Source: Moniliella sp. 'wahieum' (Eukaryota). Taken from it: a stretch of 64,000 bases of DNA. Below the pieces are notes generated by a model. That model made no database searches and was not told where the DNA came from. It was given only the letters and a program-made list of their open reading frames with translations. This document shows, piece by piece, positions 1-64,000 of this stretch; the first letter of the stretch is position 1; the number at the start of each line of letters is the position of its first letter. The position numbers and the translations under genes are program-made. The stretch covers positions 248,001 through 312,000 of the forward strand of contig RSEE01000027.1 in assembly GCA_003971905.1 (NCBI GenBank), given 5' to 3'.

Positions 1-68
1 GCCGAGAGTCGCCAGTTGACGTTCTGTTTTATTACCGCCATCCATCGGGCTCGGAAGATGGGCTTGCA

Positions 69-2450
69 ATGCCCGTTGCTGCCTCCATGGCCCAGATCCG
101 TGCCCAGATCGGCGTGCTGCGTGGTTCGGCCGACCTGCTGATCGAGCTGCTGCGCCTGCCGCACCCCGACACGTCTGTCGGTGCATCGGACCACTCTTGT
201 TTTAGCGAGCACCCGGTCTACTCGACCCATTCATCCTGCCAGCGCGCCTTTAGCTTGTGGCTTGCCCCGCGTACCTGGATGGCCGTTGCGATCGATGTGC
301 CGCGCTGGGTCAAACCATCGCCCACGTCTGGTACAGGCCAAGTGAAGTGGGTGCACGACACCTGTTGGCGTCCGGATGCCTGGCTCGCTGCCCAATTTGC
401 CTCGGCGGGACAGGTGGGTTCTGTTGCACGGGCCCTTGACAGATGATTCGCCCAGTAGCGTGCTCGATGGGTTCTTTGCGCCCTGGGCGGCCAATTTTGA
501 CCCCTACAGCCCTCCCTCGCCCGACCTCCCACCCGCAACGACGGCACGGGTCACGTCTCAGCACTGGAACTTGCCTTGCAACACCCGGGTCTCTCTCCTG
601 TTTCCCCCTTTTACCACGCATCGCGTTCGCCCCCGCGCTCAGCATGGCTTCCCCACCACCGTACTCCCTTGTTGGAACGGATCCCAAGGAGCAGCACCGA
701 GTCCTCATCCCCCGAACCGGACTCGGACTCGGACACCAACGTGCTCGCCCCCTTGCGGGACACTTGGCTACGTCTTTGGGGCAGACATTTGTCTTGGATT
801 CCGGCAACCGCGCGCTCCGCTCGTCGGCGCATGCGTTTGATAAGGACACGGTCGTCTACCTGGCTCAGCAAGTGACCTTTCAAGCCGGGATGAGGCATAC
901 GTGGCGAGCCTGTTGATTGCGCAGGTCCGCGAAAAGTATTGGTACTTCTTGTGGCCGCCGATGCGGCCCCAGCTGATCGGGCGGCACGGGAGCAGGCCTT
1001 GCGCGAGTACCGCGCGCGCCACCAAGCGTGGGAGACGCGCCAAGCCGAGTTGGCAGCTGCCCGCCGCGGACGCTGACGCTGCCGCTGCCGCTGCCGCCGC
1101 CCGGGCCGCGCTTTCCCAGCCCCGCTCGGCGCTCAGTACCACTGCGACAGCCTTTGCCGTCGCCTGTGGCCGTTGACGATGAACCTTCCTGGCGGTCCGG
1201 CTCCCTCGTCCAGTCGGCCTCGAGCACTGCCATTTCCCTTTCTGGGGCTGCCGAGGACTCGGGTCGCTCAGCCAATTCGTCCGTCTCGCCGCACCCTGCA
1301 CCAACGCTGACGACCGCCGTGGCGGATGCAGCCACGACCGCGTCGGCCGGTCGCTGGACGCTGTGAAAGGCACTGCCTCAGCAGCCTTGCGCTTGTGGCC
1401 TGCCTGGACGGCACCGCCAGTGCCACCGGCAAAGAGGGGCATCCGTCCCCTTCCGATCGGCCGGGCCTTGCTTGCCCAAACACCCAAGAGACGCCGGATC
1501 CGCCCCTGACCTCTCTTGAGTGCGCACCGGCACTACCAAGCACGCCCCGGCCCGTTCGGCGAGCCGCCCGGCAGCAGTCCGAATGGGAGCACCCGCCTGG
1601 CTCCCGCCCACGCACCAGCATCCTCCTCGACCGAGGACTTATCTGAACTCCCCCCCGTTTCGATGGATTCCACCATGGCAGTGCCCGAGGTCGAAGCCGA
1701 GCCCTCGCTCCAGCTTCCGGCCCCGAGCGCTGCGCCGCCGTTTACTTGCTTCTCCTTGGCGGTTGGCCTACGGGTTCGCACATCAGCCTGGCCGGGCCAA
1801 GGCACATGTGATTCTGGTACGTGTCCGATTTGGAGTGACCACCGAGCGAGAGCGAGCTAACGAACTAACCGCCCTACCTTGCTCCAGTACGCTCAAACCG
1901 CCGTGGTGCTCGTGTCTCAAGAACCGACGGCTCCAGGACGACGTGCACTACGAGTCGTTCGACAACCTTCGGACCACAGTACCAACACTTGCGTGACTGA
2001 AAGTTGTGCCCAGGCCTTGGTGCACGCCCCTCGCCCCGCTGCGCCTCCTCGACGACCTGCACGCCGCCAGCCAAACAAGGCGGACAGCGAGATGGCCGCC
2101 ACGGCCCAGGCCATGGGCAGCTTGACTTGTGGCGTGGTGCACACTCCTGCCGAACCAAGTATGGACGTGCGCCTGCGCCAGCCGGCGCCACCACACGTGG
2201 ACGAAGCTGTAGCGACGACGGCTCGACGGGTGCTCGATACCCGCTCGGCCGTCGAGGGCGTCGCTGCGCGCCATGCCAGTTGCTGGCACTCAGTCCTAGT
2301 GTGCTGGAGGTAACTCGCGCACGTTTGCCCCCCTCGCCTGGATTCGTTCCTCCCGAACTGGCGACCAGGCCGAGCAGGGCGCGCCCACGGTGCACACCCT
2401 CGTTCCCAATGCCCACTTGGGCATGTCGGCTGCCGAGGAGGCGATGCAAA
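69..2450 (+). CDS. Hypothetical protein, frameshifted; boundaries uncertain
   Basis: Chain of overlapping + strand ORFs. A canonical intron lies at 1817-1887 (GTACGT donor, CTAAC branch, CAG acceptor). No recognisable domain. Confidence 0.35.
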
Positions 2451-2754
2451 CCGCACTGGCGTTGCCCTGAGCCTTGCGTGAGCGCTGGGCAATTTGTTCT
2501 ATCCAATGCTGCCTGTTGCCTTTCTACCGCTGTGCCTACGTGCCACCAGATACCCTGTCCAGGTCCATTTCCGTACGATCATTCAGTTGGACAAGAGCGC
2601 ATGCTCCGTTCATAACATGGCTCGATGCTCGTCGCCTAGGGAGCTGTGGGATAAGGGAGGGACATCAGGTGAAACGACGATCCTATAGGGGGAAAGAGGA
2701 GGGGGGGGGGGGAAATGACACCAGCCGTATGAGACTTTCACCAAAGCGCTCCGC

Positions 2755-5700
2755 TTAGCGTCCACCACTGCGACGCTTGGAAAAGTAGTAGAGGATCAAG
2801 TCTTGCTGGCTCTGCGTAAGCGGATCGAGACCCGGAACAACTCGGTCGTCGACTGCAACTCCCGTGCTGCACTCAGCACAGTCGCGTTAGCCACTGCACG
2901 AACATCGGCCGCCTTGTGCAGCAGCCCAGCACGCAGGGGTCCGCGCAGACGTGGCAGCTCATCCTCAATCACCTCGGCTGGCATCTGCTCCAGCAGCTTG
3001 GCAAAGACTTGGAGGACCAGCTTGAGTACCGCCGCTCCGCTCACCGAATCGTCCTCCTCTGATGGGCAGTGGCTCACCAGGGTGCGCAAGCACAGCACCG
3101 AGTCGGTCTGGCTCGCCCAGGCACTGAGGATGCCTTCACAGGGTGCACCGTACCGTAACGGTTCTTGTGCCAGCGTCGAATCAAGCGCTAGCTGAACCAG
3201 TTGTCTTGCTGTCCCGACAGGGTGATCGCATCAATCGTGTGGTGCACAGCCAGTCGATGAAGAACAATGAGCGTAGCTAACGCCGGCTCAGCCGCGTTGG
3301 CCTAGAAACAAAAGGAAGAAGGTTAGCATGCACCTCGATAACACAAGAAAGCCGCCACGTACGTTAGCCTTGGCTCGAACCAAGTCAAACAAACACTGCA
3401 GTAGTTCGGCTGTAGCCGCGGGGTGCTGAGCAAGCGGGTGCGAATGGCCCATATCGTCCTGTGCAGGGTAGGACGCCCAACGGCTCAGCTTGCGGAACAA
3501 CCTGAGGTCCGGCTCGCCTTCGCGCAGCCGGTGCAGCCAATGTTCGACAGACTCCAGTTCATTCAGAGCGCGACGGTGCGACCTCGCTTTGTCCTGTACC
3601 GGTGGCTGTGGTGACGGCTGCAAATGCTGGTCCCCAGTCCCCGCCACAAAGGCTGTCCCTCGGGCAAGGAGCCACCTAAATCCGTTTCCGCCAGCACGGC
3701 ACAGGAGGTAGAGCCTCATTCCTTGGTGCGGTTACGGAAGTAAGTGTCGTGGCCGGCATCCCCACGATTAGTGTGGTCGTCCCATCCGAGCTGACAAAAC
3801 TCACTGGCCTTGCAGGGGGGTCCCCTTCAGGAGCGGGGGGGGCAGGATCAATGCCAAGTGTCACACCAGGAGCCGCGACCAGTTCCTTGGGAACGGGCGC
3901 AGGGGGGATGCAGCCTCCTCCATCGACACATCGGCCGAGGGCGCTAAAAGGGGGCTGGATGGCATCTCTCTTTGCCATTGCTCCACCTTAGATTCGGGAC
4001 TCACCATCTCATGGTGTCCCGAGGGGAAGGAGGCACTGCGTCCCATTGGATCACTGGTTCCGCAGGGGCTGCCTCCGAGACTGGCTTGCCTGAGCGCTCC
4101 TGGGCCATACGGGCCGAGGCAGCTCGCTTGGCCCGAAGCAAAGCGAGACTTGCGCCGGGGGCACGCCGAATGGTACTGCCTGCGGAGGTGACAGATGGGG
4201 CGCGCTTCCCTGGGTTGTCTCGTCCTCTGCTTCCTCGCGAGCCGAAAGATCATTCATCAATATCCCCTTGGTTTTGGGGTCAAGCTTGTTCAACAGCGCT
4301 TCGGCATCGCTGCGTGCGGGAGGCAAGGCATGGAACAGCCAGAATGATTTGCGGGCTTCAGCTCGAACGTCCTTGTTGGAGTCTACCAGTTCATTCCCAA
4401 TCACTTGAGCCATGGATTCAAGGTTGGCCCGGGCCAAGAACCTGGCCCGTCCCGCGCCATTGGCAGCAGTGGCGGCCAGCGCTGTTGATCCGGGGCGATA
4501 GGTGGAAAGGAGCAGCTTGGTGTACCTAGCCAATGCGATGCGGAGTTGAACGTTCTTGTCATTGACCAGGAATTGTAACGTATGGTAGTAGCCTGGGCGG
4601 AACGGGACGCATTGCAAAAGTGCGCCAATGGCCGTTTGGGCAGCATTGGCCGTCATCTTCTTGGTACCTCCACTGACCCGCAGCATTGCCGCAAGGAACA
4701 CATCGGCCACACCATTCTGGCCCAACTCGTCATTTAGGGCTACCAGAAGCTCCTCAACGAGGGCAATGGACTGGATCGCTAGAGTCGTCCGCAAGGTAGA
4801 CGCCTAAGTAACGCGCAAGGTCAGTCATCTGGATGGAAAGACAAGTGCTCCAAAAGGGTACTTACTGTCTTTGCAATCCCGTCTTGAATTAGGCGAATGT
4901 TGGCCGGTAAAGCACGCCGTACATCAGGTGGAAGCTCATGGCTGAGCAATCCTCGCAGCTTGAGAATGTCAGCCTGGCGTGGACCCCAGTTCTTTTCCGT
5001 CTCAACTCCTTCGAAATGAGGTTCCATGACCAAGAACATCCGATCCAACTCGCCCATGCTAGAGATGTAAGTGTGACTTTCCACACGGGGACCGATCGTC
5101 GGCGTATACTCCTTTGACGCCAAAGCGCGATCAGTGGCACCCGAGACGGGCTTGGACGCAGCCCGGTCCCCCGGGCCCGAGGCGGATGCCCCAGAGGCAA
5201 GGTCAACCATAAGCGACTCCACCAATGGCTTCCTAATTCCCTGCTTCTCCATTTCGCGGTGCAGCTCAGCACGAGCCAAGGGGGCAGTGCGAGAGAAAAT
5301 AGGCACAATGGCGGCCTTGGCAGCCTCGCGCACCTTGGCGTCGGCATCGGCGAGCGCAGTGACGAGGGGAGCAGTAAAGGGGCGATGGGGAAGGAGGAAT
5401 GAGCCTGTTTAATGGAGAGAAGAAGGGCCACGCTGGTTTCGCGGATACGGGGGTTCTTGGCGTGCAAAGCCTGGTCAATGTAGGTAGCAACAAACACATC
5501 CAGCGGGGTGTCCTGTGCACTTGCCCGGGCCGGCGGGAGGGTGAGGAAGAGCGACGACGAGCGCTGCCAGGGCCTGGACAGCCTCGGAAGCGGCTGTTTT
5601 GGTCTTGACCTTGGCATCGCCCAGCCGTTCAAAAGCAAGCGAGGCGGCGTGGTGGGTGAAGAAGCGGGCGAGACGGAGGGCATGGGCAACGAGGCCCGGC

Positions 5701-6011
5701 TCGTCGGCTACAGCTGCAGTCTCGATGCGCAGACGGGTGGCATAGGTGGCCACGAGCGCAAACGCGGTGGCCGCCACGTCCTGGTGTGCGGCGCGAAGCG
5801 AGGTGCGTAGCGCGTCGAGAAGCGCCTGGGCGTCAGGGAGGGGCGCGGACACGCGCAGCGCGCCAGCAGCGTCGAGGGCAGCGACCTTGGTGGCAGGGTC
5901 GATGCTGTCGGCGCGGGCGAGGGCGGCAAGGACATCGGCGTCGGTGACGGCGGGAGGCTGGACGCCAGCGTCGACATCGACGTCGGTGTCGACATCCATG
6001 GCAGCATGCAT
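2755..6011 (-). CDS. STU1: CLASP family microtubule-associated protein (Stu1), HEAT/TOG-like repeats
   Basis: Stitched peptides: FERLGDAKVK; ALHAKNPRIRE; LADADAKVREAAK; PHFEGVETEKNWGPRQADILKLRGLL; LRTTLAIQ...RVSGGTKKMTANAA...VNDKNVQLR; C-terminal LIL-YY-FSKR. ATG at 6011, TAA at 2755-2757; introns and frameshifts present. Confidence 0.88.
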
Positions 6012-6905
6012 GGCGAGGGCGATGGTGGGAGGAGGCAGCGAGCCGAGTAGGCGATGGCAGCCTGTCGCCCCAGCCGAGCCTCCAGCCGATGAGCCAGCCG
6101 GACGCGCCACCCTCAACATTTCAATTGGGCCGGGCCGCGGCCGTCGACCAGCGAGCAGAGCACGCTTGCTCACCATCGCATTATATGCTTCCTCTTCCGC
6201 GCCGCTTGGGCCGCCTCGTGGACCCCGCCGCCTCATCCATTTCTCCCTGGGACGAACCAGCAGGATGCATTCTGCAGCAGCGCCCCCAGCCAGCGGTGCG
6301 CCGCTGCCGCCTCGCTCGAGGACAGCCTGTTGCACGCAGCCACCGCCGGGACATAATAGACCCTGTCAGCGTGCCAGCGTGGAGCGGACGGGGCGGGGGG
6401 CAAGGGCTACGTGCCGCATGGCTACCAGTGTCAGGCGGACGTCGCATACCTCTCACTCAGCTACGTGAGAGCAGACGGCCTGGGGCTTTGCTTGCGCCGA
6501 CCCGATTATAAGCTTGACGCCGCAATCATATACCATCCCTGCCAGCCGCCCGCCCCACACAAACTCACATCGACCCAGCGCCGTCAGTCGCGCACGGGAC
6601 CCGGCTGAGTCGCTGGAAGAAGCGACCGCCGTGAGGACAGCAACCATGCCGTCGTGGTTGGCGGTGGTGTCGGTCGTGGCGGCGCTGGCCAGCGTCGTGG
6701 CCAGCGGGCAGAAGCCGCCGTCGCCCACGCCCACGCAGCTGCACCTCACCCACGCTGGGCGGCGGGACGTACGTAAGCAGCCTGCCTCCCGTTCTGGCCG
6801 GCGCGGTATCAGCGCGCCCCCCCCCGCGCCCGCCCCGCCTGGCCCACGGCCACGAAGCAGACAGGCACCCCGACGCCGCCCAGCACCACGACGCGGACGA
6901 CGACG

Positions 6906-8272
6906 ATGGCGCGTGCGGCGCGCGATCCAACGGCCGCGCTGGCCATGGCGTGGCGCAAACAGCCTGACCGCAAGCCCAGCGAGCGCGATATGCTCTCCAT
7001 GTGGCCCGTCAGTAGCTGGCAGCTGTGCCGCAACTTTGTTCTCTCCCAGCTCGCCCTCCGCCCGCTGGCGCGCGTACCCACCCCCTCGTTGTCGGTGTCC
7101 AAGGCCCGCAAGGCAGTGGTGCGTCCGTTTCTGTTCCTGTTCTTCTCCCCGATTCTGCCGTGCGCACCCGATCCTTGTCTGTCGGACTAGCTGATGGGCT
7201 GGCCGGGCTGACCCAGCTGTACCACCTCTTCCAGGCAAGAGCACCCTCGTCCACCGTCTTGCTGCCGAACTGAGTTCGGGCGGATACCGTCTGCGCGTCG
7301 CAGTGCTGAGCATTGATGATCTGTACCTCCCCGCCGACATACTCGCACGCATGCGGGCAGCCGAACCGGACAATGCATTGCTGGCCGGGCGGGGGCTGCC
7401 GGGCACACATGACGTGGCGCTCGGCGAGAGAATCCTGCGCAATGTGCGCAACCTACCTCCGCTACCCCATGACGCCGCTGAGGATGAGGCGTACGACCCA
7501 GTCTACATCCAATCCGCCGAGGAGGCGCGCTTGCCCATGTACGACAAGGGAGCTTTAGACGGTCGGGGCGATCGATCGTCAATGCCGCACATCGTGCCCC
7601 GTCCCCGTCAATTGGACGTGTTCCTCATTGAGGGGTGGTGTCTCGGCTATGCACCGCTTGGTCCTGCGGGGGTGGCAAAGTGGTACGAAGAAGCGCAACG
7701 CAAAGCCGACGGGCGGAGTACGGGCACGCGTGCTGGACCACACGTTGGAACAACTGCAGGCAGTGGATGAGGCACTGGCCACGTATGCGCGACGCTGGTG
7801 CGTGTACCTTGATGCCCTAGTCCAGCTCTGGCCTGTGGTGGGGGAGCGGGCGGCACGGGAGGCAGGCAATGAAGCAGATGCTTCGCAGGCGGCCTGGAGC
7901 CATGTACATGATTGGCGGTTGGAGGGCGAACGCAAGCTGCGGAATGAGACGGGGCGAGGCATGGATGACGCCCAGACAGAGGCGTTCCTGGCACGATATA
8001 TGCCCGCTTATGAGTTGTGGGAGCGGAAGGCACGGTGGTGCCATTGGCGAAGCACTCAATGCTGGGCCCGAGCCCCTGAAACGGACCGAACAAGCATGTC
8101 GGGGGCGGACACAACATCTGACGGACCAGCTGTTGTTTCACGACCATCACGATCCGACTCGCTATCGGCGGAGGAGGAGGAGGAGGACCTGTTGCCGCAC
8201 ATGCCCCCCGCGCGCATTCTTCGGATCGACCTCAACGCGGAACGGTCGGTGGAAGAATGCTCGCTGCGCTAG
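6906..8272 (+). CDS. TDA10: Tda10-like / D-glycerate-kinase-like P-loop kinase
   Basis: VVGVQGPQGSG P-loop, VLSIDDLYL, GRGLPGTHD, PMYDKGALDGRGDR, FLIEGWCLG, WRLEGE...GM...F..RYMPAYE. Start codon uncertain. Confidence 0.82.
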
Positions 8273-8660
8273 AGGCTTGTTTGTTATACGCATGTGTGGT
8301 GCACGTGGAAGATGTCGTAGCGGGGACCCCCCCCTTGTTTGACTGTCATCGGTGCGCCTCCACACCCCAGTCTCACATGTCACAGATCTGAACCAACGAA
8401 GAACACTGTTGAGAAGCTGCTCTGGCGAGCGTTACTAGCGTATAGAAGCAGATTATAGTCTCAGGAGTTGACCTTTGACACACCTTCGCACCTGTGTTGT
8501 GATAAAGGAGAGACAGCTTCCCTCGACCGTCCCTGTACCGTGAGCAGGCAAAACAACTAAGCATTATCAGCCTCCCCTGTGCTTTGTCCTTTCTCCAGTG
8601 CCTTCTTTTGTCATCCTGTGTTGAGCCATGGGGTGGCTCGTGCTTTGGCCAATAATGTCC

Positions 8661-8835
8661 TGTAACAGTCGGGGCTAAACGAGGGAGACCAAGGTCCTGT
8701 CAGAGGCGGGGGAAAGGCAAGATCGGGGGAGGAAACAGAAGGCATCAGGCAGAGAACAGAAACAAAAGGGAAGGGAAGAGCGAGAGACACAGGATGCGGA
8801 ATTGAAATTGGAGCGAGCTTAGTCATTCGGTGACA
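8661..8835 (-). mobile_element. Solo LTR of the chromovirus family at 50893-56534
   Basis: 175-bp reverse-complement match to the 181-bp LTR, TG...CA ends, perfect 5-bp TSD TGTCC (8656-8660 and 8836-8840). Confidence 0.95.
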
Positions 8836-9771
8836 TGTCCCTTCAGTTCCTCCTCAGAAAGCCTGCCGGAGTTTCGTTGTTTTCTCTCTCTTTTTGTCCT
8901 TGTTCCGCAGCTTAGCCCCCGGTAGCAACGCGCTGCTTGTTGTTCCTCTGTATGCGTTGCTGGTTGGCTTAGACCACTACCACCACCAGTGATATTGCAT
9001 CACCCTCGAGGACCATCAGGCCTCAGGACTCCAGGTCTCATCATCCTGTGTTTGCCCTACCCCACCGCTATCTCTTCACGACTGATATCGCTTTCAGTGG
9101 ATACTTCAATCACTTAGTTATTGTGCTCGTGACCAGCTCCACTATCTTTGGCCATCTGAAGCGTGGTCACTGTTGTGGTCGCGGCGCAACACACCACAAC
9201 TCGTTGGGGGCTAAAAAAAGTCGGGGGTAGCTTTTTTCCCCTGTGGCTGTACATCCGGGGCCTCTAACCACCACGTTCAGGTCCAATGTGGTTCATCGCC
9301 GCCTTCATGCAATGCCTCAGGACCTCAGGTCGCTGTCCTGTCTTTTCCCGGTTCCTTCAAGAAGGAGGTCTGTAGGTTCCTGAGTCAATCAACTAAGGAT
9401 GCTTGAAGCAATAAAGCTTAAAGGCTGCCGTGCCTATCGATTGTCCAAAATGGGGGGTGACGAGCGTGACGCGTGGTGCGTGACATGTGACACCGTGTGA
9501 TACTCACCTCTGACAATTGAAACCGATGATGTATGTGATGCATGACAATCATTTTACGTAAGTGGATGATCGCCTGGTTAGGGTTGCAGGTGGAGGCCAG
9601 CACTTGCTCCTTTCAAATTGCAAAAGGAACAAATTTTCCCTATTTATTCTGCTCTCTTCGTCGCCTTCGTCTGCTGCGTCTCCACCACCACCACCTCTAC
9701 TGACCTTCCCGCTTTGTTTCGATGTGTGAACACTACTGGTAATGGTAAGTCATTCCTCCTTCCCATCCTCC

Positions 9772-9851
9772 TTAAGGATGAATCATTTTCACAGACCTGA
9801 ACCGATCGCTTCGGCGAGGTGCGGCCAACCTATATTGCCTTTTCTGATCTT
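9772..9851 (+). ncRNA. snR56: Box C/D snoRNA snR56/U25 (18S Gm1428 guide), intronic
   Basis: Box C-like AGGATGA (9775-9781). Guide TCACAGACCTG (9789-9799) is complementary to 18S CAGGUCUGUGA. D' CCGA (9802-9805), second antisense TATTGCCT, box D CTGA (9844-9847). Lies within intron GTAAGT 9745 ... GCTGAC ... TAG 9936. Confidence 0.8.
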
Positions 9852-10567
9852 TCGTCTCCTCACCTTGCGGTGTGGGTCATGGATGTGCATGTGGAATGTT
9901 GTGCTGACGTTTCTTTCTTGTGCTCGTCTGCTCTAGTATCTCTCTGTCCTGCCTTGGTTATGCATGCGTACTCTGAAAACTGTGTGTGTTGTATGTAGTG
10001 GTTATATATGCGTGCTCTTGATCGCACTGGCGCTACGACAAGATGATATCGTGTGAGTTCTGAGTAGCATCCTTCTTGTGTACGCGCTACAGCATCCCAG
10101 GGCGCGCACCGCAAGAAGGCAAAAAAGGACGATAGCAAAAGCGCGCACTTACGACGCCTGGTCTGCCCCCCCCCCCCGCTCATTCGTGGTAGGTGTGCGT
10201 CCGCCTGGCCGCTCGGCGGCGAGTGGCGGCGCCAACAACTGGGCAGCTCGGGCGCGCGTGAGGCGAGGGCCGCGCGCAGGCAGCGAAGGTGGGGCAGCGC
10301 GGCCGGTGTGGTTCACGTCAGCACGTGCGCGCACGGGCACAGGCCAGTGTGCGGCCGGGTCCGCCCGCTGAGGCGGTGGCTGGTGGGGCGGGGCACGGGG
10401 GGGGGGTCCTAGTGCTAGGCACTAGCCACTGCCCCCCCGAGTTGCCAGCTGCTCTCCCCAGTTGCTAATCCCCAGTGGCTCTCCGCGCAGCCCAGCGCAG
10501 CCAGACGGCCGCCAGCACACCCGCCTTCAGCTTCAGGTCCCCCCGCCGCCACTGCCGTACTGTGCGC

Positions 10568-12411
10568 ATGTCGCCGTGTCCGCCGCCCGTGTCGGGACCC
10601 CCCAGCATCCGCGTCCGCCGCAACGGCCGCTCGAGCCCTTCCACCCAAACACCCACCCCGCGCCCGCGTCGACCCCGATGGCCCACTCGCCGACGCCCGC
10701 CCCACCTCCCCGCCGGCTCCGCCGTCAGTGCGCGCCAAGCCACGCTCCCCTGCGCTACTACAGCTCACCAGCCCTCCCTCCGCCCTCCCCCCGGCCATGG
10801 GTCCGCCACCGCGCCCCGCGCCCGCATCGGCCCCCTCTTCCACACTCCTCCCCAGCCAGCGCGCGCACCCGCCCCAAAGCGCCTGCCACCGCCGCCAACG
10901 TCGCTGCCCAGCCCCCGTCGCGTGCGCGCGTCGACATGTCGGCCCTGTTCCCGGACGCCGGGCCCGCCCCCCTCGCGCCGCGACCCGGCGCTTCCCCCGC
11001 CCCGCCTATGGCCTCACCAGCCCCCCGGAGCGTCGTCAGCGCCGGCCCGGCCCCGCGCGGCCGGCCGTGCGCAAGGTGCAGAGCACAACAACGTTGCCCA
11101 TCCTCCTCCCATCTGGACCGGCTCTCGGCGAGGCCTCTCTCCCATCCCAGCGCTGGCCCACCCATTGCCCAAGCGCACGTTCACCCTCGTCATCGCCGTC
11201 TCCCCGCCGTTGGCTGCGGTCTCCACCAGCCCCTTGGGCCCGGCCTCGCGCTCCGACGCAAACCACATCACCTTCTCCCGTGGCGGACAGGGACATGCCC
11301 GCAGCATCAGCAGCATTAGCGGCTCCAATGGCCACCCAGCTGCTCCGCGCGTGCCACGAAGCAGGAGCAACAGCGTGGCCAGCACTCCCTCCCGCGGCAG
11401 GCGGGGAGCTAGTGCCCCCTCTAGCCCCGTAAGCAGCAAATAATGCCCAACCGGCGCAGCATGCAGACCCCTGACCCTGAGCTGATGGGGGCGCAGGCAC
11501 TGGAAGCCGTCTCCGAGGTGGGCGAGCCGACGCTCAATTCTACTCTCCCAGACCGGGGTGGTCGTCGAGCAGGAGCCAAGCCGAGGCTGCAACGCTCAAG
11601 CTCGAGGAAGAAAGCCAGAAAGATCGCAAGATCCTTGACCTCGAAATCTCCAACCGCAGTCTCTTGACCATCAACGAAGCATCGAGGTGACCAAGTTGCA
11701 GCAGGCACAGGAGATTCGTGAGCTCAAGCGCCGCTTACGCCAGTTCAAGCTCGATGGCCCCTTGGGGAAGAGATGTCATGGGAAGAATCAGCGAGGAAGC
11801 CTCTGCCTCTGACGAATCGGGGAGTGAATGGGACGAGGAGCATGGCACTGGGACCAAGGATCCACCGCTCAAATTTACGGAGGACCCAGTCTTGGCCACA
11901 CTGAATCTTCGATGCCGCAAGTTGGTAGAGGAGATGACAACGCGCGCGCCAGAGCAGCGTTGGCCTTTGAACCATCCAAGGGCCATGTGGGCACGGGCGG
12001 CAAAGTCCTTCACCCTGCCGAAGTCGCTGCTTTGCGGGCCAACGCGACCCTGGAGGAATCGATCGACTTGACCGAAGACGCCTCCCTATCCTTGGATGTT
12101 ACCGGGGAAGAGAATGGGTCCCCTTCCCGGCCCCTCAGTCCCAGTGGGGCCCGCGTCACTCCCACCCCAGTGCGATGGAGAGTGATGGATCACGCGGCAC
12201 CATCGCCAGCGATACGGATGCAACGGACGATTCGATTAGTGCCTCCCATTCCGCTGCCCAGATCGTGGCACGCGTGCCATCGCATACCATTCTTCCCCCC
12301 AAAGTGTCCCTTCGCCACTCCACCCCGCCCGCCGGCGAGTTCCATGGGCACGACCTGCTGAACGGAGGCATTGTCGTCCTCGGCTCGGACGATGCAGACG
12401 AGATGGAATGA
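10568..12411 (+). CDS. Conserved uncharacterised fungal coiled-coil protein (DLEISN.SLL.IN motif), Pro/Ser-rich N-terminus
   Basis: At about 11620-11745, reading across frameshifts: RKI..DLEISNRSLLTINE...TKLQQAQEIRELKRRLRQ. Stop at 12409-12411; start approximate. Confidence 0.55.
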
Positions 12412-13399
12412 CTGTCAATGGTGCAGTGTCCCCCGTTCTGCCCGCCGCTTCCCTAGGCACCGTTGCGTCCACGTTGCGTCCCCCAAGGCCGGCGCAGCCA
12501 CGGAGATCGAATGTAGTAGCGGATCTTTCGATCGATTGATCTCTTTTCCCTGAGAAAAAGGGACTAAGAAGCCCGGCATGTCTTGCTCCGTATACCTCCT
12601 TCTTCATTTGGGGTTCTCTTGGTTCCCTTCGTCCTCGTATGCCTGCCACCTCTACCTCACCCGGTTGTCTTCGAATTGCCCGCGCCGTATGTCGCCTTCT
12701 GGGCTGTTCGCATGTACATTCTGCACTCTATCATCATTCACTTGTCATTCCCAGCGGAGTCTCACCCTACTGAGTGTCGGACGACCCTACCAAAGCGCGC
12801 CAATAATGTTTGCGTCCTGAAGGGGAAGGGGTTGATGCTCTCGTGCGGCTGTTTGGAAGCCGGTGACAGGGTCAGAAAAGTGACTTGGTGGTCTTAGCTC
12901 TAGAGTCGACCCTCCAGAAGAGATATATGGCTCTCGAGGACGATCTTCCACAACTAGCATATCCGGTGGTATTACTACCCAGTCAATGAGTGCTACAATT
13001 TGCTAAGGCGTTTCTGCCTCTCGGCTTGGGACAGCCAGTGAGGCGCGGAGATTGTGCAGTTGGCTGTGACGCGCCTGAGAGGGTGGGGGGGGAGGGAAGA
13101 GGAGCCAAGAAGAGAACTTGTCAGCAGGCTATCCCTTCCCTGGCATGATCAATAACGGACAGTCCCCTTGGTGTTCCTCTTCTATCATTCAAGCAGTGGC
13201 CCACCGATGGGGCCTCGAGGCGAGGACCTCCTCACCGTATTACAACGACAGGCGAGGTACCAAGGGAGGTAACTAGTACAGTCATGATACCACATCGCGT
13301 TTGTCGAATGCGATTAACGAAAAGGAGTAGCGAAATGCAGCTGAGCACAACATAGAGGCATCTGGGGGCTTATGCAAATGCTAACTAGCTTCTAACTTC

Positions 13400-13830
13400 T
13401 CACCTTTGCGAACGACGTGGGTACTAATGTGTGCCGCAGTAGCCCCAGATTCGTCCCAGCTGCCCAAAGTTCGTGCAGCCTATACAAAACATCGGAGGAA
13501 GGAAGTAGTTGTGACCGGGGTGGTCGCCAGCAAGTATACCACCTCTATAGACGCAATCCGCCCGCAGAGCTGGCTTCTGATCTCATTTACAGTCCCCGGT
13601 CTATGTGCAGGAAGGGAAAGGAGGTTGGAAAGGAAGTGTACTGTGGTTCCAAATGCGGTCACCAGTAGTAGTGAGAAGGACAGGTTCGGTGGCTCGTACA
13701 GAGGTCCTGGATGCCGGTACGGCAAGTGCCCACTTGGACATGGGTCTTGGGCCCAGCGTGGTGCCTGATGAAGGCCTGAGGACGCTAGCAGTGAGTGTCT
13801 GCAGAATCCTTAAGTGAGGGAAGTCATGAC
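13400..13830 (+). mobile_element. Possible decayed Ty3/gypsy gag-protease relic
   Basis: Motif order across frames: LPKVRAAY; GRERRLERK next to SKCGH (zinc-knuckle-like); EVLDAGTASAHLD (resembles the protease LIDSGA..F.D motif). Confidence 0.35.
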
Positions 13831-14040
13831 GGGGCCCAAGTGGCGGACGAAGAGTAGGTATTACTAGTCTTGGTCCCCAAAAAAGGTTGGAGCGCCTACC
13901 ATGCCATGGGCGATTACGACGGTGATGCTGTCCTCCACAGTCGTCCGGGTTCTGCGGCAGTGGGCAGCCCTGGATACGACCAGCAGGGCACACATGTAAC
14001 ACCATCCGCCGTCTGAGCTCTGGCCCAGAAACAAAAAAAA

Positions 14041-14136
14041 TCTCCCCTCTGGGAGTCGAACCCAGGACATTCAGAGCGGAAGTGACTCCACGTGACCAAT
14101 TACAATCTGACGCTCTTCCAACTGAGCTAAGGAGAG
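14041..14136 (-). tRNA. tRNA-Tyr(GTA) with intron
   Basis: CTCTCCT-TA-GCTC AGTTGGAA GAGC-G-TCAGA TT GTA A [intron] C TCTGA-ATGTC-CTGGG TTCGACT CCCAG-AGGGGAG-A, followed by a T8 Pol III terminator. Confidence 0.95.
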
Positions 14137-14817
14137 GACTTACCCCTGTGCGTTGCATTAGGACTATAGTGTTCTCATTTATATCTATCGACATTTGTTT
14201 TGCACTACTTCGGTGCTCATCTACTTGCTACTGTTAGAGCGATACCCCAATCACGCCACCCTGTATGATAGAATCACCAGCCACCCCCCTCTTATCGCTC
14301 GGATGCTCCATCTTGTTCCCCTCAGTACCTGGGTTATATACTGCCCTATATCTACCTTCATAGTCCTCATCTGTGCCTTGCTCAAAACACATCCTCCATT
14401 CTCCTCCTTCAGTACTTGCATACTTGCATATGAGCTGAATATTGAGAATTCTGACCCCATTGCCCCAGATTCGCTCGTATACATCCCCAAAAATCTGAAT
14501 ATGATAGAAGCTAATATAAAGGGGAATGGGCGTAACGACATTTAGGGTGTGGTTCCCGCACGCAAGCAGCGTGTATACCAAGATTTCGCACGCGAGCACC
14601 GTGGGGAGAGGGAAACATAAACGGAAGGTATCAACAGCGTACACACGCAGAAAGAAGAAACCCAAGCGGCCGATAGGCGCGGGACGTAACAAACAGGCCA
14701 GCAACAGCGTACAAAAACGGTAACCGTAAAACGCGCGCGGAAGGGAGGGAAGGGAGGGAGGTGTAGGGGGAGCGCTGGTGGCAGTGACAACGGAACGAAA
14801 GGCAAAGTATAGGTCAC

Positions 14818-16695
14818 TCAAGCACTCGCATGCGTGGTCTCGAGGTGAACTTCCTCTGCTTCTCTTCCGGTGAGCCAGGGCGGCATCGTGCCAGTCGCCC
14901 CTCGTCTTTCCCTTTCCCGCTTCACCGACGATCGCCTGAGCAGCGACGGCGGCGCGCGTGTTGCCGATCAATCTCGGCATGAACATCGTCGCGAGAGGAC
15001 ATGCCCTTGGGTAGCCAGGAGCGCGATGTCCACGCGCGGCAGTTGGGGTCGCAATACATAGCGTTGACCTGCTCCAGGTTCAAGTCCTTTGTCTCATACA
15101 CAAAGAAGTAGGCAATCACCGCATTGGCCAGGTTGCAACCGGCAAAGATGTACCCGTATGCGAACCCAATGTCGGTGGTGATGGGAGTAGTGAACAAGGC
15201 CAAGAGGAAGTTCCAGATCCAGTTGGAAAGAGTAGCGAGCGAGGCTTGGCGGGCCCGTGTACGCGAGTCAAATACTTCGCCGGTAAAGAGCCAAATGCCG
15301 GGAGCCCAGGTACTTGCGTATCCCAAGATAAAGAAGCAGCCCGAGCAAATCATCAGCTTGCCGATACCCGAACTGAGATGCGGGTCGCCAAGTTTCTTAA
15401 TGCCGGTCTGCGGATTCGCCTTGTTTCCTGCCACACCCGCAGTGGCAAAGACGATGAGCCAAGCGCTGCACCACACTCCGCCCCAGATGAGCGGCAAGCG
15501 TCGCCCCACCGCTTCCAGCATCCACAACCCAAACAATGTGCAAACAAAATTGACCGCGCCAAAGATAATTTGGGTGACAAACGGGTCGGTTACGCCAACG
15601 GGAACCATGATCTGGGTTCCATAGTAAAAGAAGTAGTTGGCGCCTGTCAGCTGCTGCCCCATCTGCAAAACCATGCCCAGTAAAGTACGGTAAAGCGTCT
15701 TGTTCTCCACCCGGAACGTCTCGGCCCAGGTAACCTTGTTGTCGCGCTCTTCTTGGGCCATAGTGAGGATCTCGTAAACTCTGCCTCGACATACGGGTCC
15801 TTGTCGGCTGCCGTTTTGCCGCGTACGATGGCGACCGACTCACGCGCCTCATCGTATCTCCCATGAAGTGCAAGCCAACGGGTGACTCGGGACAAAACTG
15901 AATAGTGACCGCAAGGAAAGCACCAAAAAACATGCCCAGCCAACGGGGACGCGCCACTGGGTTGCATGAGAAGTATGCCGAGGGACAGTGCCCGGGGTGG
16001 TGCCATAAATGTCTTTCCAGTTGCAGCTGCCAGCACAGCGTGAGGCAATCGCAAAGCAATACGCAATCAGAATCCCGGCCGTGATAGCCCATTGGTAGGT
16101 AGCCACCAGCGTGCCGCGCAGCTGGCGCGGAAGACACTCGGCCTGGTACACTGGCACCGCACAGGACAGAGCGCCAATGGCCAAACCAGTGATCAGACGC
16201 CCCACGGCAAATTGAGCCCAGGCCCAAAACGTGCAGAGTTGGATGATGATACCAATAAAGAAGACTATCACCTCGTACTGCATCGCACGACGACGGCCAA
16301 AGTAGTCAGCCAAGTAGGCACCAATCAGGGCACCAAACATCGTTCCGATCGACATGAAGGAAACAATTAGACCGTCGAGCCAGGGGTTAGGGCCTTGCAC
16401 TGGATGGCACCCTCACAGACATCAGAGGCGAGGTTGCTGGGGTCCTTCTGGTGTTTAGTGACAGTGCCAAACCGGTAGAGAAAGTCTTTTGTGTTGGAGA
16501 TGCCCGAGATCTGAATGAATGAAGGGGGGGGTCAGCTCTACAGCTTGTACGCCAGACAGGAATAAGAAGAAAAGGGGGCACATATACCTGACCAGTGTCA
16601 TAGCCAAACAGAAAGCCTCCCATACTGCTGATGAGGCCGACACCGATGGCAGTGTAGCCAACAGTGGTGTTGCGCACAGTAAATGTGCGTGGCAT
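14818..16695 (-). CDS. MFS sugar porter / hexose transporter
   Basis: GGFLFGYDTGQ|ISG (intron), ADYFGRR, GRLITGLAIG, VPVYQAE..P..LRG, PESP, QQLTGANYFFYYG, GRR, VYETK..LEQV..MY. 3' end approximate. Confidence 0.93.
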
Positions 16696-19600
16696 GGTGG
16701 TGGCGGGGGGTGGTTAAGAGGCGGGATAGTTGCGAAGAAAGCCAAAAAAGCACAGTGTATGTGGGACTAATGTGTTGGTGGGAAAACGTGGACAAGAGGG
16801 TAATGTGCTTTGTTCTGTGTGAGGAGGGGGAATATATATATACAAAAAGCGCGGCGCCGGAGGTGGCTGTCCTCCGGCTTGTGGCCCCTTCGGGCTTACG
16901 GTGAGCGGGGAATCCAAGTTGGGTGAGGCCGATGATCAGGGACAACACACTGTGTTACTAGGGAAGAGAGGCGTCACATGTCAACCTTCAAGTGTCAAAA
17001 GCATATGTTAAAAGGCGAGGAAAGAGAAACATCACCTTGGAACATGCGATGCCCCAGCTGGCCCTATACAGCCACACTGCCCGTGTCTTGTTGTCCTGCA
17101 CTCCGTTGGGGCGCAGCGCTAACTGGGACCACATAGCACACCCATCGACGAGACAGTATTATGTAGGAGGGACACTGAGGGCCATGCCCGTGCACATGGT
17201 CGCTTTGCCGTGTCGCCCACACGCCACAGAGAGGCGCAACGGGTGGGAAAAAGACGCGGGGACATGATGCATGATGTGCCCCACGCAGAGTCTAAGATAG
17301 GCTTCGTGCGAGGCGGAGCGCCGCCGCGCGTAGGGATATAGACGAGCCATGCATACTAATGTACTAGTATAGTCAGCAGTATAGGTACAAGGGTTTTGCC
17401 CCCAGTACGCCGTCCATCAGGCTCCAGGCCTCAGGAAGCCCCACGCCACACAGGAACCGCAATCTGCCTGTGTGCTTTGGCCCCTCTCTCCCGGTGCCAT
17501 ATGGGATTAGAGTGCGGTTGGGGCCATCCTGCCCACACTCCGGAGCCCCACAAGGCGTCCGATCGTCAATTATATAGCCTTTCGCGGTCCGAGAGGTCTC
17601 TTGATGACTCGCCGCATTCAAAAATGCAGCCTTGCTCTACTGTCTGTTGACTTCGGCGTCCTTACCGCCGTGACTTCCGACACACGTGGAAACACCCCAC
17701 AGGGAACATAGGAGAGGAGCTGCTACTATCGCGTATGTGCCCTCCCCCATCCCTCTCTCGATCGCGGGTGTCATCATCAGGCCACGCCAGTAGAGCCTCA
17801 CATGTCTCCCGACTCAAAAATAAGTCTACTGGCGCCCCGCTAGTACTTCGTCGTAATGCTTCAGTATACGACGAGTGCACTTGTCCCCAGCCTGCGTCCG
17901 CGGGTTTCTCCCTCAATCGCCCCTGCGTGCAGACCATGTACATCCGTGTGTGTTTTGCCACCGCTGCTGTTGACCCCCGCCACCCCTACTAACTAACCGC
18001 ACCCATACTGCCCCCATGCCGTGCTCTCGGTTCATCCAACACGCGGGGCCCCGCAGCACTCCGCCCCGCAGCGCTCCGCCCCAAGCGAGAGGCCTTGTGT
18101 TTTGAAGAAGTAGAAAATGGCGAACTGGGCCCCCTCTCGCCTCTGATCGATGCTCTCAGATGGAAGGGTCCCACCGGGGCGACCGCCGCCGCGGCGTTAT
18201 CGGGATAATTTTGATAACTTTCTTGGCTGCAGTGGCGTTTTGTATATTGCGCGCAGAGCGCACGGATTTCTGTGGCGACATCATCTTGACATCGTGTGCT
18301 GTGGCATAATGCCTACATGTCATTCTGCCGTATACCCATCCCTCCGCTCTTGTTCTAATCAGGTCAATCTGGAGCACAGACAATGCTTGTCGTGTGTACT
18401 CCGACAGCCTACCAAAACCACACACGAGGGGGAAGGAAGGGTGATATGCACTCCATATACATGAAGGCACTATATAAAAATGCACCTCTATGCATCCATA
18501 TCGTTGACAAAGCTTAAGGATGGGGAATAGGGAAACGCCACTCCTAAACCGACCTGTTCATCTTGCGTATGCTGCTTGGTAGCGTCTACCCCGCTTAAAG
18601 AGCCAGTAGGGAATCGCCAGGAGGTCTGGACCCTCCGGTGCCCGCCGTCCGTTCCCATACACGAGGTAGCGCGTGTGGACATGGATGGACGTGGTAGACA
18701 TCCGAGCGAGGAACCATTTCCATTGAGAGTCAGTACTCAGTAGTCAAGTCCTTCCAACAGTACGCAAGGATCTTGCCCACTGTCTTGGTGCCGTAGTATC
18801 CCATAGGCTTTTCACTAGTCACTATACTCACTACCACTATAGGCACTGGGCAAAACACCACAGGGTACATATTACCGCTTTTATGTATGTGCCAGTGTCG
18901 CTATATATAACATAACCCACGCAGAGATGCGTGTATGCTCTGTTCCATATAGGTGGGCTGATTAGCGCTGATTAGGGCCCCCCCCGCGGTAAAAAAGCTA
19001 ATCTAGGTACGGCAGTCGATGCCGAGAGGCACCAAAACAACCTTGTTTTAAAAAAAAAGCTTAAGGCCTCTAGCGTGTCATATATCATAGCTCTTAGAAC
19101 CTGTTGGCAGTACTACGGAGCGTACCAGAGAGTCCAAAGCCCCCATATATAGCCACTAGTCACTATATTTGCGACGTTCTGCTAAACCAGCGCGGAGCTC
19201 CGCTCAGCGCTCAACGTATATTCAACGCACTCGTTAACTTAGTATATATATAGTACACAGATGAGGGGGGGTAACCGGTAATGTAATACTCAACGCACAC
19301 TCCTTGAACTCAGTACTCAACTGAGATACTTTTACGCACCTAGGTGCTCAGGCCCCTCAGGCCTGAGACCCCTCAGGCACCCTCAGATCCTCAGATCTCA
19401 CAGGAACACCCAGGTACTCTCAGGTACTCTCCTCGGATACTCTCAGGTACTCAGGTACTCAGGTACTCAGTAGAGTGTCCTCCCGTAGTGCATAGTGGTA
19501 GCGCATATGAAAAGGCCTAAACAGTATTACCGAAGCACACAGTGCCGCACACTGGGACTGTCTGTTGTTAGCGCCATCTGCTCGGGTGGGTCGGCACGTT

Positions 19601-21287
19601 GGTACCGCTTGTATATGTAGATGGGACCGGAGCGCCGTCCTCAGCCCGATGTCAGGCCTCAGGCCACGGGGGCTGTCGTCACCGGGAGCGGAAGGGTCTA
19701 ATAACCCAAGACCTAAAAAGCTTGTAGGGCGCAGCACACACCACGGCAATGATTAAATTAGGTCGGGCTCCACAAAAACTCTCATACTATGCCAACAATT
19801 GAGGTCAGTTTTTGCCTTCGGTTGTGGGCACAACAAGAGGTTTTGCAAGCCTGCAACTATAGTGAAGTCCAAGGTTTAACCAATCAATCCATTCATCGCG
19901 CACCGGCAGCTCACCGCAAATCAACGACACCATCAACCAACCTCTCTCACCGCACCCAACAATCAACTTCCACATCGGTGCGCAGTGTGCCCACATCATG
20001 TCGAAATATACGACTATCGTGGGGGGTGGGCAGCCAATCGCACCACACAAATGTCAGTTACTCTCAACCCCAGGAAGAGATAGCATCGTATTGTGGGACA
20101 CGGAGAGCGGATGTTGAGAGCTCTGAGATGACGGCAAAAAAGTAGGCAGAGCGCGGGCGCGCAGTAATAAAAAAGGGGGTCGGGGAGAATCATACGCTTC
20201 TTGCCCCAGAAGAGTACATTTATAGAGAAGCGCTTGTTGTTTGGCCAAGGTGAGAGTGCCGTACGGGTGAGAGTGACGCAGACGGTCAAGTCGTATATTC
20301 ATATTTTTGTTGAGAACAATGGCACACACTCCTCCTGTTCCGCTTCCAATGCGTTACCACGAGTCACGTCGCTACTGTTGATCAAAGCAACCTCTCCTGT
20401 ACTTCGACTCGCCGCGTTGCTGTGCTGTGTTTGGAGCCGTTGTGGTCACTGGCGCCCAGAGACGCCGGTGGGGGTCATACTCCTCCATTGGCCGTCGAAG
20501 CACTGTCTTTCATAGGGCACAAAAGTTCACCAGTGGGTGCGACTCCTGATGTTCACGACTGATTCATATAGTTTTGTGAGTCCCTCGTGAGGCAGAGAGG
20601 AAAGAGTGGGGTAACGTACCTCGCTTCCCTTGACTTTTTTTTTCCAATGTGTCTTTTCCGTCCCACATTCACCCGCAAAGGCTGCTATCACATGTTCCTC
20701 CGGTACCGGTCTGCTCGCCATAATTCAATAGATCCCCTCCTCATTCTCACCCCGGCTTGGCACATCCAGTCATACTCTCGTAGATCATGATGCCCTCTAC
20801 TATAATGCATACTTAATTGGCCTTGGTCATCCAGCCTTCGTCCTTTTGTATTCAATCAAAGAATAGAACCTGGTTGCTGGGTGGCGTCCATCCGGCTGGT
20901 CGGCCGGCCACCCGACTTGAGCCGCTATATTAGTACGTATGAGTCAAGCACTTCTCGCAACGTCGGTCATGCTCACCTACATGACCGGCTACACCAGAGC
21001 AAGCCATTGATTGAAGCGGTGGAGTGGGTAATACGGTATCATCCCTCCCCCCCCGCCTCCGCGGTGGGTGATAAACATACCCCGATTCAGTGGGCCAGCA
21101 TAGAGGCGCACTTAAGATGCCTGTGAATCGCGCGGTCCGAGAGATTTGGCCCATTGCAGAAATCTCGATCCTTGCCTCGGCCGAGGAGCCATAAAACATG
21201 GGCGCGGGCGAGTGATCAGATACGTACTCTCAGTAAGGTATACGACCTGTCGTTTGTGATATGGTAGCGCGCTCTCCGCCTAATGAG

Positions 21288-21539
21288 TGTAACCACTACC
21301 GATGAGAGCACGTCCAGCGCTGTCTTCGGGTGATTTACCCCGTCGCGGTGTTCTCATGTACCTCCTTCCGGTGTGGGGCCTGCTGAATTCCCGAGTAGCG
21401 CAGCGTGTGGTCCACCTCCATCCCTGTTCCTTCCACTTCGCACCATGTCCTCTGTTCTTGCTTCTTCCCCACGAACGATTGCTACACCCCTTGGCCTAGT
21501 CCGATCCTGGTCTCCCTCGCCTTAGCCCCGACTATGACA
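21288..21539 (+). mobile_element. Diverged solo LTR related to the chromovirus LTR; 5' end uncertain
   Basis: 3' part cccACGAACGAT...cctggtctccctcgccttagccccgactatgaca matches the chromovirus LTR end (ggtctccctcgtttagccccgactgttaca). No matching TSD found. Confidence 0.6.
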
Positions 21540-22169
21540 CGCACTGCTTCATGCAAGGCACCAAACTTGGACTCGGTGCGGCTGCAAGCCATGAGATGCG
21601 CTCAAGCACTTTCACATACTGCCCGTGGAGCGGCACAGCGTGTGGAGCTGTGGAGACCACAACCTCAACCTGCTTGTCGGTGAGCAGGAGGCACGAGAGA
21701 CTGTGATGGAATTGAGGACAGCCAAAAATGTGAGTGAGCGGGTTGGTGTGCTCGACCACATTGCGACCATCGGCATGGTCAAGCTCTTTCTGGAGAAGTT
21801 TTTGTCAGCTCATCTGCTCCCATATTTCCCAGCAGCGCGGTGTTGCTTCGTAAATGTGTTCGCCGTCGGTGTACTGCTTCCGATCACGCAAGGGCTGCCG
21901 CATCCTCTCATGCGGAGAGGCAAGCTCAAGAGCATGTAAAGATCGTCCTTTGTACTTTTTGGGGGTCCTCATTGCCCCTGATTCGTCTGAACTCCTTGCA
22001 GATGAAAATGCATCAACCTCGACCTGGGCAGGAGTCTCATCCCGCACAGAAGCGTCGCCTCCACCTCCTTTGTCTCACCTTTTCTCTCCCCGCTTCTCTC
22101 CCTGCTCTGCCATGCACGCGTTTTTGCTACTCCCTCGGCCCGCTTCACCAAGAGGACGTATCATGGACG

Positions 22170-22860
22170 GGGATCAGAAGGGTGGAATGGTCTCCAACCC
22201 GTGACGGTGACCGCGCGGGACCGATGGAACCGTGTCTCTGGTGGCGGCGGTTTCTGATGAATGGTGGCCAATTTCCTAGTGGCCAAAAGGTTGCGATGAC
22301 GGAACGGTGTGGCTGCGGTGGGTGTGGTTAGCGGTCAAGGGTGGGCAATGGAACGGTGACTGTATAATGGTGGCGACAACGGAACGGTGGCGACGATCGT
22401 TCGGGCAGTGGCTGCGGTGGCTGCGGTGGCTCACAAGGTTGTGCAGCTACGCAGGAATACCCAGGCGGGGCAGGGATAAAGAGGTGGCGGCCAGTTGTCC
22501 ACCCCGGTCTCTCCCTTTAGGTGATCGTCTGCGGGTATCTCGCGCGAGCCATGCTTCCCTGTTACTGACTATGGAACGGTGAACTATTCATATGATGGAA
22601 CGTTAACCTATGTTGCATGCCGGAGTGAAGGTCTCTCTGGACGATGGAACAGTGAACAGCGTTGACGATGGCAATGGTGCCCATGATGGAACGGGGGAGA
22701 CCACAGGCGGGAAAGGGGTCAATATGGAACGGTGGATCACGGAGGGAAATGGTGTATGGAAGGTGAATAGCCGGGAACGATGGCCGTGGACCGTCGTCAT
22801 CAGCACAAGGGCAGGCTGGGGCGAAGCCCCTGCAGACCGGGCCGTAGACCCCCTGGAGGC
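22170..22860 (+). repeat. Degenerate GGAACGGTG(G) repeat region, related to the element at 44.8-45.0 kb
   Basis: Recurrent (GAT)GGAACGGTG motifs, a GGGGC-GAA-GCCCC hairpin, and the 16-mer GCAGACCGGGCCGTAG (22832-22847) shared with 44985-45000. Confidence 0.5.
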
Positions 22861-24839
22861 CCCCGAGAGTATATAGGTGCAGTCCCCCACAATCTGACCA
22901 AAAGGTCTGTTTGTGCACATAATAACTGCAATTGCAAAAGCCATCTGAACCAGGGGACTTGGCATGTGTTAGGGACAGGGTAGCGTCTTACATCTGAGTC
23001 TCATCTAACACGTGAAATTGAAATAAGGCTGCACGCAAGGAAAAAAACCAGGGGAAACGTCAGCCGCCGTCGCGTGCCCCCCAGTACAGTCGGCACGGGG
23101 GCACACTATGCTTTCTGTCCCCCCGCTTGCACCTATCCATGTTCCCATCTCCCTCGCACCCTCGGACTATCTCTATAGTATCTGGGGGGTCGCAACCCAT
23201 GCAGAGTTTGTGCCATGCAGGCCGTTAGACGACCCCCAGTTGGTTCCAGTGGCTGTAGGCCAGGATCAAGCTAGAGGGGAGGTATATCTTTTTGCGAAGG
23301 AGATTTATTAATAGGAAGAAGATGCCTTTTAGCTGTGTGCACCGCTGTCACATGAGGCCGAGAAGCCCCCAGAGGCCGCATCGATCAGGCCCTGGCCAAC
23401 CTCATCGACCACGGCCTCACAGGACTCATGATGCATGACCCCATCCCCCCATCGCCGAGACTTCGCACCAACATCTTCTAGCACCTGTGCCATCCGCTGT
23501 GCTGTGTGATATACCAGAGAGAGAGCGTTGCGCCTACTGTGCGGTGCCAGTGGGCGCTCTGTCGTCCCTACGCCGGTATACTTGTTTTTTTACTGCGGCG
23601 ACTGTCGGTGGTGACCCGGCGAGACGCTTGAAGACGCAGTTCCGGCATTTCCTCAACTATATTCAAATTGAAGGTAATTCTTTCATCTCATTTGGGGGGG
23701 GGTGGCAGTTTAGCGCCGACAGACCAACCCTGAATTCAAGCTCGAACAGATATGATGTGTTTAGAAGCGTAATATCTCAGCATGTATTTCCCCGGCCTTT
23801 CGCGGCCAGTACTATATACAGTTTAGTACCTAGGGGCTTGGAGCCAAAGTCTCAATTGATGGGGCTTGGCTTGGCAGTCGTTGACAGGCACACTAACCTT
23901 TTCGCACCGGCATACGTGGAAGCGGACACTCGTAACCTGCCTGACGCAAAACATCGGGTAACCGTCAGTAAAAAAGAGCTTTTGTCTGTGTCGTCGATCA
24001 CTTTTAATGATTCGGTTGTGCTATACTTTTGTTGCAGCCGGAAGAGGATGCTGCAGGGCTTCTCCATTAGGAAACAGCGCCCGAGATGGCATGGTTGGCA
24101 TGGGTGCCTGAGCCCTGAGCCGAGCGCTGAGCCGATTGAGCACACGACCATGCAGTGTGGCTGAACCTCCTTGAGTGTGATGGTTTGGCTACTGCAGCTA
24201 CTGCCCTCTCTCTGAACCACGGAAAAAAGAATGAGGGGGGGGGAGAAGTAGTTTAACATCTAAAACAAGCACAGATTCCATGCCGTAGCATGCCGCTTCT
24301 GCCGGCCGGATGGTAAAGGTGTACCGGTGTACACATATTTGGGGTGGCCGGTGGAGCCGAGAAGCAGGCCGAAGCCGCGAATCGCAGATCTTGGCCCTGA
24401 ATCTATTGCGTCTCTTCCCCTTGTGCCGTCCACACAAATCTCCCCCATTATTTTCACGAAGGGTGCAGTGCCTGAGAAGCCCCCCCCCTTCGCCTCGTCA
24501 ACGAAGAGGGGTGGGACCTGAGCCTGAGCCCCGAGGCCCCTGGGGTCGGCGAGGAGCTGGCTGACTCACTGAAACACTGTTCTCAACCCTCAGTCCTCTA
24601 GTGCTTTCATACGCGGCCAAGCAAAGTCTCCTACGGAAAGCCATTCGCATGTTGGATACTTCTTGTGTTTGTATTGGGGGAAGCAAACATCCTTCCCATT
24701 GGGCAACCTTGGGCACCCATTTACGGCAACTAGACGGAAAGCTATATAACCCGTACTATCGGGTCGTCCAGAGTTCTTTCCTCCCCACATACCACTACTC
24801 TCTCCGTCTCTTCAAGACTTCTTTCTTACTTCTTCACCA

Positions 24840-25400
24840 ATGCAGTTTTCCACTATCTTTGCCGTTGTCGCCGCCACTGCCGCCGTTGCGTCGGCGCTGT
24901 GATCCCCAAGATGGAGGCCGAGGCTCCTGCCAAGCGCGGATACCAGGACTACCTTAATGGTATGCTCACCTGGTACGCCGGTGAGTCGCTGGACGCCCCC
25001 GCCTGCGGCGGCCCCACCCCGAATGACTGGGACTTGGTCGTTGCCGTTGCCGCCGACTCGCCTTACCCGTGCGGATCTACGCTTCACCTTCACGCGTGCG
25101 TATTAATGCGTCCTTTCTACTTCTTCCTTTGACCCTTCCTGTGTCTCGTACGCCACATAATGCTGACCCACGCATTGCCATACAGTAACGGAAAGATGGT
25201 TCCCGTCAAGGTCGTTGACCAGTGCGCCAGCTGCGCTCCTCACGTTCGTATTTCATCCCTGCCCTTTACTTCTCCGGACTCAATTTGCTGACCTTCTCTT
25301 TTTTTTGCAGCACATTGACGCTACCAAGGCCGTATTCTCTGCCCTGGCTCCTCTCGACCAGGGTGAGATCCATGGTGTGCACATTGTCTCCTTCAACTAA
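24840..25400 (+). CDS. Small secreted DPBB (RlpA/expansin-like, loosenin-like) protein
   Basis: Signal peptide MQFSTIFAVVAATAAVASA, KR site, G.LTWY...ACG, VVAV, CG, VPVKVVDQCASC, HIDATKAVFSALAPLDQG; two introns. Confidence 0.85.
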
Positions 25401-26417
25401 GCAGTGGCCAGCAGTGCATGCTTCTGACCTCTTCGACGGGTCATTTCTCACTTCCTTTCTTCTTCAACTCCGGGGATTGAAAAAGCCACAATGGCTGTGA
25501 CGGTTTAGACACCTGAAGCGCCTTTTCCGTGGCTTCAAATGGTTGTCCCCCCTTGTCATTTTGGTATTTTGTGATGGCATTGCTTCGCGCTGTCTCTCCG
25601 CCTTCTGTATACTACCGGCCATCTGTGGTGGTGGTCTAGGTGATCTCAAAAGCATATCTAATGTGCACTCCTATATGTGCAGACGTAGAGCCTGTCCATT
25701 CTCCAGTTTCACAGACGACATAATAGCGAAAGTGACATCAGTCCAAGTATACATCCACGACGGTTCTTCTGGTCTCTCCTCTTCCGTCATATAGGCTCTC
25801 TTTTTGATCCGATGTCTACTTCTCAATGTGTCGTATAAAAGCAGCAAGTCTGTCTGCGCCGCTAATATGACGATTGTGCCATCCGCTTAACTCTGTCCCA
25901 TCATTCTCGATTGGAAACATGCTCGCACCGTCACCGAGTTGCAGGCCATCTGCCTCCGTATTAGCTCAGTGTAATTAGAGGGGAAAGAAGAGAACGAAAA
26001 AAGGAACCATGATTCTCCCTTAGGGTTAAGGCTGACTTGCCACACACCCAGAGGTTTGCGTCACATGATGTACCACTACTGCAATGGTGTCTCGCTAAAG
26101 CTGGAGACGCGGACGATCCGTCGCCTGGTCTGGTTGACATCTCCGGATCGCAGGTTATGTAGCAGGGGGTGTATCGAGGTGAGTGGAGGAAACGTTTTGA
26201 ACTTCAAGGCAAACAAACACCGTGTTGATATTGTACCAGCTTCTCTGTATCGGATCGCAGACGGGCATATTCTGTGTTGGGGTGCAGCAAACGGATTGGT
26301 GGCGTCGTCGGGGTTGGTGGTCGGGGAGTTTGTCTATGAGGATGGTAGAAGAGGGAGGCTAGGTACAATTCCTGTTCGTTTTGTGTACTTTCGGAGCTGG
26401 AGGAGGCGACGCTATCA

Positions 26418-26510
26418 CTCTCCTTAGCTCAGTTGGAAGAGCGTCAGATTGTAACTGGTTGCCTGCGGATATCCGCTCTGAATGTCCTGGGTTCGACTCC
26501 CAGGGGGAGA
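26418..26510 (+). tRNA. tRNA-Tyr(GTA) with intron
   Basis: Same exons as the copy at 14041-14136 except one base missing in the 3' acceptor strand (probably a sequencing error); intron sequence differs. Confidence 0.93.
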
Positions 26511-27185
26511 TTCATTTTGCTGCCCGCTCCTTGGTGTGTGCTTGCAGCTGGCCATATTTCGTGCGTCTTGAGCTGCTGTTCCGCCTACTGGTGCTGCTTG
26601 ATATAACTAAGCTTGAACGAAGCAGAGCGTGACGCTGCCCCAGCTGTACTGCTGACAGAGCCCAAGTTGAAGTCAGCCTGACAAAAAGGCGGGGGATGCC
26701 GAAGGGAGGTGGGGCGAAGGTGGGCAATCATTTAACCATTGGGGTCAAGCGGGTGTTGTGATGAGCGCGAGGCCGGTGAGCCTGGTGAGCCGTGGGGCTG
26801 GCACTTGCTGTGCCTTGGATTTGTGGCCACCGTGGCGGCCGTCAGCGTCATCGGATGATGATTAACATTGGTCACCGATGACGGCCATCACACGTCGGAG
26901 GATGCACAGGCCAAGCAGCAGGCCTGAGGGTTAGCCTGAAGCCTTGGAAGCCGGAGGACACCACAGCGCACCTGTGCGTGGCCTGCGGCCTGCGAGTGTG
27001 GGCGCTAGGGTTGATGCCGATTATGTAACGGAAACGAGACTGCCCTCCTGCCTGCAGTGTGCCAGCTGGCAGGGCGGCGTGGGCGTCGGCAGGGGGCCGC
27101 AGTCGGGAAGGCCGGGCGTTCAGCTGGTCCGGCTGGCTTGGTTGGAAGCCGCCTTGCTCCTCTTCCTCGACCCGTCTGTATCGCC

Positions 27186-27640
27186 ATGTCTGCCCGTCTG
27201 CTCGTCCGTGCTGCCGCGCCCGCCGTCCGGGGGTCGCGCACCTTCGCCACCTCGGCGCCCAGCCGCGACATTGTCCAGGACCTGTACCTGAGCAACCTCA
27301 AGAGCTTCAAGCCTGCACCCAAGGTCAGTCTTCCTCCCCGTCATCTCTTTTTGCTGGCTCTGCCTTCCCTTTGCCTCACCATCATGTGCTGACCTTTGCT
27401 CTCCTTTAGGCCGCCGACGCGCACGTGGGCATTGTTCGCGAGTTCAGCGCGCCCAAGGCCCCAACGGCGCCGGAGCTGCCGTCGTCTTCGGCCCTCGCGA
27501 GCGAGCTGGACGCCTACGCCGCCGCTGAGCCCGACCACGCTGAACCCCCCAAGACTGAGGGCGCTACCGATGCTGGTCTGTCCATCTCGGAGTACCTCAA
27601 AGAGGCTGCCAAGCCCATTGAGTTCCACGCTGAGCACTAA
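27186..27640 (+). CDS. ATP14: Mitochondrial F1Fo ATP synthase subunit h
   Basis: Presequence MSARLLVRAAAPAVRGSRTFATS, DIVQDLYLSNLKSFKP; intron 27324-27409; DAHVGIVREFSAPKAP..PE; TAA at 27638-27640. Confidence 0.92.
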
Positions 27641-28790
27641 GTCTCTACTCGGGCCCTAGGGACACGCCTGCTTTCAAATAAAAGCCTTGATGCACATGCC
27701 CTGCCAACGACTGCTCTCGGGATAGGTGTGGAAGAAGGGTGACCTTGCCCAGGCCAAAAGACAGAACCCCTCCGTCTCATCCTGTCTTTTCGTCTACTAC
27801 GATGAGCAGATGATCTAGTGGCTCATGGACAATCAGCGATACGGCGGAGGAAATATGTGAGGGATGGAACAGCTACGTTTTCCTTGCGGTTGGATAGACA
27901 GAGAGGGGCCTGAAAGTTACTGGGTGGGAATGCTAAGGAGGAAACGATCCAGATTACAATTAGATGGGAACGGCCAAGCACATCAAGTACGAGACTATTA
28001 TGGGGGAGTGTTTGTCCCGACGGTCTTTACGGCTGGTGAGAATAGAGTCGTCCAACGCGGCAGATGCTTGCGCTTTGGTGCGACCGGGCCGGGGGCACGG
28101 CTCCCCGCCTTCGTCGGGTCTTTGCACTCCAGCTCTTTCGGGGCGCTTCGCATGGGATCGACGATCAACCTCTCGTCCCGATGCCCCCGTGGTTGGGGCT
28201 GAGGATACGATTGAGTTGTGGGGGGTGCACTAAGGACCTTGCCTAGTGTTGTCTTCGGCGTGTCCGCAGCTAAGTGTTCGGTGTCGTTAGCGTTTTCAGC
28301 ATTAGGTGTCTAGAAAAGATTATAGAGAGGCTATCAGGAAGGAAAACCGAGCCACAAATTACTTCAGTAGACGTGGGATGGCAGACCCGGTGCATCACCC
28401 GGCATCTTATGCCGGTGGACCAAGATTCTAATAGCCTGCGAACGACTGACGGGTACAGGGTTGACGCTCGCGATACTCAATGCATGTATACCTTGTGGAC
28501 AAGAACATGCTACTAAAGGGATTGTCGGGAACGAACACATGGACACAATCTGCAAATCTGTATGACAAACGGAGGGCGCAGACGTCATTTTGATGTGCAT
28601 GAGATTGATCTGTTTTACATGTTGTACAAGAAAGTGTTCAAGGGGAGGGGGGGTTGAGAAAGGCATGAAAAGGGTGCGGGAGCGTGCATGGAAAGGTGGA
28701 AGGTAGGCAGGTATGCGGCAACATGGAGTGCCGCTCCCTTGTCTACGCCCGAATGCAAATGAAAAAGATCGAGAGTGTCGACCGGAATAA

Positions 28791-29154
28791 TGCGTCCAGG
28801 GCAGGGACTGTCTTTTGAAATTGGGTGTTAGCATCCGGGAGATCAAGCCTTGGGCGCCGCTTGGAACTCTGCAAGCACATGCTTGATTAGCCGGAAAGCA
28901 TCGTAGATCTCGTCACGATGCTTAGCGCCGGTAAGAACGATCTTGCCCGAGACGAAAACGAGAAGAACAACCTGCGTCCAGGGCAGGGACTGTCTTTTGA
29001 AATTGGGTGTTAGCATCCGGGAGATCAAGCCTTGGGCGCCGCTTGGAACTCTGCAAGCACAGGCTTGATTAGCCGGAAAGCATCGTAGATCTCGTCACGA
29101 TGCTTAGCGCCGGTAAGAACGATCTTGCCCGAGACGAAAACGAGAAGAACAACC
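28791..29154 (-). repeat. 182-bp tandem duplication of the TBP C-terminal coding segment plus 3' UTR
   Basis: 28791-28972 and 28973-29154 are near-identical; the visible difference changes IKPV to IKHV. Confidence 0.93.
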
Positions 29155-32100
29155 TTGGGCTTCACCATACGGTAGATAAGACCAGGGAAGAGCTCAGGCT
29201 CGTACGAAGTAAAAGGGCCGTGCGAATAGGCCAGTCCCTCCAAGCGAATGGGGAAGCCAACATCACACGAGCCCACAATGTTCTGAATCTTGAATTCGGT
29301 AAACTTGGCTTCAAACCCCAGCTTCTGAACAATGCGCGCATACTTGCGATGGCCAAACGGCTGTCGTCCTCAGACTTGGCACTGTTACACCATCTTGCCC
29401 GAAGCAAAAAGCAAAGCAGTGGTCCGAGGCTCTCGAATACGCATAATAACCGCAGCAAACCGCTTGGGGTTTGTTGGCCTAGGGAGCCGGACGGGCAGAA
29501 GGATGAGGAGAAGGTGATGGATTGGAGCCAGAGTTGGGTCTGGGTACAGAGGCATCTATATAGGAGGCTGGACTAGGCACAGGGACAGTGAGTCACACAG
29601 GAGAGAGTGCAGGGCACAGGGACAGTGACACGCAGGGACGTCAGCGTGGAAGCCGATGGAACCGAGGCGAACCTGGTCTACCGACTGGGAGCCAGAGGAT
29701 CACAGTCAACACCCCCGCTGGCCAGGGAACCCGGAGACATCGGTTGTGGGATGAGCTCCTGCCAGTGGATGTAGAGAGGGGAGGACTTGAGTGGCAACCG
29801 GGACGAATGGCCTGGAGTTGTGCATGGCCACACGACTGGCCTACACCCCCTGTCCAGGATGACACCTGAACGAGCCGAGCGCTTGTGGTTGGTGTATTGT
29901 GCGACCGCCAGATGCTTGTAGAAGTCTTAGAAGTAAAAGTAGTAGGGGTTGCGCCCCGAAGCGATTTGGTGGGCAAAAGTAAAAAGCACCAGTTATAGGT
30001 GTAGTGAAGAAATTGGAAACTTGGAGTAAATGCGGTCCAAGGTCGTTTGGCATCAAAATTGGATGCGTTTGGTAGTTGTTTGGTTCCGCATGCCTGGTGC
30101 CAGTGGGGTCCATTGGGCATGGAATGAACGGGCGCTATGCGTCAACCGTCTTGATCTGTTTGGGTTCTCTTTGTTGTTGAAAAAGAGGAGTGGAAGAAGT
30201 TGGGGTGACACCCCCCCCATCCTTTCCCAGGTGCCCCGGATGAATTGGCAATCCGGGGCGTGTAGCCGTGGGTGGGGCACTTGATGAGCAGCCACCCCCG
30301 CTTTCTGCGATTCGCCTGCGCCGTTTTGGTCGTTGGAGGAATTTCGTCTCGTTGACGATACCCGACACGTTTTGTTCCGTCGTGTGTTTGTCCCTAAAAA
30401 TCATGCCCCATCTGTGGGGGACGAGTGTGCCGATTGTGGCGGTAGTATGCCGATTGTGGCGGTAGTATGCCGATTGTGGCGGTAAGGTGCCGATTGTGGC
30501 GTGGTGTTGTTGGGCGGGAGGACGGGTGTGTCTTGTGGGCTTGGCGGCTTAGCTTGGGCTTGTAGGCTTGGGGGTGGGCTTGCTTGAAGAGCGCTCCCCT
30601 TCCGGGGGATCAGATTGTAGCTCTGTTGGCCTAGGGAGCCGGACGGGCAGAAGGATGAGGAGAAGGTGATGGATTGGAGCCAGAGTTGGGTCTGGGTACA
30701 GAGGCATCTATATAGGAGGCTGGACTAGGCACAGGGACAGTGAGTCACACAGGAGAAGTGCAGGGCACAGGGACAGTGACACGCAGGGACGTCAGCGTGG
30801 AAGCCGATGGAACCGAGGCGAACCTGGTCTATACCACTGGGAGCCAGAGGATCACAGTCACACCCCCGCTGGCCAGGGAACCCGGAGCATCGGTTGTGGG
30901 ATGAGCTCCTGCCAGTGGATGTAGAGAGGGGGGACTTGAGTGGCAACCGGGACGAATGGCCTGGAGTTGTGCATGGCCACACGACTGGCCTACACCCCGC
31001 TGTCCAGGATGACACCTGAACGAGCCGAGCGCTGTGGTTGTGTATTGTGCGACCGCCAGATGCTTGTAGAAGTCTTAGAAGTAAAAGTAGGGGTTGCGCC
31101 CCGAAGCGATTTGGTGGGCAAAAGTAAAAAGCACCAGTTATAGGTGTAGTGAAAGAAATTGGAAACTTGGAGTAATGCGGTCCAAGGTCGTTTGGCATCA
31201 AAATTGGATGCGTTTGGTAGTTGTTTGGTTCCGCATGCCTGGTGCCAGTGGGTCCATTGGGCATGGGAAATGAACGGCGCTATGCGTCAACCGTCTTGAT
31301 CTGTTTGGGTTCTCTTTGTTGTTGAAAAAGAGAGTGGAAGAAGTTGGGTGACCACCCCCCCCATCTTTCCCCAGGTGCCCCGATGAATTGGCAATCCGGG
31401 GCGTGTAGCCGTGGGTGGGCACTTGATGAGCAGCCACCCCCTTTCTGCGATTCGCCTGCCTGCCCGTTTTGTCGTTGGAGGAATTTCGTCTCGTTGACGA
31501 TACCCGACACGTTTTGTTCCGTCGTGTGTTTCCCTAAAAATCATTGCCCATCTGTGGGGGCGAGTGTGCCGATTGTGGCGGTAGTATGCCGATTGTGGCG
31601 GTAGTATGCCGATTGTGGCGGTAAGGCGCCGATGTGGCGGTGGTGTTGTTGGGCGGGAGGACGGTGTGTCTTGTGGGCTTGGCGGCTAGCTTGGGCTTGT
31701 AGGCTTGGGGTGGGCTTGCTTGAGAGCGCTCCCTTCCGGGGGGATCAGATTGTAGCTCTGTTGGCCTAGGGAGCCGGACGGGCAGAAGGATGAGGAGAAT
31801 GTGATGGATTGGAGCCAGAGTTGGGTCTGGGTACAGAGGCATCTATATGAGGAGGCTGGACTAGGCACAGGGACAGTGAGTCACCAGGAGAAGTGCAGGG
31901 CACAGGGACAGTGACACGCAGGGACGTCAGCGTGGAAGCCGATGGAACCGAGGCGAACCTGGTCTACCGACTGGAGCCAGAGGATCACAGTCAACAGGGT
32001 TGTACTCGGCGTTGCGGGCACGGAGGGCAATCGTCTTGAGGTCCAAGCGCACTTCGAGGTTCACCGTCGCAACAATGTTTCTGCGCAGCAAGAACCAGTT

Positions 32101-32278
32101 GAGCTAGGGTGCCCAAGAGAGAATAGGACGGACTTACTGTAGCGTAGGCATAACCTCTGCTGGGCTACGGCCGGCGTCGCGCGGCGTAGCAGGAATGGCC
32201 GGGGCAGGGGACGAGCTGCTTTGCTGGGGCAGCGACGGGGGCCGACGGAGCGGCCCCAGGCAGGGCAAGGCTAGCCAT
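29025..32278 (-). CDS. SPT15: TATA-binding protein; coding exon interrupted by a 2.5-kb LTR element (possibly a pseudogene or disrupted allele)
   Basis: ATG 32278; [13 protein letters not shown] (intron 32081-32137); [17 protein letters not shown] [insertion] [26 protein letters not shown]...[24 protein letters not shown]...[34 protein letters not shown]. Confidence 0.92.
29472..31996 (-). mobile_element. Non-autonomous copia-like LTR retroelement (TRIM) in tandem form LTR-internal-LTR-internal-LTR
   Basis: Three ~240-bp LTRs (29472-29711, 30624-30862, 31759-31996) with TGTTG...CAACA outer ends. TSD GGGTT at 29467-29471 and 31997-32001. On the minus strand a PBS follows the LTR and a G-run PPT precedes it. 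Internal units of ~900 bp lack an RT ORF. Confidence 0.93.
30428..30500. repeat. 20-bp minisatellite inside the TRIM (second copy at about 31567-31640)
   Basis: About four copies of GCCGATTGTGGCGGTAGTAT. Confidence 0.85.
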
Positions 32279-32480
32279 GTTGGGCTGCGGGGGAGACCGA
32301 GGGCAGTGGGAAGACCGCTGGCGGCGAATAAGCGATGTGCGGGGAGGCTGGCGTGCACAACAGGACAGGTGTGGCGGGGGTCGCGTGGGGAGCGCAGACG
32401 AACCTGGGCGCTGAAATTTCAAAACCCACAGGAGGGAGGGCGAGCGAAAAGCGGGGGCGACCGCATCTGCCGCCGGTGCC

Positions 32481-32487
32481 TTTTATA
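32481..32487 (-). promoter_or_regulatory. Candidate TATA box of the TBP gene
   Basis: TATAAAA on the minus strand about 200 bp upstream of the ATG, in otherwise GC-rich DNA. Confidence 0.4.
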
Positions 32488-34199
32488 CGTTTGGCGACAT
32501 CACCGATGATATGCCATTCTGGTCGGTGATGGCGCGCGACACTGACAATTTTGCAGGGCAGCCACGCGCCAGTGTCTGGAGTCGCGGGGGAATCTGTGGT
32601 CCCGCACGGCGCCTGTGTCGCCTGCGTCGCCGCTGGCTGCTTTCAGACCAAGGGAGCCCGCCGCCTCTACCGCATCTCGTGGCACACGGGCAGTGTTGCG
32701 CGTGGGACGCGCAGCGGGGGCGAGGATGGGCAAAGCGCGGGAGAGAACGCGTCGCCCACACTGTCCCCATGCTGCTTCCGACTTCCGGGCAAGCTGCACG
32801 CGACGCGTAGCGCGTCCTCGCGTCAGATGCTGCTGCCCCTTGCTATCGGCGTGGGTAAGGCCGTCAGTGCGCGTGAGATGACGCGCTGACGTCTATCTGC
32901 GGGACCATCTCCCCGCACGCCCCAGTGAATCTCCCTCGCTCGTCCCCACCTTCCCTCATACCCAAAGAATGCGTTTGGCCCACCATCACGGCGCTATGTG
33001 GGCCCAACGATCTCGAGCTGATGCACCATAGCGACACCGAGTCCGTGTTTGTCGCTTTACTAGGATGCATGGATAGCCGCGTGTCACTTTAGTTCCTCTC
33101 TTTTCCAGGTGGAGATACTGAGCCAGCGCAGTCGCTTGGCTCTGAAGTCGTTCATGTTCGGCTCCCACCTTGTCATCTGACATCTCATCCAACACCCCTG
33201 TCCATATCTCCTGCATCTCCCCTGCGTCACCACCATCCTGCTCTTGCTTACCCTGCCCTACGGTATATATCCACATCAACCATGAAATGGTGTGGCCGTG
33301 CGTGGCAGCCACTTCAATGCGTTTGCCAGTTGCCAAAAGGTGCAGGAGCGGGAAAATCAAAAGCAGCGAGGAGATACAGGGAGGAGAGGGGGAACTTGGC
33401 TCCCGTCCCACAGGCATGTCCCTTGTCATCAAAAAGAAGATCCTGCCTCATCTGATGTTGATGTGGGGAAATCGACCCGGTGACTGACAGTGTTAAGTAG
33501 AGGGACAGATCAGGAGCCTGGGTCACACCGTTCGTGAGGGGGGCAGCGGGTGTCCTCAGGTGTTTAGAGCGAGGCCTGGTCCATCGCTCTCCCATCCAAG
33601 GTCGTGCGCCACCCAAACATATGTGCCTGGTCATCTTCCCCTATCCAACGGCCTAGGAGACTCGCCTCTTTCCTCCCCGCTCTAGGAGTCACGTCAGGAT
33701 GGTGCGTCAGGATGGTGCGACGCGATGGGTGCCGCTTCTTCTGTGCACCAATGGGGGCAGAGTGTCTGAACAAAAAAGTCCATCGACCTTCGCTGCGATC
33801 GATGAATGAATGAGGCTTTGCCCGACTGGAGGGACTCGAGCGTAGAGGAAAGAGGGACACGTATGCGGAAGGTGAGGAAAGATATGAGGGCATTTTCCTA
33901 CGAAACGGATCAGAAGTAGTGTGTGGACGGTCGAGCCGGGCAGTTGACTGTCGTTCGATAGGTGGACACATGGGCATGTGCAGTGCTCCACACACACTCG
34001 CGGTTGCGCTTCAACTGAGCTTCTTAGTTGGATGACGCTTCATGCAACACAGGATGGAGGGAAATCAATCCGCTCTGCCATACCGCAATGGAACCGATAG
34101 TATCCTCCGTGAGGGGTGTCAGATTTTGGGAACGCGGGAAATTTGGGAAGAAATTCAAATTCGGGCATTCGAGGAAGACTTGTTAGCTTCAACCTGGAA

Positions 34200-35787
34200 G
34201 CTTGATACAGAGTCGGAGCAGTCGAGCTGGCGGCAAGCTACGGGTTGCGGCGAAGAATAGCACCGAGAGCCAAGGCGAAGGGAACAAGCGTCGACGAAAT
34301 CCAGCGGCCTTCTACGAAAAGCGCTGTCCGAAGCACAATAGGTTGGTGTGGGCGCTGTTCCGCCCTCAGAGTCGGTGCAACTGTGGGAACAGATTCCGCT
34401 CATTTTTTCCGGGAGTAGGCTGTCCCAACTGTGAGCTGCGACCCCTCGAACATCAACCCACCACCTAAGCATGCCCCCCGCCACGGCAGCCAAAGGGCAG
34501 CTTCTCGCGCGAAAAAGCCGTACGAACGCCCATCTCACCTTCATACACCCAAGAATGGGGGGAAAACTGAAAAGTGTTCCTAAGGAAGGGGCATTACCCC
34601 GTCTAGCGCACGGCGCCCTATTGGCTGACCGAGTTCCAGTCGACCAAGCCTCCAAGGCGTTTGGGGCTTTACGCTCCTTTACCTTTCAGTCGGGGAGCGA
34701 TAAAGGTTACGGAGGAGACAATATTCGATGGGGACGTGGAAGACAAGACGTTGGTGGTGTTTTTGCAAGTCGGGTTAAAGCCGTTGAAAGGTAAAACGAG
34801 GGCCCGTTCCATCCCTGTGCCTCACCCTGACCAAGGAGAGCATCTGTCTCCTGACTCCCGACCCGCAGAGGTGGTGGAAAGATGCGCTGGTTGAGCGCAA
34901 GGTGCGGGGGTGGACCGGGTGGTGGGCGTGACCAACTTGGGGGGCAAGTTCAAAAACCGGAGACGCGCGTCGCAAGCTGCAGGAGGATCACGACCGTTCC
35001 TTTGTGATGATCGCCTCCTCCCGCTGCTCCCAAACTCCTGGGTCCCAAGTGGTGGTCGGGGCGTAAGCGGCCACAAGGCGTAGACCTACGAGATCCTGAA
35101 CTGGTCAAAACACATTTGGAAGAAGCGTGTGCTTGCACCCTCTTTCCCTCCCCTCTGGCGGCGGTTCCGCCTCCATCCGTCTCGGCCATCTCGTCCCACT
35201 CGACGGCCGACTTGGTGGATAACCTTACGGCTGTCCTTGTAAAACTGGAAGAGGTGGTCCCTGGAGGATGGGAGAATACCTCTCTGGATGCTAAGCTGGC
35301 CATGTCGGCTGCCCTGCCGCTGTGGCGTGTCGGTGAGATCCAGCCGGCGAATTCAGGACTGCGTCGGGTTCCGACCAGATCAAAGGGAGCAAGAAGGTGT
35401 CGCGCGGTAATGGATGAAAGCAATCACGGCCTGGACGAAAATAGCAACTAGTCCAGCATCCTTCCCTGCCTTCCCCAACCAAGATGCTTGCGTTCACCAA
35501 AACCCCACTAGGTAGGGAACGATCATTCATTGACAACCCTGTACAAGACATGGTGCACAAAACCTGCCCAAGCGCGTATGGCTGGCAAAGGGCGCCGTCG
35601 TAACCTATACCCATTTTCATACGCACTACGGAGTCGGATCGACGGCATTGCCTGCGCACAAGAGCCGCCGACAAAGGACGAAGCTGCCCAGTTTGAACGC
35701 GTGCACACTTACGCAGTCCCTCCGACGACCCTCCCCTCACTCGCGCTTCCGCCGGCAAGCCTTTACCTGGCTCTTCAACCCCGCTAG
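34200..35787 (+). CDS. Possible hypothetical protein or decayed gene (Cys/His-rich start)
   Basis: Successive protein-like + strand ORFs (34202, 34471, 34661, 35116, 35530); no family recognised. Confidence 0.25.
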
Positions 35788-37304
35788 TAGCTAGGGGAAG
35801 AGCGCGCAAGATAAAGACTGATTCCATTATGTCTACGGGGTATAACTACCCAACATGGAATTGTGATGGCTATGCCACTTCATGGGTTTCATCCTAGGCA
35901 GGGGAACAGAGGCATGCGGCATTCTCAGTAACGAGGTGGGATGAGGAGTAACACTCTAAGAAGAGGTTGTGTTTCGACGTACCGAGCGCCATATTGTCTT
36001 CCGCATACTATACAGATGGCCAACCCCGCGTCGTCGATATGGGCGGCGGCGGTGGATCGACCTTTGAGGGCGCATTCAGTCCAACAATTTTTGCCCATTT
36101 TGGCTTGGTGCCACCACCATCCATTTACCTTGTGATGTCCTACACCTCTTCCAGGGCCGCGTGTGCCGGCAGGTATGTTCCCCGTCGCTGGCACTTGGCG
36201 TACAGAGTGGGGATCTAACCCGTCTCCCCCAGCCCACTTACGTTCTCCCCCACAGAGGCAGACAGCTGCCTACTCTGTCCGCTGACGCGCCTCTTTCGGC
36301 GTGCCGCCGCCGCCTGCTTCCGTTGATGGGGGCGACACCCAGGCTTCCCCTGCCCATTTCTGGGACCACAACATCTGCTGCAGTCGCTGCCCCTACGACT
36401 GGCTCCGACCTAGGGACCGCTCCAGGGGAATGCAGACCTGCGGGTGACGGGCGGCGTGGCGTTGACGGTCATTGGCGGGACGGCGTTGCACGAGAGCTAC
36501 CTGCTGGGCACATTGACACGCAACATCCCGCGCCGGCGGCCGTGTGGGGCGCAACCTCTCGCTGGGAGGTGCAGCGTTGCTGACGGCGGCCTGGCGCGCC
36601 TGACCGGAGTCTGGTCATGGGCGCCCGCACCGGCCCCGAGCCCAGCGGGGGACGCTGGCTTGATCGAGGGAGGGCAAGGGTAGTGGGGACCATGTTGTAC
36701 GTGGGGGACATCTGCATTGCTGTGTTGGCCATGTGTGCACACAACGCCAGGAGGAATGAGGACTGATTGCCGTCGAGGCTGTTCGTAGGCCACGCGGCTG
36801 ATGGAGCACCTGACGCTCATGCTTCCAGCAGCTCCTGAGGACAGATCGCAAGCTAGCACCCTCCATTCCGCCCCCGTTCCGCCCTCGCTAGGCGGGAACG
36901 CATGGTGCCACACACTGCTGACCAGCTCACGACTCGACTCAAGCTCCATCGCGCGGCGTTGGGCTGTGTTGCTGCGCTGTCCAACCCCCTGGGCGCGGTG
37001 GCGAGGATGCTGGCTGTGGGCTACCACCTCCGTCGCTCGCCTTGGATTGCGGCTGCTTGCTGCGCCGTGGCTCCCCCAAGCGACGTCAGATCTCGCCGTC
37101 AATGTATGCGCCAGCAGGCAGACTGGGCAGCCAGACCCAGCCCCACATTGACGGAGCTACCAGCGGAGCTAGGCGTGTGCCCCGACGTAGCCTGGCCATC
37201 CAGAGACCTGCTTTGCACACAAGGACACGGGTGGATAGGAAACACGATACAGGATTCGATTGATTACGATAAATAAGCACAAGCAGACAAGTCATCGACC
37301 TTCG

Positions 37305-40300
37305 TCAAGTAAACAGCACGGGCAATCGACCCCCCTCCCCTTTTCCCAGCTGGGTGTTTGCGAACGTCTTAAAGTGGCGCATTGGCGATCCTGTCGATCA
37401 GCGCATGCCACTGCTGCGTCCGCTCCGTCACGCTCACCTCGGGCACGGCAGCATCGGCCAGTCCAGCAGACCTTCCATGGGCCAATCGGGCACCGACTCG
37501 TTCCAGATCCCACTGTTGATCACCAAGCCCGGCTCATCGGGCAACAGCCGCGTCTCCGCCATGGGCACCTGCGGGGCTGGGTGAGGGAACGTATCGACCG
37601 GGTCACCGAAACGAAGCCCAACAGAAGCGGCCGGCCTGAGCCCAGATCGATAGCAAGTCTTCCGACTCGGACGAAGGATCGGCACTGGTGTTGGCGCTCT
37701 CGGCCCGCTCCGTTGGCCCGTTGGGCGCGGTCCTCCCTCCGACGGAACAAGCTGGACACCTTCTTCTCTGCCTCGCTGCGCAGCTGCGCAATGCGCGCCA
37801 GAAACAAACTCAGCACCTGCACCTCGTGCTCGCGCATATCGACCGGAACCGTCGGTCGGAACTGGTAGAGCTGCGGTGGCTGTCGCCTTCCCCTCAGCCG
37901 CTGGCTGGAAGAGCAGCGAGGAGAGTACGCCCATGCAACTGGCGCACATACTGGGTCAGGTGCTGGTACAGCGCGCGGTACACATTCAGCTCTCCGCTGT
38001 CCTCGGAAGCAGGTGCAGCAAACTCCACCTCGGCACTCTGCGATGCCTCGAGCAGCAACGCGACTGCCGCGGTGAGGTGGGTGTAAAAGGCAGCATAAGG
38101 ACTGAGGTGAATCGTATACGCCAGCGGCGTCTTTCCATTGAACACGCGGCGCAGCGCAATCAAAGTGAGAGCGGTTCGCAATGTCTGCCAAGGCCCCTGG
38201 GCACATGTCTCGCGTGCTTGCCGTGCGCTTGAGCGACTTGCTTCCGCGCGCGTGCCGCGCAGTAAGAGGGAACGGTAGAGTGCCAGACGGAAAAAAGTTG
38301 ATTTCGTTCTGGATCAGGAAGCGTTGGACGGGAAGAGTAAGGGGGGGATTGTCGAGCGGGTGTTGATACAGCAGTTCCTTGGTTTCATACGGCTTAGGCG
38401 TCACTTGAAAGTAAGCCGGCAGCGCTTGGCGGAAGGCCAAGACGCGTTGGTCCAACTCGAGGATGTTGCGAGCAAACTCATGCGACCCCAGTTTGGGCAC
38501 AACCCTGTGGTGCAAGGTGACGAGCTCCTGCAGCAGGTCGCTAAGTGAGCACGGTTTTGGAGTAGGCAAGGCAAGTGGGCCAACCAGTTTCAGGGGGGAG
38601 TGGCAAGTCGTTCCATCGCTCTGGCGTAGTGGGAGGGCGGGTTTCGGGCCACTCCTCTTGCCACGCCACATCCTCAGGAGGCAGGGTATCACATGTAGCA
38701 TCGACAATCGCCGAAGGCCGTCCCACGCAAAGCTTAACATTGTCAAGCCAGCGCGTGATGGCCCACACCACCTGCGCATCTGCGTCGTCTCTGCATTAAG
38801 CCAAGCCGTGTTCCATCACGGTGGAGGCCGACGGCCAGGGCGCTGCGTACCGCACGTGAACACATGGAATGCGCTGCGTCCATCCTTCGGTCCAGGTAGA
38901 GGAAACGGCAACACTGCAACAATGCCATCACACGCGGAAGCTCCTCCAGGCCTACCGCATCGGAGAGGAGAAGGACGCGCATCGCCCCGTACAACAACCT
39001 CCGGCCACAAGTAGACGTACATGTTCATGCCCTGGGGTGTAATGTGGTCCCGAGAAGAGAGGCAGGGAGGTAGGCGAGTAGCTCGGCAAGCTGGGCCGCG
39101 GACATGGGGGCACTCAGCACCGCCATGCTGCATGTGGCAAAAAGCAAGGCCAGGTCATTGAGTCTGGCTAAACTAGGACCAGCTGTGCCCAGAGTATCTC
39201 CCAACGTTCCATGACGTACTTGCGCGGCAGCGGCGAGCGAAACCAATTGACCGAAGTAAAGTAAAACTGGGCAAGGTGGCGCGTCATGGCTTCGGACGGA
39301 AGCGAGGCCCAGACTTGAGCAACCTCTTCGGAGGAGACACCGTACGACATGAGGTCGTCCAGCTCTTCGCCCTGCAGGCGTGCACCCAGCACCTGCTGAA
39401 CCACTGACATCTTTCTCTCCGTCTCCCTCTCAGATTTAACGCTTGGGGAGGATCGATAGTGTCAAGGAGGCGGTGGAGCGGCACAGCCATCGCCCCTGAG
39501 GAAAAGTACAGGCCTGTTCTGGTATCCATGTTCTGCTGGGCATCAGTCGGGGGCGGCGGCGAGCGAGACCTATGGTCCCGCTGCCCGGATAGAGACTGAA
39601 GCAACTCATCCGTCTCCTGCTTGGAATGCAACTTCTCCACCGTCTCGGCGATCTGGGGGAGATACTCGCAAAGCCGTTCCAAGCGGCCCACCCGCGCGAG
39701 CATATCATTCGCGTCATCCCCGGGCTGGAAGGAGCGGCAGCGTTCAGGCACACGCCGGTCTTGCAGTGGTTGCATGGAATCTCTCGGTTGCACTTTTGCT
39801 TGCGGCGATGACACTCGGTGCCTGGTCTAGGTCAGCGTGCTGAACTCGCAGTGGAGAGGGGGGGAGGGGCGTACAGCTGTACTGCATTCTCTTGCGGGTG
39901 CGGCCATTATCACTGTTTCCAGATATCGAGAGGTGGACGCTTCTTCTGAGGCTGCGGCGATGGGGGGGAGCTGGGCCCGGAAGCGGGTGCCGATGTGGGA
40001 TCGGATGCGGGCCCGAGGCGGGACCCGAGGCGGGAGCCGAGGGTGGAATGGAGGCAGAGAGCAAGGGCATGGAGCTAGGAACGGTGGGAGGCGGGGGCAG
40101 CGTAGCACTGGAGGGACGGTTTGCGAGCGGGGCAAGGACCAGGGAGGGGTTCTGCTGAGGGGAAAGGCCCGATGGACGCCGCGGGGAGAGGCGGGGCAAG
40201 TCCCAGCCGTAGAGAGAGGAGTGGGGGCGATAGGGGACGGAGGTGTCCCAGTGGCGGGGGATGTTGGCGAGGTGTGGGGGACGGGGGGCGGGAGGCACAG

Positions 40301-40504
40301 GTTCGGACAGAGGCGCGGGCGGAGGGATGGAGGAGCGTGGGGAGTAGGGGGAGCTGACCGCCAGCGGGGGCGGCGGCGGCGGCGGGCGCCCGTGGCGGTG
40401 GCAGGCAGGGAGGAGGAGGAGGACGCGGCGGGCGGAGGCGGCGGAGCGAGTGGCGGGTGCGCGGGCGGGTGCACCCAGAGATGCGGCGGCAGGGGAGGGG
40501 CCAT
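37305..40504 (-). CDS. Zn(II)2Cys6 fungal transcription factor with fungal-specific TF domain
   Basis: RKRMQYSC|TECHRRKQKCNREIPCNHCK..VPERC (intron within); LPSEAMTRHLAQFYFTSVNW; AVRSALAVGLHRDG; RRRWW...GRPSAI...DTLPP. Ends approximate. Confidence 0.88.
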
Positions 40505-40594
40505 GGCGCGCACACCGCGTGGATGGAGGCGGTGTCGGGCAACGCAGCGGCAGACGCCGAGGTTAGCAGCGACGCCGACGCAGCCTTCCGCCGG

Positions 40595-40640
40595 CACGTG
40601 ACCTGCGCGCCGGGCACAGAAGGCCGAGCGCGTCACGTGA
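40595..40640. promoter_or_regulatory. Two CACGTGA E-box (bHLH/Cbf1-like) motifs in the short divergent TF/PKA intergenic region
   Basis: CACGTGAC at 40595 and GTCACGTGA at 40632. Confidence 0.3.
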
Positions 40641-40808
40641 TGGGGCTTAGCCCCGTCTGCGCCGTTGCTGCCCGCCCAGCAGCTCGGCCTGCGCGGCTTT
40701 GCCCGCTTTCTCCCGGCCCGGATCGGACGCAGCCCAGGCCCAGCCGCCCACCCCATCCCCCGCGCGACCCCCCCTTGGTCACCACCACCACCACCACCCT
40801 CTGTGCCC

Positions 40809-42044
<1,236 letters not shown>

Positions 42045-43479
42045 TTCTCCTCTCTCCCCGTCCCTTGCCCCCCTGCCCTCCTTCCTAACCCCCCCTGCTG
42101 TCACGCATGTCAATCCGTTTCCTCCCATTCCGATAAAGCCATGACAGACCACAGAAGGACGAAAAGCAGTCCGGCAAGTTCCCCGTACTGCTCTGGAGTG
42201 TTTGTGGTGTGTAATTGCGCGTATCCATGGGGCAGCGCCTCCATGATTGTTCAATGAACCAGCCCCAGAAAAAGGAGGCGCTGCCTACGTGTCCACCCCA
42301 AAATTGTGACAGGAGATCCATGGGAAAGCCAAAATACTCCTGTGAGGACGTTGGGAAGTGTGAGGCGAGTGAAAGGGGATGGGCAGGGCGCGGCTGAGCC
42401 AATCAGCGGTTGTTTGCGGAGAGCTACTGGACCAGTATTATCAGGAGGAAAAAAGGCTAACGGGGACGACATCTAATAATCAGACTGGGGGGCAGGTGGA
42501 GCACAGCGGCCATCGTGAGTGCCACGAGAGATGGGGGCTGGTCGGCCGCCCCTCTGGCCAGGCACCTTCAGGATGGGTAGGAGGTGGTAGGGTTGTGGTA
42601 CGGAGCGCAGGAGGGAGCAATAATGCAGCCTAATGCGATTCCTCTTCGGGCCTGTGTCGGCTAATAATATGCAGGGGTTAGCGATTGCAAAGCCTGGTGG
42701 GCCACATCTCTATTGACACCTCTTTATCAGCTTCATCACCAGCCAGCTATAGACTTGGAGTTGTCCCCCTCTCCATTTGTAAGGTGTAAGGACGCATAAC
42801 TGCTACCCCGGCGCACTTACCACCAAAAAGCGACGGCGGGACCAACCAGATCATCAAAGGAACTACATGCGCTACCATGTGTTTTCCTTTATGGGAAAAG
42901 GTCCGGCATGCGGGGTACCTTGGCCGCTGCGCAGCGCTGCTCGGACTTGAGTTTGGAGTCCGTCACAGCCCATCATGTTCCTATTGTACTGACCGCGCAG
43001 TTGTCCGTTGAAGTTATAGTTACCCACGGGAGGGGTTGTCGCCGGAATGATAAAGGCTCGACTCTCCTTCTCACCCGTTGTGGTATGCCCGCATCTGTTG
43101 TCTCATGGGATGACCGGCTGCTAGCCAACTCCTGCCCTGGGCCTTTTCATTGCGCGGCGGACACATATCTCTTGTGAGACTTCTACTCTTCGATCATTGA
43201 CTTTTCAACTTCCAGGCCCACACTCCACACCCCGTCCTTGTGAGGAACACATCGCCCCCCACGGTCACTTTTGACGCTGTCGACCGGGGGCTTACGATTA
43301 GAGGGTATTTTGCGGCTGCCCCGCTATCATTTTTGGCTCTGCTAAGCGCTAACCGTTAACGCAGAATGCATTACGTGGTCAAGCTGGGTGTAATATGCAG
43401 CACGGAGTGCACCCCCGCGATGCATCGCATGTGAAAAGCAACAACAAGGAAACGGCCCATCACACATACATGTATTGGT

Positions 43480-46140
43480 GTTGAACGTTCAACGTGTTCA
43501 ACGTTCATCGATCATCTCGCGCTCATCAAGCACTCAGTTCTCCTGCCACATTCCTCTCGGTCTCGACATATGTGTCGTGCCCTCTTCTGTTGTTGAATCA
43601 TAATATCATTCCCGTTTGTTCTCGGGATAATACTTGCACGGGTATCTTCTTTTTTCGATTGTTTGACGCTTTTTGAACTCTAGCACTACCCTCCAAGAGT
43701 AACTGTTACTGCCCACACGTGTCCTACTCCCGCCCACATGCACCGTCCTTGTCGTGTCTACTAGTTAATACCTGTCGGGAAAAAGAGGAGCTGTGGTGCA
43801 TGATGCGTTGATGCTGCTGATGCGACGTACGGGTTTGACGTTCGAAGAGTTTGAAGCTTGTAGCCCTTGAATCTTGAAGAGAGGCTTCTTTTTCCCGACG
43901 ATTGATGATCGATGAGGTCGATAATCGATAAGGCCTAAGGCCTAAGAAGTCTGTCATATCGAATTAATCATTCAATTGGAGATGGCGTTTACAGGGATGT
44001 GGAGGACTGGTTGAAGCCTCGGACAATAAAATCAACGCCAGGCCGGTGACAGTGACATGTCATAAGGTGAAGCGACGAAGCGGTGTAGCTTGAAGAGTGA
44101 AGCTTGAAGTCGAGGACGAGAGCCAAAACGCAGGCGTCTGCCTTCTGCCTCATTAACCTCATTAATCATTTGTTTCATTGATCTCAGACCTCGATCTCAC
44201 TAGGTCACTAGCACTAGCACCAGTCACCTAGTCACCGCACCTGTGACATGTGACGCGTGACGCGTGACGCGTGGAGATCATCGGTCATATCATCGATCAT
44301 CGATCATCGACCACTCGATCGCGTCACGCGTCACGTTCAGGAACCTCGGGGTCGCAAGGGGCCGCAACAGCGCTGCATCAGTGCATCAGCGCTCAGCATC
44401 ATGCATCATGTCTCAGATATCAGGTGGCAGAGCTGCAGCAAGCTTCTGCTTGCTTCTGCCCGCGCGCTCGGCCAGCTAATGAAACAGAGCGTAGCGTACT
44501 TGAGTACCTCGGAACGCGTGATTATCTCGATTATCTCGAGTACCTAGTACTAAGGAATGATGCATGATGCATGATGATCGATGATCGATTGATCATTAAA
44601 TTTTAAATATTAATATTTAATCATCGATCATCGATCATCGCCGCCTTAGCCTTATCGATTATCGATTACCGGGATTACCGATCCCAAAGGATAAAATCGG
44701 CTGAAATGGCCTGCACTTTTTACCTCAGCTGCCCCGTGACACGTTCGCAGCCACCCGCACCCAGAGTATCGGTGATATTATTTGCCCTCTCCAGCGTGGA
44801 AGGGTTCCAGCGTGGAATGGTGGACCAGGGGACCGGTGGCTAAGGTGGCGAAGGGGACCGGTGGCTAAGGTGGCGACGAGGGGGAACGGTGGCTAAGGTG
44901 GCGACGGGGGAACGGTGCTAAGGTGGCGACGGGGGAACGGTGGCTAAGGTGGCGAGGGGGAACGGTGGCTAAGGTGGCGACACAGCAGACCGGGCCGTAG
45001 GCCCGGTGGTCTTCTCGTATCGATTAATGTCGATCAGGACCTGTGCCTCCGCGCTAGTGAATGCAAGTGACTAGTGATGCATGATGGATCCGGACCTCGC
45101 GGGCTAGTGACTATTCAGTTGAATATTGACTACAAAGGTACTGGCGATAGCACTGGGGTAACTCCTAGTTAGATCAGTGTCCAGGTGACTGCACGCGAGC
45201 CTTCTTTTTGCCCGACGGGGGTTTGCCGCGTTTTGCATCCATCTGGGGGAACAGATTCTGAAATGCACCCAATTCAGATCTCAGGACCTCAGATCCCTCA
45301 GACGGCTCGGTCCATTAACATGATTAACAATTGACGTTTAACGTTTAACGTTAACGTTTAACGTCTAACGTACTTAACGTTCAACTAAGTACATGCAGGT
45401 ACCCGCTGCAGAGCTGCAATACCGAAACCACCCCATATAAACGTGACACCTGTCACATGCCAGGTGAAGCCCTCACAAGCTGGACCCTACTGGGCCCTGA
45501 CTAGCACGCCCCCAAGGAGGACGCGTCTAGCGTGACGCGTGATGCGCGTGACGCGGGACGCGTTCTGAATTTGGGATGTTGTTTACCATGAGGCACGCGT
45601 CGTCCCATGGATTTCCGGTAACTGGTAACCGGTAACCAGTACCCTAGTAAACTAGTAACCCTTAACCAGTACCCGGTACCCAGTTTTCGTCAACGTAGTT
45701 AACGTTCAACGTTCCACGTTCCACAGGCTATACCGGCTATACGTCTTCCATGCTCAACTGTTAACGTTATTAGCCTGTTCGTGTCACTGCATGTCACATG
45801 TCACTAGCCACACAAGTCACTAGTCGCTATAGTCACGATAGTCACTTTGTTCCCTTGGCAACGTTTTCAACGTCCAAAAATGTCCAGCACACATTAATCG
45901 TGTTCTCAACGTGTTCAACGTTCCCGTTGTTTGCCTAGTTACTTGTTAAACGTTAAACGTTAATTAATAATTCGTGAAGAGCGTGAAGCTTGAAGCTTGA
46001 AGCTTGCAGAGCTTCAATAAGCGCGTGTCCTCAAAAGCTTCAATATATTCAGTGAATGGAGTCTCAATCGTCCCTTTTTGACTATAGTCACCGTGTAGTC
46101 AGCTGAACCGATCGACAGTGGGTGCTAGGTGCTAGCCCTC
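43480..46140. repeat. Mosaic of 7-bp-periodic (TNA + 4-bp palindrome) micro-arrays
   Basis: Examples: TAA-TCGA-TAA-GGCC-TAA-GGCC-TAA (43922); TGA-CATG-(TGA-CGCG)x3 (44244); (TCA-TCGA)x3 (44290); (TGA-AGCT)x3 (45984). Confidence 0.85.
44776..45018 (+). mobile_element. Helitron-like non-autonomous element with internal minisatellite; 5' end uncertain
   Basis: Six ~25-bp repeats GGGGAACGGTGGCTAAGGTGGCGAC (44828-44981), then hairpin ACCGGGCC-GTA-GGCCCGGT (44989-45007) and CTCG|T 6 nt later. Confidence 0.45.
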
Positions 46141-46806
46141 AAGTCAACAGGGTGTTGCAGGTAGGATACATGATCAATGATTCCCCCGGAGAGTGGAGGT
46201 CGGAGATGCAAATAGGAAGACACAAAACGCACTTATTATGGACCGAGCGAGGCGGTCAGTACCTCAGCGATAAAACCTTGTCGGGTGGAATGCCAGTCTG
46301 ATGTGCCGGAGAAGAACAAGAATAGAATAGGTACGACCGGAGGCCCAAAATTAGACAGACTGGAACCTTTGATGGGCATGAGCGCGCGGGTACAGGTGAG
46401 TGATTGCCGCCCGGAGGATAGGTACGTTGGGCCGGGGATAGCAAAGTAAATGGAGGGAGGGGGGGGGACTACAAATTATAGGCCCGATGGGTAGATAGAG
46501 GGGGACTGCTCATCAGCAAGGAATGGACGGAGTAGAGCGACGAGAATAGGAAAAGGAATCGTTCTGTGAGCAGAAAATACCGGAGGAAGGCGAAAACTGG
46601 GGAAAGAAAGAGGTGCAGAATGCAAGGGATGAAATACTGAGGGCATAATGCATAACGGGAGATCAACGAGGGGGGAGGTGAGAGTGTGGGGGGGCTCCCT
46701 TTTTGGTAGTAGCAGCAATGCGACGGACGCCAGCGAAGGTGGGAAATGTACGGTGGGACCGAGGTGTGGATGGCAAGTCGCGGAGGGGGACGTTCAGCGT
46801 GGGAGC

Positions 46807-48236
46807 TTAAACCACTTGGTCCATGCGTGAGGTAAGTGAAAGGGGAAATGCTAGAGGTGGTGCTTTGCCGCGGGGGAGCCACTCGTGGTCCATAGCCACG
46901 GAAGAAGGAGTGAGAACAAAGCTGCAGCCGCCATGAGAGGTGGAGGCAGAGGAGGAAGCCCGGGACCGTGGAGCTCTTAGTCCAACGGAGCTGGCCGAGC
47001 TGTCGACCGAACCGCGACCCTGCGAGGGGGGTAGCCGCGATAAGTTTGGGGGCCAGTACATTGATGGGCTGGGTTGCGCCTGTGCAACCGGCGAATAGTC
47101 CAGTTGCTCCAGTGCCGGCATCAGGCTGGGGCCATGGGCCTGCACAAAAGACTGGCTCGGTGGCTGGCTCTGGATGCAGGTCGAGAGAGAGGAACCGGTT
47201 GAAGGGTGCATGACATCCAAGTGAGAGGATGGGGCGGGTGGCAGGCGAACGAACTGGGGATGGCCGAATGCGACCCCGGCGGGCGAAGAGGCGAAGAGGA
47301 GGAGCGGGAGGAGCGGAGTGACAAGCGGTGCTACCCAACTCGCCTTGGTTGGCGACGGCTCAGGTGTCAACGCTTTGGACCCTGATTCCGGGGCGAGGCG
47401 GTACGAAGTAGGCGGGGTGAGGTCGGAGTTGGGTGCAGTGGGGCGGGGGGGGATGTAAAGGGCCTGGTCGAAGTAGCCCTGCTCCAACAGCTTGGCAAAA
47501 CATAGCAGTTGTTCCGCTGGTACATTGACTCGATACCCCAGAAAACTAAACAGCTCTTGCTCCATAGTGTTGATGTCTTTCAAACTGAAAACACCTTGTC
47601 CGACAATGGCCCACGACTTGTTCGAGTAGGTATCGTCACACAATGCCTTGCTCGACAACATTAACGCCGAGATGAAAAGCCTGTGTCCGCTGGAACCCCG
47701 GGAGGAAGGAAAACGTTGTTTGAGCCGCTTGAGGAGATAAAGAGCTTGGTACACGACCAGCGTTGGCAGACGGGTACGGTGCAGAGCATACGCGATAAAC
47801 TCCACCAATCGAGGCGTTTCCTTACATGGGGTGATACTTGATCGCGACCGGACTGTTGACTCTTGAAATGGGCCAACGGGTGGCAGGAGAAAAGGGCGGT
47901 GATAACCACCTCACACATCTCGGACAGAGCACGGAAGCCATACAAGTTGCTGATGTCCCTTCTTGGAGCGTCAAGTGTGACAGGGGGAGCGCCTGGGCCA
48001 AGGTGTGGGCCGAAACAAATGGGCACCGTACGCTCCTCAGGCTCCGAATCGGTTTCGCTCTTGGGTTGCGAAGAATGGGGCGAAATGAGCGGGGGTTGGA
48101 GGTGGGGTGGATGGTGAGGTGGGGCGAGGACTGGTGGGAAAGGCAGGGAGGCGAGACAGGATGCAGCCCTTGGCCGTGAGGCTTGGGCGGGGGGGATGGC
48201 TGGGCCGTTGGTTTGGACATGGGGATGAGGGGGCAT
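46807..48236 (-). CDS. Pho85-type cyclin (Pcl/Clg1-like)
   Basis: Cyclin box LVEFIAYALHRTRLP...ALYLLKRLK.RFP...GSSGHRLFISALMLSSK.LCDDTYSNKSW.IVGQG.FSLKDINTMEQEL. ATG 48236; one frameshift near 47815. Confidence 0.9.
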
Positions 48237-48789
48237 AGTTGTGAAGAGAACAGGGGGATAAGAGCTGCGTGGTGGTGGGGGTAAGGTAGGAGTACTGTGA
48301 AGCAAGCCGGTCCAACTGTCCCGAAAGAGAGGCCAAGCACAGCTAGCTAATAACAAGCAAAAACGCTAGTACCTGGTAGCCTGGGTTGTCCGTTTGGGCC
48401 GTGTGTCGGGAGCGTTGGCAAGTGTTCCAACAAGGCTGACTTGTCCGCTTGAGCTTGAGCTTGAGTTTGCGTTTGCGCTTATAAGCGTCTCTGCTGCGGC
48501 AGTAGCAAGGTGCGCCAGCGGCTGAGGCGTCGGGCACAGTAGCTGGATGGGGGAGGTCGGGGTGCGGTTGGTGCAGATGGGGATGAAGGAAGGGGGGGCA
48601 GAAGGAAGCCAGGAAGAAGAACGATGAGCCGGCGGTGGCGGTGGACGGGTGGATATATGCCACGGTGCTTGGCCCTAGCGGCTGGCTTTCGCAGGCTTCG
48701 GCGGGTCGGCGGTGGGGCGGGTGGCGACAGACTGGTGACGCGTGACGGGTGAGCCGACTGGTCCACTGTGCCTTGCGGCTGAAATCAGG

Positions 48790-50300
48790 CATCTGAGATC
48801 ACCAATCACCGATCTCGATCACTGAGATGGAGATCTGACATGCTGAGACCGACGACCCTGTCCCGCCAGGTATCCAATATCTAACCGCCCATCCAAGAGA
48901 ATGGCTTTCATTCCAGTGGGGCGCAGCGGGCCGCATGCCTCGGAGAAGCATCTTTTCAGTGGTTTCGTGTCGCTCTAGGGCCTACGTGCCACCCGCCTCT
49001 GCTCTCCTCTGGGATCTAGCGCCTAGCCCCAACCGTCCGCGTCACGTCACAGTGCCAGTGACCTAGTGACCGGTGACCGGTCACCCGGTCACGGTGACCG
49101 ATGATCGATGTCGTTGAGCGTGGGAAGTGGGACATGTAACCGGTGACCGGTGACCCTGAGGAGGCCTGAGAGTCTGGCGGGGTCCTGACTCAGTACTCAG
49201 TACTCAGTACACTCAGTACACTCAGTCTGAGTACTCAGTCTGAGTCCCTCAGGCATGAGATCACCGCTCCAAGCCTGAGCACCTGAACCTGAGGCCTGAC
49301 AGTCTGACGCGTGCGCCTGAGGGCCTCAGGCCTCAGTTCTGGCTGCTATCCGAAGATCCACCTGCCTGAGGCCGCCTGATCTGATCGATCTGAAGCTTGA
49401 AGCTTGAAGCAAACGTAGTTGGCAAAGCTTGAAGCTCGTGACCGGGACTAGGAACTGCCCGTCACGCGTCAAGGTCCCCCTCAGATCAGACCTTCAGGCT
49501 CAGATAACTTGGTCGCATCCCCAGTATCCTTCCCCTTTTCCTACCCATGCTCGAGATGCCAAGGGAGTACCGATAATCGATAATGGCAGAGGTGGCCACA
49601 AAAGCACAGCTGACTGCCCAGCTGCCCACCACAGAATAGAATTGTGTTGCCTACCTACAAGGTACGTTAACCCGTTCTACGCAGTATTACATGTTACATA
49701 CTGATCCGTTTACTCCTGCCGACTTCTGTCGAATATCAACGTTTCAACCGATGGAGGATCTGCCAGCACCGAACTACACCCGAACTTGAAGCCTCGAGCT
49801 TGAAGCTTGAAGCTTGAAAAGTCAGTTAAAAGTAACGCCTAAAAACGTGACACGCTGAACGTTAAACTTAACGTTAATTAATGAGGCCTAAGGCGCAGGC
49901 CTAAGCTGATGTGGATGTTAAAAAACGCTAATGCTTAGAAGGCCACACTGTTCCACCACCGTTCCATCTTCATCGCCACTTTCATTAGCCCCCCTCTTCT
50001 CACCGTCGCCACCGTCGCCACCGTTGCCCCGTCCACCACTGTTAGGCCTTAGGGTTGAATTTAGCTTAAGGTTTATCCATCATCACCGTGGAGCGTCATA
50101 TGGCAGCGCCGGCGGTGCGCTGTGTATACGTGTTATTGGTATAGTTCGGTCAGAAAACTTGCAAACGACCTCTCGTCTTATAGACGGCGAACACATTGTT
50201 TGGGCCCTGGAACGAATTAACCACTGAGTACTGAGTCTCAATGGAGAGTTCAAATTGTTGAACGTTCACCGTTCAGACGTTCAGATGTCTGCCACGTTCA
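48790..50300. repeat. Second mosaic of (TNA + 4-bp palindrome) micro-arrays
   Basis: TGA-CCGG-TGA-CCGG-TCA (49067); (TCA-GTAC)x3 (49190); (TGA-AGCT)n (49391, ~49800); TTA-ACGT-TAA-TTAA-TGA-GGCC-TAA (49868). Confidence 0.85.
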
Positions 50301-51112
50301 TTCGTATCCACACGCGCTATACTCTCAGCTCTCAGGTATGAAAACGGATGGCGGGTGTCAGAGGGTCCTGTTCGATGATCTACTGATCCTGGGTTCCACA
50401 CGCCGGATGAACAGGTGTGTTTAGACGCAGTGTTTCTTTGTCCAAGCCTTACATGTTACAGCTCAAGGCTCAAGGGCACAAGCTCTACTGTCAATGATAT
50501 GGCTGCGCCTGGCAGGAACCCTCTGAAAAATTCTATCAAAATACACCGATTTCTTTATTAGGGCTTAATGTTGTTACATGTTGGTAGGCAGAGGTTTTAT
50601 TACGGCCCGTTGAGACCAACTTCGCTCCGCTTTTTAGCTTCATCGCCACCACACAATGCCCACCGCCGCCCTGAAACACGTATGTGGCGATGCAGCGCTA
50701 AGCTGAGGCCCTGAGCCTGGCTCAACGTAGGTTCATGTATGCATGATGCTAGTCCACTACGTGCCCCATTTCGTACGAGTCTCTTGCCCAGGCAGCCACT
50801 GAATATCAGCCACGGGGCCTGGGACGGCGCGTCCTGGCTCACCGTGACGCGTGACGTATAATGGAGATGCAACCGGTGATTGGTAAATACGGTGTCACCG
50901 AATGACTAAGCTCGCTCCAATTTCCAATTCCGCATCCTGTGTCTCTCGCTCTTCCCTTCCCTTTTGCTTCTGTTCTCTGCCTGATGCCTTCTGTTTCCTC
51001 CCACGAACGATCTTGCCTTTCCCCCCGCCTCTGACAGGACCTTGGTCTCCCTCGTTTAGCCCCGACTGTTACATTATCGTTCGTCAACCCCAATCAGACG
51101 AGCCCGACCAAG

Positions 51113-52476
51113 ATGTCCGCGACCCCCGACCAGCAGAATCTCAGCAACCCTACCAGTAACCCCCCCGTGCGCCGCAGTGGCCGTTACGCATTGGATGCCT
51201 CGGATGATGGCGGCGATGGCGGCGGTGCTGGCGGTGGCGAGGAGGGCAGAATGGTACACCCCGCCGCTCCGATGGCCCAAGACCCATCTTCCATGGCTGG
51301 ACCCCCCGCTTCTGCAATCGCGCTGGACGAGTTGAATGATGCTCGCGCGGCTCGTCGGCTGCAGGCGGAGAAGCTCCGCGAGGAACGGGCCTACGAGGCC
51401 GAGAAGATTCGCGACGACAATGCCCACGAGGCCGAGAAGATTCGAGTCGATCGCGCCCACACTCAGTTCCGGCGGGAGGCCATGCTGGAGGAGAAACGGG
51501 CGGAGGCTGCAGCGGCTGTTGAGATGCTGCAGCTCTCACAGACGGCAGAGCAAGCGCGCGCTGCTGCTAGCGGTGGTCCCGCCAACGTGCAAGGCCCCGC
51601 CCTTTCCGCCTCCGAGAGCGCCCCGTCCCAGCCGGCACCCGCGTCTCGCGACCTCAAGATGTTCGAGCCTGTCCATTTCCGTCCGTCCTCCAGTGCTCAC
51701 CCCAGCAAGAGTGACCGCATCTCGGCTGAAGAGGTCGTTACTTCCTTTGAGATCTACGCCCGCGTCGCCCTCGGTCGCCACGTCGACGATGCGGAGAAGA
51801 TTGACCGGTTCATGGGATTGATGCAAGGCGAGGCGCTTCGGTGGCTCCGGCAGTACGGGTCGGAGCCCGAACTGCCGTTGGCTCAGCGCACCTCCCCTGA
51901 CCTCCAGTCGTGGCCTGCCTTTCGGACTGCGTTTTTGACCGAATGGGGTGAACGTAACCCGCAGCAGTCAGCGTATGTGGAGTATCGGGCGCTCACTCAG
52001 ACCGGGTCGGCTGCCGACTATGCCGCTCAATTTGTGCGTCTGCTGCGATGCTGGAGCCCCAATGCCCCTCATGAGCAGTACATTGGGACTTTCTGTATGG
52101 GCTGAAACCCAAGGTGCGAGACGGTCTTGCTGCTCGTGGTGAGTCTACACACGTCAATCGGCTGTCGTTTGAGCAGCTGCGCACTGCGGCCATCGATATC
52201 GACGAGTCCCAGACGTTGGGTATGCGCGGCGTTAGTAGGGCTTCTCAGGCTCCGAGCGGGAGCCAGTTTTTTCGGCCCTCGCCGGCCGAACCCGAGCCCA
52301 TGGACCTTAGCGCAGCCGAGGCGCAGGCCACAGAGAGAGCAGCACGATATCGGGAGCGCAGGGCGGAAGGATCCTGCTACTGTTGCGGCTCCCGTGACCA
52401 CCGCATCGCCCGCTGCCCGCTTGCCAGCTCGCCCCCGCCTCAACAGTCCGACTCCTCCACGGCTGGTGCTGTCTGA
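51113..52476 (+). CDS. gag: Gag (capsid + CCHC zinc knuckle)
   Basis: G.A..W, W..F...F..., LTQTGSAADYAAQF, FLYGLKPKVRD (after a 1-bp shift near 52080), PEPMDL, CYCCGSRDHRIARC. Confidence 0.9.
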
Positions 52477-55400
52477 GGCGGCCGTCGGGCCCAGTCGGCC
52501 TTCGCCTGGTTCTTTCACGGTACTTGTTCACTTGCGCCCTGGTTCTTCGTCCTCGTCCCCGTCCCCAGCTCCGATCCCGGTTCTTGCCCTGATTGACTCT
52601 GGTGCCAACAGCGTCTTTATGGATCGTGTCTTCGCTCACCGACACGGCCTGCTTGCCCATCCGCTGGAGTCGCCCTTGTCAGTCCGCGTAGTTGACGGAC
52701 GCCCCATCTCTTCGGGTCTGGTGACCCGGGCGGTGGAGGCATCCGTCGCGGTCGGCTCGCATGTGTCGACCGAGGAATTTTTCCTCACCTCCCTCCACCA
52801 TCCCTTGATTCTTGGCCTCCCCTTTCTCGAGGCCCACAACCCTTCCACCGACCCTCGCACACTTTGCATTTCGACAAACCGCAGTGCCGCGAGCATTGCC
52901 AACCCCAACCCAGCACCAGCACCAGCACCAGCACCAGCACCCGCCCCCGCACCACCAGCACCAGCACCAGCACCAGCACCAGCACCAGCATCTCCCCAAC
53001 CAGTTCCCCCCTCCCCCACATCCGCCGCAGTCCCCCTCTCAGCTTCCGTACCAGTCTGTGCCTCCACCTTCAAACCAGTCCCCCCTCCCCAAGGTACGCG
53101 TCTTCGCTCCTCACCTCCGGTACCACCCCTTCCCAGTCCTCCCTTCCCCTAGCGTGCCGATTGACCTCCTTTCCTTGGAACAGTTTGAAGGAGAGGTGGC
53201 CGCCGATCCCACACCGAGGTATGCGTTGCCCGTCCCAGTGACCCAGCTTTGGTCATTTCGTCTGTTTCCGTTGCAGAGGGTCCAGAGCCAGTGTTCCCTG
53301 ACGAGTTTGACACCCCGGAGTATGTCGACCACGTCCGGAAAACGGTGCCTACCCGCTACCATGCCTATCTTGATGCCTTCTCCAAGTCTGGCGCCAAGAC
53401 GCTTCCCACCCATCGTGCGGCCGACCATTCGATCGACCTCGTGCCCGGCGCTACTCCCACCTTCACTCGTCTCTATCCCCTCTCTACGGGCGAGATGGAT
53501 GCCCTGGGCCGTTGGATTGACGAAAATTTGGCCTCTGGGTTCATTCGCCCGTCTAAATCGCCGTTTGGGGCGGGTGTTCTCTTTGTTAAGAAGAAGGATG
53601 GCTCGCTCCGACTGTGTGTAGACTATCGTGCTCTCAACTCCATTACCATCAAGAATCGTATGGCCCTCCCCTTGATTAGTGACTCGCTCGATCGCTTGTC
53701 CGGGGCTCGCGTTTTTACCAAGCTTGACCTCCGTGGGGCGTACAACCTTTTGAGGGTCAAGGAGGGCGATGAGTACAAGACGGCTTTTCGTACCCGGTAT
53801 GGTCACTTTGAGTCGCTCGTCATGCCGTTCGGTCTCTGTAACGCGCCCGCCACTTTCCAAGCCATAATGAATGATCTCCTCCGGGACTCCTCGACGTCTC
53901 GGTGCTGGCATATTTGGACGATATTTTGGTATTCTCGTCGGACGAGAAGGCACACGAGGAGCATGTTGCCGAGGTGTTGCGGCGTCTGCAGCGCGCAAGG
54001 CTTTACCTTAATCCGGACAAGTGCCAGTTCCACACATCCCAGACTGAGTATTTGGGCTATGTCGTTTCGCCCACGGGGATCGGAATGGATCCTGCTAAGG
54101 TGGAAGCGATCAAAGCATGGCCGACGCCCAAGACCAGTCGCCAAGTTCAGGTGTTCCTTGGGTTTGCCAATTACTATCGCCACTTCATTCGCTCCTATGC
54201 CCGCATTTCGGCACCCCTTTCCGACCTCACCCGCAAGACACAGCGGTTTGATTGGACGCCTGCCTGCCAAAGCGCCTTCGACGACCTCAAGAGGGCCTTC
54301 GCTTCTCCCCATGTCATTTGCCATTTTGACCCCAGTCGGCCACTCCGCATTGAGACTGACGCATCGGATGCCGCCTTGGGTGCCGTGCTGGCCCAGCAGG
54401 ACAAACATGGTCGTTGGCGGCCTGTCGCCTTCCATTCCCGCAAGCTTGTCGCAGCCGAACTCAACTATACCACGTCTGAGAAGGAGGTGCTTGCCATTGT
54501 GGCGGCCGTCGAAGTGTGGCGCCACTATGTTGAGAGCGTCGATACGGTCCAGGTGCTTACGGACCACGAGGCGATCGCTACCTTCCGCCGGCCGCGCCTC
54601 CTGAACCGCCGGCAGGGCCGGTGGCGTCAGACCTTGTCGCCCTACCGGTTACTCATGGTGTATCGCTCCGGGACGAAGAATGCTGCCGCTGATGGCTTGT
54701 CCCGTCGCCCCGATCTTTCCATCGGCTCTCGCCCTGCCGAGGCTGCCCCCCAGACCCTGCTGGAGCCTGTCTCTGAGCGTTCGGCTGCTGTGCTCGAGCT
54801 CATGTCCACTCAGCCCGACGCGCCGTTGGTGGCGCGCTTGTCGGCCGACGAGATCCAGCAGCGCATCCGCGACTTGGTGCCCCGCGCCCCCGTTGGGCCG
54901 TTGCGATCTCCCCGCGACCCCCCCCTCATGCTCTTACCGTTCGCGATGGCTCCTGTGGCATGGGGAGCAGATCTATGTCCCCCCGATGCCCTCTCCGCGC
55001 GGCTGTCCTTTTCCAGGCCCACGACTCCGCGCTGGCAGGACACGAAGGGCGGGACAAGACTCGGTTGCGTGTGCGGTCGCAGTATTGGTGGCCCCGCCTG
55101 TCGGCCGACGTGTGGGCATATGTGCGCTCTTGCGACCGTTGTCAGCGGACCAAAGTGCCGCGGCGTCCTCCCGCTGGCTTGCTTCAACCCTTGGCCCCAC
55201 CTCAAGGCCCGTGGACTCATTTAACGATGGATCACATCACCCAGCTTCCACCCTCGAAGGGGTTCGATGCCATCTTGGTCGTGGTGGACAGGTTCACTAA
55301 GATGGCGCATTTCATTCCTGCCCACACAACGGACACGGCGCCGCGGCTTGCCCACCAGTTTGTTCACCACGTTTTCCGCTACCATGGGTTGCCGCGCGAC

Positions 55401-56344
55401 TTGGTCAGCGACCGTGGTCCTACCTTTACGAGCCACTTTTGGAGGGCCCTGTGCAGTGACTTGGGCATCCACTCGAGCCTCAGCACGGCGTATCACCCCC
55501 AATCGGACGGGCACGACGGAGAGAGTGAACCAGGTGCTCGAGCAGTACCTTCGTTGCTACCTGGATGAGCAGCAGTCAAACTGGATTGATCTTCTTCCCA
55601 CGGCCGAGTTTGCTTACAACTCTTCTCCCCACTCCAGCACAGGCGCGTCCCCCTTTTTCCTTACGTATGGCTACTCGCCCCGCGGTGAGTTGGCGGCTGC
55701 GTCGTCGGCCGTGCCGGACGCTGCATCGTACCTCGAGGGCCTCCGCTCGGCCCAGGCCGTAGCTCGGAAGACGCTGGCCGCTGCCCAGGAGCGGTATCGG
55801 CACTACGCTGATCAGCATCGCACCGAGGCCGACACCTTTGAAGTTGATCAACCGGTTTTGGTTCGGCGCGATGGCTACTTCTCCACCCAACGTCCCTCCG
55901 ACGGGTTGGATTATCGCTACCTTGGTCCCTTTCCCATTGTCCGTGCTGTCGGACGTGCTGCGTACCAGGTTCGCTTGCCTGATTGGCTTCACATTCACGA
56001 TGTGTTCCACCTCTCCCGGTTGCGCGCCTATAGCCCAGGCGACGAGGTCTCTAACCGCTTGGTCGAGCCCCCTCCCCCCCTTCCCGAGTATGCCGACGGG
56101 GGCGTTCATCACGAGGTCCAAGAGGTTCTTGACTCCCGCCGTAAGGGTCGCGGTGGACGTCTCGAGTACTTTGTCCATTTCCGAGGCTACCCGGTCCACG
56201 AGCGGGAGTGGGTGCCAGCCGCGGACATGTCCCACGACGCCGACCCGGTGGTTCGTTTCCATGCGATGTACCCGACAAGCCTGTTTCCCGCTCCCGTCGC
56301 ATTGCCCTTGCCCGCCTCCTCCGAAGCCGGGGAGGTGAGGTCTG
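52477..56344 (+). CDS. pol: Pol polyprotein (protease, RT, RNase H, integrase, chromodomain), with frameshifts
   Basis: [62 protein letters not shown] (H..AGH..CDRC); [37 protein letters not shown]. Confidence 0.93.
52910..52990 (+). repeat. (CCAGCA)n microsatellite encoding (Pro-Ala)n between protease and RT
   Basis: Two runs of CCAGCA, in frame with the protease ORF (PAPAPA...). Confidence 0.9.
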
Positions 56345-56699
56345 AAAGGGGGCAATGTCACCGAATGACTAAGCTCGCTCCAATTTCCAATTCCGCATCC
56401 TGTGTCTCTCTCTTCCCTTCCCTTTTGCTTCTGTTCTCTGCCTGATGCCTTCTGTTTCCTCCCACGAACGATCTTGCCTTTCCCCCCGCCTCTGACAGGA
56501 CCTTGGTCTCCCTCGTTTAGCCCCGACTGTTACAAACGGCAGCCGGGGTACCCTGTACCCGGAAACCAGAAACCTTTGGCGAATAAGAGAAGCGGAACCT
56601 ACCCCCAAAAACCCCGCCAGCCACCCCTCCCCGCTGTTCTTTGTTGGAAGTTGGACCTAGCTGTCCCGCTTAGCCTGACAGCGACGCGCGCCCTCCGTC

Positions 56700-57070
56700 T
56701 TTGTTCAACGTTCAACGTTCAACGTTCAACGTGTTCAACTGATTTGTCGATCTGTTTGAGGAGATGGGGTCGGTCAGCGCTGCTCAGCGCTGAGGCTCAG
56801 CGCTCAGGCCGCCAACCGGGCACACGTCGTTTTGACGTGTTGACGCCGCGGATGCCGAACATTGGGCACATATTCAGCTCGCAGACGGTTGTTTTCCCAG
56901 ACGGTTGTCTAGCGGTGGACACATTGGTCGGCCGGGGGACTGTCGAATACATTGTATCTGAAACACGCTCTCCGTCTTCACGTGCATCACGCGTGATGGT
57001 CACATGTCACATGTCACATGTCACTGTCACGGTGCCTGACGCGTAACGCGTAACGCGTGTAACTAGTTAC
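56700..57070. repeat. Third (TNA + 4-bp palindrome) micro-array cluster
   Basis: (TCA-ACGT)x4 (56705); TCA-GCGC-TCA (56797); (TCA-CATG)x3 (57000); TGA-CGCG-TAA-CGCG-TAA (57037); TAA-CTAG-TTA (57060). Confidence 0.85.
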
Positions 57071-60000
57071 TCCGGTTTCTCGTCCCGGCACTGCCCCGAC
57101 CCCTCCGTCACTCCCTGCTTGGTGTGCCAGTGTGCCGCGCACGCAAACTCTCCGTTTGGTGGCAACGGGATGCTTCACGTGTTGTCTGGTGCTGGTCGCT
57201 ACAGGGTTACCGGTTATGCCTCCAGCTGCTCTGCATGCTATACCCTGCTATATCGACCACTGACGATCACAGGCATCACATCCCACATTCTACATGGCAC
57301 GGTGCCAAGAGCGGTGTATATACCACAGAAGCCTCTGTCGGCCTATACCAGCCGGCACTTCCTGTACCTCGTTCAACATTCACATATTCACATGTTCACA
57401 CAGGTCCATACCAGAAGATAGACTTCAAGCGTCAAGCTTCAGCTTCAAAATGCTTACTATTATACCGTGGTCGCCACTCGCGCGGGCCATCGCGCAAGAA
57501 TACACCGCCCCACCCGAAAGTGATGGCATAGTGACATATTAGCCATGTCGGCACTGCCTTGATGGACCCATGACGAGGGCCCCGTGTCTCCACCCAGCGC
57601 CGACCGAGACAGACTTTGTGGCCCACGTGCCGTGCCTGGAACGGATGGCCTGGCGAGTATTAGCGCTTAGCGCACTAGTGCATTTTAGCGCATTAGCCAT
57701 GTTTCGTCCCTTTGCGGCCGGAGCCAACGCGTCTTCACGAAAGCTTCCCGCATGCCAAGAGGCTCGAGTCCTGCCGGTCGAGTTCGACTGTGTCAACTGT
57801 GTCTAGACCAGGCTACCGCAACCCACACGCGCCTTCCTGGAACAAAGGTCCACTCCTCCTTCCGTCTCGCTCCACGCCGTTGCCGCCGACATCTTGACGG
57901 ATATAGTAACACAATGCCTTTTATGGCACGGCCTGGTATGCTGTTGGACGGTGCATCAGGACAAATTTTCCCGCTCTGTATGGGTATTTTCCCCTCGCAC
58001 TAAGAGTCTGAAGTCGCTGCCATGTCGTGCTGTGGTTCCCCCTCAAATGGCTTGATCGCGCTTTTATGCGCGACGACTCGTCTGTTGTGCAGAGTTATAA
58101 TAGGATGACTGATGGTGGGGCCAAATTCAAGCCCCTTTTCGCAATGGAGTGGCCGAGGCTTGAGGGCAGCGCTCCGGTAGCGCTCCCAAGAGCATGATCC
58201 CGCCGCCATTGAAGCCTTAGAGCAACCCCCGCGTCTTGGCACGCGTATCTCGGCCCTATCTCTCGACTCTGATCATGGATCATGGCCGAGGACGTATGAC
58301 CACAAAGGACGCCGGCTACTCTCGGTTCTGGTAACAATCGCATCGCCAATGATACTCTCCCTGACCTTCCCCCTTTCGTACAGCTTCGGGCGTCCTTACG
58401 GCACATCATCCTGATTCATCTCCCATTTGTTGCTCTGCTATCTGTTTTGCCAGTGGCACAAAGGCCTCATGACGGAAACCGAAAAGGAGGGCATCCATCT
58501 CGGATACGAGATATCCCCTCCTGTTACTGAATCTCATCCGCGTTCATCGCGACGAAGACCGCTGGGTCGATGTCAATGACTGCAGCCTTTCTTTCCTGTG
58601 CGCCCACCTTTCGTGGAAGGTGACGACGAAGACCGCCACCGTCTCCTTTGCACCGCAGCCGGAGGTCGCCGACCCCGAATTTATTCTTCAATACAGGCCA
58701 AACGCATCGCACCTATGATCACCCCCATGTTCGCCAGTTTCGTCTCCGAAGCTGGGCAAATTGTCCCTCCCCCCTTTGCTGGTAGTGGTAACATTGATGC
58801 ACCTTCGGTTCCACCAGCCCATCAATTGGGCTACGCGATGGCCGCCAATAAGGGCATATGGCCCCTCTGAATCTCCTAACTTAATCTCCTCCTTCTTGCT
58901 GTCGAGGGTTAGTAGGGAGCTTCGTGTAGTAACGCGATTTGAATATGTGGTCGAACGATTTGGCGCCCTACTGGTGTACATTGTTATTGCATTATTACGA
59001 CCTGTGAGCATTATGTTCGCATCATGTCGATGTGGCCTTGCTCTCCGGAGGTGTACCAACCGTCAGAGTCATCAAGTATAACGCGCGCACCGCCACTCAC
59101 GGGGACTTGTAGCCTTTGTGACCGCATTTTTGGCTTTGCATCCTCCATATTTTCTCCCCTCCCGACTAACGGCTCTAATGTGTTCGTCTCTCGCGAGTAT
59201 GAAAACTTTGGCTTCTTTTTCCTGAGAGCTCTTTCGATTGCAAAAGGCGGCCTATAACCTCTCGGCTCTGTCGAAGGAGGACCTTCATTTGTCCCCCCAC
59301 CTAAGGCTGATGAGAGGTGCCGCATATGGCCACTAAGCGGGATGTCTACGGTCGCACACAGTCCGGACGTGCCTGGTCCTGCTATATTTTGCCAAAATCT
59401 TACCTGATGAGAGCGTGCTGAGTGGCATCCCTTTTCTAGCAACACATCGCTAGTGTTGAACGAGCCTTGTCTCGTGCCTTGCTCGCAACGACATTTCCAG
59501 CCCTAATACTGGTCGTGTCATTTTATGGTCAAGTTTCCTTTTTTGGTAGTCCCTCTTGAGGCCAAGGTGTTGGCTCTGATGTTTTCTTACTTCGGTTTTC
59601 CATTTTGTTCTTCTGCGGGCAGACCCCGTGACGCCTGGCTTGTAGTTGTCCCTGTAGGCGTAAGTGGCTGGTCTAGAGACCACCCTAATCACCATCGAGA
59701 GGCATATCAAAGCTGCAAGTCTCATCGTAAAGCCCCCACCTGATGAGGAAATGTGAGGATCGAGCGTGCATCCCAAAGGGAACATATCCCCTGTGGGACA
59801 GACGTCTCGTGGCCTTGATTGCTTGAACGGTACGTTTTGCCGCGTTGCGGTTGCGTGTGGGTGTGTTCGAGAGAGAGTCATCATCCTCATCAGCGACCTA
59901 TACATTCTTCCGCGCTGGATGCGGCCAGCAAGGGATGACAGCGACGGCGCCTGTTTTCAAAAAAGATCCATGGTGGCTGGCTGGGCTATGGGAGACGCGT

Positions 60001-60680
60001 TGCTAGCGCAACGGCTTTGAACATGTGGCGCCAGGGGGAGCGGTTCAAACGTTCAACTTCCGTACATGGCACATGGCACAGCGCGTTTGCACGTTCAACT
60101 TGAACGTTCAATATTCAAGCTCAGCCGCGGCTTGGCACGGCAGGCACTGCTCGGCAGAGGATGGAGTTGTGGCAGTTGTGGCCCCGGGGCCGAGGGAAGC
60201 CAGCGAAGCATACGCACTGGCGCCCTGCACAGACGCACTGCGTGCTGAGTACCTGGGCTGGCGCCCCGCGCAATCCAAAACAACACGACACTGCCCCCGG
60301 GCGGCGGTGCACACTCCAAGCAGCGCTGGGCGCTGGCTGGTTCCTTGCAGCCGCGCGCTGGAGCGCATGCATGGTGCATGACATGCATGACATGCATGAC
60401 ACTGGCCAGGGGCGGCGGCATTACTTGGCGACGGGCGACATGTGGCTGCCAGGGCCAGTGACACTAGTGACAGCGGCCGATGAGGTGAGCTCACCGGTGA
60501 CCCCCCTCCAGGCGAAGGCGCTTCGGGCATAAAACTTTTAGTGCTCCGCCGGAGCAAGCCGCAGCCGACGCAGACAGCACAGACACCACGACACCCCAGG
60601 ACAACCCCGAGTGCTTGCTTCTCGGCCACCGCCACCGCCACCGCCCCTCGCTGCCTCCGCCACACTCTGCTCCGGGCAGC

Positions 60681-62990
60681 ATGCCTACCGACGTAGGCAC
60701 CAACCAGGATGGCGAGCCGGTGCCATCCGCTCACATGGGTGGGTACTCCAGCCTCACGGGCGCAGGCGAATGCAACACCACAATGGCTATCCGTGATCTG
60801 ACCTTCTCCCCCCCTTCGCTTCGCCGCAGGCAACCTGACGCCCGAGCAGTCGCTCAAGCTCCGCCAGTTCTACACCAAGCTCCACCATCTATCTCGCCAA
60901 CACCTCGACGTCTCCGACGCTCTCAAGCGTCGCGGCGGCCCTGCTGCTGTGCCCAAAACAGAGCGAACCCCCGCTAAGGCCACCAAGCCTTCCCGCACCA
61001 CCACTCCCGCCGACGACGGCGCTAAAGACGATGCCAAGCTCCACGCCGAGCAGCGCCAGATGGATGTATTCCTCCGCACATATGGCGGCGACTACCTCCG
61101 CACTGCATTTTACGATTTTGTTCAGGTATGTCCCCCCTCCGCTTTGCGCATCCTTTGTCCTCAGACCTGCAACCGACGCGTGGCACTCTTTTTCTCCTTC
61201 ACAGGCCGACTATATCGATGCCTCGGCCCTGCGCTTTCTGCGCGCACGCAAGTGGGATGTAGATCGGGCCATCGCCATGCTGTGCTGCCATCGGCTTCCG
61301 CCTGGACAATGATCTGATGGGTTTGCTGGCCCAAGGCGAGAATGGGTTGAAGGATGTGCCCGGGTTTCTCAACCAGATGCGTCGTGGCATCTCCTATGTC
61401 CGCGGCAATACCGACTCGCCAGGCGAACACCCACTTTACTTTATTCATGTTGCGCGGCATTATGCCAACGCGCAATCGTCCGAAACGCTCGAGCGTTTCG
61501 TCCTGTTGGCCATGGAAGCCACCCGACTGCTATGCAGTCCTCCGATGGAAAAGGCTGTCGTTGTCGTTTTCTCTCTGGAAGGCTTTGGCATCAGAAACAG
61601 TGCGTTCCTTTCTCCTTTGCTTCGTCTTCGTGGCCTGCCCCACTGACTATCATGGTGCCTGTCTTGCAGTGGATTGGAACTGTGTTACGTTCCTTGTGCA
61701 ATGCCTTGAGGCATATATCCCGAATCGTTGCATTGTATCTATGTCCATGGTGCTCCTTGGATCTTCCGTGGCATCTGGCAAGTCTCTCTCCTATGCTCGA
61801 CCCCGTCGTGCGGGAGAAGATCAAGTTCACCAGCAAGGCACAGGATCTAGAGGCGCACATTCCTTCCTACAAGCTCCGAGTTGCTATGGGTGGCACCATG
61901 GACTGGGAGTGGGACTACACCGAACCTGATCCTCGCGAGAACGAGTTACTTGAGCGCACGGACATTGCTGATCGTATCCGAGCCGAGCGTGACGAGCTCT
62001 GGGCCCAATTTGACAGGTTACGTTCGATTGGTGCCAAGCCGCGTCGGACGAGGCGGTTCCCGAGCTGACGTTCCGCCGACTCGTGCTCCAAAAACAGATC
62101 CGCCTCAAGCAGCTCCAACTGAACCTTACGTTCGCGCCATCAACGTCTACCAGCGTCAAGGTATCCTGAATGAAGCCAACTCCCATACATGGAAGTACCC
62201 TCAAGCCAATGCACCCGCTCTTAGCCAGACCGTGGGCAGTCGCCATGACATCCCAGCGTTGTTCCAATGGCTCGTGGACAATAAGCAAGACGTCTTCCTT
62301 GACTCGTATGGAACACGTTTTGGGGCTTGCGGCCTTGCCCGCCCACCCGAATTGATCCCAAGCTGGGTGCACAAACATGGCGGACCCGTCCCCATCCCTG
62401 CCTTGGCTACTAATCCCTCCTGCAACCACCCCGCCCTCGCCCCCACCGCCACCACACCACCACATCGACTATCGCCCCTCCCCGCCAGGGCTCTGTATCG
62501 CTGGCTCACGCTTCGTCCACCTCTACCGCTGCCGCGCCATCACAACCTCCTTATAAGGAGACGTTCTTGCCAAAAGAGGACGCCGCCGTTGCAACGATTG
62601 CATCGGCAACTGCTGTGGCGGTCGATTCAACTGTGAACGGACTTTCTCATACTGCCTCTCGCTCTTCGTCGGACCTGTCAATTGTATCAGGGAACGAAGG
62701 GTATCGACGACGCCTGAGTATGGGTATGGGGAGGTGGACATGTAAAGAGACTGGCGGAAGCAATGCCTGGCAACGCAATGATTCCTTCTTGGGCACCGAT
62801 CGGTCAGTGTCCCGTTCCGAGGTTGATGAGAGCTTAGCCGATTCAATTTTGGCTCACAGTGCCGCTTACGGGAGGAGGAGGAGGGTATCGAGTCGAGTGG
62901 GGAGGAGTCGATCGGCACGGACGCCATGTCAGACGACTCAGATCCGCCTACGACGTCTGTGCGACCGGATACATCCCCACCACAAGCCAC
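60681..62990 (+). CDS. CRAL-TRIO/Sec14-like lipid transfer protein (Csr1/Sfh2-like) plus low-complexity linker; probably the N-terminal part of a fused gene
   Basis: HM|GNLTPEQ (intron ~60739-60830); D..ALRFLRARKWDVDRAIAML; FLNQMRRGISYVRG; FSLEGFGIRN|.DW; LEAY.PE..; HGAPWIF; LDPVVREKIKFT; MGG..DWEWDY.EP...EN. Confidence 0.88.
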
Positions 62991-64000
62991 TCAAGGCATC
63001 GCAAGTGCAGTGACTGACGAGCAATGCCGTGAAGACCTCAAGCTGATCCATAACCGCCTTGAACCTTTTCCTTGACTCCCGCATGCTTGAGGCCGAGGAG
63101 TTGTGTTGGCCAATGCCGGTACTCGCTTGTACTGCGCAGCGGGGATGGACTGATCAACTTTTTCAAGTCCTTTCTGACGTTTGAGTTGGCCGACATCCAA
63201 ACGGCCATCCATTGTTGCAAGCACACCCGCTCTGTTGCCTCGCTCCTTGCGCAAAAGCAAGGTCCGGTGGGCAAGTGGATTCACAGCAAGCGGGGCTTTT
63301 ACGATCCATGACTCTCGTTCAACTCCACGCTGAGCTCAACTTTGTCGAGAACACGCTGATGGTCTGTCTGCTACGCATGGCCAAGGCACGTGGAGGCATG
63401 CCGGTAGTGAAGCACGCGCTTCGCCTCCGGCAGCCTATGTCATTCTACAAGATCTGAGAACCTGATGAAACCACCGACGCGCGCGCCGAGCACGAAGCCA
63501 TCACAGGCAAGAGACGTTATCGCAAACTCCCCGTGCTGGACCAGCACTTTCGTAGCGGCGTCTACTTTTCCTATGCCGCCTGCGTCCTCGTCCTCTCCTT
63601 CCTCCCTGGCCGCGCTCACAAGGTGTTGGAAGGGCTGGGCTACATTGGGGACCGGCAGTTTGCGCTTCAGGTGCTGCAGCGTGCGGGCGGGTGGTCGAAG
63701 ACAAAGCCGTATCCAGCCCTGTCGGCCCAAGAGGAAGGGGTGCGCCGCCGCTGTGTGATATCGTGCTGATCTGCTACCACATTGTCTTGCCAACGTTTGT
63801 GCCGTGTTGATCGACATTGAGTTTGCGGACAAGGTGTTGCAATGGAACTTGCGTCATTTCCCGCACGGCATCTTCTTTCTTTACTTTCAAGCTCGGCTGT
63901 TTGCTGCCAAGCGCTGCCTGAAAAGGCAATCGAGTACTATCGCAACTCGATCGAGGCGCAGCGGAGCTTTAAACAGTTGGACCACATCTCCTTTATCGAT
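62991..64000 (+). CDS. IML2/TTC39 (DUF3808) TPR domain; runs off the window end
   Basis: FLDSRMLEAEELC; KSFLTFE..DIQTA; QLHAEL; DQHFRSGVY; LVLSFLP..KVLEGLGYIGDRQFALQVL; RHFPHGIFFLYFQARL; KAIEYY..SIEAQRSFKQLDHI. Confidence 0.85.

Follow-up and report, generated by a model that had tools for sequence, protein, structure and literature searches.

A 14-nucleotide sequence, which reads TCAGATTGTAGCTC on the plus strand, occurs exactly twice, at 30610-30623 and 31745-31758, in a 64-kb window from Moniliella sp. 'wahieum' (by the window we mean the whole stretch of DNA that was analysed). Judging from the sequence, this 14-mer is probably the minus-strand primer-binding site (PBS) of a small, non-coding, copia-type long terminal repeat (LTR) retrotransposon that is primed by one half of a tRNA-Tyr, a reading to which we assign a probability of roughly 0.78. 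The evidence comes from the anatomy of the element, from the precise placement of the site at the LTR edge, and from its match to the spliced anticodon arm of the tRNA-Tyr that is encoded by two genes in the same window. A single mismatch, at tRNA position 37, gives rise to the principal alternative reading of the primer.

The three-LTR array and its insertion site

The window has a G+C content of about 52-68% and is eukaryotic DNA. The array, which spans 29472-31996 and is non-coding throughout, has the order LTR1-internal 1-LTR2-internal 2-LTR3. Its parts and the duplicated sequences at its borders are as follows.

29467-29471, no strand: left target-site duplication GGGTT, identical to 31997-32001
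29472-29711, minus strand: LTR1, 240 bp, TGTTGG..TCAACA on the plus strand; 0 substitutions and 5 gap columns against LTR2
29712-30623, minus strand: internal 1, 912 bp, non-coding, with the polypurine tract AGCGGGGG at 29712-29719 and the putative PBS at 30610-30623
30610-30623, minus strand: putative PBS of the lower unit, GAGCTACAATCTGA on the minus strand
30624-30862, minus strand: LTR2, 239 bp, common to both units
30863-31758, minus strand: internal 2, 896 bp, non-coding; 5 substitutions and 36 gap columns against internal 1 in 922 aligned columns
30863-30870, minus strand: polypurine tract AGCGGGGG (minus strand), flush with the TG of LTR2
31745-31758, minus strand: putative PBS of the upper unit, complementary to tRNA-Tyr positions 27-40 at 13/14
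31759-31996, minus strand: LTR3, 238 bp, the 5' LTR when read on the minus strand
31997-32001, no strand: right target-site duplication GGGTT

One unit measures about 1.37 kb and consists of LTRs of about 238 bp and an internal region of about 900 bp. All three LTRs start with an identical 20-mer (3 matches in the window, with 0.01 expected by chance) and have the termini TGTTG..CAACA, and the pairwise differences among them amount to 0-1 substitutions and 4-7 gap columns. The assembly carries many one-base indels, as the copies of the repeats differ almost only by gaps. Three to four 20-bp tandem units are found in internal 2 at about 31568-31643, with a counterpart in internal 1 at about 30429-30505. 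No further copy or fragment of the unit is present elsewhere in the 64-kb window. The array may have arisen either through unequal exchange between LTRs or from a concatemeric cDNA.

The insertion site is a coding sequence. On the minus strand, positions 5-35 of the Pfam TBP profile are found on one side of the array and positions 34-61 on the other, and the empty site, in which the two flanks are joined, restores a continuous TBP reading. The TBP gene also shows an apparent duplication of 182 bp. Because the element precisely interrupts this coding sequence and is bordered by GGGTT on both sides, its limits are certain.

All frames of the array are short and broken, and the element thus has no capacity to encode gag or pol. 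The two longest frames of the array contain no Pfam family at E 0.01, and none was found in the longest stop-free frame of internal 1 (29641-30141, minus strand), which extends into LTR1. Neither a copia gene nor an autonomous copia partner is present within the 64-kb window. The TG..CA termini, the 5-bp duplication, the putative PBS at 0 nt from CAACA and the flush polypurine tract together are those of an LTR retrotransposon, and the lack of coding capacity, the 5-bp duplication and the TGTTG..CAACA ends are those of a non-autonomous, TRIM- or LARD-like element that depends on Ty1/copia enzymes. In the literature, termini of the form TGTTG..CAACA are given as characteristic of Ty1-like elements (PMC4139406), and 5-bp duplications are known for copia-mobilised fungal TRIMs (PMC10886601).

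Rfam searches were also made for small-RNA modules. Around the element, in 29300-32150, no tRNA-like module was matched even at E values of up to 1, the sole Rfam matches in this interval being two of RsmY at chance level, and the LTR gave no match to a 5S-like module. The absence of a tRNA-like or 5S-like match rules out an element of the Helenus, Cassandra or Ajax type, in which the LTR contains such a small-RNA module.

Complementarity to the spliced anticodon arm of tRNA-Tyr

Read on the minus strand, the LTR finishes in ..GGCCAACA (LTR end CCAACA) and is followed, with a gap of 0 nt, by GAGCTACAATCTGA; on the plus strand, both copies of TCAGATTGTAGCTC accordingly adjoin TGTTGGCCTAGGG, the LTR start, directly. 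The initial annotation had placed the 14-mer immediately after the LTR end CAACA at 31745-31758 and 30610-30623, and both copies are indeed exact and flush. When up to 2 mismatches are allowed, one extra match to TCAGATTGTAGCTC appears in the window, inside the unspliced tRNA gene at 26444; at this threshold, 0.32 matches are expected by chance, and none of 100 shuffles reached three. The two copies of the PBS are part of one tandem array and are therefore not independent witnesses of its conservation.

Two tRNA-Tyr genes, and no other tRNA genes, were found in the window by Rfam.

14041-14136, minus strand: tRNA-Tyr(GTA) gene with a 23-nt intron, Rfam tRNA 55.5 bits
26418-26510, plus strand: tRNA-Tyr(GTA) gene with a 21-nt intron, Rfam tRNA 44.8 bits

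Both genes have a standard cloverleaf, the anticodon GTA and an intron after position 37, and it is because of this intron that ARAGORN mislabels them. Since their D loop is of standard length (8 nt), their linear numbering equals the standard tRNA numbering. When the tRNA is spliced at 37/38, its positions 27-40 read TCAGATTGTAACTC, and the site agrees with this arm at 13/14 positions, a result that holds for both genes and bears out the match first reported for the complement of the 14-mer. The agreement with the unspliced gene is 11/14, in keeping with the earlier remark that the PBS spans the intron junction and fits the spliced tRNA; the best agreement with the reverse complement of the spliced tRNA-Tyr is 8/14. 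The comparison covered one tRNA species, represented by the two tRNA-Tyr(GTA) genes of the window. By an analytic estimate, chance would give about 0.02 matches of at least 13/14 in the window when both strands are counted, and the match is observed at the exact edge of the LTR.

The geometry of the match is equally well defined. Complementarity ends exactly at tRNA position 27, with position 26 and beyond unpaired, and at the other end the CA that terminates the LTR additionally pairs with tRNA positions 41-42. When the 14-mer is interpreted as a tRNA arm, U33, a purine at position 37 and pairing of 31 with 39 and of 30 with 40 are obtained in no register other than the one ending at position 40. 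In the minus-strand reading, the gap between the LTR end and the tRNA match is 0 nt, and the polypurine tract AGCGGGGG, with its run of five G, directly adjoins the TG of the next LTR downstream. On the plus strand, the sequence that precedes the LTR is not rich in purines, and the sole PBS candidate is a TGG-led stretch at 7 nt from the LTR. The element is read on the minus strand because the tRNA match, the flush G-run and the layout of fungal Helenus elements agree in this orientation.

In hemiviruses, nucleotide 40 of a half-tRNA provides the 3'-OH from which cDNA synthesis starts (PMC1181622), and in the Moniliella element the putative PBS likewise pairs with the anticodon arm, ends at tRNA nucleotide 40 and directly follows the LTR. 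Priming of the copia/Ty5 type by tRNA-Tyr, as proposed in the initial annotation, thus holds as far as the position, length and register of the site and the flush G5 tract are concerned, the act of priming itself being a reading of this geometry.

In the reaction that we envisage, the element would rely on a presumed helper, an autonomous copia element, for the enzymes that copy its RNA. A 5' fragment of the spliced tRNA-Tyr(GUA), presumably released by cleavage and used as the primer, would pair through its positions 27-40 with the site adjoining the 5' LTR, and minus-strand DNA would start at the 3'-OH of its nucleotide 40. Plus-strand DNA would start at the G-run AGCGGGGG adjoining the 3' LTR. 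The dimethyl mark of G26 is present in most eukaryotic tRNAs and blocks reverse transcriptase, and a dimethylated G26 that stops the enzyme would set the 14-nt length of the PBS. In retroviruses, it is m1A58 that sets the 18-nt PBS.

The mismatch at position 37 and other readings of the site

The only mismatch falls on tRNA position 37, which is the last base of exon 1 and lies 4 nt from the 3' end of the primer. The element has C opposite this position, whereas A37, encoded by both genes of the window, would call for T. It is conceivable, if somewhat doubtful, that the 14-mer is a half-tRNA PBS for which the working primer is a tRNA-Tyr with G37, supplied either by an isodecoder gene elsewhere in the genome or by splicing that is shifted in the 5' direction. 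The site matches an arm with G37 at 14/14, and the calculated duplex energy is -22.0 kcal/mol with G37 versus -15.3 kcal/mol with A37. The introns of the two tRNA-Tyr genes, which are otherwise different, both end in G, and moving both cuts by one base in the 5' direction gives exactly this sequence, that is, a mature arm TCAGATTGTAGCTCTGA with a 14/14 match. A young element, as the 0-1 substitutions between LTRs indicate this one to be, would be expected to match its primer; the PBS of a retrovirus is recopied from its primer in each cycle. By our reading of the PMC10886601 data, the fungal Tyr, iMet, Asn and Ile sites given there show T opposite A37, which implies that a modified A37 is normally copied as A.

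These points have to be set against the fact that canonical splicing gives A37 in both of the tRNA-Tyr genes seen and that the covariance model puts the insertion after A37, and a tolerated single mismatch or a late mutation accounts for the C equally well. Minimum-energy folds of the pre-tRNA anticodon arms, in which the 3' splice junction lies inside a hairpin, favour neither the canonical nor the shifted cut. We know of no non-canonical intron positions in fungal nuclear tRNAs, and of no editing of position 37 in tRNA-Tyr. That the C opposite position 37 is a faithful copy of the primer, so that mature tRNA-Tyr carries G37 despite genes that encode A37, is in our view improbable. The simplest route to such a G37 may be the excision of the intron one base 5' at both cuts (36/37), which would keep the G from the intron end. 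If this were true, the PBS would be a natural cDNA record of mature tRNA-Tyr, and the fungal nuclear tRNA would have a non-canonical intron position. The mismatch at position 37 amounts to a testable prediction on the mature tRNA.

The TGG-led stretch mentioned above offers a second alternative, which we consider very unlikely, namely a plus-strand element for which a whole tRNA, paired through its 3' end, serves as the primer. Its PBS would then be TGGCCAGGGAACCCGGAG, in the stretch that begins TGGCCAGGG and runs from 29719 onward, 7 nt past the LTR end CAACA, and the 14-mer would stand beside the 3' LTR by chance. Read in reverse, the stretch does have the outline of a tRNA 3' end, in that it shows CCA followed by a discriminator base and has C where C61 would stand. 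By chance, however, a TGG is often found within about 10 nt of an LTR, and no purine tract is flush with the 3' LTR in this orientation, the 14 bases in between not being purine-rich. The tRNA implied would have C1-G72 with G73, an acceptor pattern that is otherwise the mark of tRNA-Tyr, and the 3' end of the tRNA-Tyr in the window differs from it. Priming on the plus strand would also leave unexplained the 13/14 match at the exact LTR edge, for which the expectation is 0.02 per window. Hardly credible is a plain 1.14-kb tandem repeat that is no retroelement and in which the 14-mer resembles tRNA by accident or as a remnant of a tRNA gene. About 2.2 head-to-tail copies of the unit are present, but the array starts and ends with the same 238-bp segment with TGTTG..CAACA inverted ends, is flanked by a 5-bp duplication and precisely interrupts a conserved coding sequence, and the 14-mer lacks the intron that is present in the tRNA-Tyr genes.

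Two further ways of priming were considered in addition to the half-tRNA-Tyr primer. Self-priming of the Tf1 type is excluded: between the 25 nt after the LTR and the LTR itself, complementarity extends over 5 nt at most, whichever orientation is taken, a length that was matched or exceeded in 470/500 and 474/500 shuffles for the two orientations. A better match to the element's own LTR, which the initial annotation had named as a result that would speak against tRNA priming, is thus absent, with 5 nt at most and 470/500 shuffles as good. The window contains a positive control for this comparison, in which 9 nt after the LTR are complementary to the element's own LTR and 0/500 shuffles are as good.

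50893-56534: Ty3/gypsy chromovirus encoding gag, protease, RT, RNase H, an SH3_Tf2-1 domain and a chromodomain

A bipartite PBS, in which the leader would form extra pairs with tRNA positions 1-26 or 41-73, was rejected since such pairing was not consistently above that of shuffles. For positions 1-26, shuffles were as good in 195/300 cases for unit 2 and in 7/300 for unit 1.

Published precedents and related elements

The role of tRNA-Tyr as a half-tRNA primer, taken to be undescribed when the site was first noticed, is in fact on record. The claim to novelty fails because priming from the anticodon loop of spliced tRNA-Tyr-GTA has already been reported, for Copia elements and Helenus TRIMs of fungi, in Kojima 2024 (PMC10886601). 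The mechanism proposed for the Moniliella element is not a new one, and its kind is already published. According to the same paper, the genes of the primer tRNA-Tyr carry introns and the PBS implies the spliced tRNA; Copia-50_PHord is primed by tRNA-Tyr, and the use of tRNA-Tyr-GTA arose several times (PMC10886601). In the data file of that paper, 10 Helenus internal consensus sequences start with gatttaca.. (PMC10886601). We read this start as the probable complement of tRNA-Tyr arm 40-27, with TAC at PBS bases 5-7, in which case its register is shared with the 14-mer. A PBS identical to the 14-mer site was not found in the part of the PMC10886601 supplement that was searched, which has only the gatttaca.. 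form from rust fungi.

The fungal Helenus elements, as they are described in PMC10886601, are the closest counterparts in several respects. Like the Moniliella element, they are non-autonomous LTR elements with a 5-bp duplication and tgttg..aca ends, and their 14-nt PBS directly follows the LTR and has TAC at bases 5-7 (PMC10886601). They also share the intron in the tRNA gene and a PBS that fits the spliced form only, and their internal sequences have the PBS at the start and, in most cases, a G-run next to tgttg at the end (PMC10886601). The Helenus LTR, however, contains a tRNA-like module for Pol III, including boxes A and B, that is lacking from the LTR of the Moniliella element, and for this reason the latter is not a Helenus. 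The Moniliella element further differs from Helenus in its longer internal region (about 900 bp), in its host-specific anticodon stem and in having C, not T, opposite position 37.

The primer fragment of copia has been found experimentally. The background on which the initial annotation drew, that of half-tRNA priming in copia and Ty5 and of an internal tRNA-Arg site in Candida, agrees with published accounts. Copia uses a half-tRNA, and Ty5 uses an internally cleaved initiator tRNA (PMC5371799); with a cDNA start at nucleotide 40 as given for hemiviruses (PMC1181622), Drosophila copia and yeast Ty5 (Hemivirus) share with the Moniliella element a PBS on the anticodon arm and a primer 3' end at that nucleotide. 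These two are autonomous and use initiator tRNA-Met, whereas the Moniliella element has a tRNA-Tyr site, is non-coding and is known from its sequence alone. Tca2, of which gamma is the LTR, is an autonomous element of an ascomycete yeast. Among the LTR families of Candida covered in PMC4139406, in which gamma is named, the PBS shows homology to internal regions of tRNA-Arg(UCU) and tRNA-iMet. Candida albicans gamma therefore resembles the Moniliella element in having a PBS from the internal region of a non-initiator tRNA and differs from it in that this tRNA is tRNA-Arg(UCU) (PMC4139406).

In plants, half-tRNA primers, which are those of tRNA-Met and of a tRNA-Ile that matches in its I34-edited form, are reported to be confined to Ty1/copia lineages (PMC6317226). 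Bianca, a plant Ty1/copia lineage primed by half of tRNA-Ile, has in common with the Moniliella element a half-tRNA primer other than iMet, and its PBS agrees with the tRNA in its mature form, after editing (I34), but not with the gene, which makes it a precedent for a PBS that records a mature tRNA (PMC6317226). It differs in the identity of the tRNA and in that the edited base is at position 34. The Ile-type fungal site likewise fits an inosine-edited anticodon, which shows that what is recorded in sites of this kind can be the mature tRNA instead of the gene (PMC10886601).

The array structure also has parallels. Arrays of TRIMs and other LTR elements with the order LTR-I-LTR-I-LTR share with the Moniliella array the presence of three LTRs and two internal regions within one target-site duplication, and tandem arrays are mentioned for LTR-11_DR in PMC10886601. 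A metagenome scan with the LTR end plus the PBS, with either C or T opposite position 37, gave 9 loci, which is about the rough chance expectation, and none of them resembles an LTR junction. Of 33 candidate frames at these loci, 16 were scanned and gave no retroelement domain, and 3/9 loci share a conserved coding context.

What the Moniliella element adds to the published cases is a tRNA-Tyr primer, on the reading preferred here, in a plain non-coding LTR element without the tRNA module of Helenus, together with the location of the mismatch at precisely the base of the splice junction, position 37. The window contains both the tRNA-Tyr genes of the host itself and the half-primer site of the tRNA-Tyr type. 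The element would support the view, already published for rust fungi, that the half-tRNA primers of copia-type elements in basidiomycetes have switched repeatedly from the initiator tRNA-Met.

Assembly quality and the ordinary genes

Across the window, copies of repeats differ from one another mostly by one-base indels, and the two internal regions of the LTR array, the non-coding element read on the minus strand, are separated by 36 gap columns versus 5 substitutions. This pattern marks the assembly as error-prone, so a broken reading frame in a gene of the window is not to be taken as the mark of a pseudogene unless it has been checked. Among the Pfam matches in the window are ordinary genes:

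14922-15839, minus strand, sugar transporter gene (E 1.3e-57)
46807-47910, minus strand, cyclin gene, N-terminal domain
61313-62068, plus strand, weak CRAL/TRIO match

The interrupted TBP gene and the element leader

28791-29471 and 32002-32290, minus strand, TBP gene, target of the LTR array insertion
~30429-30505 and ~31568-31643, three to four 20-bp tandem units in the leader of the array (GCCGATTGTGGCGGTAGTAT on the plus strand)

The TBP gene, which has a single intron (GTAAGT..CAG), is split by the LTR array within its first repeat. Its 3' end carries a 182-bp tandem duplication (28791-29154, 99% identity), and reading beyond ..GKMV meets stops or frame breaks; two readings fit, a second TBP copy that is dead, or damage introduced by assembly errors. 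Some 100-190 nt downstream from the candidate primer binding site (PBS), the leader carries the 20-bp units; they may serve as a signal for packaging or dimerisation, or be no more than a product of slippage.

The tRNA-Tyr genes

14041-14136, minus strand, tRNA-Tyr gene, intron 23 nt
26418-26510, plus strand, tRNA-Tyr gene, intron 21 nt

The exons of the two genes are identical, while the introns are different but share a common start, xTGGT, and a common end, TCCG. The predicted mature loop is TTGTAAC, giving A37 and C38, a combination that is unusual in a tRNA reading U-starting codons. One A is missing from the 3' acceptor strand of the gene at 26418-26510, probably through an assembly indel.

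Priming of the chromovirus

50893-56534, plus strand, Ty3/gypsy chromovirus
50893-51073 and 56356-56534, plus strand, its 181-bp LTRs

This element encodes gag, protease, RT, RNase H, an SH3_Tf2-1 domain, and a chromodomain in reading frames interrupted by indels, and its flanking 5-mers, TACGG and AACGG, are identical at 4/5 positions. The chromovirus has no tRNA PBS; instead, the 9 nt at 51076-51084, just past the LTR, are complementary to LTR-internal 51003-51011, a match equalled in 0/500 shuffles. The chromovirus is probably a Tf1-type self-primer.

Follow-up and report, generated by a model that had tools for sequence, protein, structure and literature searches.

On the minus strand of contig C27 of the smut-related fungus Moniliella sp. 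'wahieum', within the 64,000-nucleotide stretch analysed here (the window), lies a copy of TBP, an essential gene. Its second exon is split by an insert of 2525 bp (29472-31996) that starts with TGTTG and ends with CAACA. The upstream part of the exon closes at 31997 with GAG TAC AAC CC and the gene restarts at 29471 with AACCC CAAG CGG TTT, the insert thus separating YNP from KRF. On C5, the allelic contig of C27, and at four other TBP loci the empty site has a single AACCC, which identifies this motif as a true target-site duplication made by the insertion; the empty allele on C5 also fits a haplotype-specific event. The primer-binding site and the purine tract of the element both lie on the minus strand, which gives the element the same orientation as TBP. 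An initial annotation had described a 2525-bp retroelement insertion with an AACCC duplication in the orientation of the gene, and the exon joints, the LTR ends and the empty allele agree with it in coordinates, length and orientation. The features of the region are listed in Table 1.

Table 1. Features of the disrupted TBP gene, of the inserted element and of nearby tRNA genes (positions are those of the window)
Feature	Positions	Strand	Remarks
TBP exon 1	32138..32278	-	ATG at 32278; N-terminus variable
Native TBP intron	32081..32137	-	57 nt, GTAAGT...CAG; position common to all six copies
TBP exon 2, pre-insertion part (NIVATV...AEYNP)	31997..32080	-	
AACCC target-site duplication, upstream copy	31997..32001	-	
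5' LTR (TGTTGAC...CCAACA)	31759..31996	-	238 nt as assembled; family length 240
Primer-binding site 1, GAGCTACAATCTGA	31745..31758	-	13/14 complementary to anticodon arm of spliced tRNA-Tyr(GUA)
Internal unit 1, non-coding	30863..31758	-	G at family-polymorphic site 138; purine tract ...GGCCAGCGGGGG at end
Middle LTR, shared	30624..30862	-	
Internal unit 2, non-coding	29712..30623	-	primer site 30610-30623; purine tract 29712-29725
3' LTR	29472..29711	-	TATA-like CTATATAG at 29563, then ATG at 29555
AACCC target-site duplication, downstream copy	29467..29471	-	
TBP exon 2, post-insertion part (NPKRF... to TGA)	29025..29471	-	TGA at 29025
182-bp tandem duplication, TBP 3' end	28791..29154 (28791-28972 / 28973-29154)		one substitution between halves
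tRNA-Tyr(GUA) gene, intron-containing	26418..26510	+	one source of likely primer
Second tRNA-Tyr(GUA) gene, intron-containing	14041..14136	-	

The TBP reading frame on C27 has further small irregularities. Exon 1 contains small indels, and the downstream part of exon 2 has two small deletions (2 nt and 1 nt) relative to contig C59; all of these are probably assembly errors. The 182-bp duplication at the 3' end, which retains the first TBP stop, is not present in the C5 allele.

The insert is a tandem of three LTRs (238-240 bp) and two internal units (~0.9 kb), giving a monomer of ~1.4 kb. The sequence GAGCTACAATCTGA follows each LTR and GGCCAGCGGGGG precedes the next, and both signals are common to a Copia family. 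Internal unit 2 contains a cryptic purine tract before internal position 779. None of the 12 internal frames (92-184 aa) gave a Pfam match better than E 0.15. ARAGORN found no tRNA within the element, and an Rfam search of it with E values up to 10 matched neither tRNA nor 5S; since the LTR has no part of either kind, membership of the Helenus or Cassandra (TRIMp3) groups was ruled out.

The element family and its putative helper

The LTR identified 284 candidate places in the genome, and 40 of the 41 matches listed were 100% identical. The family census was based on 81 of 102 primer-site matches and 17 of 46 matches to a variant of this site, which together defined 79 regions in addition to the window; the primer-site matches outside the census were two that were unlisted, two within the window, and 17 that were set aside because they stood beside matches to Copia reverse transcriptase. 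Ten of the 79 regions held no element copy. The census yielded 71 elements with an internal part, 56 of them complete at both ends. An exact 5-bp target-site duplication flanked 45 of these 56 (the chance expectation, 4^-5, is ~1 in 1000 per element), and at least three LTRs were present in 18 of the 71 elements. One 2565-bp copy, the size of a three-LTR array, lies on contig C56, while its allele on C59 is empty.

To count variants, each copy was compared pairwise with one natural copy, and only substitutions away from indels were scored. Such clean substitutions numbered 18 in eighty full internal copies (920 nt), two shared sites accounting for 12 of these, and eight in 160 LTRs. The resulting ~14 private changes in 112 kb are by simple arithmetic ~250 times below the 3.2% divergence between C27 and its allele, and the burst is therefore much more recent than the split of the haplotypes. 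The copies of this very young family are near-identical. At one of the shared sites, 138, G is found in seven of the 80 copies. Unit 1 of the TBP insert belongs to this minority and unit 2 carries A, which speaks for a real array derived from two templates rather than for doubling by the assembler; the difference may also reflect a recurrent change or a systematic read error.

The likely primer of the element was sought among the tRNA-Tyr genes, which ARAGORN mislabels in this genome when they contain introns. A genome-wide pattern search with G at position 37 before the intron returned no sites. A looser pattern returned 30 (the reversed control gave three), 29 of which have the form of intron-containing tRNA-Tyr(GUA) genes; 19 of the 20 loci retrieved were read out, and two such genes are located in the window. 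With the intron cut at its canonical position, which was assumed in the calculation, the primer site matches the anticodon arm of the spliced tRNA at 13 of 14 positions and the tRNA 3' end at 5 of 14. The complementary tRNA positions end at 40. The single mismatch, which faces tRNA position 37, is found in 75 of the 80 full-length units, and the match is complete (14/14) in the other five. G or inosine at position 37 would account for the coexistence of elements with C and with T at that place in the primer site. Judging by this pairing, priming by the 5' half of the spliced tRNA-Tyr is likely. The idea that this might be a new mode of priming was dropped: priming from the tRNA-Tyr anticodon loop is already published for the Copia-50_PHord and Helenus families of rusts, as the available text of the report states (PMC10886601).

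The non-coding element would need proteins supplied in trans, and a 5.3-kb Copia family, represented by three copies that are 3-6 clean substitutions apart, is a candidate source. Its pol frame of 1160 aa contains the Pfam domains Pol_BBD-rve-SH3-RVT_2 in Copia order; the gag region gave no Pfam match. This family and the small element have in common the 14-nt primer site and 21 nt comprising the purine tract plus the LTR start. Their LTR bodies are only faintly alike (score -20, compared to a maximum of -24 in 300 shuffles). Given the shared signals, the co-resident 5.3-kb Copia is likely the helper of the small element.

Six TBP loci and the layout of the genome

A search of the assembly, which the initial annotation had proposed, was performed with the C-terminal half of TBP and revealed six loci on six contigs (C27, C5, C57, C67, C59 and C56). 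The insertion site is empty at five of the six. The suggestion that another TBP copy or allele exists was thus supported, with five further loci, none of which carries the insert. The six loci form three diverged pairs: within pairs there are 5-9 synonymous and 0-1 non-synonymous codon differences, and between pairs 47-72 synonymous and 0-2 non-synonymous differences (137-176 codons compared). C27 differs from its allele C5 by eight synonymous and no non-synonymous changes in 149 codons compared, which indicates that the C27 copy was under purifying selection until recently.

The TBP core is 99% identical to that of Tilletiaria anomala and 88-91% identical to other named smut, bunt and rust proteins. 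The C27 copy had been considered somewhat divergent on account of the motifs GFPIRL and KHRDEIY. This did not hold, as both motifs occur in all six copies and in the T. anomala protein; together with the lack of non-synonymous changes relative to the allele, this rules out a divergent paralog. The YNPKRF motif at the insertion site is unchanged in all 23 full-length rows and in the yeast TBP chains shown.

The genes on C56 and C59 are free of indels and open from ATG to stop across a GT-AG intron. The core contains four 1-nt deletions on C5, four indels on C67 and two deletions on C27, and C57 has one 3-nt insertion in the core and a 1-nt gap in exon 1. The assembly is indel-rich: near-identical element copies of 920 nt have 8.7 indel events on average, and 362 of the 548 deletions in these copies are single bases in runs. 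The TBP frameshifts are therefore probably read errors, and we infer that the C5 allele is intact despite its four core deletions.

Colinearity between C5 and C27 extends over the whole window, with 3.2% substitutions; over 21-50 kb, the divergence within the three TBP pairs is 3.2%, 2.8-3.5% and 3.0%. EMG1 and PRMT5 are normally single-copy genes. Here each has five loci distributed over three lineages; in alignable sequence the lineages are 19-35% apart and the pairs 1.3-4.1% apart. TBP and its neighbour, which we take to be an ATP synthase subunit h-like gene, are syntenic in all three lineages according to a strict tblastx comparison (a loose version gave only noise). Copies of one Copia family differ by 0-1 substitutions in 2.95 kb among C5, C56 and C59, and by 7-8 relative to C67; on C56, C59 and C67 each copy is confined to one haplotype, the allele being empty and the flanks colinear. 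Near-identical Copia inserts in all three lineages suggest that the lineages share a cell.

Differential gene loss was examined genome-wide using four informative families; a cyclin search matched a multigene family, and its copy number was uninformative. CLASP gave two matches among three candidates, only on C27 and C5, and no relic of it was found in 130-kb stretches of C56 and C57. A gene common to C56 and C57 is absent from the colinear part of C27. On C4, the third copy of EMG1 is interrupted by an in-frame stop and lacks 48 codons of its core. The assembly of 69.5 Mb corresponds to 2 x 3 x 11.6 Mb. The genome of T. anomala is ~19 Mb, and a value of 11.6 Mb, well under this, fits either fractionation or partial collapse of the assembly.

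With moderate confidence, we interpret these data as an ancient three-way polyploid, in which subgenomes 19-35% apart are losing duplicates and each exists in two haplotypes ~3% apart. An ongoing burst of Copia and TRIM-like elements would be disabling redundant copies, including those of the most essential genes, and the TBP insertion would represent fractionation caught in the act. Among the titles and abstract openings surveyed, none described a triplicated genome of this kind in this group.

The three TBP pairs might instead belong to three fungi in a mixed sample, in which case the insertion would be heterozygous in one species and sheltered only by C5. The divergence of 19-35% in alignable EMG1 and PRMT5, and the fact that each of these genes matches in three lineages, are compatible with separate organisms. 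Moreover, synteny with the C56 lineage extends only over a small block around TBP in stretches of 114-130 kb, which is also expected from rearrangement between separate species and thus counts against the polyploid. However, the Copia family described above is near-identical across lineages, and its haplotype-specific insertions with empty alleles are found in more than one of them. The restriction of CLASP to C27 and C5, the dead-looking third EMG1 copy, and a within-pair divergence that is similar in all lineages likewise argue against a mixture, which we regard as improbable.

That the filled site is an artefact of assembly, or is present in few cells only, appears less probable still. The assembly is error-rich, and one short-read DNA run (0.05 share) gave two contigs on 28500-33000, of 143 and 151 nt, both inside the element and neither lying over TBP or crossing a junction. 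However, the LTR ends are exact, as is the 5-bp duplication relative to the empty allele, a feature repeated in 45 of the 56 complete family members. The two internal units differ at a family polymorphism, and the flanks belong to a haplotype of their own, which differs from C5 by 3.2% over 49.6 kb. The joint of primer site and LTR is present in the short-read run, which shows that the element itself is real DNA.

Possible expression across the filled site

If the element were spliced from the TBP pre-mRNA, the C27 allele could still give near-normal TBP. GT-AG pairs were therefore scanned around the 5' junction (-30 to +60 nt) and around the 3' junction (-60 to +30 nt). Four pairs keep the frame, and at the end of the LTR a pyrimidine-rich stretch precedes a TAG. 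Joining CGA|GTACAA to the LTR TAG would change only Y to PT. A second pair, CCT|GTTGAC to AAG|CGG, had been put forward in the initial annotation, and it does restore the frame with the loss of one Lys, as claimed; the remaining two add residues encoded by the LTR.

The donors are poor. Of the six positions of the consensus GTRAGT, the native donor GTAAGT matches all, while those of the four pairs match 4, 3, 2 and 2. GTCGGT, which scores best, keeps the frame only through a 1-nt deletion that the 3' LTR does not have. There is no YTRAY in the 80 nt preceding the junction, and YNPKRF, as noted above, does not vary in the full-length rows. For the previously proposed pair in particular, the donor matches at 2 of 6 positions, YTRAY is likewise missing within 80 nt, the intron would measure 2533 nt, and the Lys lost is unchanged in 23 of 23 rows. 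The predicted introns, of 2470-2533 nt, exceed the range of 24-1899 nt (mean 170) given for 1111 EST-supported introns of Ustilago maydis in the available part of the source (PMC2219887). With five empty copies in the genome, rescue by splicing is not needed. From these signals, we consider splicing rescue of the C27 gene very unlikely, though splicing at trace level may still occur.

The least probable alternative is a read-out transcript driven by the co-oriented 3' LTR, with its TATA-like box at 29563 and in-frame ATGs at 29555 (LTR, in frame with the C-terminal part of TBP) and 29444 (TBP), that would yield an N-truncated TBP with a regulatory or dominant-negative effect; the LTR ATG is situated immediately after the TATA box, which probably places it upstream of the start site, and the truncated product would have a TBP saddle without its first strand and helix.

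Origin and significance of the insertion, and comparison with known systems

Taken together, these results are best explained by a very recent haplotype-specific insertion of a TRIM-like, Copia-dependent element into one of six TBP copies, most likely producing a null allele that is masked by redundancy (probability roughly 85%). Loss of function, helper dependence, priming and the tandem route are the parts of this explanation that we infer. The reverse transcriptase and integrase of the co-resident Copia family would copy the small element, with the 5' half of spliced tRNA-Tyr as the likely primer, and the integrase would have generated the AACCC duplication of 5 bp. Recombination at the LTR between two element copies, at or after insertion, is the likely origin of the tandem; for tandem LTR retrotransposons in general, the accessible part of the literature leaves the choice between unequal LTR recombination and insertion of a tandem copy open (PMC11899658). 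Transcripts from the TBP promoter are predicted to stop in the element or to meet a stop codon, giving no functional TBP. To judge from their sequences, the five insert-free copies likely let the fungus tolerate the broken TBP on C27, a redundancy that probably derives from three old subgenomes, each in two haplotypes.

TBP is not the only gene affected. A Pfam scan of 214 stop-free frames in the flanks of family members gave matches adjoining three other elements: Iso_dh (isocitrate/isopropylmalate dehydrogenase), an FAD-binding oxidoreductase, which adjoins a partial element, and a fatty-acid hydroxylase, whose match is below its Pfam cut-off. The scan is insensitive, as the frames are short and broken by errors, and the three matches are thus a floor and not a rate. 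Our literature search found no report of a retrotransposon insertion in TBP with homeologs.

The insertion in itself is of little importance, because a spare copy is broken by an element of known design with a published priming mode. It is rather a marker that this genome can do without TBP copy by copy, and from it came the evidence for an architecture of three subgenomes and two haplotypes, with live retrotransposition. Should this architecture be real, the fungus would be a rare system in which gene loss after polyploidy is visible at both ends, as old dead EMG1 copies and as brand-new TBP knockouts. Any essential gene that appears broken in this genome should first be compared with its five or six copies.

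The element most resembles the TA-TRIMs of plants (Gao et al. 2016), which, in the available portion of that paper, are likewise non-coding, with a primer site, a purine tract, a 5-bp duplication and a putative Copia helper (PMC4717578). The L3I2 array, with alternating LTRs and internal regions under one duplication, is present in the TBP insert as it is in the plant elements (PMC4717578). In contrast to TA-TRIMs as characterised there, the host is a basidiomycete and the helper has only cis-signals in common with the element, not the LTR body (PMC4717578). The monomer of ~1400 bp exceeds the classical TRIM limit of <1000 bp, and the element was therefore filed as TRIM-like and not as a strict TRIM, although 22% of the TRIM subfamilies in the portion available are at least 1000 bp long (PMC4717578). 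With Copia-50_PHord and Helenus of rusts (Kojima 2024) the element shares a primer site directed at the anticodon arm of tRNA-Tyr, but it lacks the tRNA-derived LTR sequence of Helenus, its host lies outside Pucciniales and its internal region is long, as far as the accessible text of that report allows comparison (PMC10886601).

At the genome level, excerpts of two fungal studies describe comparable situations. In the uninucleate Rhizoctonia JN hybrid, redundant homeologs are likewise under selection while single copies are lost or disrupted (PMC7884421), and in Malassezia furfur hybrids genes are disrupted in one subgenome (PMC9040865). The Rhizoctonia hybrid, as presented in the available text, has two subgenomes, whereas the genome analysed here appears to comprise three much older lineages (19-35% apart), each in two haplotypes and with signs of advanced gene loss (PMC7884421).

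Ends and arrays of the small element

In two of the fetched genome regions (L175 and L179), the small LTR retroelement that splits TBP was found in the order LTR-internal-LTR-LTR-internal-LTR, that is, as two complete elements head to tail, with a single 5-bp duplication around both. This arrangement suggests that copies joined end to end were integrated at these sites. A census of the family showed that some small elements start 134 nt early, at TGTAGG, and that a cryptic purine tract (GGACAGGGGG, internal position 779) stands before this start. The early end carries an exact 5-bp duplication in two of the three early-starting elements. Such ends probably arose by plus-strand priming at the second purine tract, producing an extended end that was still integrated.

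Beside TBP, the isocitrate/isopropylmalate dehydrogenase on contig C2, whose coding frame adjoins a small element, is a second housekeeping gene hit by this family. An LTR copy of the small element on C16 harbours a nested insert of another Copia family.

The assembly error rate is very uneven: the five compared copies of one long Copia family (L067-L083) lie 0-7 indel columns apart in 2.95 kb, whereas indels average ~12 per kb among the small-element copies (L170-L248).

Locations of the features discussed (L, fetched regions)
Feature	Location	Remark
CLASP gene	window 4054-5408	
tRNA-Tyr(GUA) gene	window 14041-14136	ARAGORN: tRNA-???
tRNA-Tyr(GUA) gene	window 26417-26511	ARAGORN: tRNA-Leu
Duplication of TBP 3' end	window 28791-29154	182 bp, tandem
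TATA-like box and ATG in small-element LTR	window 29553-29563	
Ty3/gypsy element	window ~50900-56700	chromodomain
EMG1 copy on C4	L139:1492-1800	
Dehydrogenase frame on C2	L176:2112-2441	
LTR copy on C16	L093:1902-1964 and 7523-7554	
Early start (TGTAGG) behind purine tract	L176:588, L201:2267, L237:2268	also within L208 and L232; tract also in window internal unit 2

Primer site and tRNA-Tyr

The ARAGORN labels of two tRNA genes in the window are wrong, as both are intron-containing tRNA-Tyr(GUA) genes; each has the unusual loop UU-GUA-AC. Of 80 small-element units, 75 carry C and five carry T at the primer-site base that faces position 37 of the tRNA, and both letters occur within a single array (L226). 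In the TBP insertion, the first primer site lies at window 31745-31758. Other Copia families of the same genome carry T. Reversion templated by the primer is one possible cause of the mixture; another is a G or inosine at position 37 of the tRNA.

Gene copies and haplotypes

The EMG1 copy on C4, with an in-frame stop and a 48-codon deletion, is dead. The EMG1 pair C32/C44 appears to evolve faster than the pair C179/C64. A search of the whole assembly located the CLASP gene only on C27, the contig of the window, and its allele C5. The 3' end of TBP is tandemly duplicated on the C27 haplotype only, with the stop retained, and the Ty3/gypsy element on C27 is absent from C5. Directly after the TATA-like box in the small-element LTR stands an ATG in frame with the C-terminal part of TBP.

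Follow-up and report, generated by a model that had tools for sequence, protein, structure and literature searches.

What process writes short arrays of period 7, in which a T-N-A triplet alternates with a 4-bp palindrome, between the genes of a smut-like fungus? We addressed this question in a single 64-kb stretch (the window) of nuclear DNA from a basidiomycete, with Tilletia and Ustilago-type fungi as its nearest named relatives. We consider it about an even chance that the arrays are accumulated break-and-rejoin scars rather than ordinary microsatellites or binding sites.

Specificity and distribution of the TNA-palindrome pattern

We counted T.A-N4-T.A across the window and compared the fillers with those in 200 dinucleotide shuffles of the whole window and 200 shuffles inside 500-bp blocks. 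The filler was palindromic in 111 of 242 occurrences (46%), compared to a mean of 7.6 in whole-window shuffles (sd 2.7, max 18) and 8.0 in block shuffles (sd 2.8, max 21), which confirms the pattern noticed in a preliminary description of this DNA. With the other 15 XNY flanks only 0.8–7.6% of fillers were palindromic, such that the effect is limited to the TNA flank. All 16 4-bp palindromes were present as TNA fillers, each at or within one unit of where it had first been placed.

Period 7 accounted for 36 of the 135 rows returned by Tandem Repeats Finder. Among perfect runs of at least two copies, tandem units were self-complementary (xyTNAy'x') in 32/48 cases at period 7 (chance 2.1%), compared to 2/51 at period 6, 1/10 at period 8 and 1/11 at period 9. 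T-N-A formed the core of all 32 dyad units at period 7 and ANT, CNG or GNC of none, even though CNG and GNC match TNA in frequency among the single dyad 7-mers of the window (ANT is less common). Neighbouring units had the same N in 89/111 cases, as expected under direct duplication, and N itself was unconstrained, being C or G in 158/222, in line with background TNA frequencies. Where N differed between neighbours it was the complement in 14 cases and another base in 8 (expected about 9 and 13).

These counts bear on the possibility that replication errors alone are responsible: without any site-specific enzyme, self-complementary heptamers would form hairpins or slipped structures, and polymerase slippage or template switching from strand to strand would generate the palindromes as well as lengthen the arrays. 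In its favor, the arrays come close to self-complementarity, the shift toward complementary N is what copying of the opposite strand would give, and period-9 units in up to three copies indicate that slippage of existing units happens. Replication errors should, however, favor even-period full palindromes more than was seen at periods 6 and 8, and snap-back copying predicts a complementary N rather than the prevailing identical one. The T-N-A core of 32/32 dyad units, despite equally common single CNG and GNC 7-mers, and a duplicated block that ends at exactly 7 nt with TNA central also argue against this explanation, which we regard as unlikely.

Arrays were located in ORF-poor gaps between placeable genes, and the coding regions of the window were without them (Table 1). 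The 68 perfect tracts sum to 1,164 bp and make up 8–19% of cluster bases; real as the arrays are, the earlier wording that the non-coding DNA consists of them was therefore too strong. The start of the main cluster, previously set at 43480, lies at 43341, and further clusters occur elsewhere in the window. The main cluster is flanked by the 3' ends of the kinase gene (+), whose best named relatives are from Tilletia (87–89% identity), and the cyclin gene (−). The second cluster ends at 50892, where an LTR retrotransposon inserted, and the tracts beyond that element include (GTTCAAC)x4.3 and (GTCACAT)x3.7.

Table 1 Features of the 64-kb window
Feature	Position	Strand	Details
Small cluster	9016..9492	.	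3 tracts
Solo LTR	about 8723-8807		~200 bp from the small array cluster 9016-9492
Cluster	18730..19663	.	9 tracts
cAMP-dependent protein kinase catalytic subunit gene, with exons	40641..42050	+	Pkinase match 41018-41410
Main cluster	43341..46002	.	26 perfect D-P2-D tracts (0-2 nt, then TNA cd d'c', repeated); 19% of bases
Example array	43918..43946	+	TCGA-TAA-TCGA-TAA-GGCC-TAA-GGCC-TAA
Example non-dyad 7-nt block, central TNA, 2-nt inverted junction	44148..44170	+	CCTCATT aa CCTCATT aa TCATT
Example site GA-TTA-CC	44652..44679	+	left: period-7 units TTA-TCGA x2; right: period-9 junction GATTACC gg GATTACC
Cyclin gene	46472..48798	-	Cyclin_N / Cyclin Pfam matches at 46810-47910
Second cluster	48736..50856	.	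16 tracts, upstream of the cyclin gene
Ty3/gypsy chromovirus	50893..56534	+	gag, RT, RNase H, SH3_Tf2-1 and chromo domains
LTRs of the chromovirus	50893-51073 and 56354-56534		181 bp each
Cluster beyond the retrotransposon, same intergenic region as the second cluster	56703..57671	.	7 tracts
Small cluster	60043..60472	.	3 tracts

The chromovirus sits inserted in an array-bearing intergenic region and the source of the arrays is something else; more generally, the arrays do not derive from one dispersed TE. Its LTRs differ solely by one 2-bp indel and are of no use for tracing 7-bp events. ORFs of this young retrotransposon are spread over three reading frames, and between 1.15-kb tandem copies there are 28 mismatches and 24 small indels, all but 3 of which are of 1 bp. 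We sought 7-bp events between these tandem copies, but found indels of 1–3 bp only, which makes the comparison uninformative. The tandem-copy indels and the three-frame ORFs may point to indel errors in the assembly, on one 64-kb window of which our evidence is based, and to that extent they favor an assembly or sequencing artefact as the origin of the arrays. We consider such an artefact hardly credible: the arrays are absent from coding regions of the same window, and no error process known to us would produce palindromic heptamers centred on TNA, in intergenic DNA only, under the strict rule of 5, 6 or 7 nt plus 2 nt described below.

Direct repeats joined by a two-nucleotide inverted copy

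Rather than two paired dyad heptamers, the arrays have as their basic structure D-P2-D, in which a direct repeat ending exactly 2 nt past TNA (D, TNAcd) is followed by its 2-nt inverted copy (P2, d'c') and then by D again. D was 5, 6 or 7 nt long and never longer, giving periods of 7, 8 and 9. Period 7 as first described stands, but not as the sole period, since periods 8 and 9 obey the same rule with 1 or 2 bases added. When D was 7 nt, TNA was central (positions 3–5) and the flanking sequence could be anything, non-palindromic included. Among 74 distinct same-N period-7 runs, lengths of 12 bp were the most common (24 runs), followed by 13 bp (11) and 14 bp (9). Extension of the 12-bp runs was to a single side in all but one (13 to one side and 10 to the opposite side; the remaining run was split 1+1), which indicates the structure TNAcd-d'c'-TNAcd.

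We then quantified left-maximal D-P2-D matches. D ended exactly 2 nt past TNA in 40/60 matches with D = 5, 5/8 with D = 6 and 9/13 with D = 7, compared to means of 0.23, 0.05 and 0.017 matches with TNA in 60 block shuffles, respectively. No match with D = 8 was found in the window, and the lone D = 9 match lacked TNA. Central TNA and a P2 junction were present in six non-dyad 7-nt blocks (CCTCATTaa, GATTACCgg, CCTCAGAtc, ATTAACAtg, CATGACAtg and TGTCACTag), and among 16 exact D7-x2-D7 blocks the spacer was P-type in 4/5 with a centred TNA and in 0/8 without TNA. The share of P2 junctions was 104/129 at spacing 7, 17/33 at spacing 8 and 19/53 at spacing 9, compared to 44/781 (5.6%) for 5-mers without TNA. 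A unit of 0–2 nt followed by TNAcdd'c' fitted 32/48 perfect runs of period 7, 6/10 of period 8 and 5/11 of period 9 (chance 2–5%). Examples of the longer periods are the period-8 array (CTCAGGTA)x3.6 at 19442-19470 and the period-9 array (CA-TGA-CA-tg)x3 at 60375-60401, and the locus at 44148..44170 shows period 9, then period 7. Plain non-dyad duplications also occurred, as a 14-bp run at 42778 with its phase fixed and TNA centred, and as 15-bp runs at 24107, 50461 and 58271 with TNA centred in one of two possible phases. The sole double-P locus (0.15 expected by chance) was TCA-ACGT-ATAT-TCA-AC at 19211-19226.

Two other origins were rejected on these data. Duplication of a pre-existing dyad heptamer in every event is contradicted by the excess of one-sided 12-bp over 14-bp forms, and also by the 14-bp dyad runs, only 4/10 of which are in symmetric phase. 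An ordinary slippage-born microsatellite or minisatellite does not explain why 32/48 period-7 runs share one grammar (chance 2.1%), and the commonest form, 12 bp or 1.7 copies with an inverted dinucleotide, is unlike an ordinary slippage product. Alignment of 34 elementary units showed no conserved motif beyond the unit itself, and inverted partner pairs of arrays were not significantly in excess (8 vs. 5.2 ± 2.1 after label shuffling, P = 0.15).

We also used metagenome loci matching the pattern AACGTTSAACGTTSAACGTT (>125 loci matched) as a control and not as relatives. In the 121 loci with an (AACGTTS)3 array among the matches listed, 16/205 other period-7 runs were dyads, and these 121 loci (526 kb) held only 8 TNA-grammar tracts without the seed palindrome, such that the multi-palindrome grammar is essentially absent from the control loci listed. 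The lack of dyad symmetry in these bacterial-type heptamer arrays (16/205 runs, among the matches listed) is one point against the fungal arrays being binding sites, kept by selection, at which a protein recognises T-N-A at 7-bp intervals. The restriction of the fungal arrays to DNA between genes and the maintenance of phase when the unit changes would suit such sites. A binding protein would nonetheless have to accept any of 16 palindromes and a free N in tracts of mostly just 12–14 bp, the one-sided 12-bp form and the period 8 and 9 variants show no obvious binding logic, and the arrays lie by gene 3' ends (43.3–46.0 kb) as well as by a gene 5' end (48.7–50.9 kb). Selected binding sites are accordingly, in our judgment, very doubtful.

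A proposed break-and-rejoin reading of the arrays

From the sequence rule and its statistics, which are read directly from the window, we infer a staggered cut, hairpinned ends and a kind of enzyme. A putative dyad-symmetric enzyme would act on nnTNAnn and duplicate 7 bp with the free base N in the middle, either through a 7-nt staggered cut or as a 7-bp TSD remaining after insertion and excision. A hairpin would form at each flank end and be opened 2 nt 3' of its tip, so that self-complementary overhangs of 4 nt remain, with the sequence cdd'c' at one flank and b'a'ab at the other. The 4-bp palindromes would be these overhangs, with a sequence set by whichever dinucleotide chances to flank TNA. 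End joining with one overhang kept and the other lost would yield TNAcd-d'c'-TNAcd, with period 7, as the commonest product; less trimming of the second end would yield periods 8 and 9, removal of both P parts a plain abTNAcd duplication, and retention of both overhangs TNA-pal4-pal4-TNA with period 11. The period-7 product d'c'TNAcd would be a perfect dyad site and thus self-renewing, and period-7 arrays would accumulate because more cycles, and probably ordinary slippage too, lengthen it unchanged. The array at 43918..43946, for example, could have grown from a single ancestral site GA-TAA-GG, leftward with b'a'ab = TCGA and rightward with cdd'c' = GGCC, N remaining constant.

The preliminary description had suggested that the arrays may be scars of a recurrent enzymatic process, and the general idea fits, as does its suggestion of a 7-nt staggered cut on TNA that regenerates its own target: as in footprints of hairpinned flanks, the direct duplication is limited in length (≤7 nt), with TNA at positions 3–5 of 7-nt blocks, non-palindromic flanks included. 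Its further suggestion that hairpin opening supplies the palindromic filler agrees with the short inverted (P) nucleotides at the junctions, which are always 2 nt and copied from the adjoining dinucleotide of the flank.

The alternative offered there, a PIF/Harbinger-type 3-bp duplication of TNA in which the 4-bp palindrome is what remains of two element ends, found no support. PIF/Harbinger elements target TWA, a symmetric triplet like TNA, and Tc1-type footprints have the matching form of TSD, two end bases, two end bases and TSD. Repeats here, however, continued past TNA into the corresponding half of the palindrome, on one side or both, in 70/84 chains (chance about 5 per side), and 7-nt blocks with arbitrary flanks were duplicated. 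N was free, with C or G at the same proportion as in the background (158/222), and the presence of all 16 palindromes would require many element families to supply the filler. We judge this origin highly improbable.

A Transib-like event, that is, a 5-bp duplication (TNAcd) plus two P nucleotides with the 6- and 7-nt classes as variants in cut position, appears improbable, if less plainly so. D = 5 was by far the commonest class (40 matches, whereas D = 6 had 5 and D = 7 had 9), and Transib/RAG-type enzymes, which make 5-bp duplications and hairpinned flanks, have been reported from a rust fungus. On the other hand, a 5-nt block with a terminal TNA lacks the dyad symmetry that the target of a dimeric enzyme normally shows, TNA was exactly central in 7-nt blocks (9/13 matches), and TNA can be placed at the centre of four plain 7-bp duplications, in a fixed phase for one of them and in one of two possible phases for the remaining three. 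The geometry of hairpin opening would also explain the loss of 'ab' without a 5-nt cut.

Several observations count against the scar reading itself. We searched the 64-kb window for TIR elements with 3-, 7-, 8- or 9-bp duplications and obtained array-against-array matches only, a Pfam scan of the 127 window ORFs (14 + 113) found no transposase, and the only mobile-element genes in the window were those of the retrotransposon. Exactly two-copy runs were of mixed phase. Tract density in the main cluster was about one per 100 bp, far above what we would expect of transposon footprints, an expectation of our own rather than a measured comparison, and such density calls for either a highly active enzyme or heavy re-use of regenerated sites. 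Multi-copy period-9 arrays indicate that ordinary slippage also adds to growth.

Relation to known elements and implications

If the arrays are scars, candidates for the enzyme are a cut-and-paste transposase whose chemistry resembles that of hAT, MULE or Transib elements, and a nuclease of the host. According to passages of PMC5499845, hAT, Transib and MULE transposases leave hairpinned flanking DNA and end joining leaves footprints, and passages of PMC2175297 describe that Artemis:DNA-PKcs opens hairpins chiefly at 2 nt 3' of the tip, which leaves inverted-repeat overhangs of 4 nt. The 4-bp palindrome here matches the 4-nt self-complementary overhang from such an opening 2 nt off the tip (PMC5499845, PMC2175297). 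The arrays share with hAT, Transib/RAG and MULE Muta1 footprints and with V(D)J P nucleotides a direct duplication of fixed length and a tiny inverted copy at the junction, but are dense and self-extending rather than isolated. Target site duplications are 8 bp in hAT, 8–9 bp or more in MULE and 5 bp in Transib elements, unlike the 7 bp on nnTNAnn found here, so we file the arrays under none of these superfamilies; to our knowledge no transposon superfamily combines a 7-bp nnTNAnn TSD with flank hairpins.

Other systems resemble the arrays in single respects. Like PIF/Harbinger, they have a symmetric T-N-A triplet as the recognised core, and IS5-type target duplications are TNA, of 3 bp; the block here differs from both in being 5–7 nt instead of 3, with any base at N, and PIF-type excision is mostly precise. 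P-type excision leaves element-end remnants, not P nucleotides. Galileo, a member of the P superfamily known from Drosophila, has an odd 7-bp TSD with the dyad consensus GTANTAC around a free central base, lying in a 15-bp palindromic target motif, as described in parts of PMC4168063. Length and free centre match, but the core there is A-N-T in a fixed GTANTAC whereas here it is T-N-A with free outer bases, and P superfamily/Galileo target sites were rejected on that consensus. Heptameric simple-sequence repeats of bacteria (GGGNATC; Xanthomonas and Nostoc), in the portions of PMC4692102 that concern them, likewise have period 7 and form many short, few-unit intergenic arrays; the dyad share of 32/48 runs here compared to 16/205 in the control loci listed and the eukaryotic host set our arrays apart. 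MuTAnT, a Mutator-like family in Medicago, also has a short tandem repeat as its preferred target, but that repeat is (TA)n and elements are present at its sites (PMC4486113); that its duplications lengthen the repeat is what we would infer, and is not drawn from PMC4486113.

Our full-text literature search turned up no account, for fungi, of palindromic heptamer arrays centred on TNA. In the part of PMC7218506 that defines them, the 'palindromic microsatellites' in mitochondria of Fusarium are (A)n-TATA-(T)n, and unrelated. The microsatellite survey of Tilletia indica covers motifs of 1–6 nt only, as given in part of PMC10374028, and would therefore miss a heptamer grammar.

We suggest only tentatively, as something possible though rather doubtful, that this lineage has a novel enzyme, a 7-nt-stagger cutter of nnTNAnn that leaves hairpinned ends, and that much of its intergenic DNA is written as self-propagating heptamer arrays; such an enzyme might be a cut-and-paste transposase of a new type, or else a nuclease domesticated by the host. 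If the scar reading holds, the mutational signature is precise enough to predict the enzyme (7-nt stagger, T-N-A core, hairpin opening at +2) and would supply a target rule for finding it. The birth of short tandem repeats is mostly ascribed to chance plus slippage. The arrays would show that one site can seed arrays of any palindrome, a concrete de novo route to short tandem repeats and microsatellites that is readable from the scars alone, and 7-bp indels at sites that can be predicted would serve as a marker system for a plant-associated fungal group.

Palindromic fillers in the TNA context

A preliminary description had read the intergenic DNA as 7-bp units in which TNA alternates with any 4-bp palindrome. 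The pattern T.A-N4-T.A occurred 242 times in the window and its filler was a 4-base palindrome in 111 cases, with all 16 palindromes represented. Shuffling the whole window with dinucleotides preserved gave a mean of 7.6 palindromic cases (sd 2.7, max 18; 200 shuffles), and confining the shuffles to 500-bp blocks gave 8.0 (sd 2.8, max 21; 200 shuffles). The palindromic share was 46% for the TNA flank vs. 0.8–7.6% for the 15 other XNY flanks. The described enrichment is therefore real in the window and confined to TNA, and the location proposed for each of the 16 palindromes was recovered in our list of chains, i.e. successive TNA-palindrome repeats. Tandem Repeats Finder returned 135 rows, 36 with period 7. 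Perfect runs with two or more copies numbered 48 at period 7 vs. 10 at period 8, and the unit had the form xyTNAy'x' in 32 of the 48 (chance 2.1%).

Units were clustered between the genes placed in the window, in stretches with few or no long open frames. Perfect tracts (68 tracts, 1,164 bp) covered 8–19% of cluster bases, so the cluster DNA does not "consist of" arrays as had been stated. As an outside control we used 121 metagenome loci (526 kb) among the matches listed, each with an (AACGTTS)3 array. Within these listed loci, dyads were present in 16 of 205 other period-7 runs, and TNA-grammar tracts with fillers other than the seed palindrome numbered only 8, or about 1 in every 64 kb. Period-7 arrays of this bacterial type thus differ in kind from those of the window. 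Control contigs L007, L010, L013, L067 and L104 carried many related non-palindromic heptamer arrays, several per contig (GCTCAAC, CTTCAAC, GTTCAAG, GTTCAAT).

Genes and other repeats of the window

The window is basidiomycete nuclear DNA, with genes identified through Pfam matches on open frames. The kinase exon shared 87–89% identity with protein kinase A from Tilletia species and 82–84% with the protein from Ustilago, Pseudozyma, Thecaphora and Violaceomyces, and the sugar transporter showed 57–61% identity to Ustilaginomycotina proteins and 80–90% to further assemblies. The source is therefore a fungus of the Ustilaginomycotina, and the protein collection contains no annotated close relative of it. 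Two G+C-rich stretches had proline/alanine-rich open frames on both strands, and the one running into the protein kinase A gene start is probably a low-complexity N-terminal region.

Features placed in the window
Feature	Position	Strand	Remarks
CLASP-type gene	about 4–5.4 kb	minus	
Sugar transporter	14.9–16.4 kb	minus	
ATP synthase subunit h	about 27 kb		
Protein kinase	41.0–42.05 kb	plus	
Cyclin	46.8–47.9 kb	minus	
CRAL/TRIO protein	about 61–62 kb		
Unit clusters	9.0–9.5, 18.7–19.7, 43.3–46.0, 48.7–50.9, 56.7–57.7, 60.0–60.5 kb		
Ty3/gypsy chromovirus	50893–56534		two 181-bp LTRs, differing by one 2-bp indel; ACGG flanks both sides
Solo LTR, same family	about 8723–8807		inverted
182-bp tandem duplication	28791–29154		99% identity
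1.15-kb tandem repeat	29472–32300		about 2.5 copies
25-bp unit (GGGGAACGGTGGCTAAGGTGGCGAC)	44828–44982		x6
Related 9-bp units	49946–50043		inverted partner of the 25-bp repeat, 5.1 kb away
Array with switch of N	49066–49104		
G+C-rich stretches	40000–41000, 10000–11000		73% G+C

The long repeats of the window were the LTRs, the 1.15-kb tandem repeat and the 182-bp duplication, and the arrays were not copies of one dispersed element. The chromovirus is an insertion into an array-bearing intergenic region; its pol domains are spread over three reading frames, a pattern that points to real frameshifts or to assembly indel errors. The 182-bp duplication lies just upstream of the 1.15-kb repeat, which contains internal 20-bp arrays (AGTATGCCGATTGTGGCGGT x4) and whose open frames had no Pfam match. 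Its first and second copies, aligned over 1,129 bases, showed 28 mismatches and 24 small indels, 21 of them of 1 bp, and the assembly of the window may contain indel errors. The 25-bp and related 9-bp repeats flank the cyclin gene and part of the arrays on either side; this arrangement could be coincidental or could represent a large structure of foldback type.

A direct repeat with a two-nucleotide inverted spacer

Self-complementary tandem units are restricted to period 7, where they made up 32 of 48 runs, all with T-N-A at the centre; at periods 6, 8 and 9 they made up 2 of 51, 1 of 10 and 1 of 11 runs, respectively. Among 74 distinct runs with the same N, 12 bp was the commonest length (24 runs), followed by 13 bp (11), 14 bp (9) and 10–11 bp (8), with 22 longer; the extra two bases of the 12-bp runs lay on one side in 13, on the other in 10 and were split 1+1 in one. 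The elementary form is TNAcd-d'c'-TNAcd, not two full heptamers: a 5-nt direct repeat whose copies are separated by its final dinucleotide in reverse complement (flanks are lettered abTNAcd, with primes for complements).

We searched both strands for this arrangement, D-P2-D, in which P2 is the reverse-complemented final dinucleotide of the repeat D and D cannot be extended leftwards. TNA stood exactly 2 nt before the end of D in 40 of 60 matches at D = 5, 5 of 8 at D = 6 and 9 of 13 at D = 7, with block-shuffle means (n = 60) for such TNA-placed matches of 0.23, 0.05 and 0.017; on both strands of the window there was no match at D = 8 and one at D = 9, without TNA. TNA occupied positions 3–5 of the 7-nt blocks, and complementary flanks were not required (CCTCATT-aa, GATTACC-gg, CCTCAGA-tc, ATTAACA-tg, CATGACA-tg, TGTCACT-ag; spacer in lower case). 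Among exact D7-x2-D7 blocks (n = 16), the spacer was inverted in 4 of 5 with centred TNA vs. 0 of 8 without TNA. Four plain 7-bp duplications with non-complementary flanks could also be read with a centred TNA (CCTGAGC, TGTAAGG, GCTCAAG, GATCATG), the phase being fixed only in TGTAAGG, a 14-bp run; the others are 15-bp runs, centred in one of two phases.

A unit of 0–2 nt followed by TNA-cd-d'c' fitted 32 of the 48 perfect runs with period 7, 6 of the 10 with period 8 and 5 of the 11 with period 9 (chance 2–5%). The spacer after TNAcd opened with d'c' in 104 of 129 cases when the spacing was 7, in 17 of 33 when it was 8 and in 19 of 53 when it was 9, vs. 44 of 781 after cores without TNA. Neighbouring units (n = 111) had the same N in 89 cases, a complementary N in 14 and another in 8, such that 14 of the 22 changes across the window were to the complement. 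One array switches N to its complement internally (GTGACCGGTGACC followed by GGTCACCCGGTCAC), forming a perfect palindrome with 7-nt arms. Complementary changes could stem from longer hairpin-derived tracts or local inversion.

A 3-bp TNA target duplication of PIF/Harbinger type, with a palindromic filler from hairpin opening or element ends, had been offered as one origin. With a filler from element ends, it predicts no dependence of the filler on the outer flanks and is contradicted by 84 chains, in which a matching half-palindrome lay beyond TNA on the left in 35, the right in 49, both sides in 14 and neither in 14 (chance about 5 per side). Arrays of 3–4 copies, period-9 arrays among them, show that ordinary slippage contributes too. 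Slippage driven by hairpins, taken alone, leaves three features unaccounted for: palindromic arrays of even period are absent, the core is exclusively T-N-A, and the repeat stops at 7 nt. Read as binding sites, the arrays would leave unexplained why any of 16 palindromes can serve and why the 12-bp form is one-sided.

Proposed mechanism and known systems

We infer that the most likely mechanism is a 7-bp duplication of abTNAcd, with the junction then processed like hairpinned ends. A dimeric enzyme making a 7-nt staggered cut around the free N would duplicate abTNAcd, either directly or by way of the target-site duplication that remains once a transposon has inserted and excised. The main hairpin-opening position described for Artemis:DNA-PKcs is 2 nt 3' of the tip, which gives 4-nt inverted-repeat overhangs (PMC2175297). 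A left-flank hairpin opened at that position would yield ...TNA-cdd'c', and opening on the right flank would transfer ab to the other strand, yielding b'a'ab. If just one of the overhangs survived, the product would be TNAcd-d'c'-TNAcd, the dominant period-7 form; if no more than 2 or 3 nt were trimmed from the second end, periods 9 and 8 would result. Removal of both inverted parts would leave a plain duplication, and retention of both overhangs would leave TNA-pal4-pal4-TNA, which was found at one locus (19211–19226) among 38 same-N TNA-N8-TNA (0.15 expected).

Under this hairpin model any palindrome is possible because the flanking dinucleotide sets it, and duplication would account for the mostly unchanged copying of N (89 of 111). 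The model would also account for single-N chains showing no more than two palindromes, arranged as two blocks, as all 5 mixed same-N chains do, a test of low power (e.g. GA-TAA-GG at 43918–43946 and GA-TTA-CC at 44652–44679). The period-7 product, d'c'TNAcd, would be a dyad site unaltered by further cycles and so would accumulate. Fungal SNM1/Pso2 opens such hairpins. Against the model, these scars, the proposed break-and-rejoin products, are very dense in the window for transposon footprints, and exactly two-copy runs are mixed in phase. In the 64-kb window we found neither elements whose inverted ends are flanked by a fitting duplication nor, in a Pfam scan of its ORFs, transposase genes. 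Arrays paired with inverted partners were not significantly frequent (8 vs. 5.2 ± 2.1, P = 0.15).

Flank hairpins and end-joined footprints are described for hAT, Transib and the MULE Muta1 (PMC5499845), and the duplication described for Galileo, GTANTAC, is 7 bp long, with a free centre and a consensus of dyad symmetry (PMC4168063). The window scars resemble flank-hairpin excision footprints and symmetric target-site duplications in how the structure works, but differ from every known superfamily in duplication length and so are assigned to none. We know of no superfamily in which flank hairpins go together with a 7-bp nnTNAnn duplication, and the putative cutting enzyme could be a host nuclease. 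A full-text literature search returned no description of such arrays, with most subscription journals outside its reach and absence not proven; the motifs searched in a Tilletia indica microsatellite survey were of 1–6 nt only, such that heptamers would be missed (PMC10374028). What makes the finding interesting is that the scars define the cut geometry of the putative enzyme and point to a way in which short tandem repeats may be born.

Follow-up and report, generated by a model that had tools for sequence, protein, structure and literature searches.

The window analysed here is a 64,000-nt stretch of eukaryotic DNA with introns of the fungal type. We identified a dense cluster of short palindromic units at 48790-50300, upstream of a PHO80/Pcl-type cyclin gene on the minus strand (46807-48700). 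The initial annotation had called the adjoining gene a cyclin and placed the cluster upstream of it, and a Pfam Cyclin_N match on the minus strand agrees. The gene is frameshifted in the assembly and its start codon is undefined. Its best named relatives are proteins of Ustilaginomycotina (Jaminaea, Thecaphora, Violaceomyces, Tilletiaria) with 65–72% identity. A protein kinase gene on the plus strand ends near 42030, making the gap between kinase and cyclin (42030-46800) convergent, that is, tail to tail (3'-3'). On the other side of the cluster lies a 5.6-kb Ty3/Gypsy element on the plus strand (50893-56534), followed by the rest of a divergent gap (56535-60680) that extends to a CRAL-TRIO gene on the plus strand beginning at about 60680. 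A search of 42000-61000 with Rfam at the gathering threshold returned no matches.

The Ty3/Gypsy element has matches to gag, protease, RT, RNase H, SH3 and a chromodomain, and is itself frameshifted in the assembly. Its LTRs are 98.9% identical and it is bounded by a 5-bp duplication with one mismatch. The element sets a further unit at 56726 apart from the 48790-50300 cluster, and before its insertion the two clusters would have shared a single divergent gap of about 6.3 kb. This Ty3/Gypsy family is also represented by a solo LTR on the minus strand at 8661-8835, which has an exact 5-bp duplication. An older LTR-like stretch at about 21400-21540, the end of which is similar to the Ty3 LTR by eye, is absent from the self-BLAST list.

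The units consist of two TNA trimers on either side of a 4-bp palindromic filler (TNA-pal4-TNA). The 48790-50300 cluster contains 23 such units with 9 different fillers, compared with 0.24 ± 0.51 expected (200 dinucleotide shuffles, maximum 3), as well as variants with 8- and 9-bp periods. The whole window contains 111 units compared with 7.7 ± 1.9 expected (30 shuffles). All 16 palindromic fillers and all four N are present among these, and the N composition of the units tracks the background of TNA sites. Analogous units built on ANT, CNG and GNC do not show a comparable palindromic excess (1, 23 and 37 in the window, with 7.8, 26.8 and 27.0 expected).

One part of the cluster is an array at 49057-49091. 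It combines a full 7-bp duplication carrying one inverted base (49057) with a direct CCGG unit (49067), and it also has a unit of 8-bp period (49081) and a flipped unit (49074), in which the second N is complementary to the first. Two further CCGG units follow at 49137-49153, the first with a transition at N. The GTAC array at 49188-49237 has two 7-bp units, two 9-bp units (a 7-bp duplication plus two inverted bases) and one flipped unit (49228), and at 49290-49335 there are GGCC units at 49290 and 49326 with a flipped unit of 8-bp period at 49318. AGCT arrays of two units each are found at 49391-49407 and 49801-49817. Between them (49462-49696) three units stand alone (49462, 49574 and 49687), and in each the template is a single flank. 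ACGT, TTAA and GGCC fillers stand in phase at 49856-49891. Two units of this run (49868 and 49875) cannot be derived in one step from the sequence that now flanks them, and stacked events with later substitutions would account for them. A lone GGCC unit is found at 50042-50051, and the far end of the cluster overlaps an old dispersed repeat on the minus strand (50208-50506). The strings that had been quoted as examples are all in place: TGA-CCGG-TGA at 49067 and 49144, TGA-CCGG-TCA at 49074, TCA-GTACAC-TCA at 49204 and 49213, and TCA-ACGTGT-TCA at 56726, with the in-phase run of three fillers at 49868-49891 as described.

Units are absent from coding DNA and otherwise strongly clustered. There are none in the cyclin gene and none at the 171 TNA sites of the Ty3/Gypsy element. 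The convergent gap holds 47 units and the 56535-60680 gap holds 18, including the one at 56726. Expressed as units per kb, the density is 11.9 at 48700-50892, 9.9 in the convergent gap, 8.3 at 18.6–19.8 kb, 4.3 at 56535-60680, 3.6 at 8.3–9.7 kb and 0.14 at 19.8–27 kb.

The position of the units would suit selected cis-regulatory sites for the cyclin and its neighbours, such as bZIP-like TGA/TCA half-sites or nucleosome signals, in that the units are intergenic and 26 of them lie within 2.2 kb upstream of the cyclin gene. However, all 16 palindromic fillers and all four N occur, the filler tracks the local flank and not a consensus, and the density is about as high in the tail-to-tail gap. We consider regulatory selection a very unlikely origin of the units, and individual scars could have been co-opted as regulatory sites. 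A cause specific to the cyclin gene was ruled out by the similar density in the 3' tail-to-tail gap and by the other clusters in the window. The pattern is neither cyclin-specific nor promoter-specific, and the cluster is probably incidental to the cyclin gene.

The initial annotation had attributed the clustering to accessible intergenic chromatin that is hit repeatedly and expands. Open chromatin may be a cause, and local hopping and self-seeding would account for the clustering equally well; a link to the chromatin of this one gene finds no support. The expansion is real, but modest. A strict iterative parse of 48790-50300 removes 20 stacked events amounting to 147 of the 1511 nt (9.7%), compared with at most one event in 20 shuffles. 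This share of about 10% is a lower bound, and most of the region is not recognisable scar. In the synteny comparison no close relative was found; the best locus, with 71% amino-acid identity, is on a 2.5-kb contig.

The cluster had also been described as failing to align with the first cluster at 43–46 kb. Self-BLAST gives no long alignment between the two, but they do have a short minisatellite in common. This G-rich minisatellite is found at 22280-22850, at 44800-45010 and, in reverse orientation, at 49930-50040, and by eye two of the copies are followed by an identical 16-nt GC-rich word. It may be what is left of the subterminal part of an old mobile element resembling Helitrons or CACTA elements.

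The repeat at 50208-50506 is a diverged, inverted copy of 18492-18756, with about 74% column identity over approximately 270–300 bp and a local score of 163 (maximum 42 in 30 shuffles). Both copies border a scar cluster. They have the unit at 50225 in common, which is therefore older than the copying. The 50-kb copy has extra sequence at TNA arrays that the 18-kb copy lacks (about 50245-50280, 50320-50330 and 50445-50485). Examined by eye, one of these three differences parses cleanly as an 8-nt unit (50271) and the other two are ambiguous at this level of identity (about 74%). The pair includes no allele occupied by an element.

Because the assembly contains many single-base frameshifts, among them those in the kinase, cyclin, CRAL-TRIO and TBP genes, the units might be suspected of being a sequencing or assembly artefact. 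However, they avoid coding DNA and the Ty3 element, one unit is common to two diverged paralogues, and later substitutions are present within units. An artefact therefore has the slimmest of chances. Frameshifts in conserved genes are located in the kinase (41000-42030), cyclin (46800-48700), CRAL-TRIO (60680-62300) and ATP synthase h (27000-27640) genes, and the TBP gene is likewise frameshifted. They point to uncorrected single-base assembly errors, and as a consequence some units may be hidden.

The 111 units chain into 84 arrays, and the filler is a copy of the flank. Outside the arrays, the period continues on the better side for exactly 2 nt in 40 of the 84 and for at least 2 nt in 70, and on the other side it continues for 0 nt in 51. 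From this one-sided continuation of 2 nt it follows that the basic event converts wz-TNA-xy to wz-TNA-xy-y'x'-TNA-xy, or the mirror image. Periods were counted in six cluster regions chosen by eye (9972 nt), which contain 116 same-N pairs at period 7 (7.7 expected), 30 at period 8 (8.4 expected) and 39 at period 9 (7.8 expected). The fillers between same-N trimers are palindromic in 89 of 147 cases at length 4, 9 of 30 at length 2, 3 of 76 at length 6 and 0 of 38 at length 8, and 5 of 46 odd 5-mers are palindromic. Since palindromic fillers are enriched at length 4 only, the centre of the palindrome is fixed 2 nt from the A of the trimer.

The longer units are full 7-bp duplications with 1–3 inverted bases. 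Among non-palindromic 7-mers duplicated with 1–3 nt between the copies, these intervening bases are an inverted copy of the flank in 14 of the 16 cases centred on TNA (a figure that counts one array twice), as opposed to 5 of 29 cases centred on ANT, CNG or GNC. Duplications that stop exactly at 7 bp on both sides are found at 44222, 45287, 45314, 49057 and 60457. The putative target duplication is 7 bp long and reaches 2 nt past TNA on each side, with N free. The initial annotation had emphasised that imperfect units with longer fillers keep complementary edges. Such edges, 2 nt long, are present in 9 of the 39 six-base fillers of the cluster regions, but they are a side effect and not the rule. 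A 4-bp palindrome at one end is found in 23 of the 39 six-base fillers, including 8 of the 9 with complementary edges, and in 19 of 30 five-base fillers, compared with 4.7 and 3.6 by chance. This is the general rule, of which complementary edges form a special case, arising where the target was a palindrome from the outset.

Templated units number 73 at TNA compared with 0 at ANT, 0 at CNG and 1 at GNC. This specificity bears on an origin in which a host polymerase switches template during replication or synthesises a fold-back, the nascent strand copying 2–3 bases backwards and realigning on the upstream T of TNA. Such a process could yield the main 7-nt product and occasional flips without any element, and a large number of transpositions would be unnecessary. 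However, it should work for any X-N-X' triplet and any arm length, and only TNA (73 versus 0, 0 and 1) and only the 2-nt arm are seen. The full 7-bp duplications with inverted spacers from either side are also left unexplained. Template switching is largely excluded by this specificity, and we regard it as a distinctly improbable source of the units.

We tabulated N before and after the filler. It is the same in 89 of the 111 units of the window, complementary in 14, changed by a transition in 7 and by another transversion in 1; for the 23 units of the 48790-50300 cluster the figures are 15 the same, 4 complementary and 4 transitions. The initial annotation had supposed that neighbouring N are related and that direct and inverted units coexist in the cluster. 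The first is borne out by the 89 of 111 identical pairs in the window, and the second by the 15 same-N and 4 complementary-N units of the cluster. Point mutation should yield the two transversion classes about equally, yet complementary pairs exceed other transversions by 14 to 1 (p=0.001), and the flips are thus real. Seven of the eight pairs that are neither identical nor flipped are transitions (TGA/TAA or TCA/TTA; units 45374, 45699, 49137, 49856, 49875, 49882 and 57037), and these would fit a C-to-T change in CpA context after scar formation.

For non-palindromic targets on both strands of the six cluster regions, we classified products as (k,m), meaning the target plus k inverted bases plus the target minus m bases. 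The +2/+3 class occurs at 54 sites and the +4/+5 class, which comprises the flips, at 7, and (2,1) and (2,0) occur at 9 sites each. The classes overlap, and the null means are 0.0–0.1 for all of them. The counts lie on or below the diagonal, with (2,2) equivalent to (3,3) and (4,4) to (5,5), the latter giving flips; such a distribution would be expected from the joining of two hairpins opened at an equal offset. Since flips arise at (4,4)/(5,5) of the same event, a separate process is unnecessary, and they fit a minor class of that event with a longer inverted tract. Flush products account for 80 of 147 and Ac-like products with a 1-nt offset for 0 of 147, with about 0.6 expected per class. 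The flips and complementary edges had originally been read as favouring a fold-back or hairpin intermediate. The data do support a hairpin intermediate; what decides the matter is the flank templating (70 of 84 arrays, and the inverted junction bases), not the flips.

Considering these features together, the arrays are probably footprints left, one upon another, by the excision of a cut-and-paste transposon. Such a transposon would duplicate a 7-bp nnTNAnn target, and its flank hairpins would be flush, of the RAG/Transib/MULE type, and opened approximately 2 nt past the tip. The element, its enzyme and the order of events are putative. The element would insert at wz-TNA-xy and duplicate those seven bases. 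From the geometry of the junctions, the excising transposase would then nick flush at the element ends and seal both flanks as hairpins, similar to RAG, Transib and the MULE Muta1. A host nuclease would open the hairpins, mostly 2–3 nt past the tip. In the end joining that follows, the strand left long on one flank would be linked to the strand left short on the opposite flank. Where the two hairpins are opened equally, the net gain would be 7 nt in the form TNA-xy-y'x'-TNA, with the same N for openings at +2/+3 and a flipped N at +4/+5, and unequal opening or trimming would give the 8- and 9-bp periods. Each scar would add a new TNA and a palindromic 7-mer, so that repeated hits and slippage could build arrays, and local hopping together with selection against coding hits could produce the clusters. 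If this reading is right, the intergenic DNA, with 111 units in 64 kb, is a very large natural sample of healed hairpin breaks. Such a sample would reveal where a fungal hairpin nuclease opens its substrate and how the ends are joined, for comparison with Artemis in V(D)J recombination. Transposon traffic would also create microsatellites and lengthen intergenic DNA after the departure of the element, and the duplication length would point to a transposon lineage outside the published CMCT range.

Insertion followed by excision through flank hairpins leaves a junction flanked by a duplication, with inverted bases at the centre, as established for hAT, Transib, RAG and MULE elements according to the available text of PMC5499845. 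The arrays show two marks of hairpin-type footprints: junction bases that are inverted copies of the adjacent flank, and a duplication of fixed length around a preferred site. The even-centred palindrome at the duplication end corresponds to the flush type of RAG, Transib and MULE. Several observations count against the footprint reading, among them the differences from Ac/Ds, Muta1 and CMCT elements given below and the single clean parse among the three paralogue differences. Plain duplications lacking inverted bases are not enriched at TNA (5, compared with 3, 6 and 8 in the other classes), and the number of events implied, approximately 1.7 per kb, is very large. We found no TIR element with a 7-bp TNA-centred duplication in the window, where the search returned array look-alikes and one weak pair spanning genes, and no convincing inverted ends in six non-coding regions of the window. 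No DNA-transposase Pfam match was obtained among the sets of 34, 150, 147 and 17 ORFs scanned, which are part of the 479 stop-to-stop frames of at least 70 amino acids.

The same products might be made with no mobile element at all, by a host or domesticated transposase-like nuclease that makes a 7-nt staggered cut at nnTNAnn, after which the ends are filled, hairpinned, reopened and joined. Such an enzyme would suit the absence of the element from this window, the very stereotyped products and the weak version of the signature in distant fungi. However, both ends need the 7-mer before hairpinning, and insertion followed by excision would provide it in one known pathway. We consider the host nuclease unlikely.

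The invariant TNA core invites comparison with PIF/Harbinger transposons, whose target is TNA/TWA. In footprints of this type the TNA would be a 3-bp duplication and the filler the remnants of element ends. Canonical Harbinger duplications are 3 bp long in the available text of PMC12730594. The filler, however, matches the flank and takes all 16 values, and consequently an origin in fixed element ends is impossible; in addition, the duplications reach 2 nt past TNA on both sides, which does not fit a duplication of 3 bp only. PIF/Harbinger footprints are therefore an extremely improbable source. Element ends of any kind were ruled out as the source of the fillers, which follow the local flank.

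Footprints with P nucleotides are already known as a kind; the geometry here is unusual and stereotyped. One of the close likenesses to the excision footprints proposed above is with V(D)J coding joints, in which RAG hairpins are opened by Artemis:DNA-PKcs. As described in the accessible parts of PMC2175297, P nucleotides there form an even-centred palindrome at the flank end, as they do here, and Artemis most often cuts the hairpin 2 nt 3' of the tip, with a range of 1–4. The dominant +2 opening gives a 4-nt palindromic overhang, and the range from +1 to +4 matches the direct and flipped classes. In contrast to V(D)J joints, both ends here carry a 7-bp TNA-centred duplication and the events are heritable and scattered over the window. 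Furthermore, the inverted bases are mostly kept here and mostly lost in coding joints (PMC2175297).

Footprints of Ac/Ds (hAT) elements in plants, budding yeast and Candida albicans are likewise hairpin-derived palindromic insertions at a healed donor site (PMC5873905, available text). However, a hAT palindrome has as its centre the complement of the element's neighbouring base and is odd-centred, whereas those described here have an even centre. The same source reports 28 footprint types among 128 in Candida, and the footprints here are more stereotyped. An offset geometry of the hAT type was ruled out, with 0 of 147 Ac-like products and no enrichment of odd palindromes. The hAT7 elements of rust fungi (Pucciniales), as presented in the accessible parts of PMC12730594, are basidiomycete DNA transposons with a 7-bp duplication, as here. 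As members of hAT they are expected to leave odd-centred palindromes, yet these are not seen.

The MULE Muta1 makes a flank hairpin of 43+43 nt without a visible offset, similar to the geometry here. Unlike the units described here, it has an 8–9 bp duplication and more than 90% precise excision in yeast, and the 7-bp duplication falls outside the 8–10 bp range of MULEs (all from the available text of PMC5499845). The CMCT clade (EnSpm/CACTA, Plavaka, ESTA and Transib) contains Transib, the source of RAG1, and occurs in basidiomycetes; its duplications of 2–5 bp are shorter than the putative 7 bp here (PMC12730594, accessible parts). The related comparison with CNEST of Cryptococcus neoformans gives a TA duplication versus 7 bp (PMC12810828, available text). 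No footprint data for CMCT or CNEST elements are given in the available portions of PMC12730594 and PMC12810828, and those of PMC4824034 contain no footprint data either. A literature search, with most subscription papers and figures outside its reach, returned no description of the TNA-palindrome rule.

We also searched metagenome stretches for cyclin-core matches and analysed the best 80 of 284 confirmed loci (526 kb). Among 33 named proteins, the nearest one is from an Agaricomycete for 79 of these best 80 loci and from a smut relative for the remaining locus. Flank-templated same-trimer units at TNA number 24 in the best 80 of 284 loci, or 8.4 per 10,000 sites compared with 1.2–2.5 for nine other trimer classes; the corresponding density in the window is 285. 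The TNA excess is uneven. A group of 11 loci (the L025 group) has 12 units compared with 1, 2 and 0 in other classes, and 35 unclustered loci have 8 compared with 1, 1 and 1; the L052 group has 3 units and a 23-locus group has none. Mushroom-like cyclin loci with a low density of units include L025, L026, L030-L032, L036, L038 and L046, and also L044, L057 and L080.

In the L025 group, the units L032:3425, L032:5584, L025:6513, L025:20238 and L036:18450 are 7-nt insertions relative to orthologues. L046:432 is not an indel, and the remaining units align too poorly to say. Three of the five insertions differ from a plain duplication by one transition only. In an unbiased indel survey across the whole set (the best 80 of 284 loci), 7-nt indels do not stand out (68, 71, 53, 48 and 45 indels for 5–9 nt), and the strict rule fits 1 of 53 de-duplicated 7-nt indels. 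Full 7-bp duplications with an inverted spacer are not enriched there (4 of 23), and the best 80 of 284 loci yielded no TIR element bounded by a TNA-centred duplication of 7 bp. We regard a weak version of the grammar in some mushroom-like loci as a lead.

A broader proposal is more speculative, and on balance we doubt it. An undescribed fungal transposon lineage, related to RAG/Transib and similar to CMCT elements, may duplicate 7-bp nnTNAnn targets and leave scars like V(D)J coding joints. The arrays would then record, in dense fossil form, how hairpins were opened and ends joined in this smut-related fungus, with a fainter mutational signature in several mushroom lineages. The scars would also give rise to heptamer microsatellites, among them possibly the Ustilago maydis 10-bp repeats. 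The Ustilago maydis repeats have been suggested to be TE footprints (PMC4081816, accessible parts). They are numerous, short and intergenic in a smut fungus, the unit here also spans 10 bp, and the two may share a grammar.

Several other features of the window were recorded. The TBP gene contains an internal 182-bp tandem duplication (28791-29155), and beside it a 1.15-kb near-triplication is found at 29472-31996 with 96–99% identity; both may be real or a long-read assembly artefact. Two similar tRNA genes at 14041-14136 and 26417-26511 are 88% identical including flanks and apparently contain introns, and one of them was called Leu(TAA). At about 24840-25400 a small spliced gene with a signal-peptide-like start can be discerned by eye. 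The piece of it that was scanned has no Pfam match, and its product presumably resembles expansin-like DPBB proteins.
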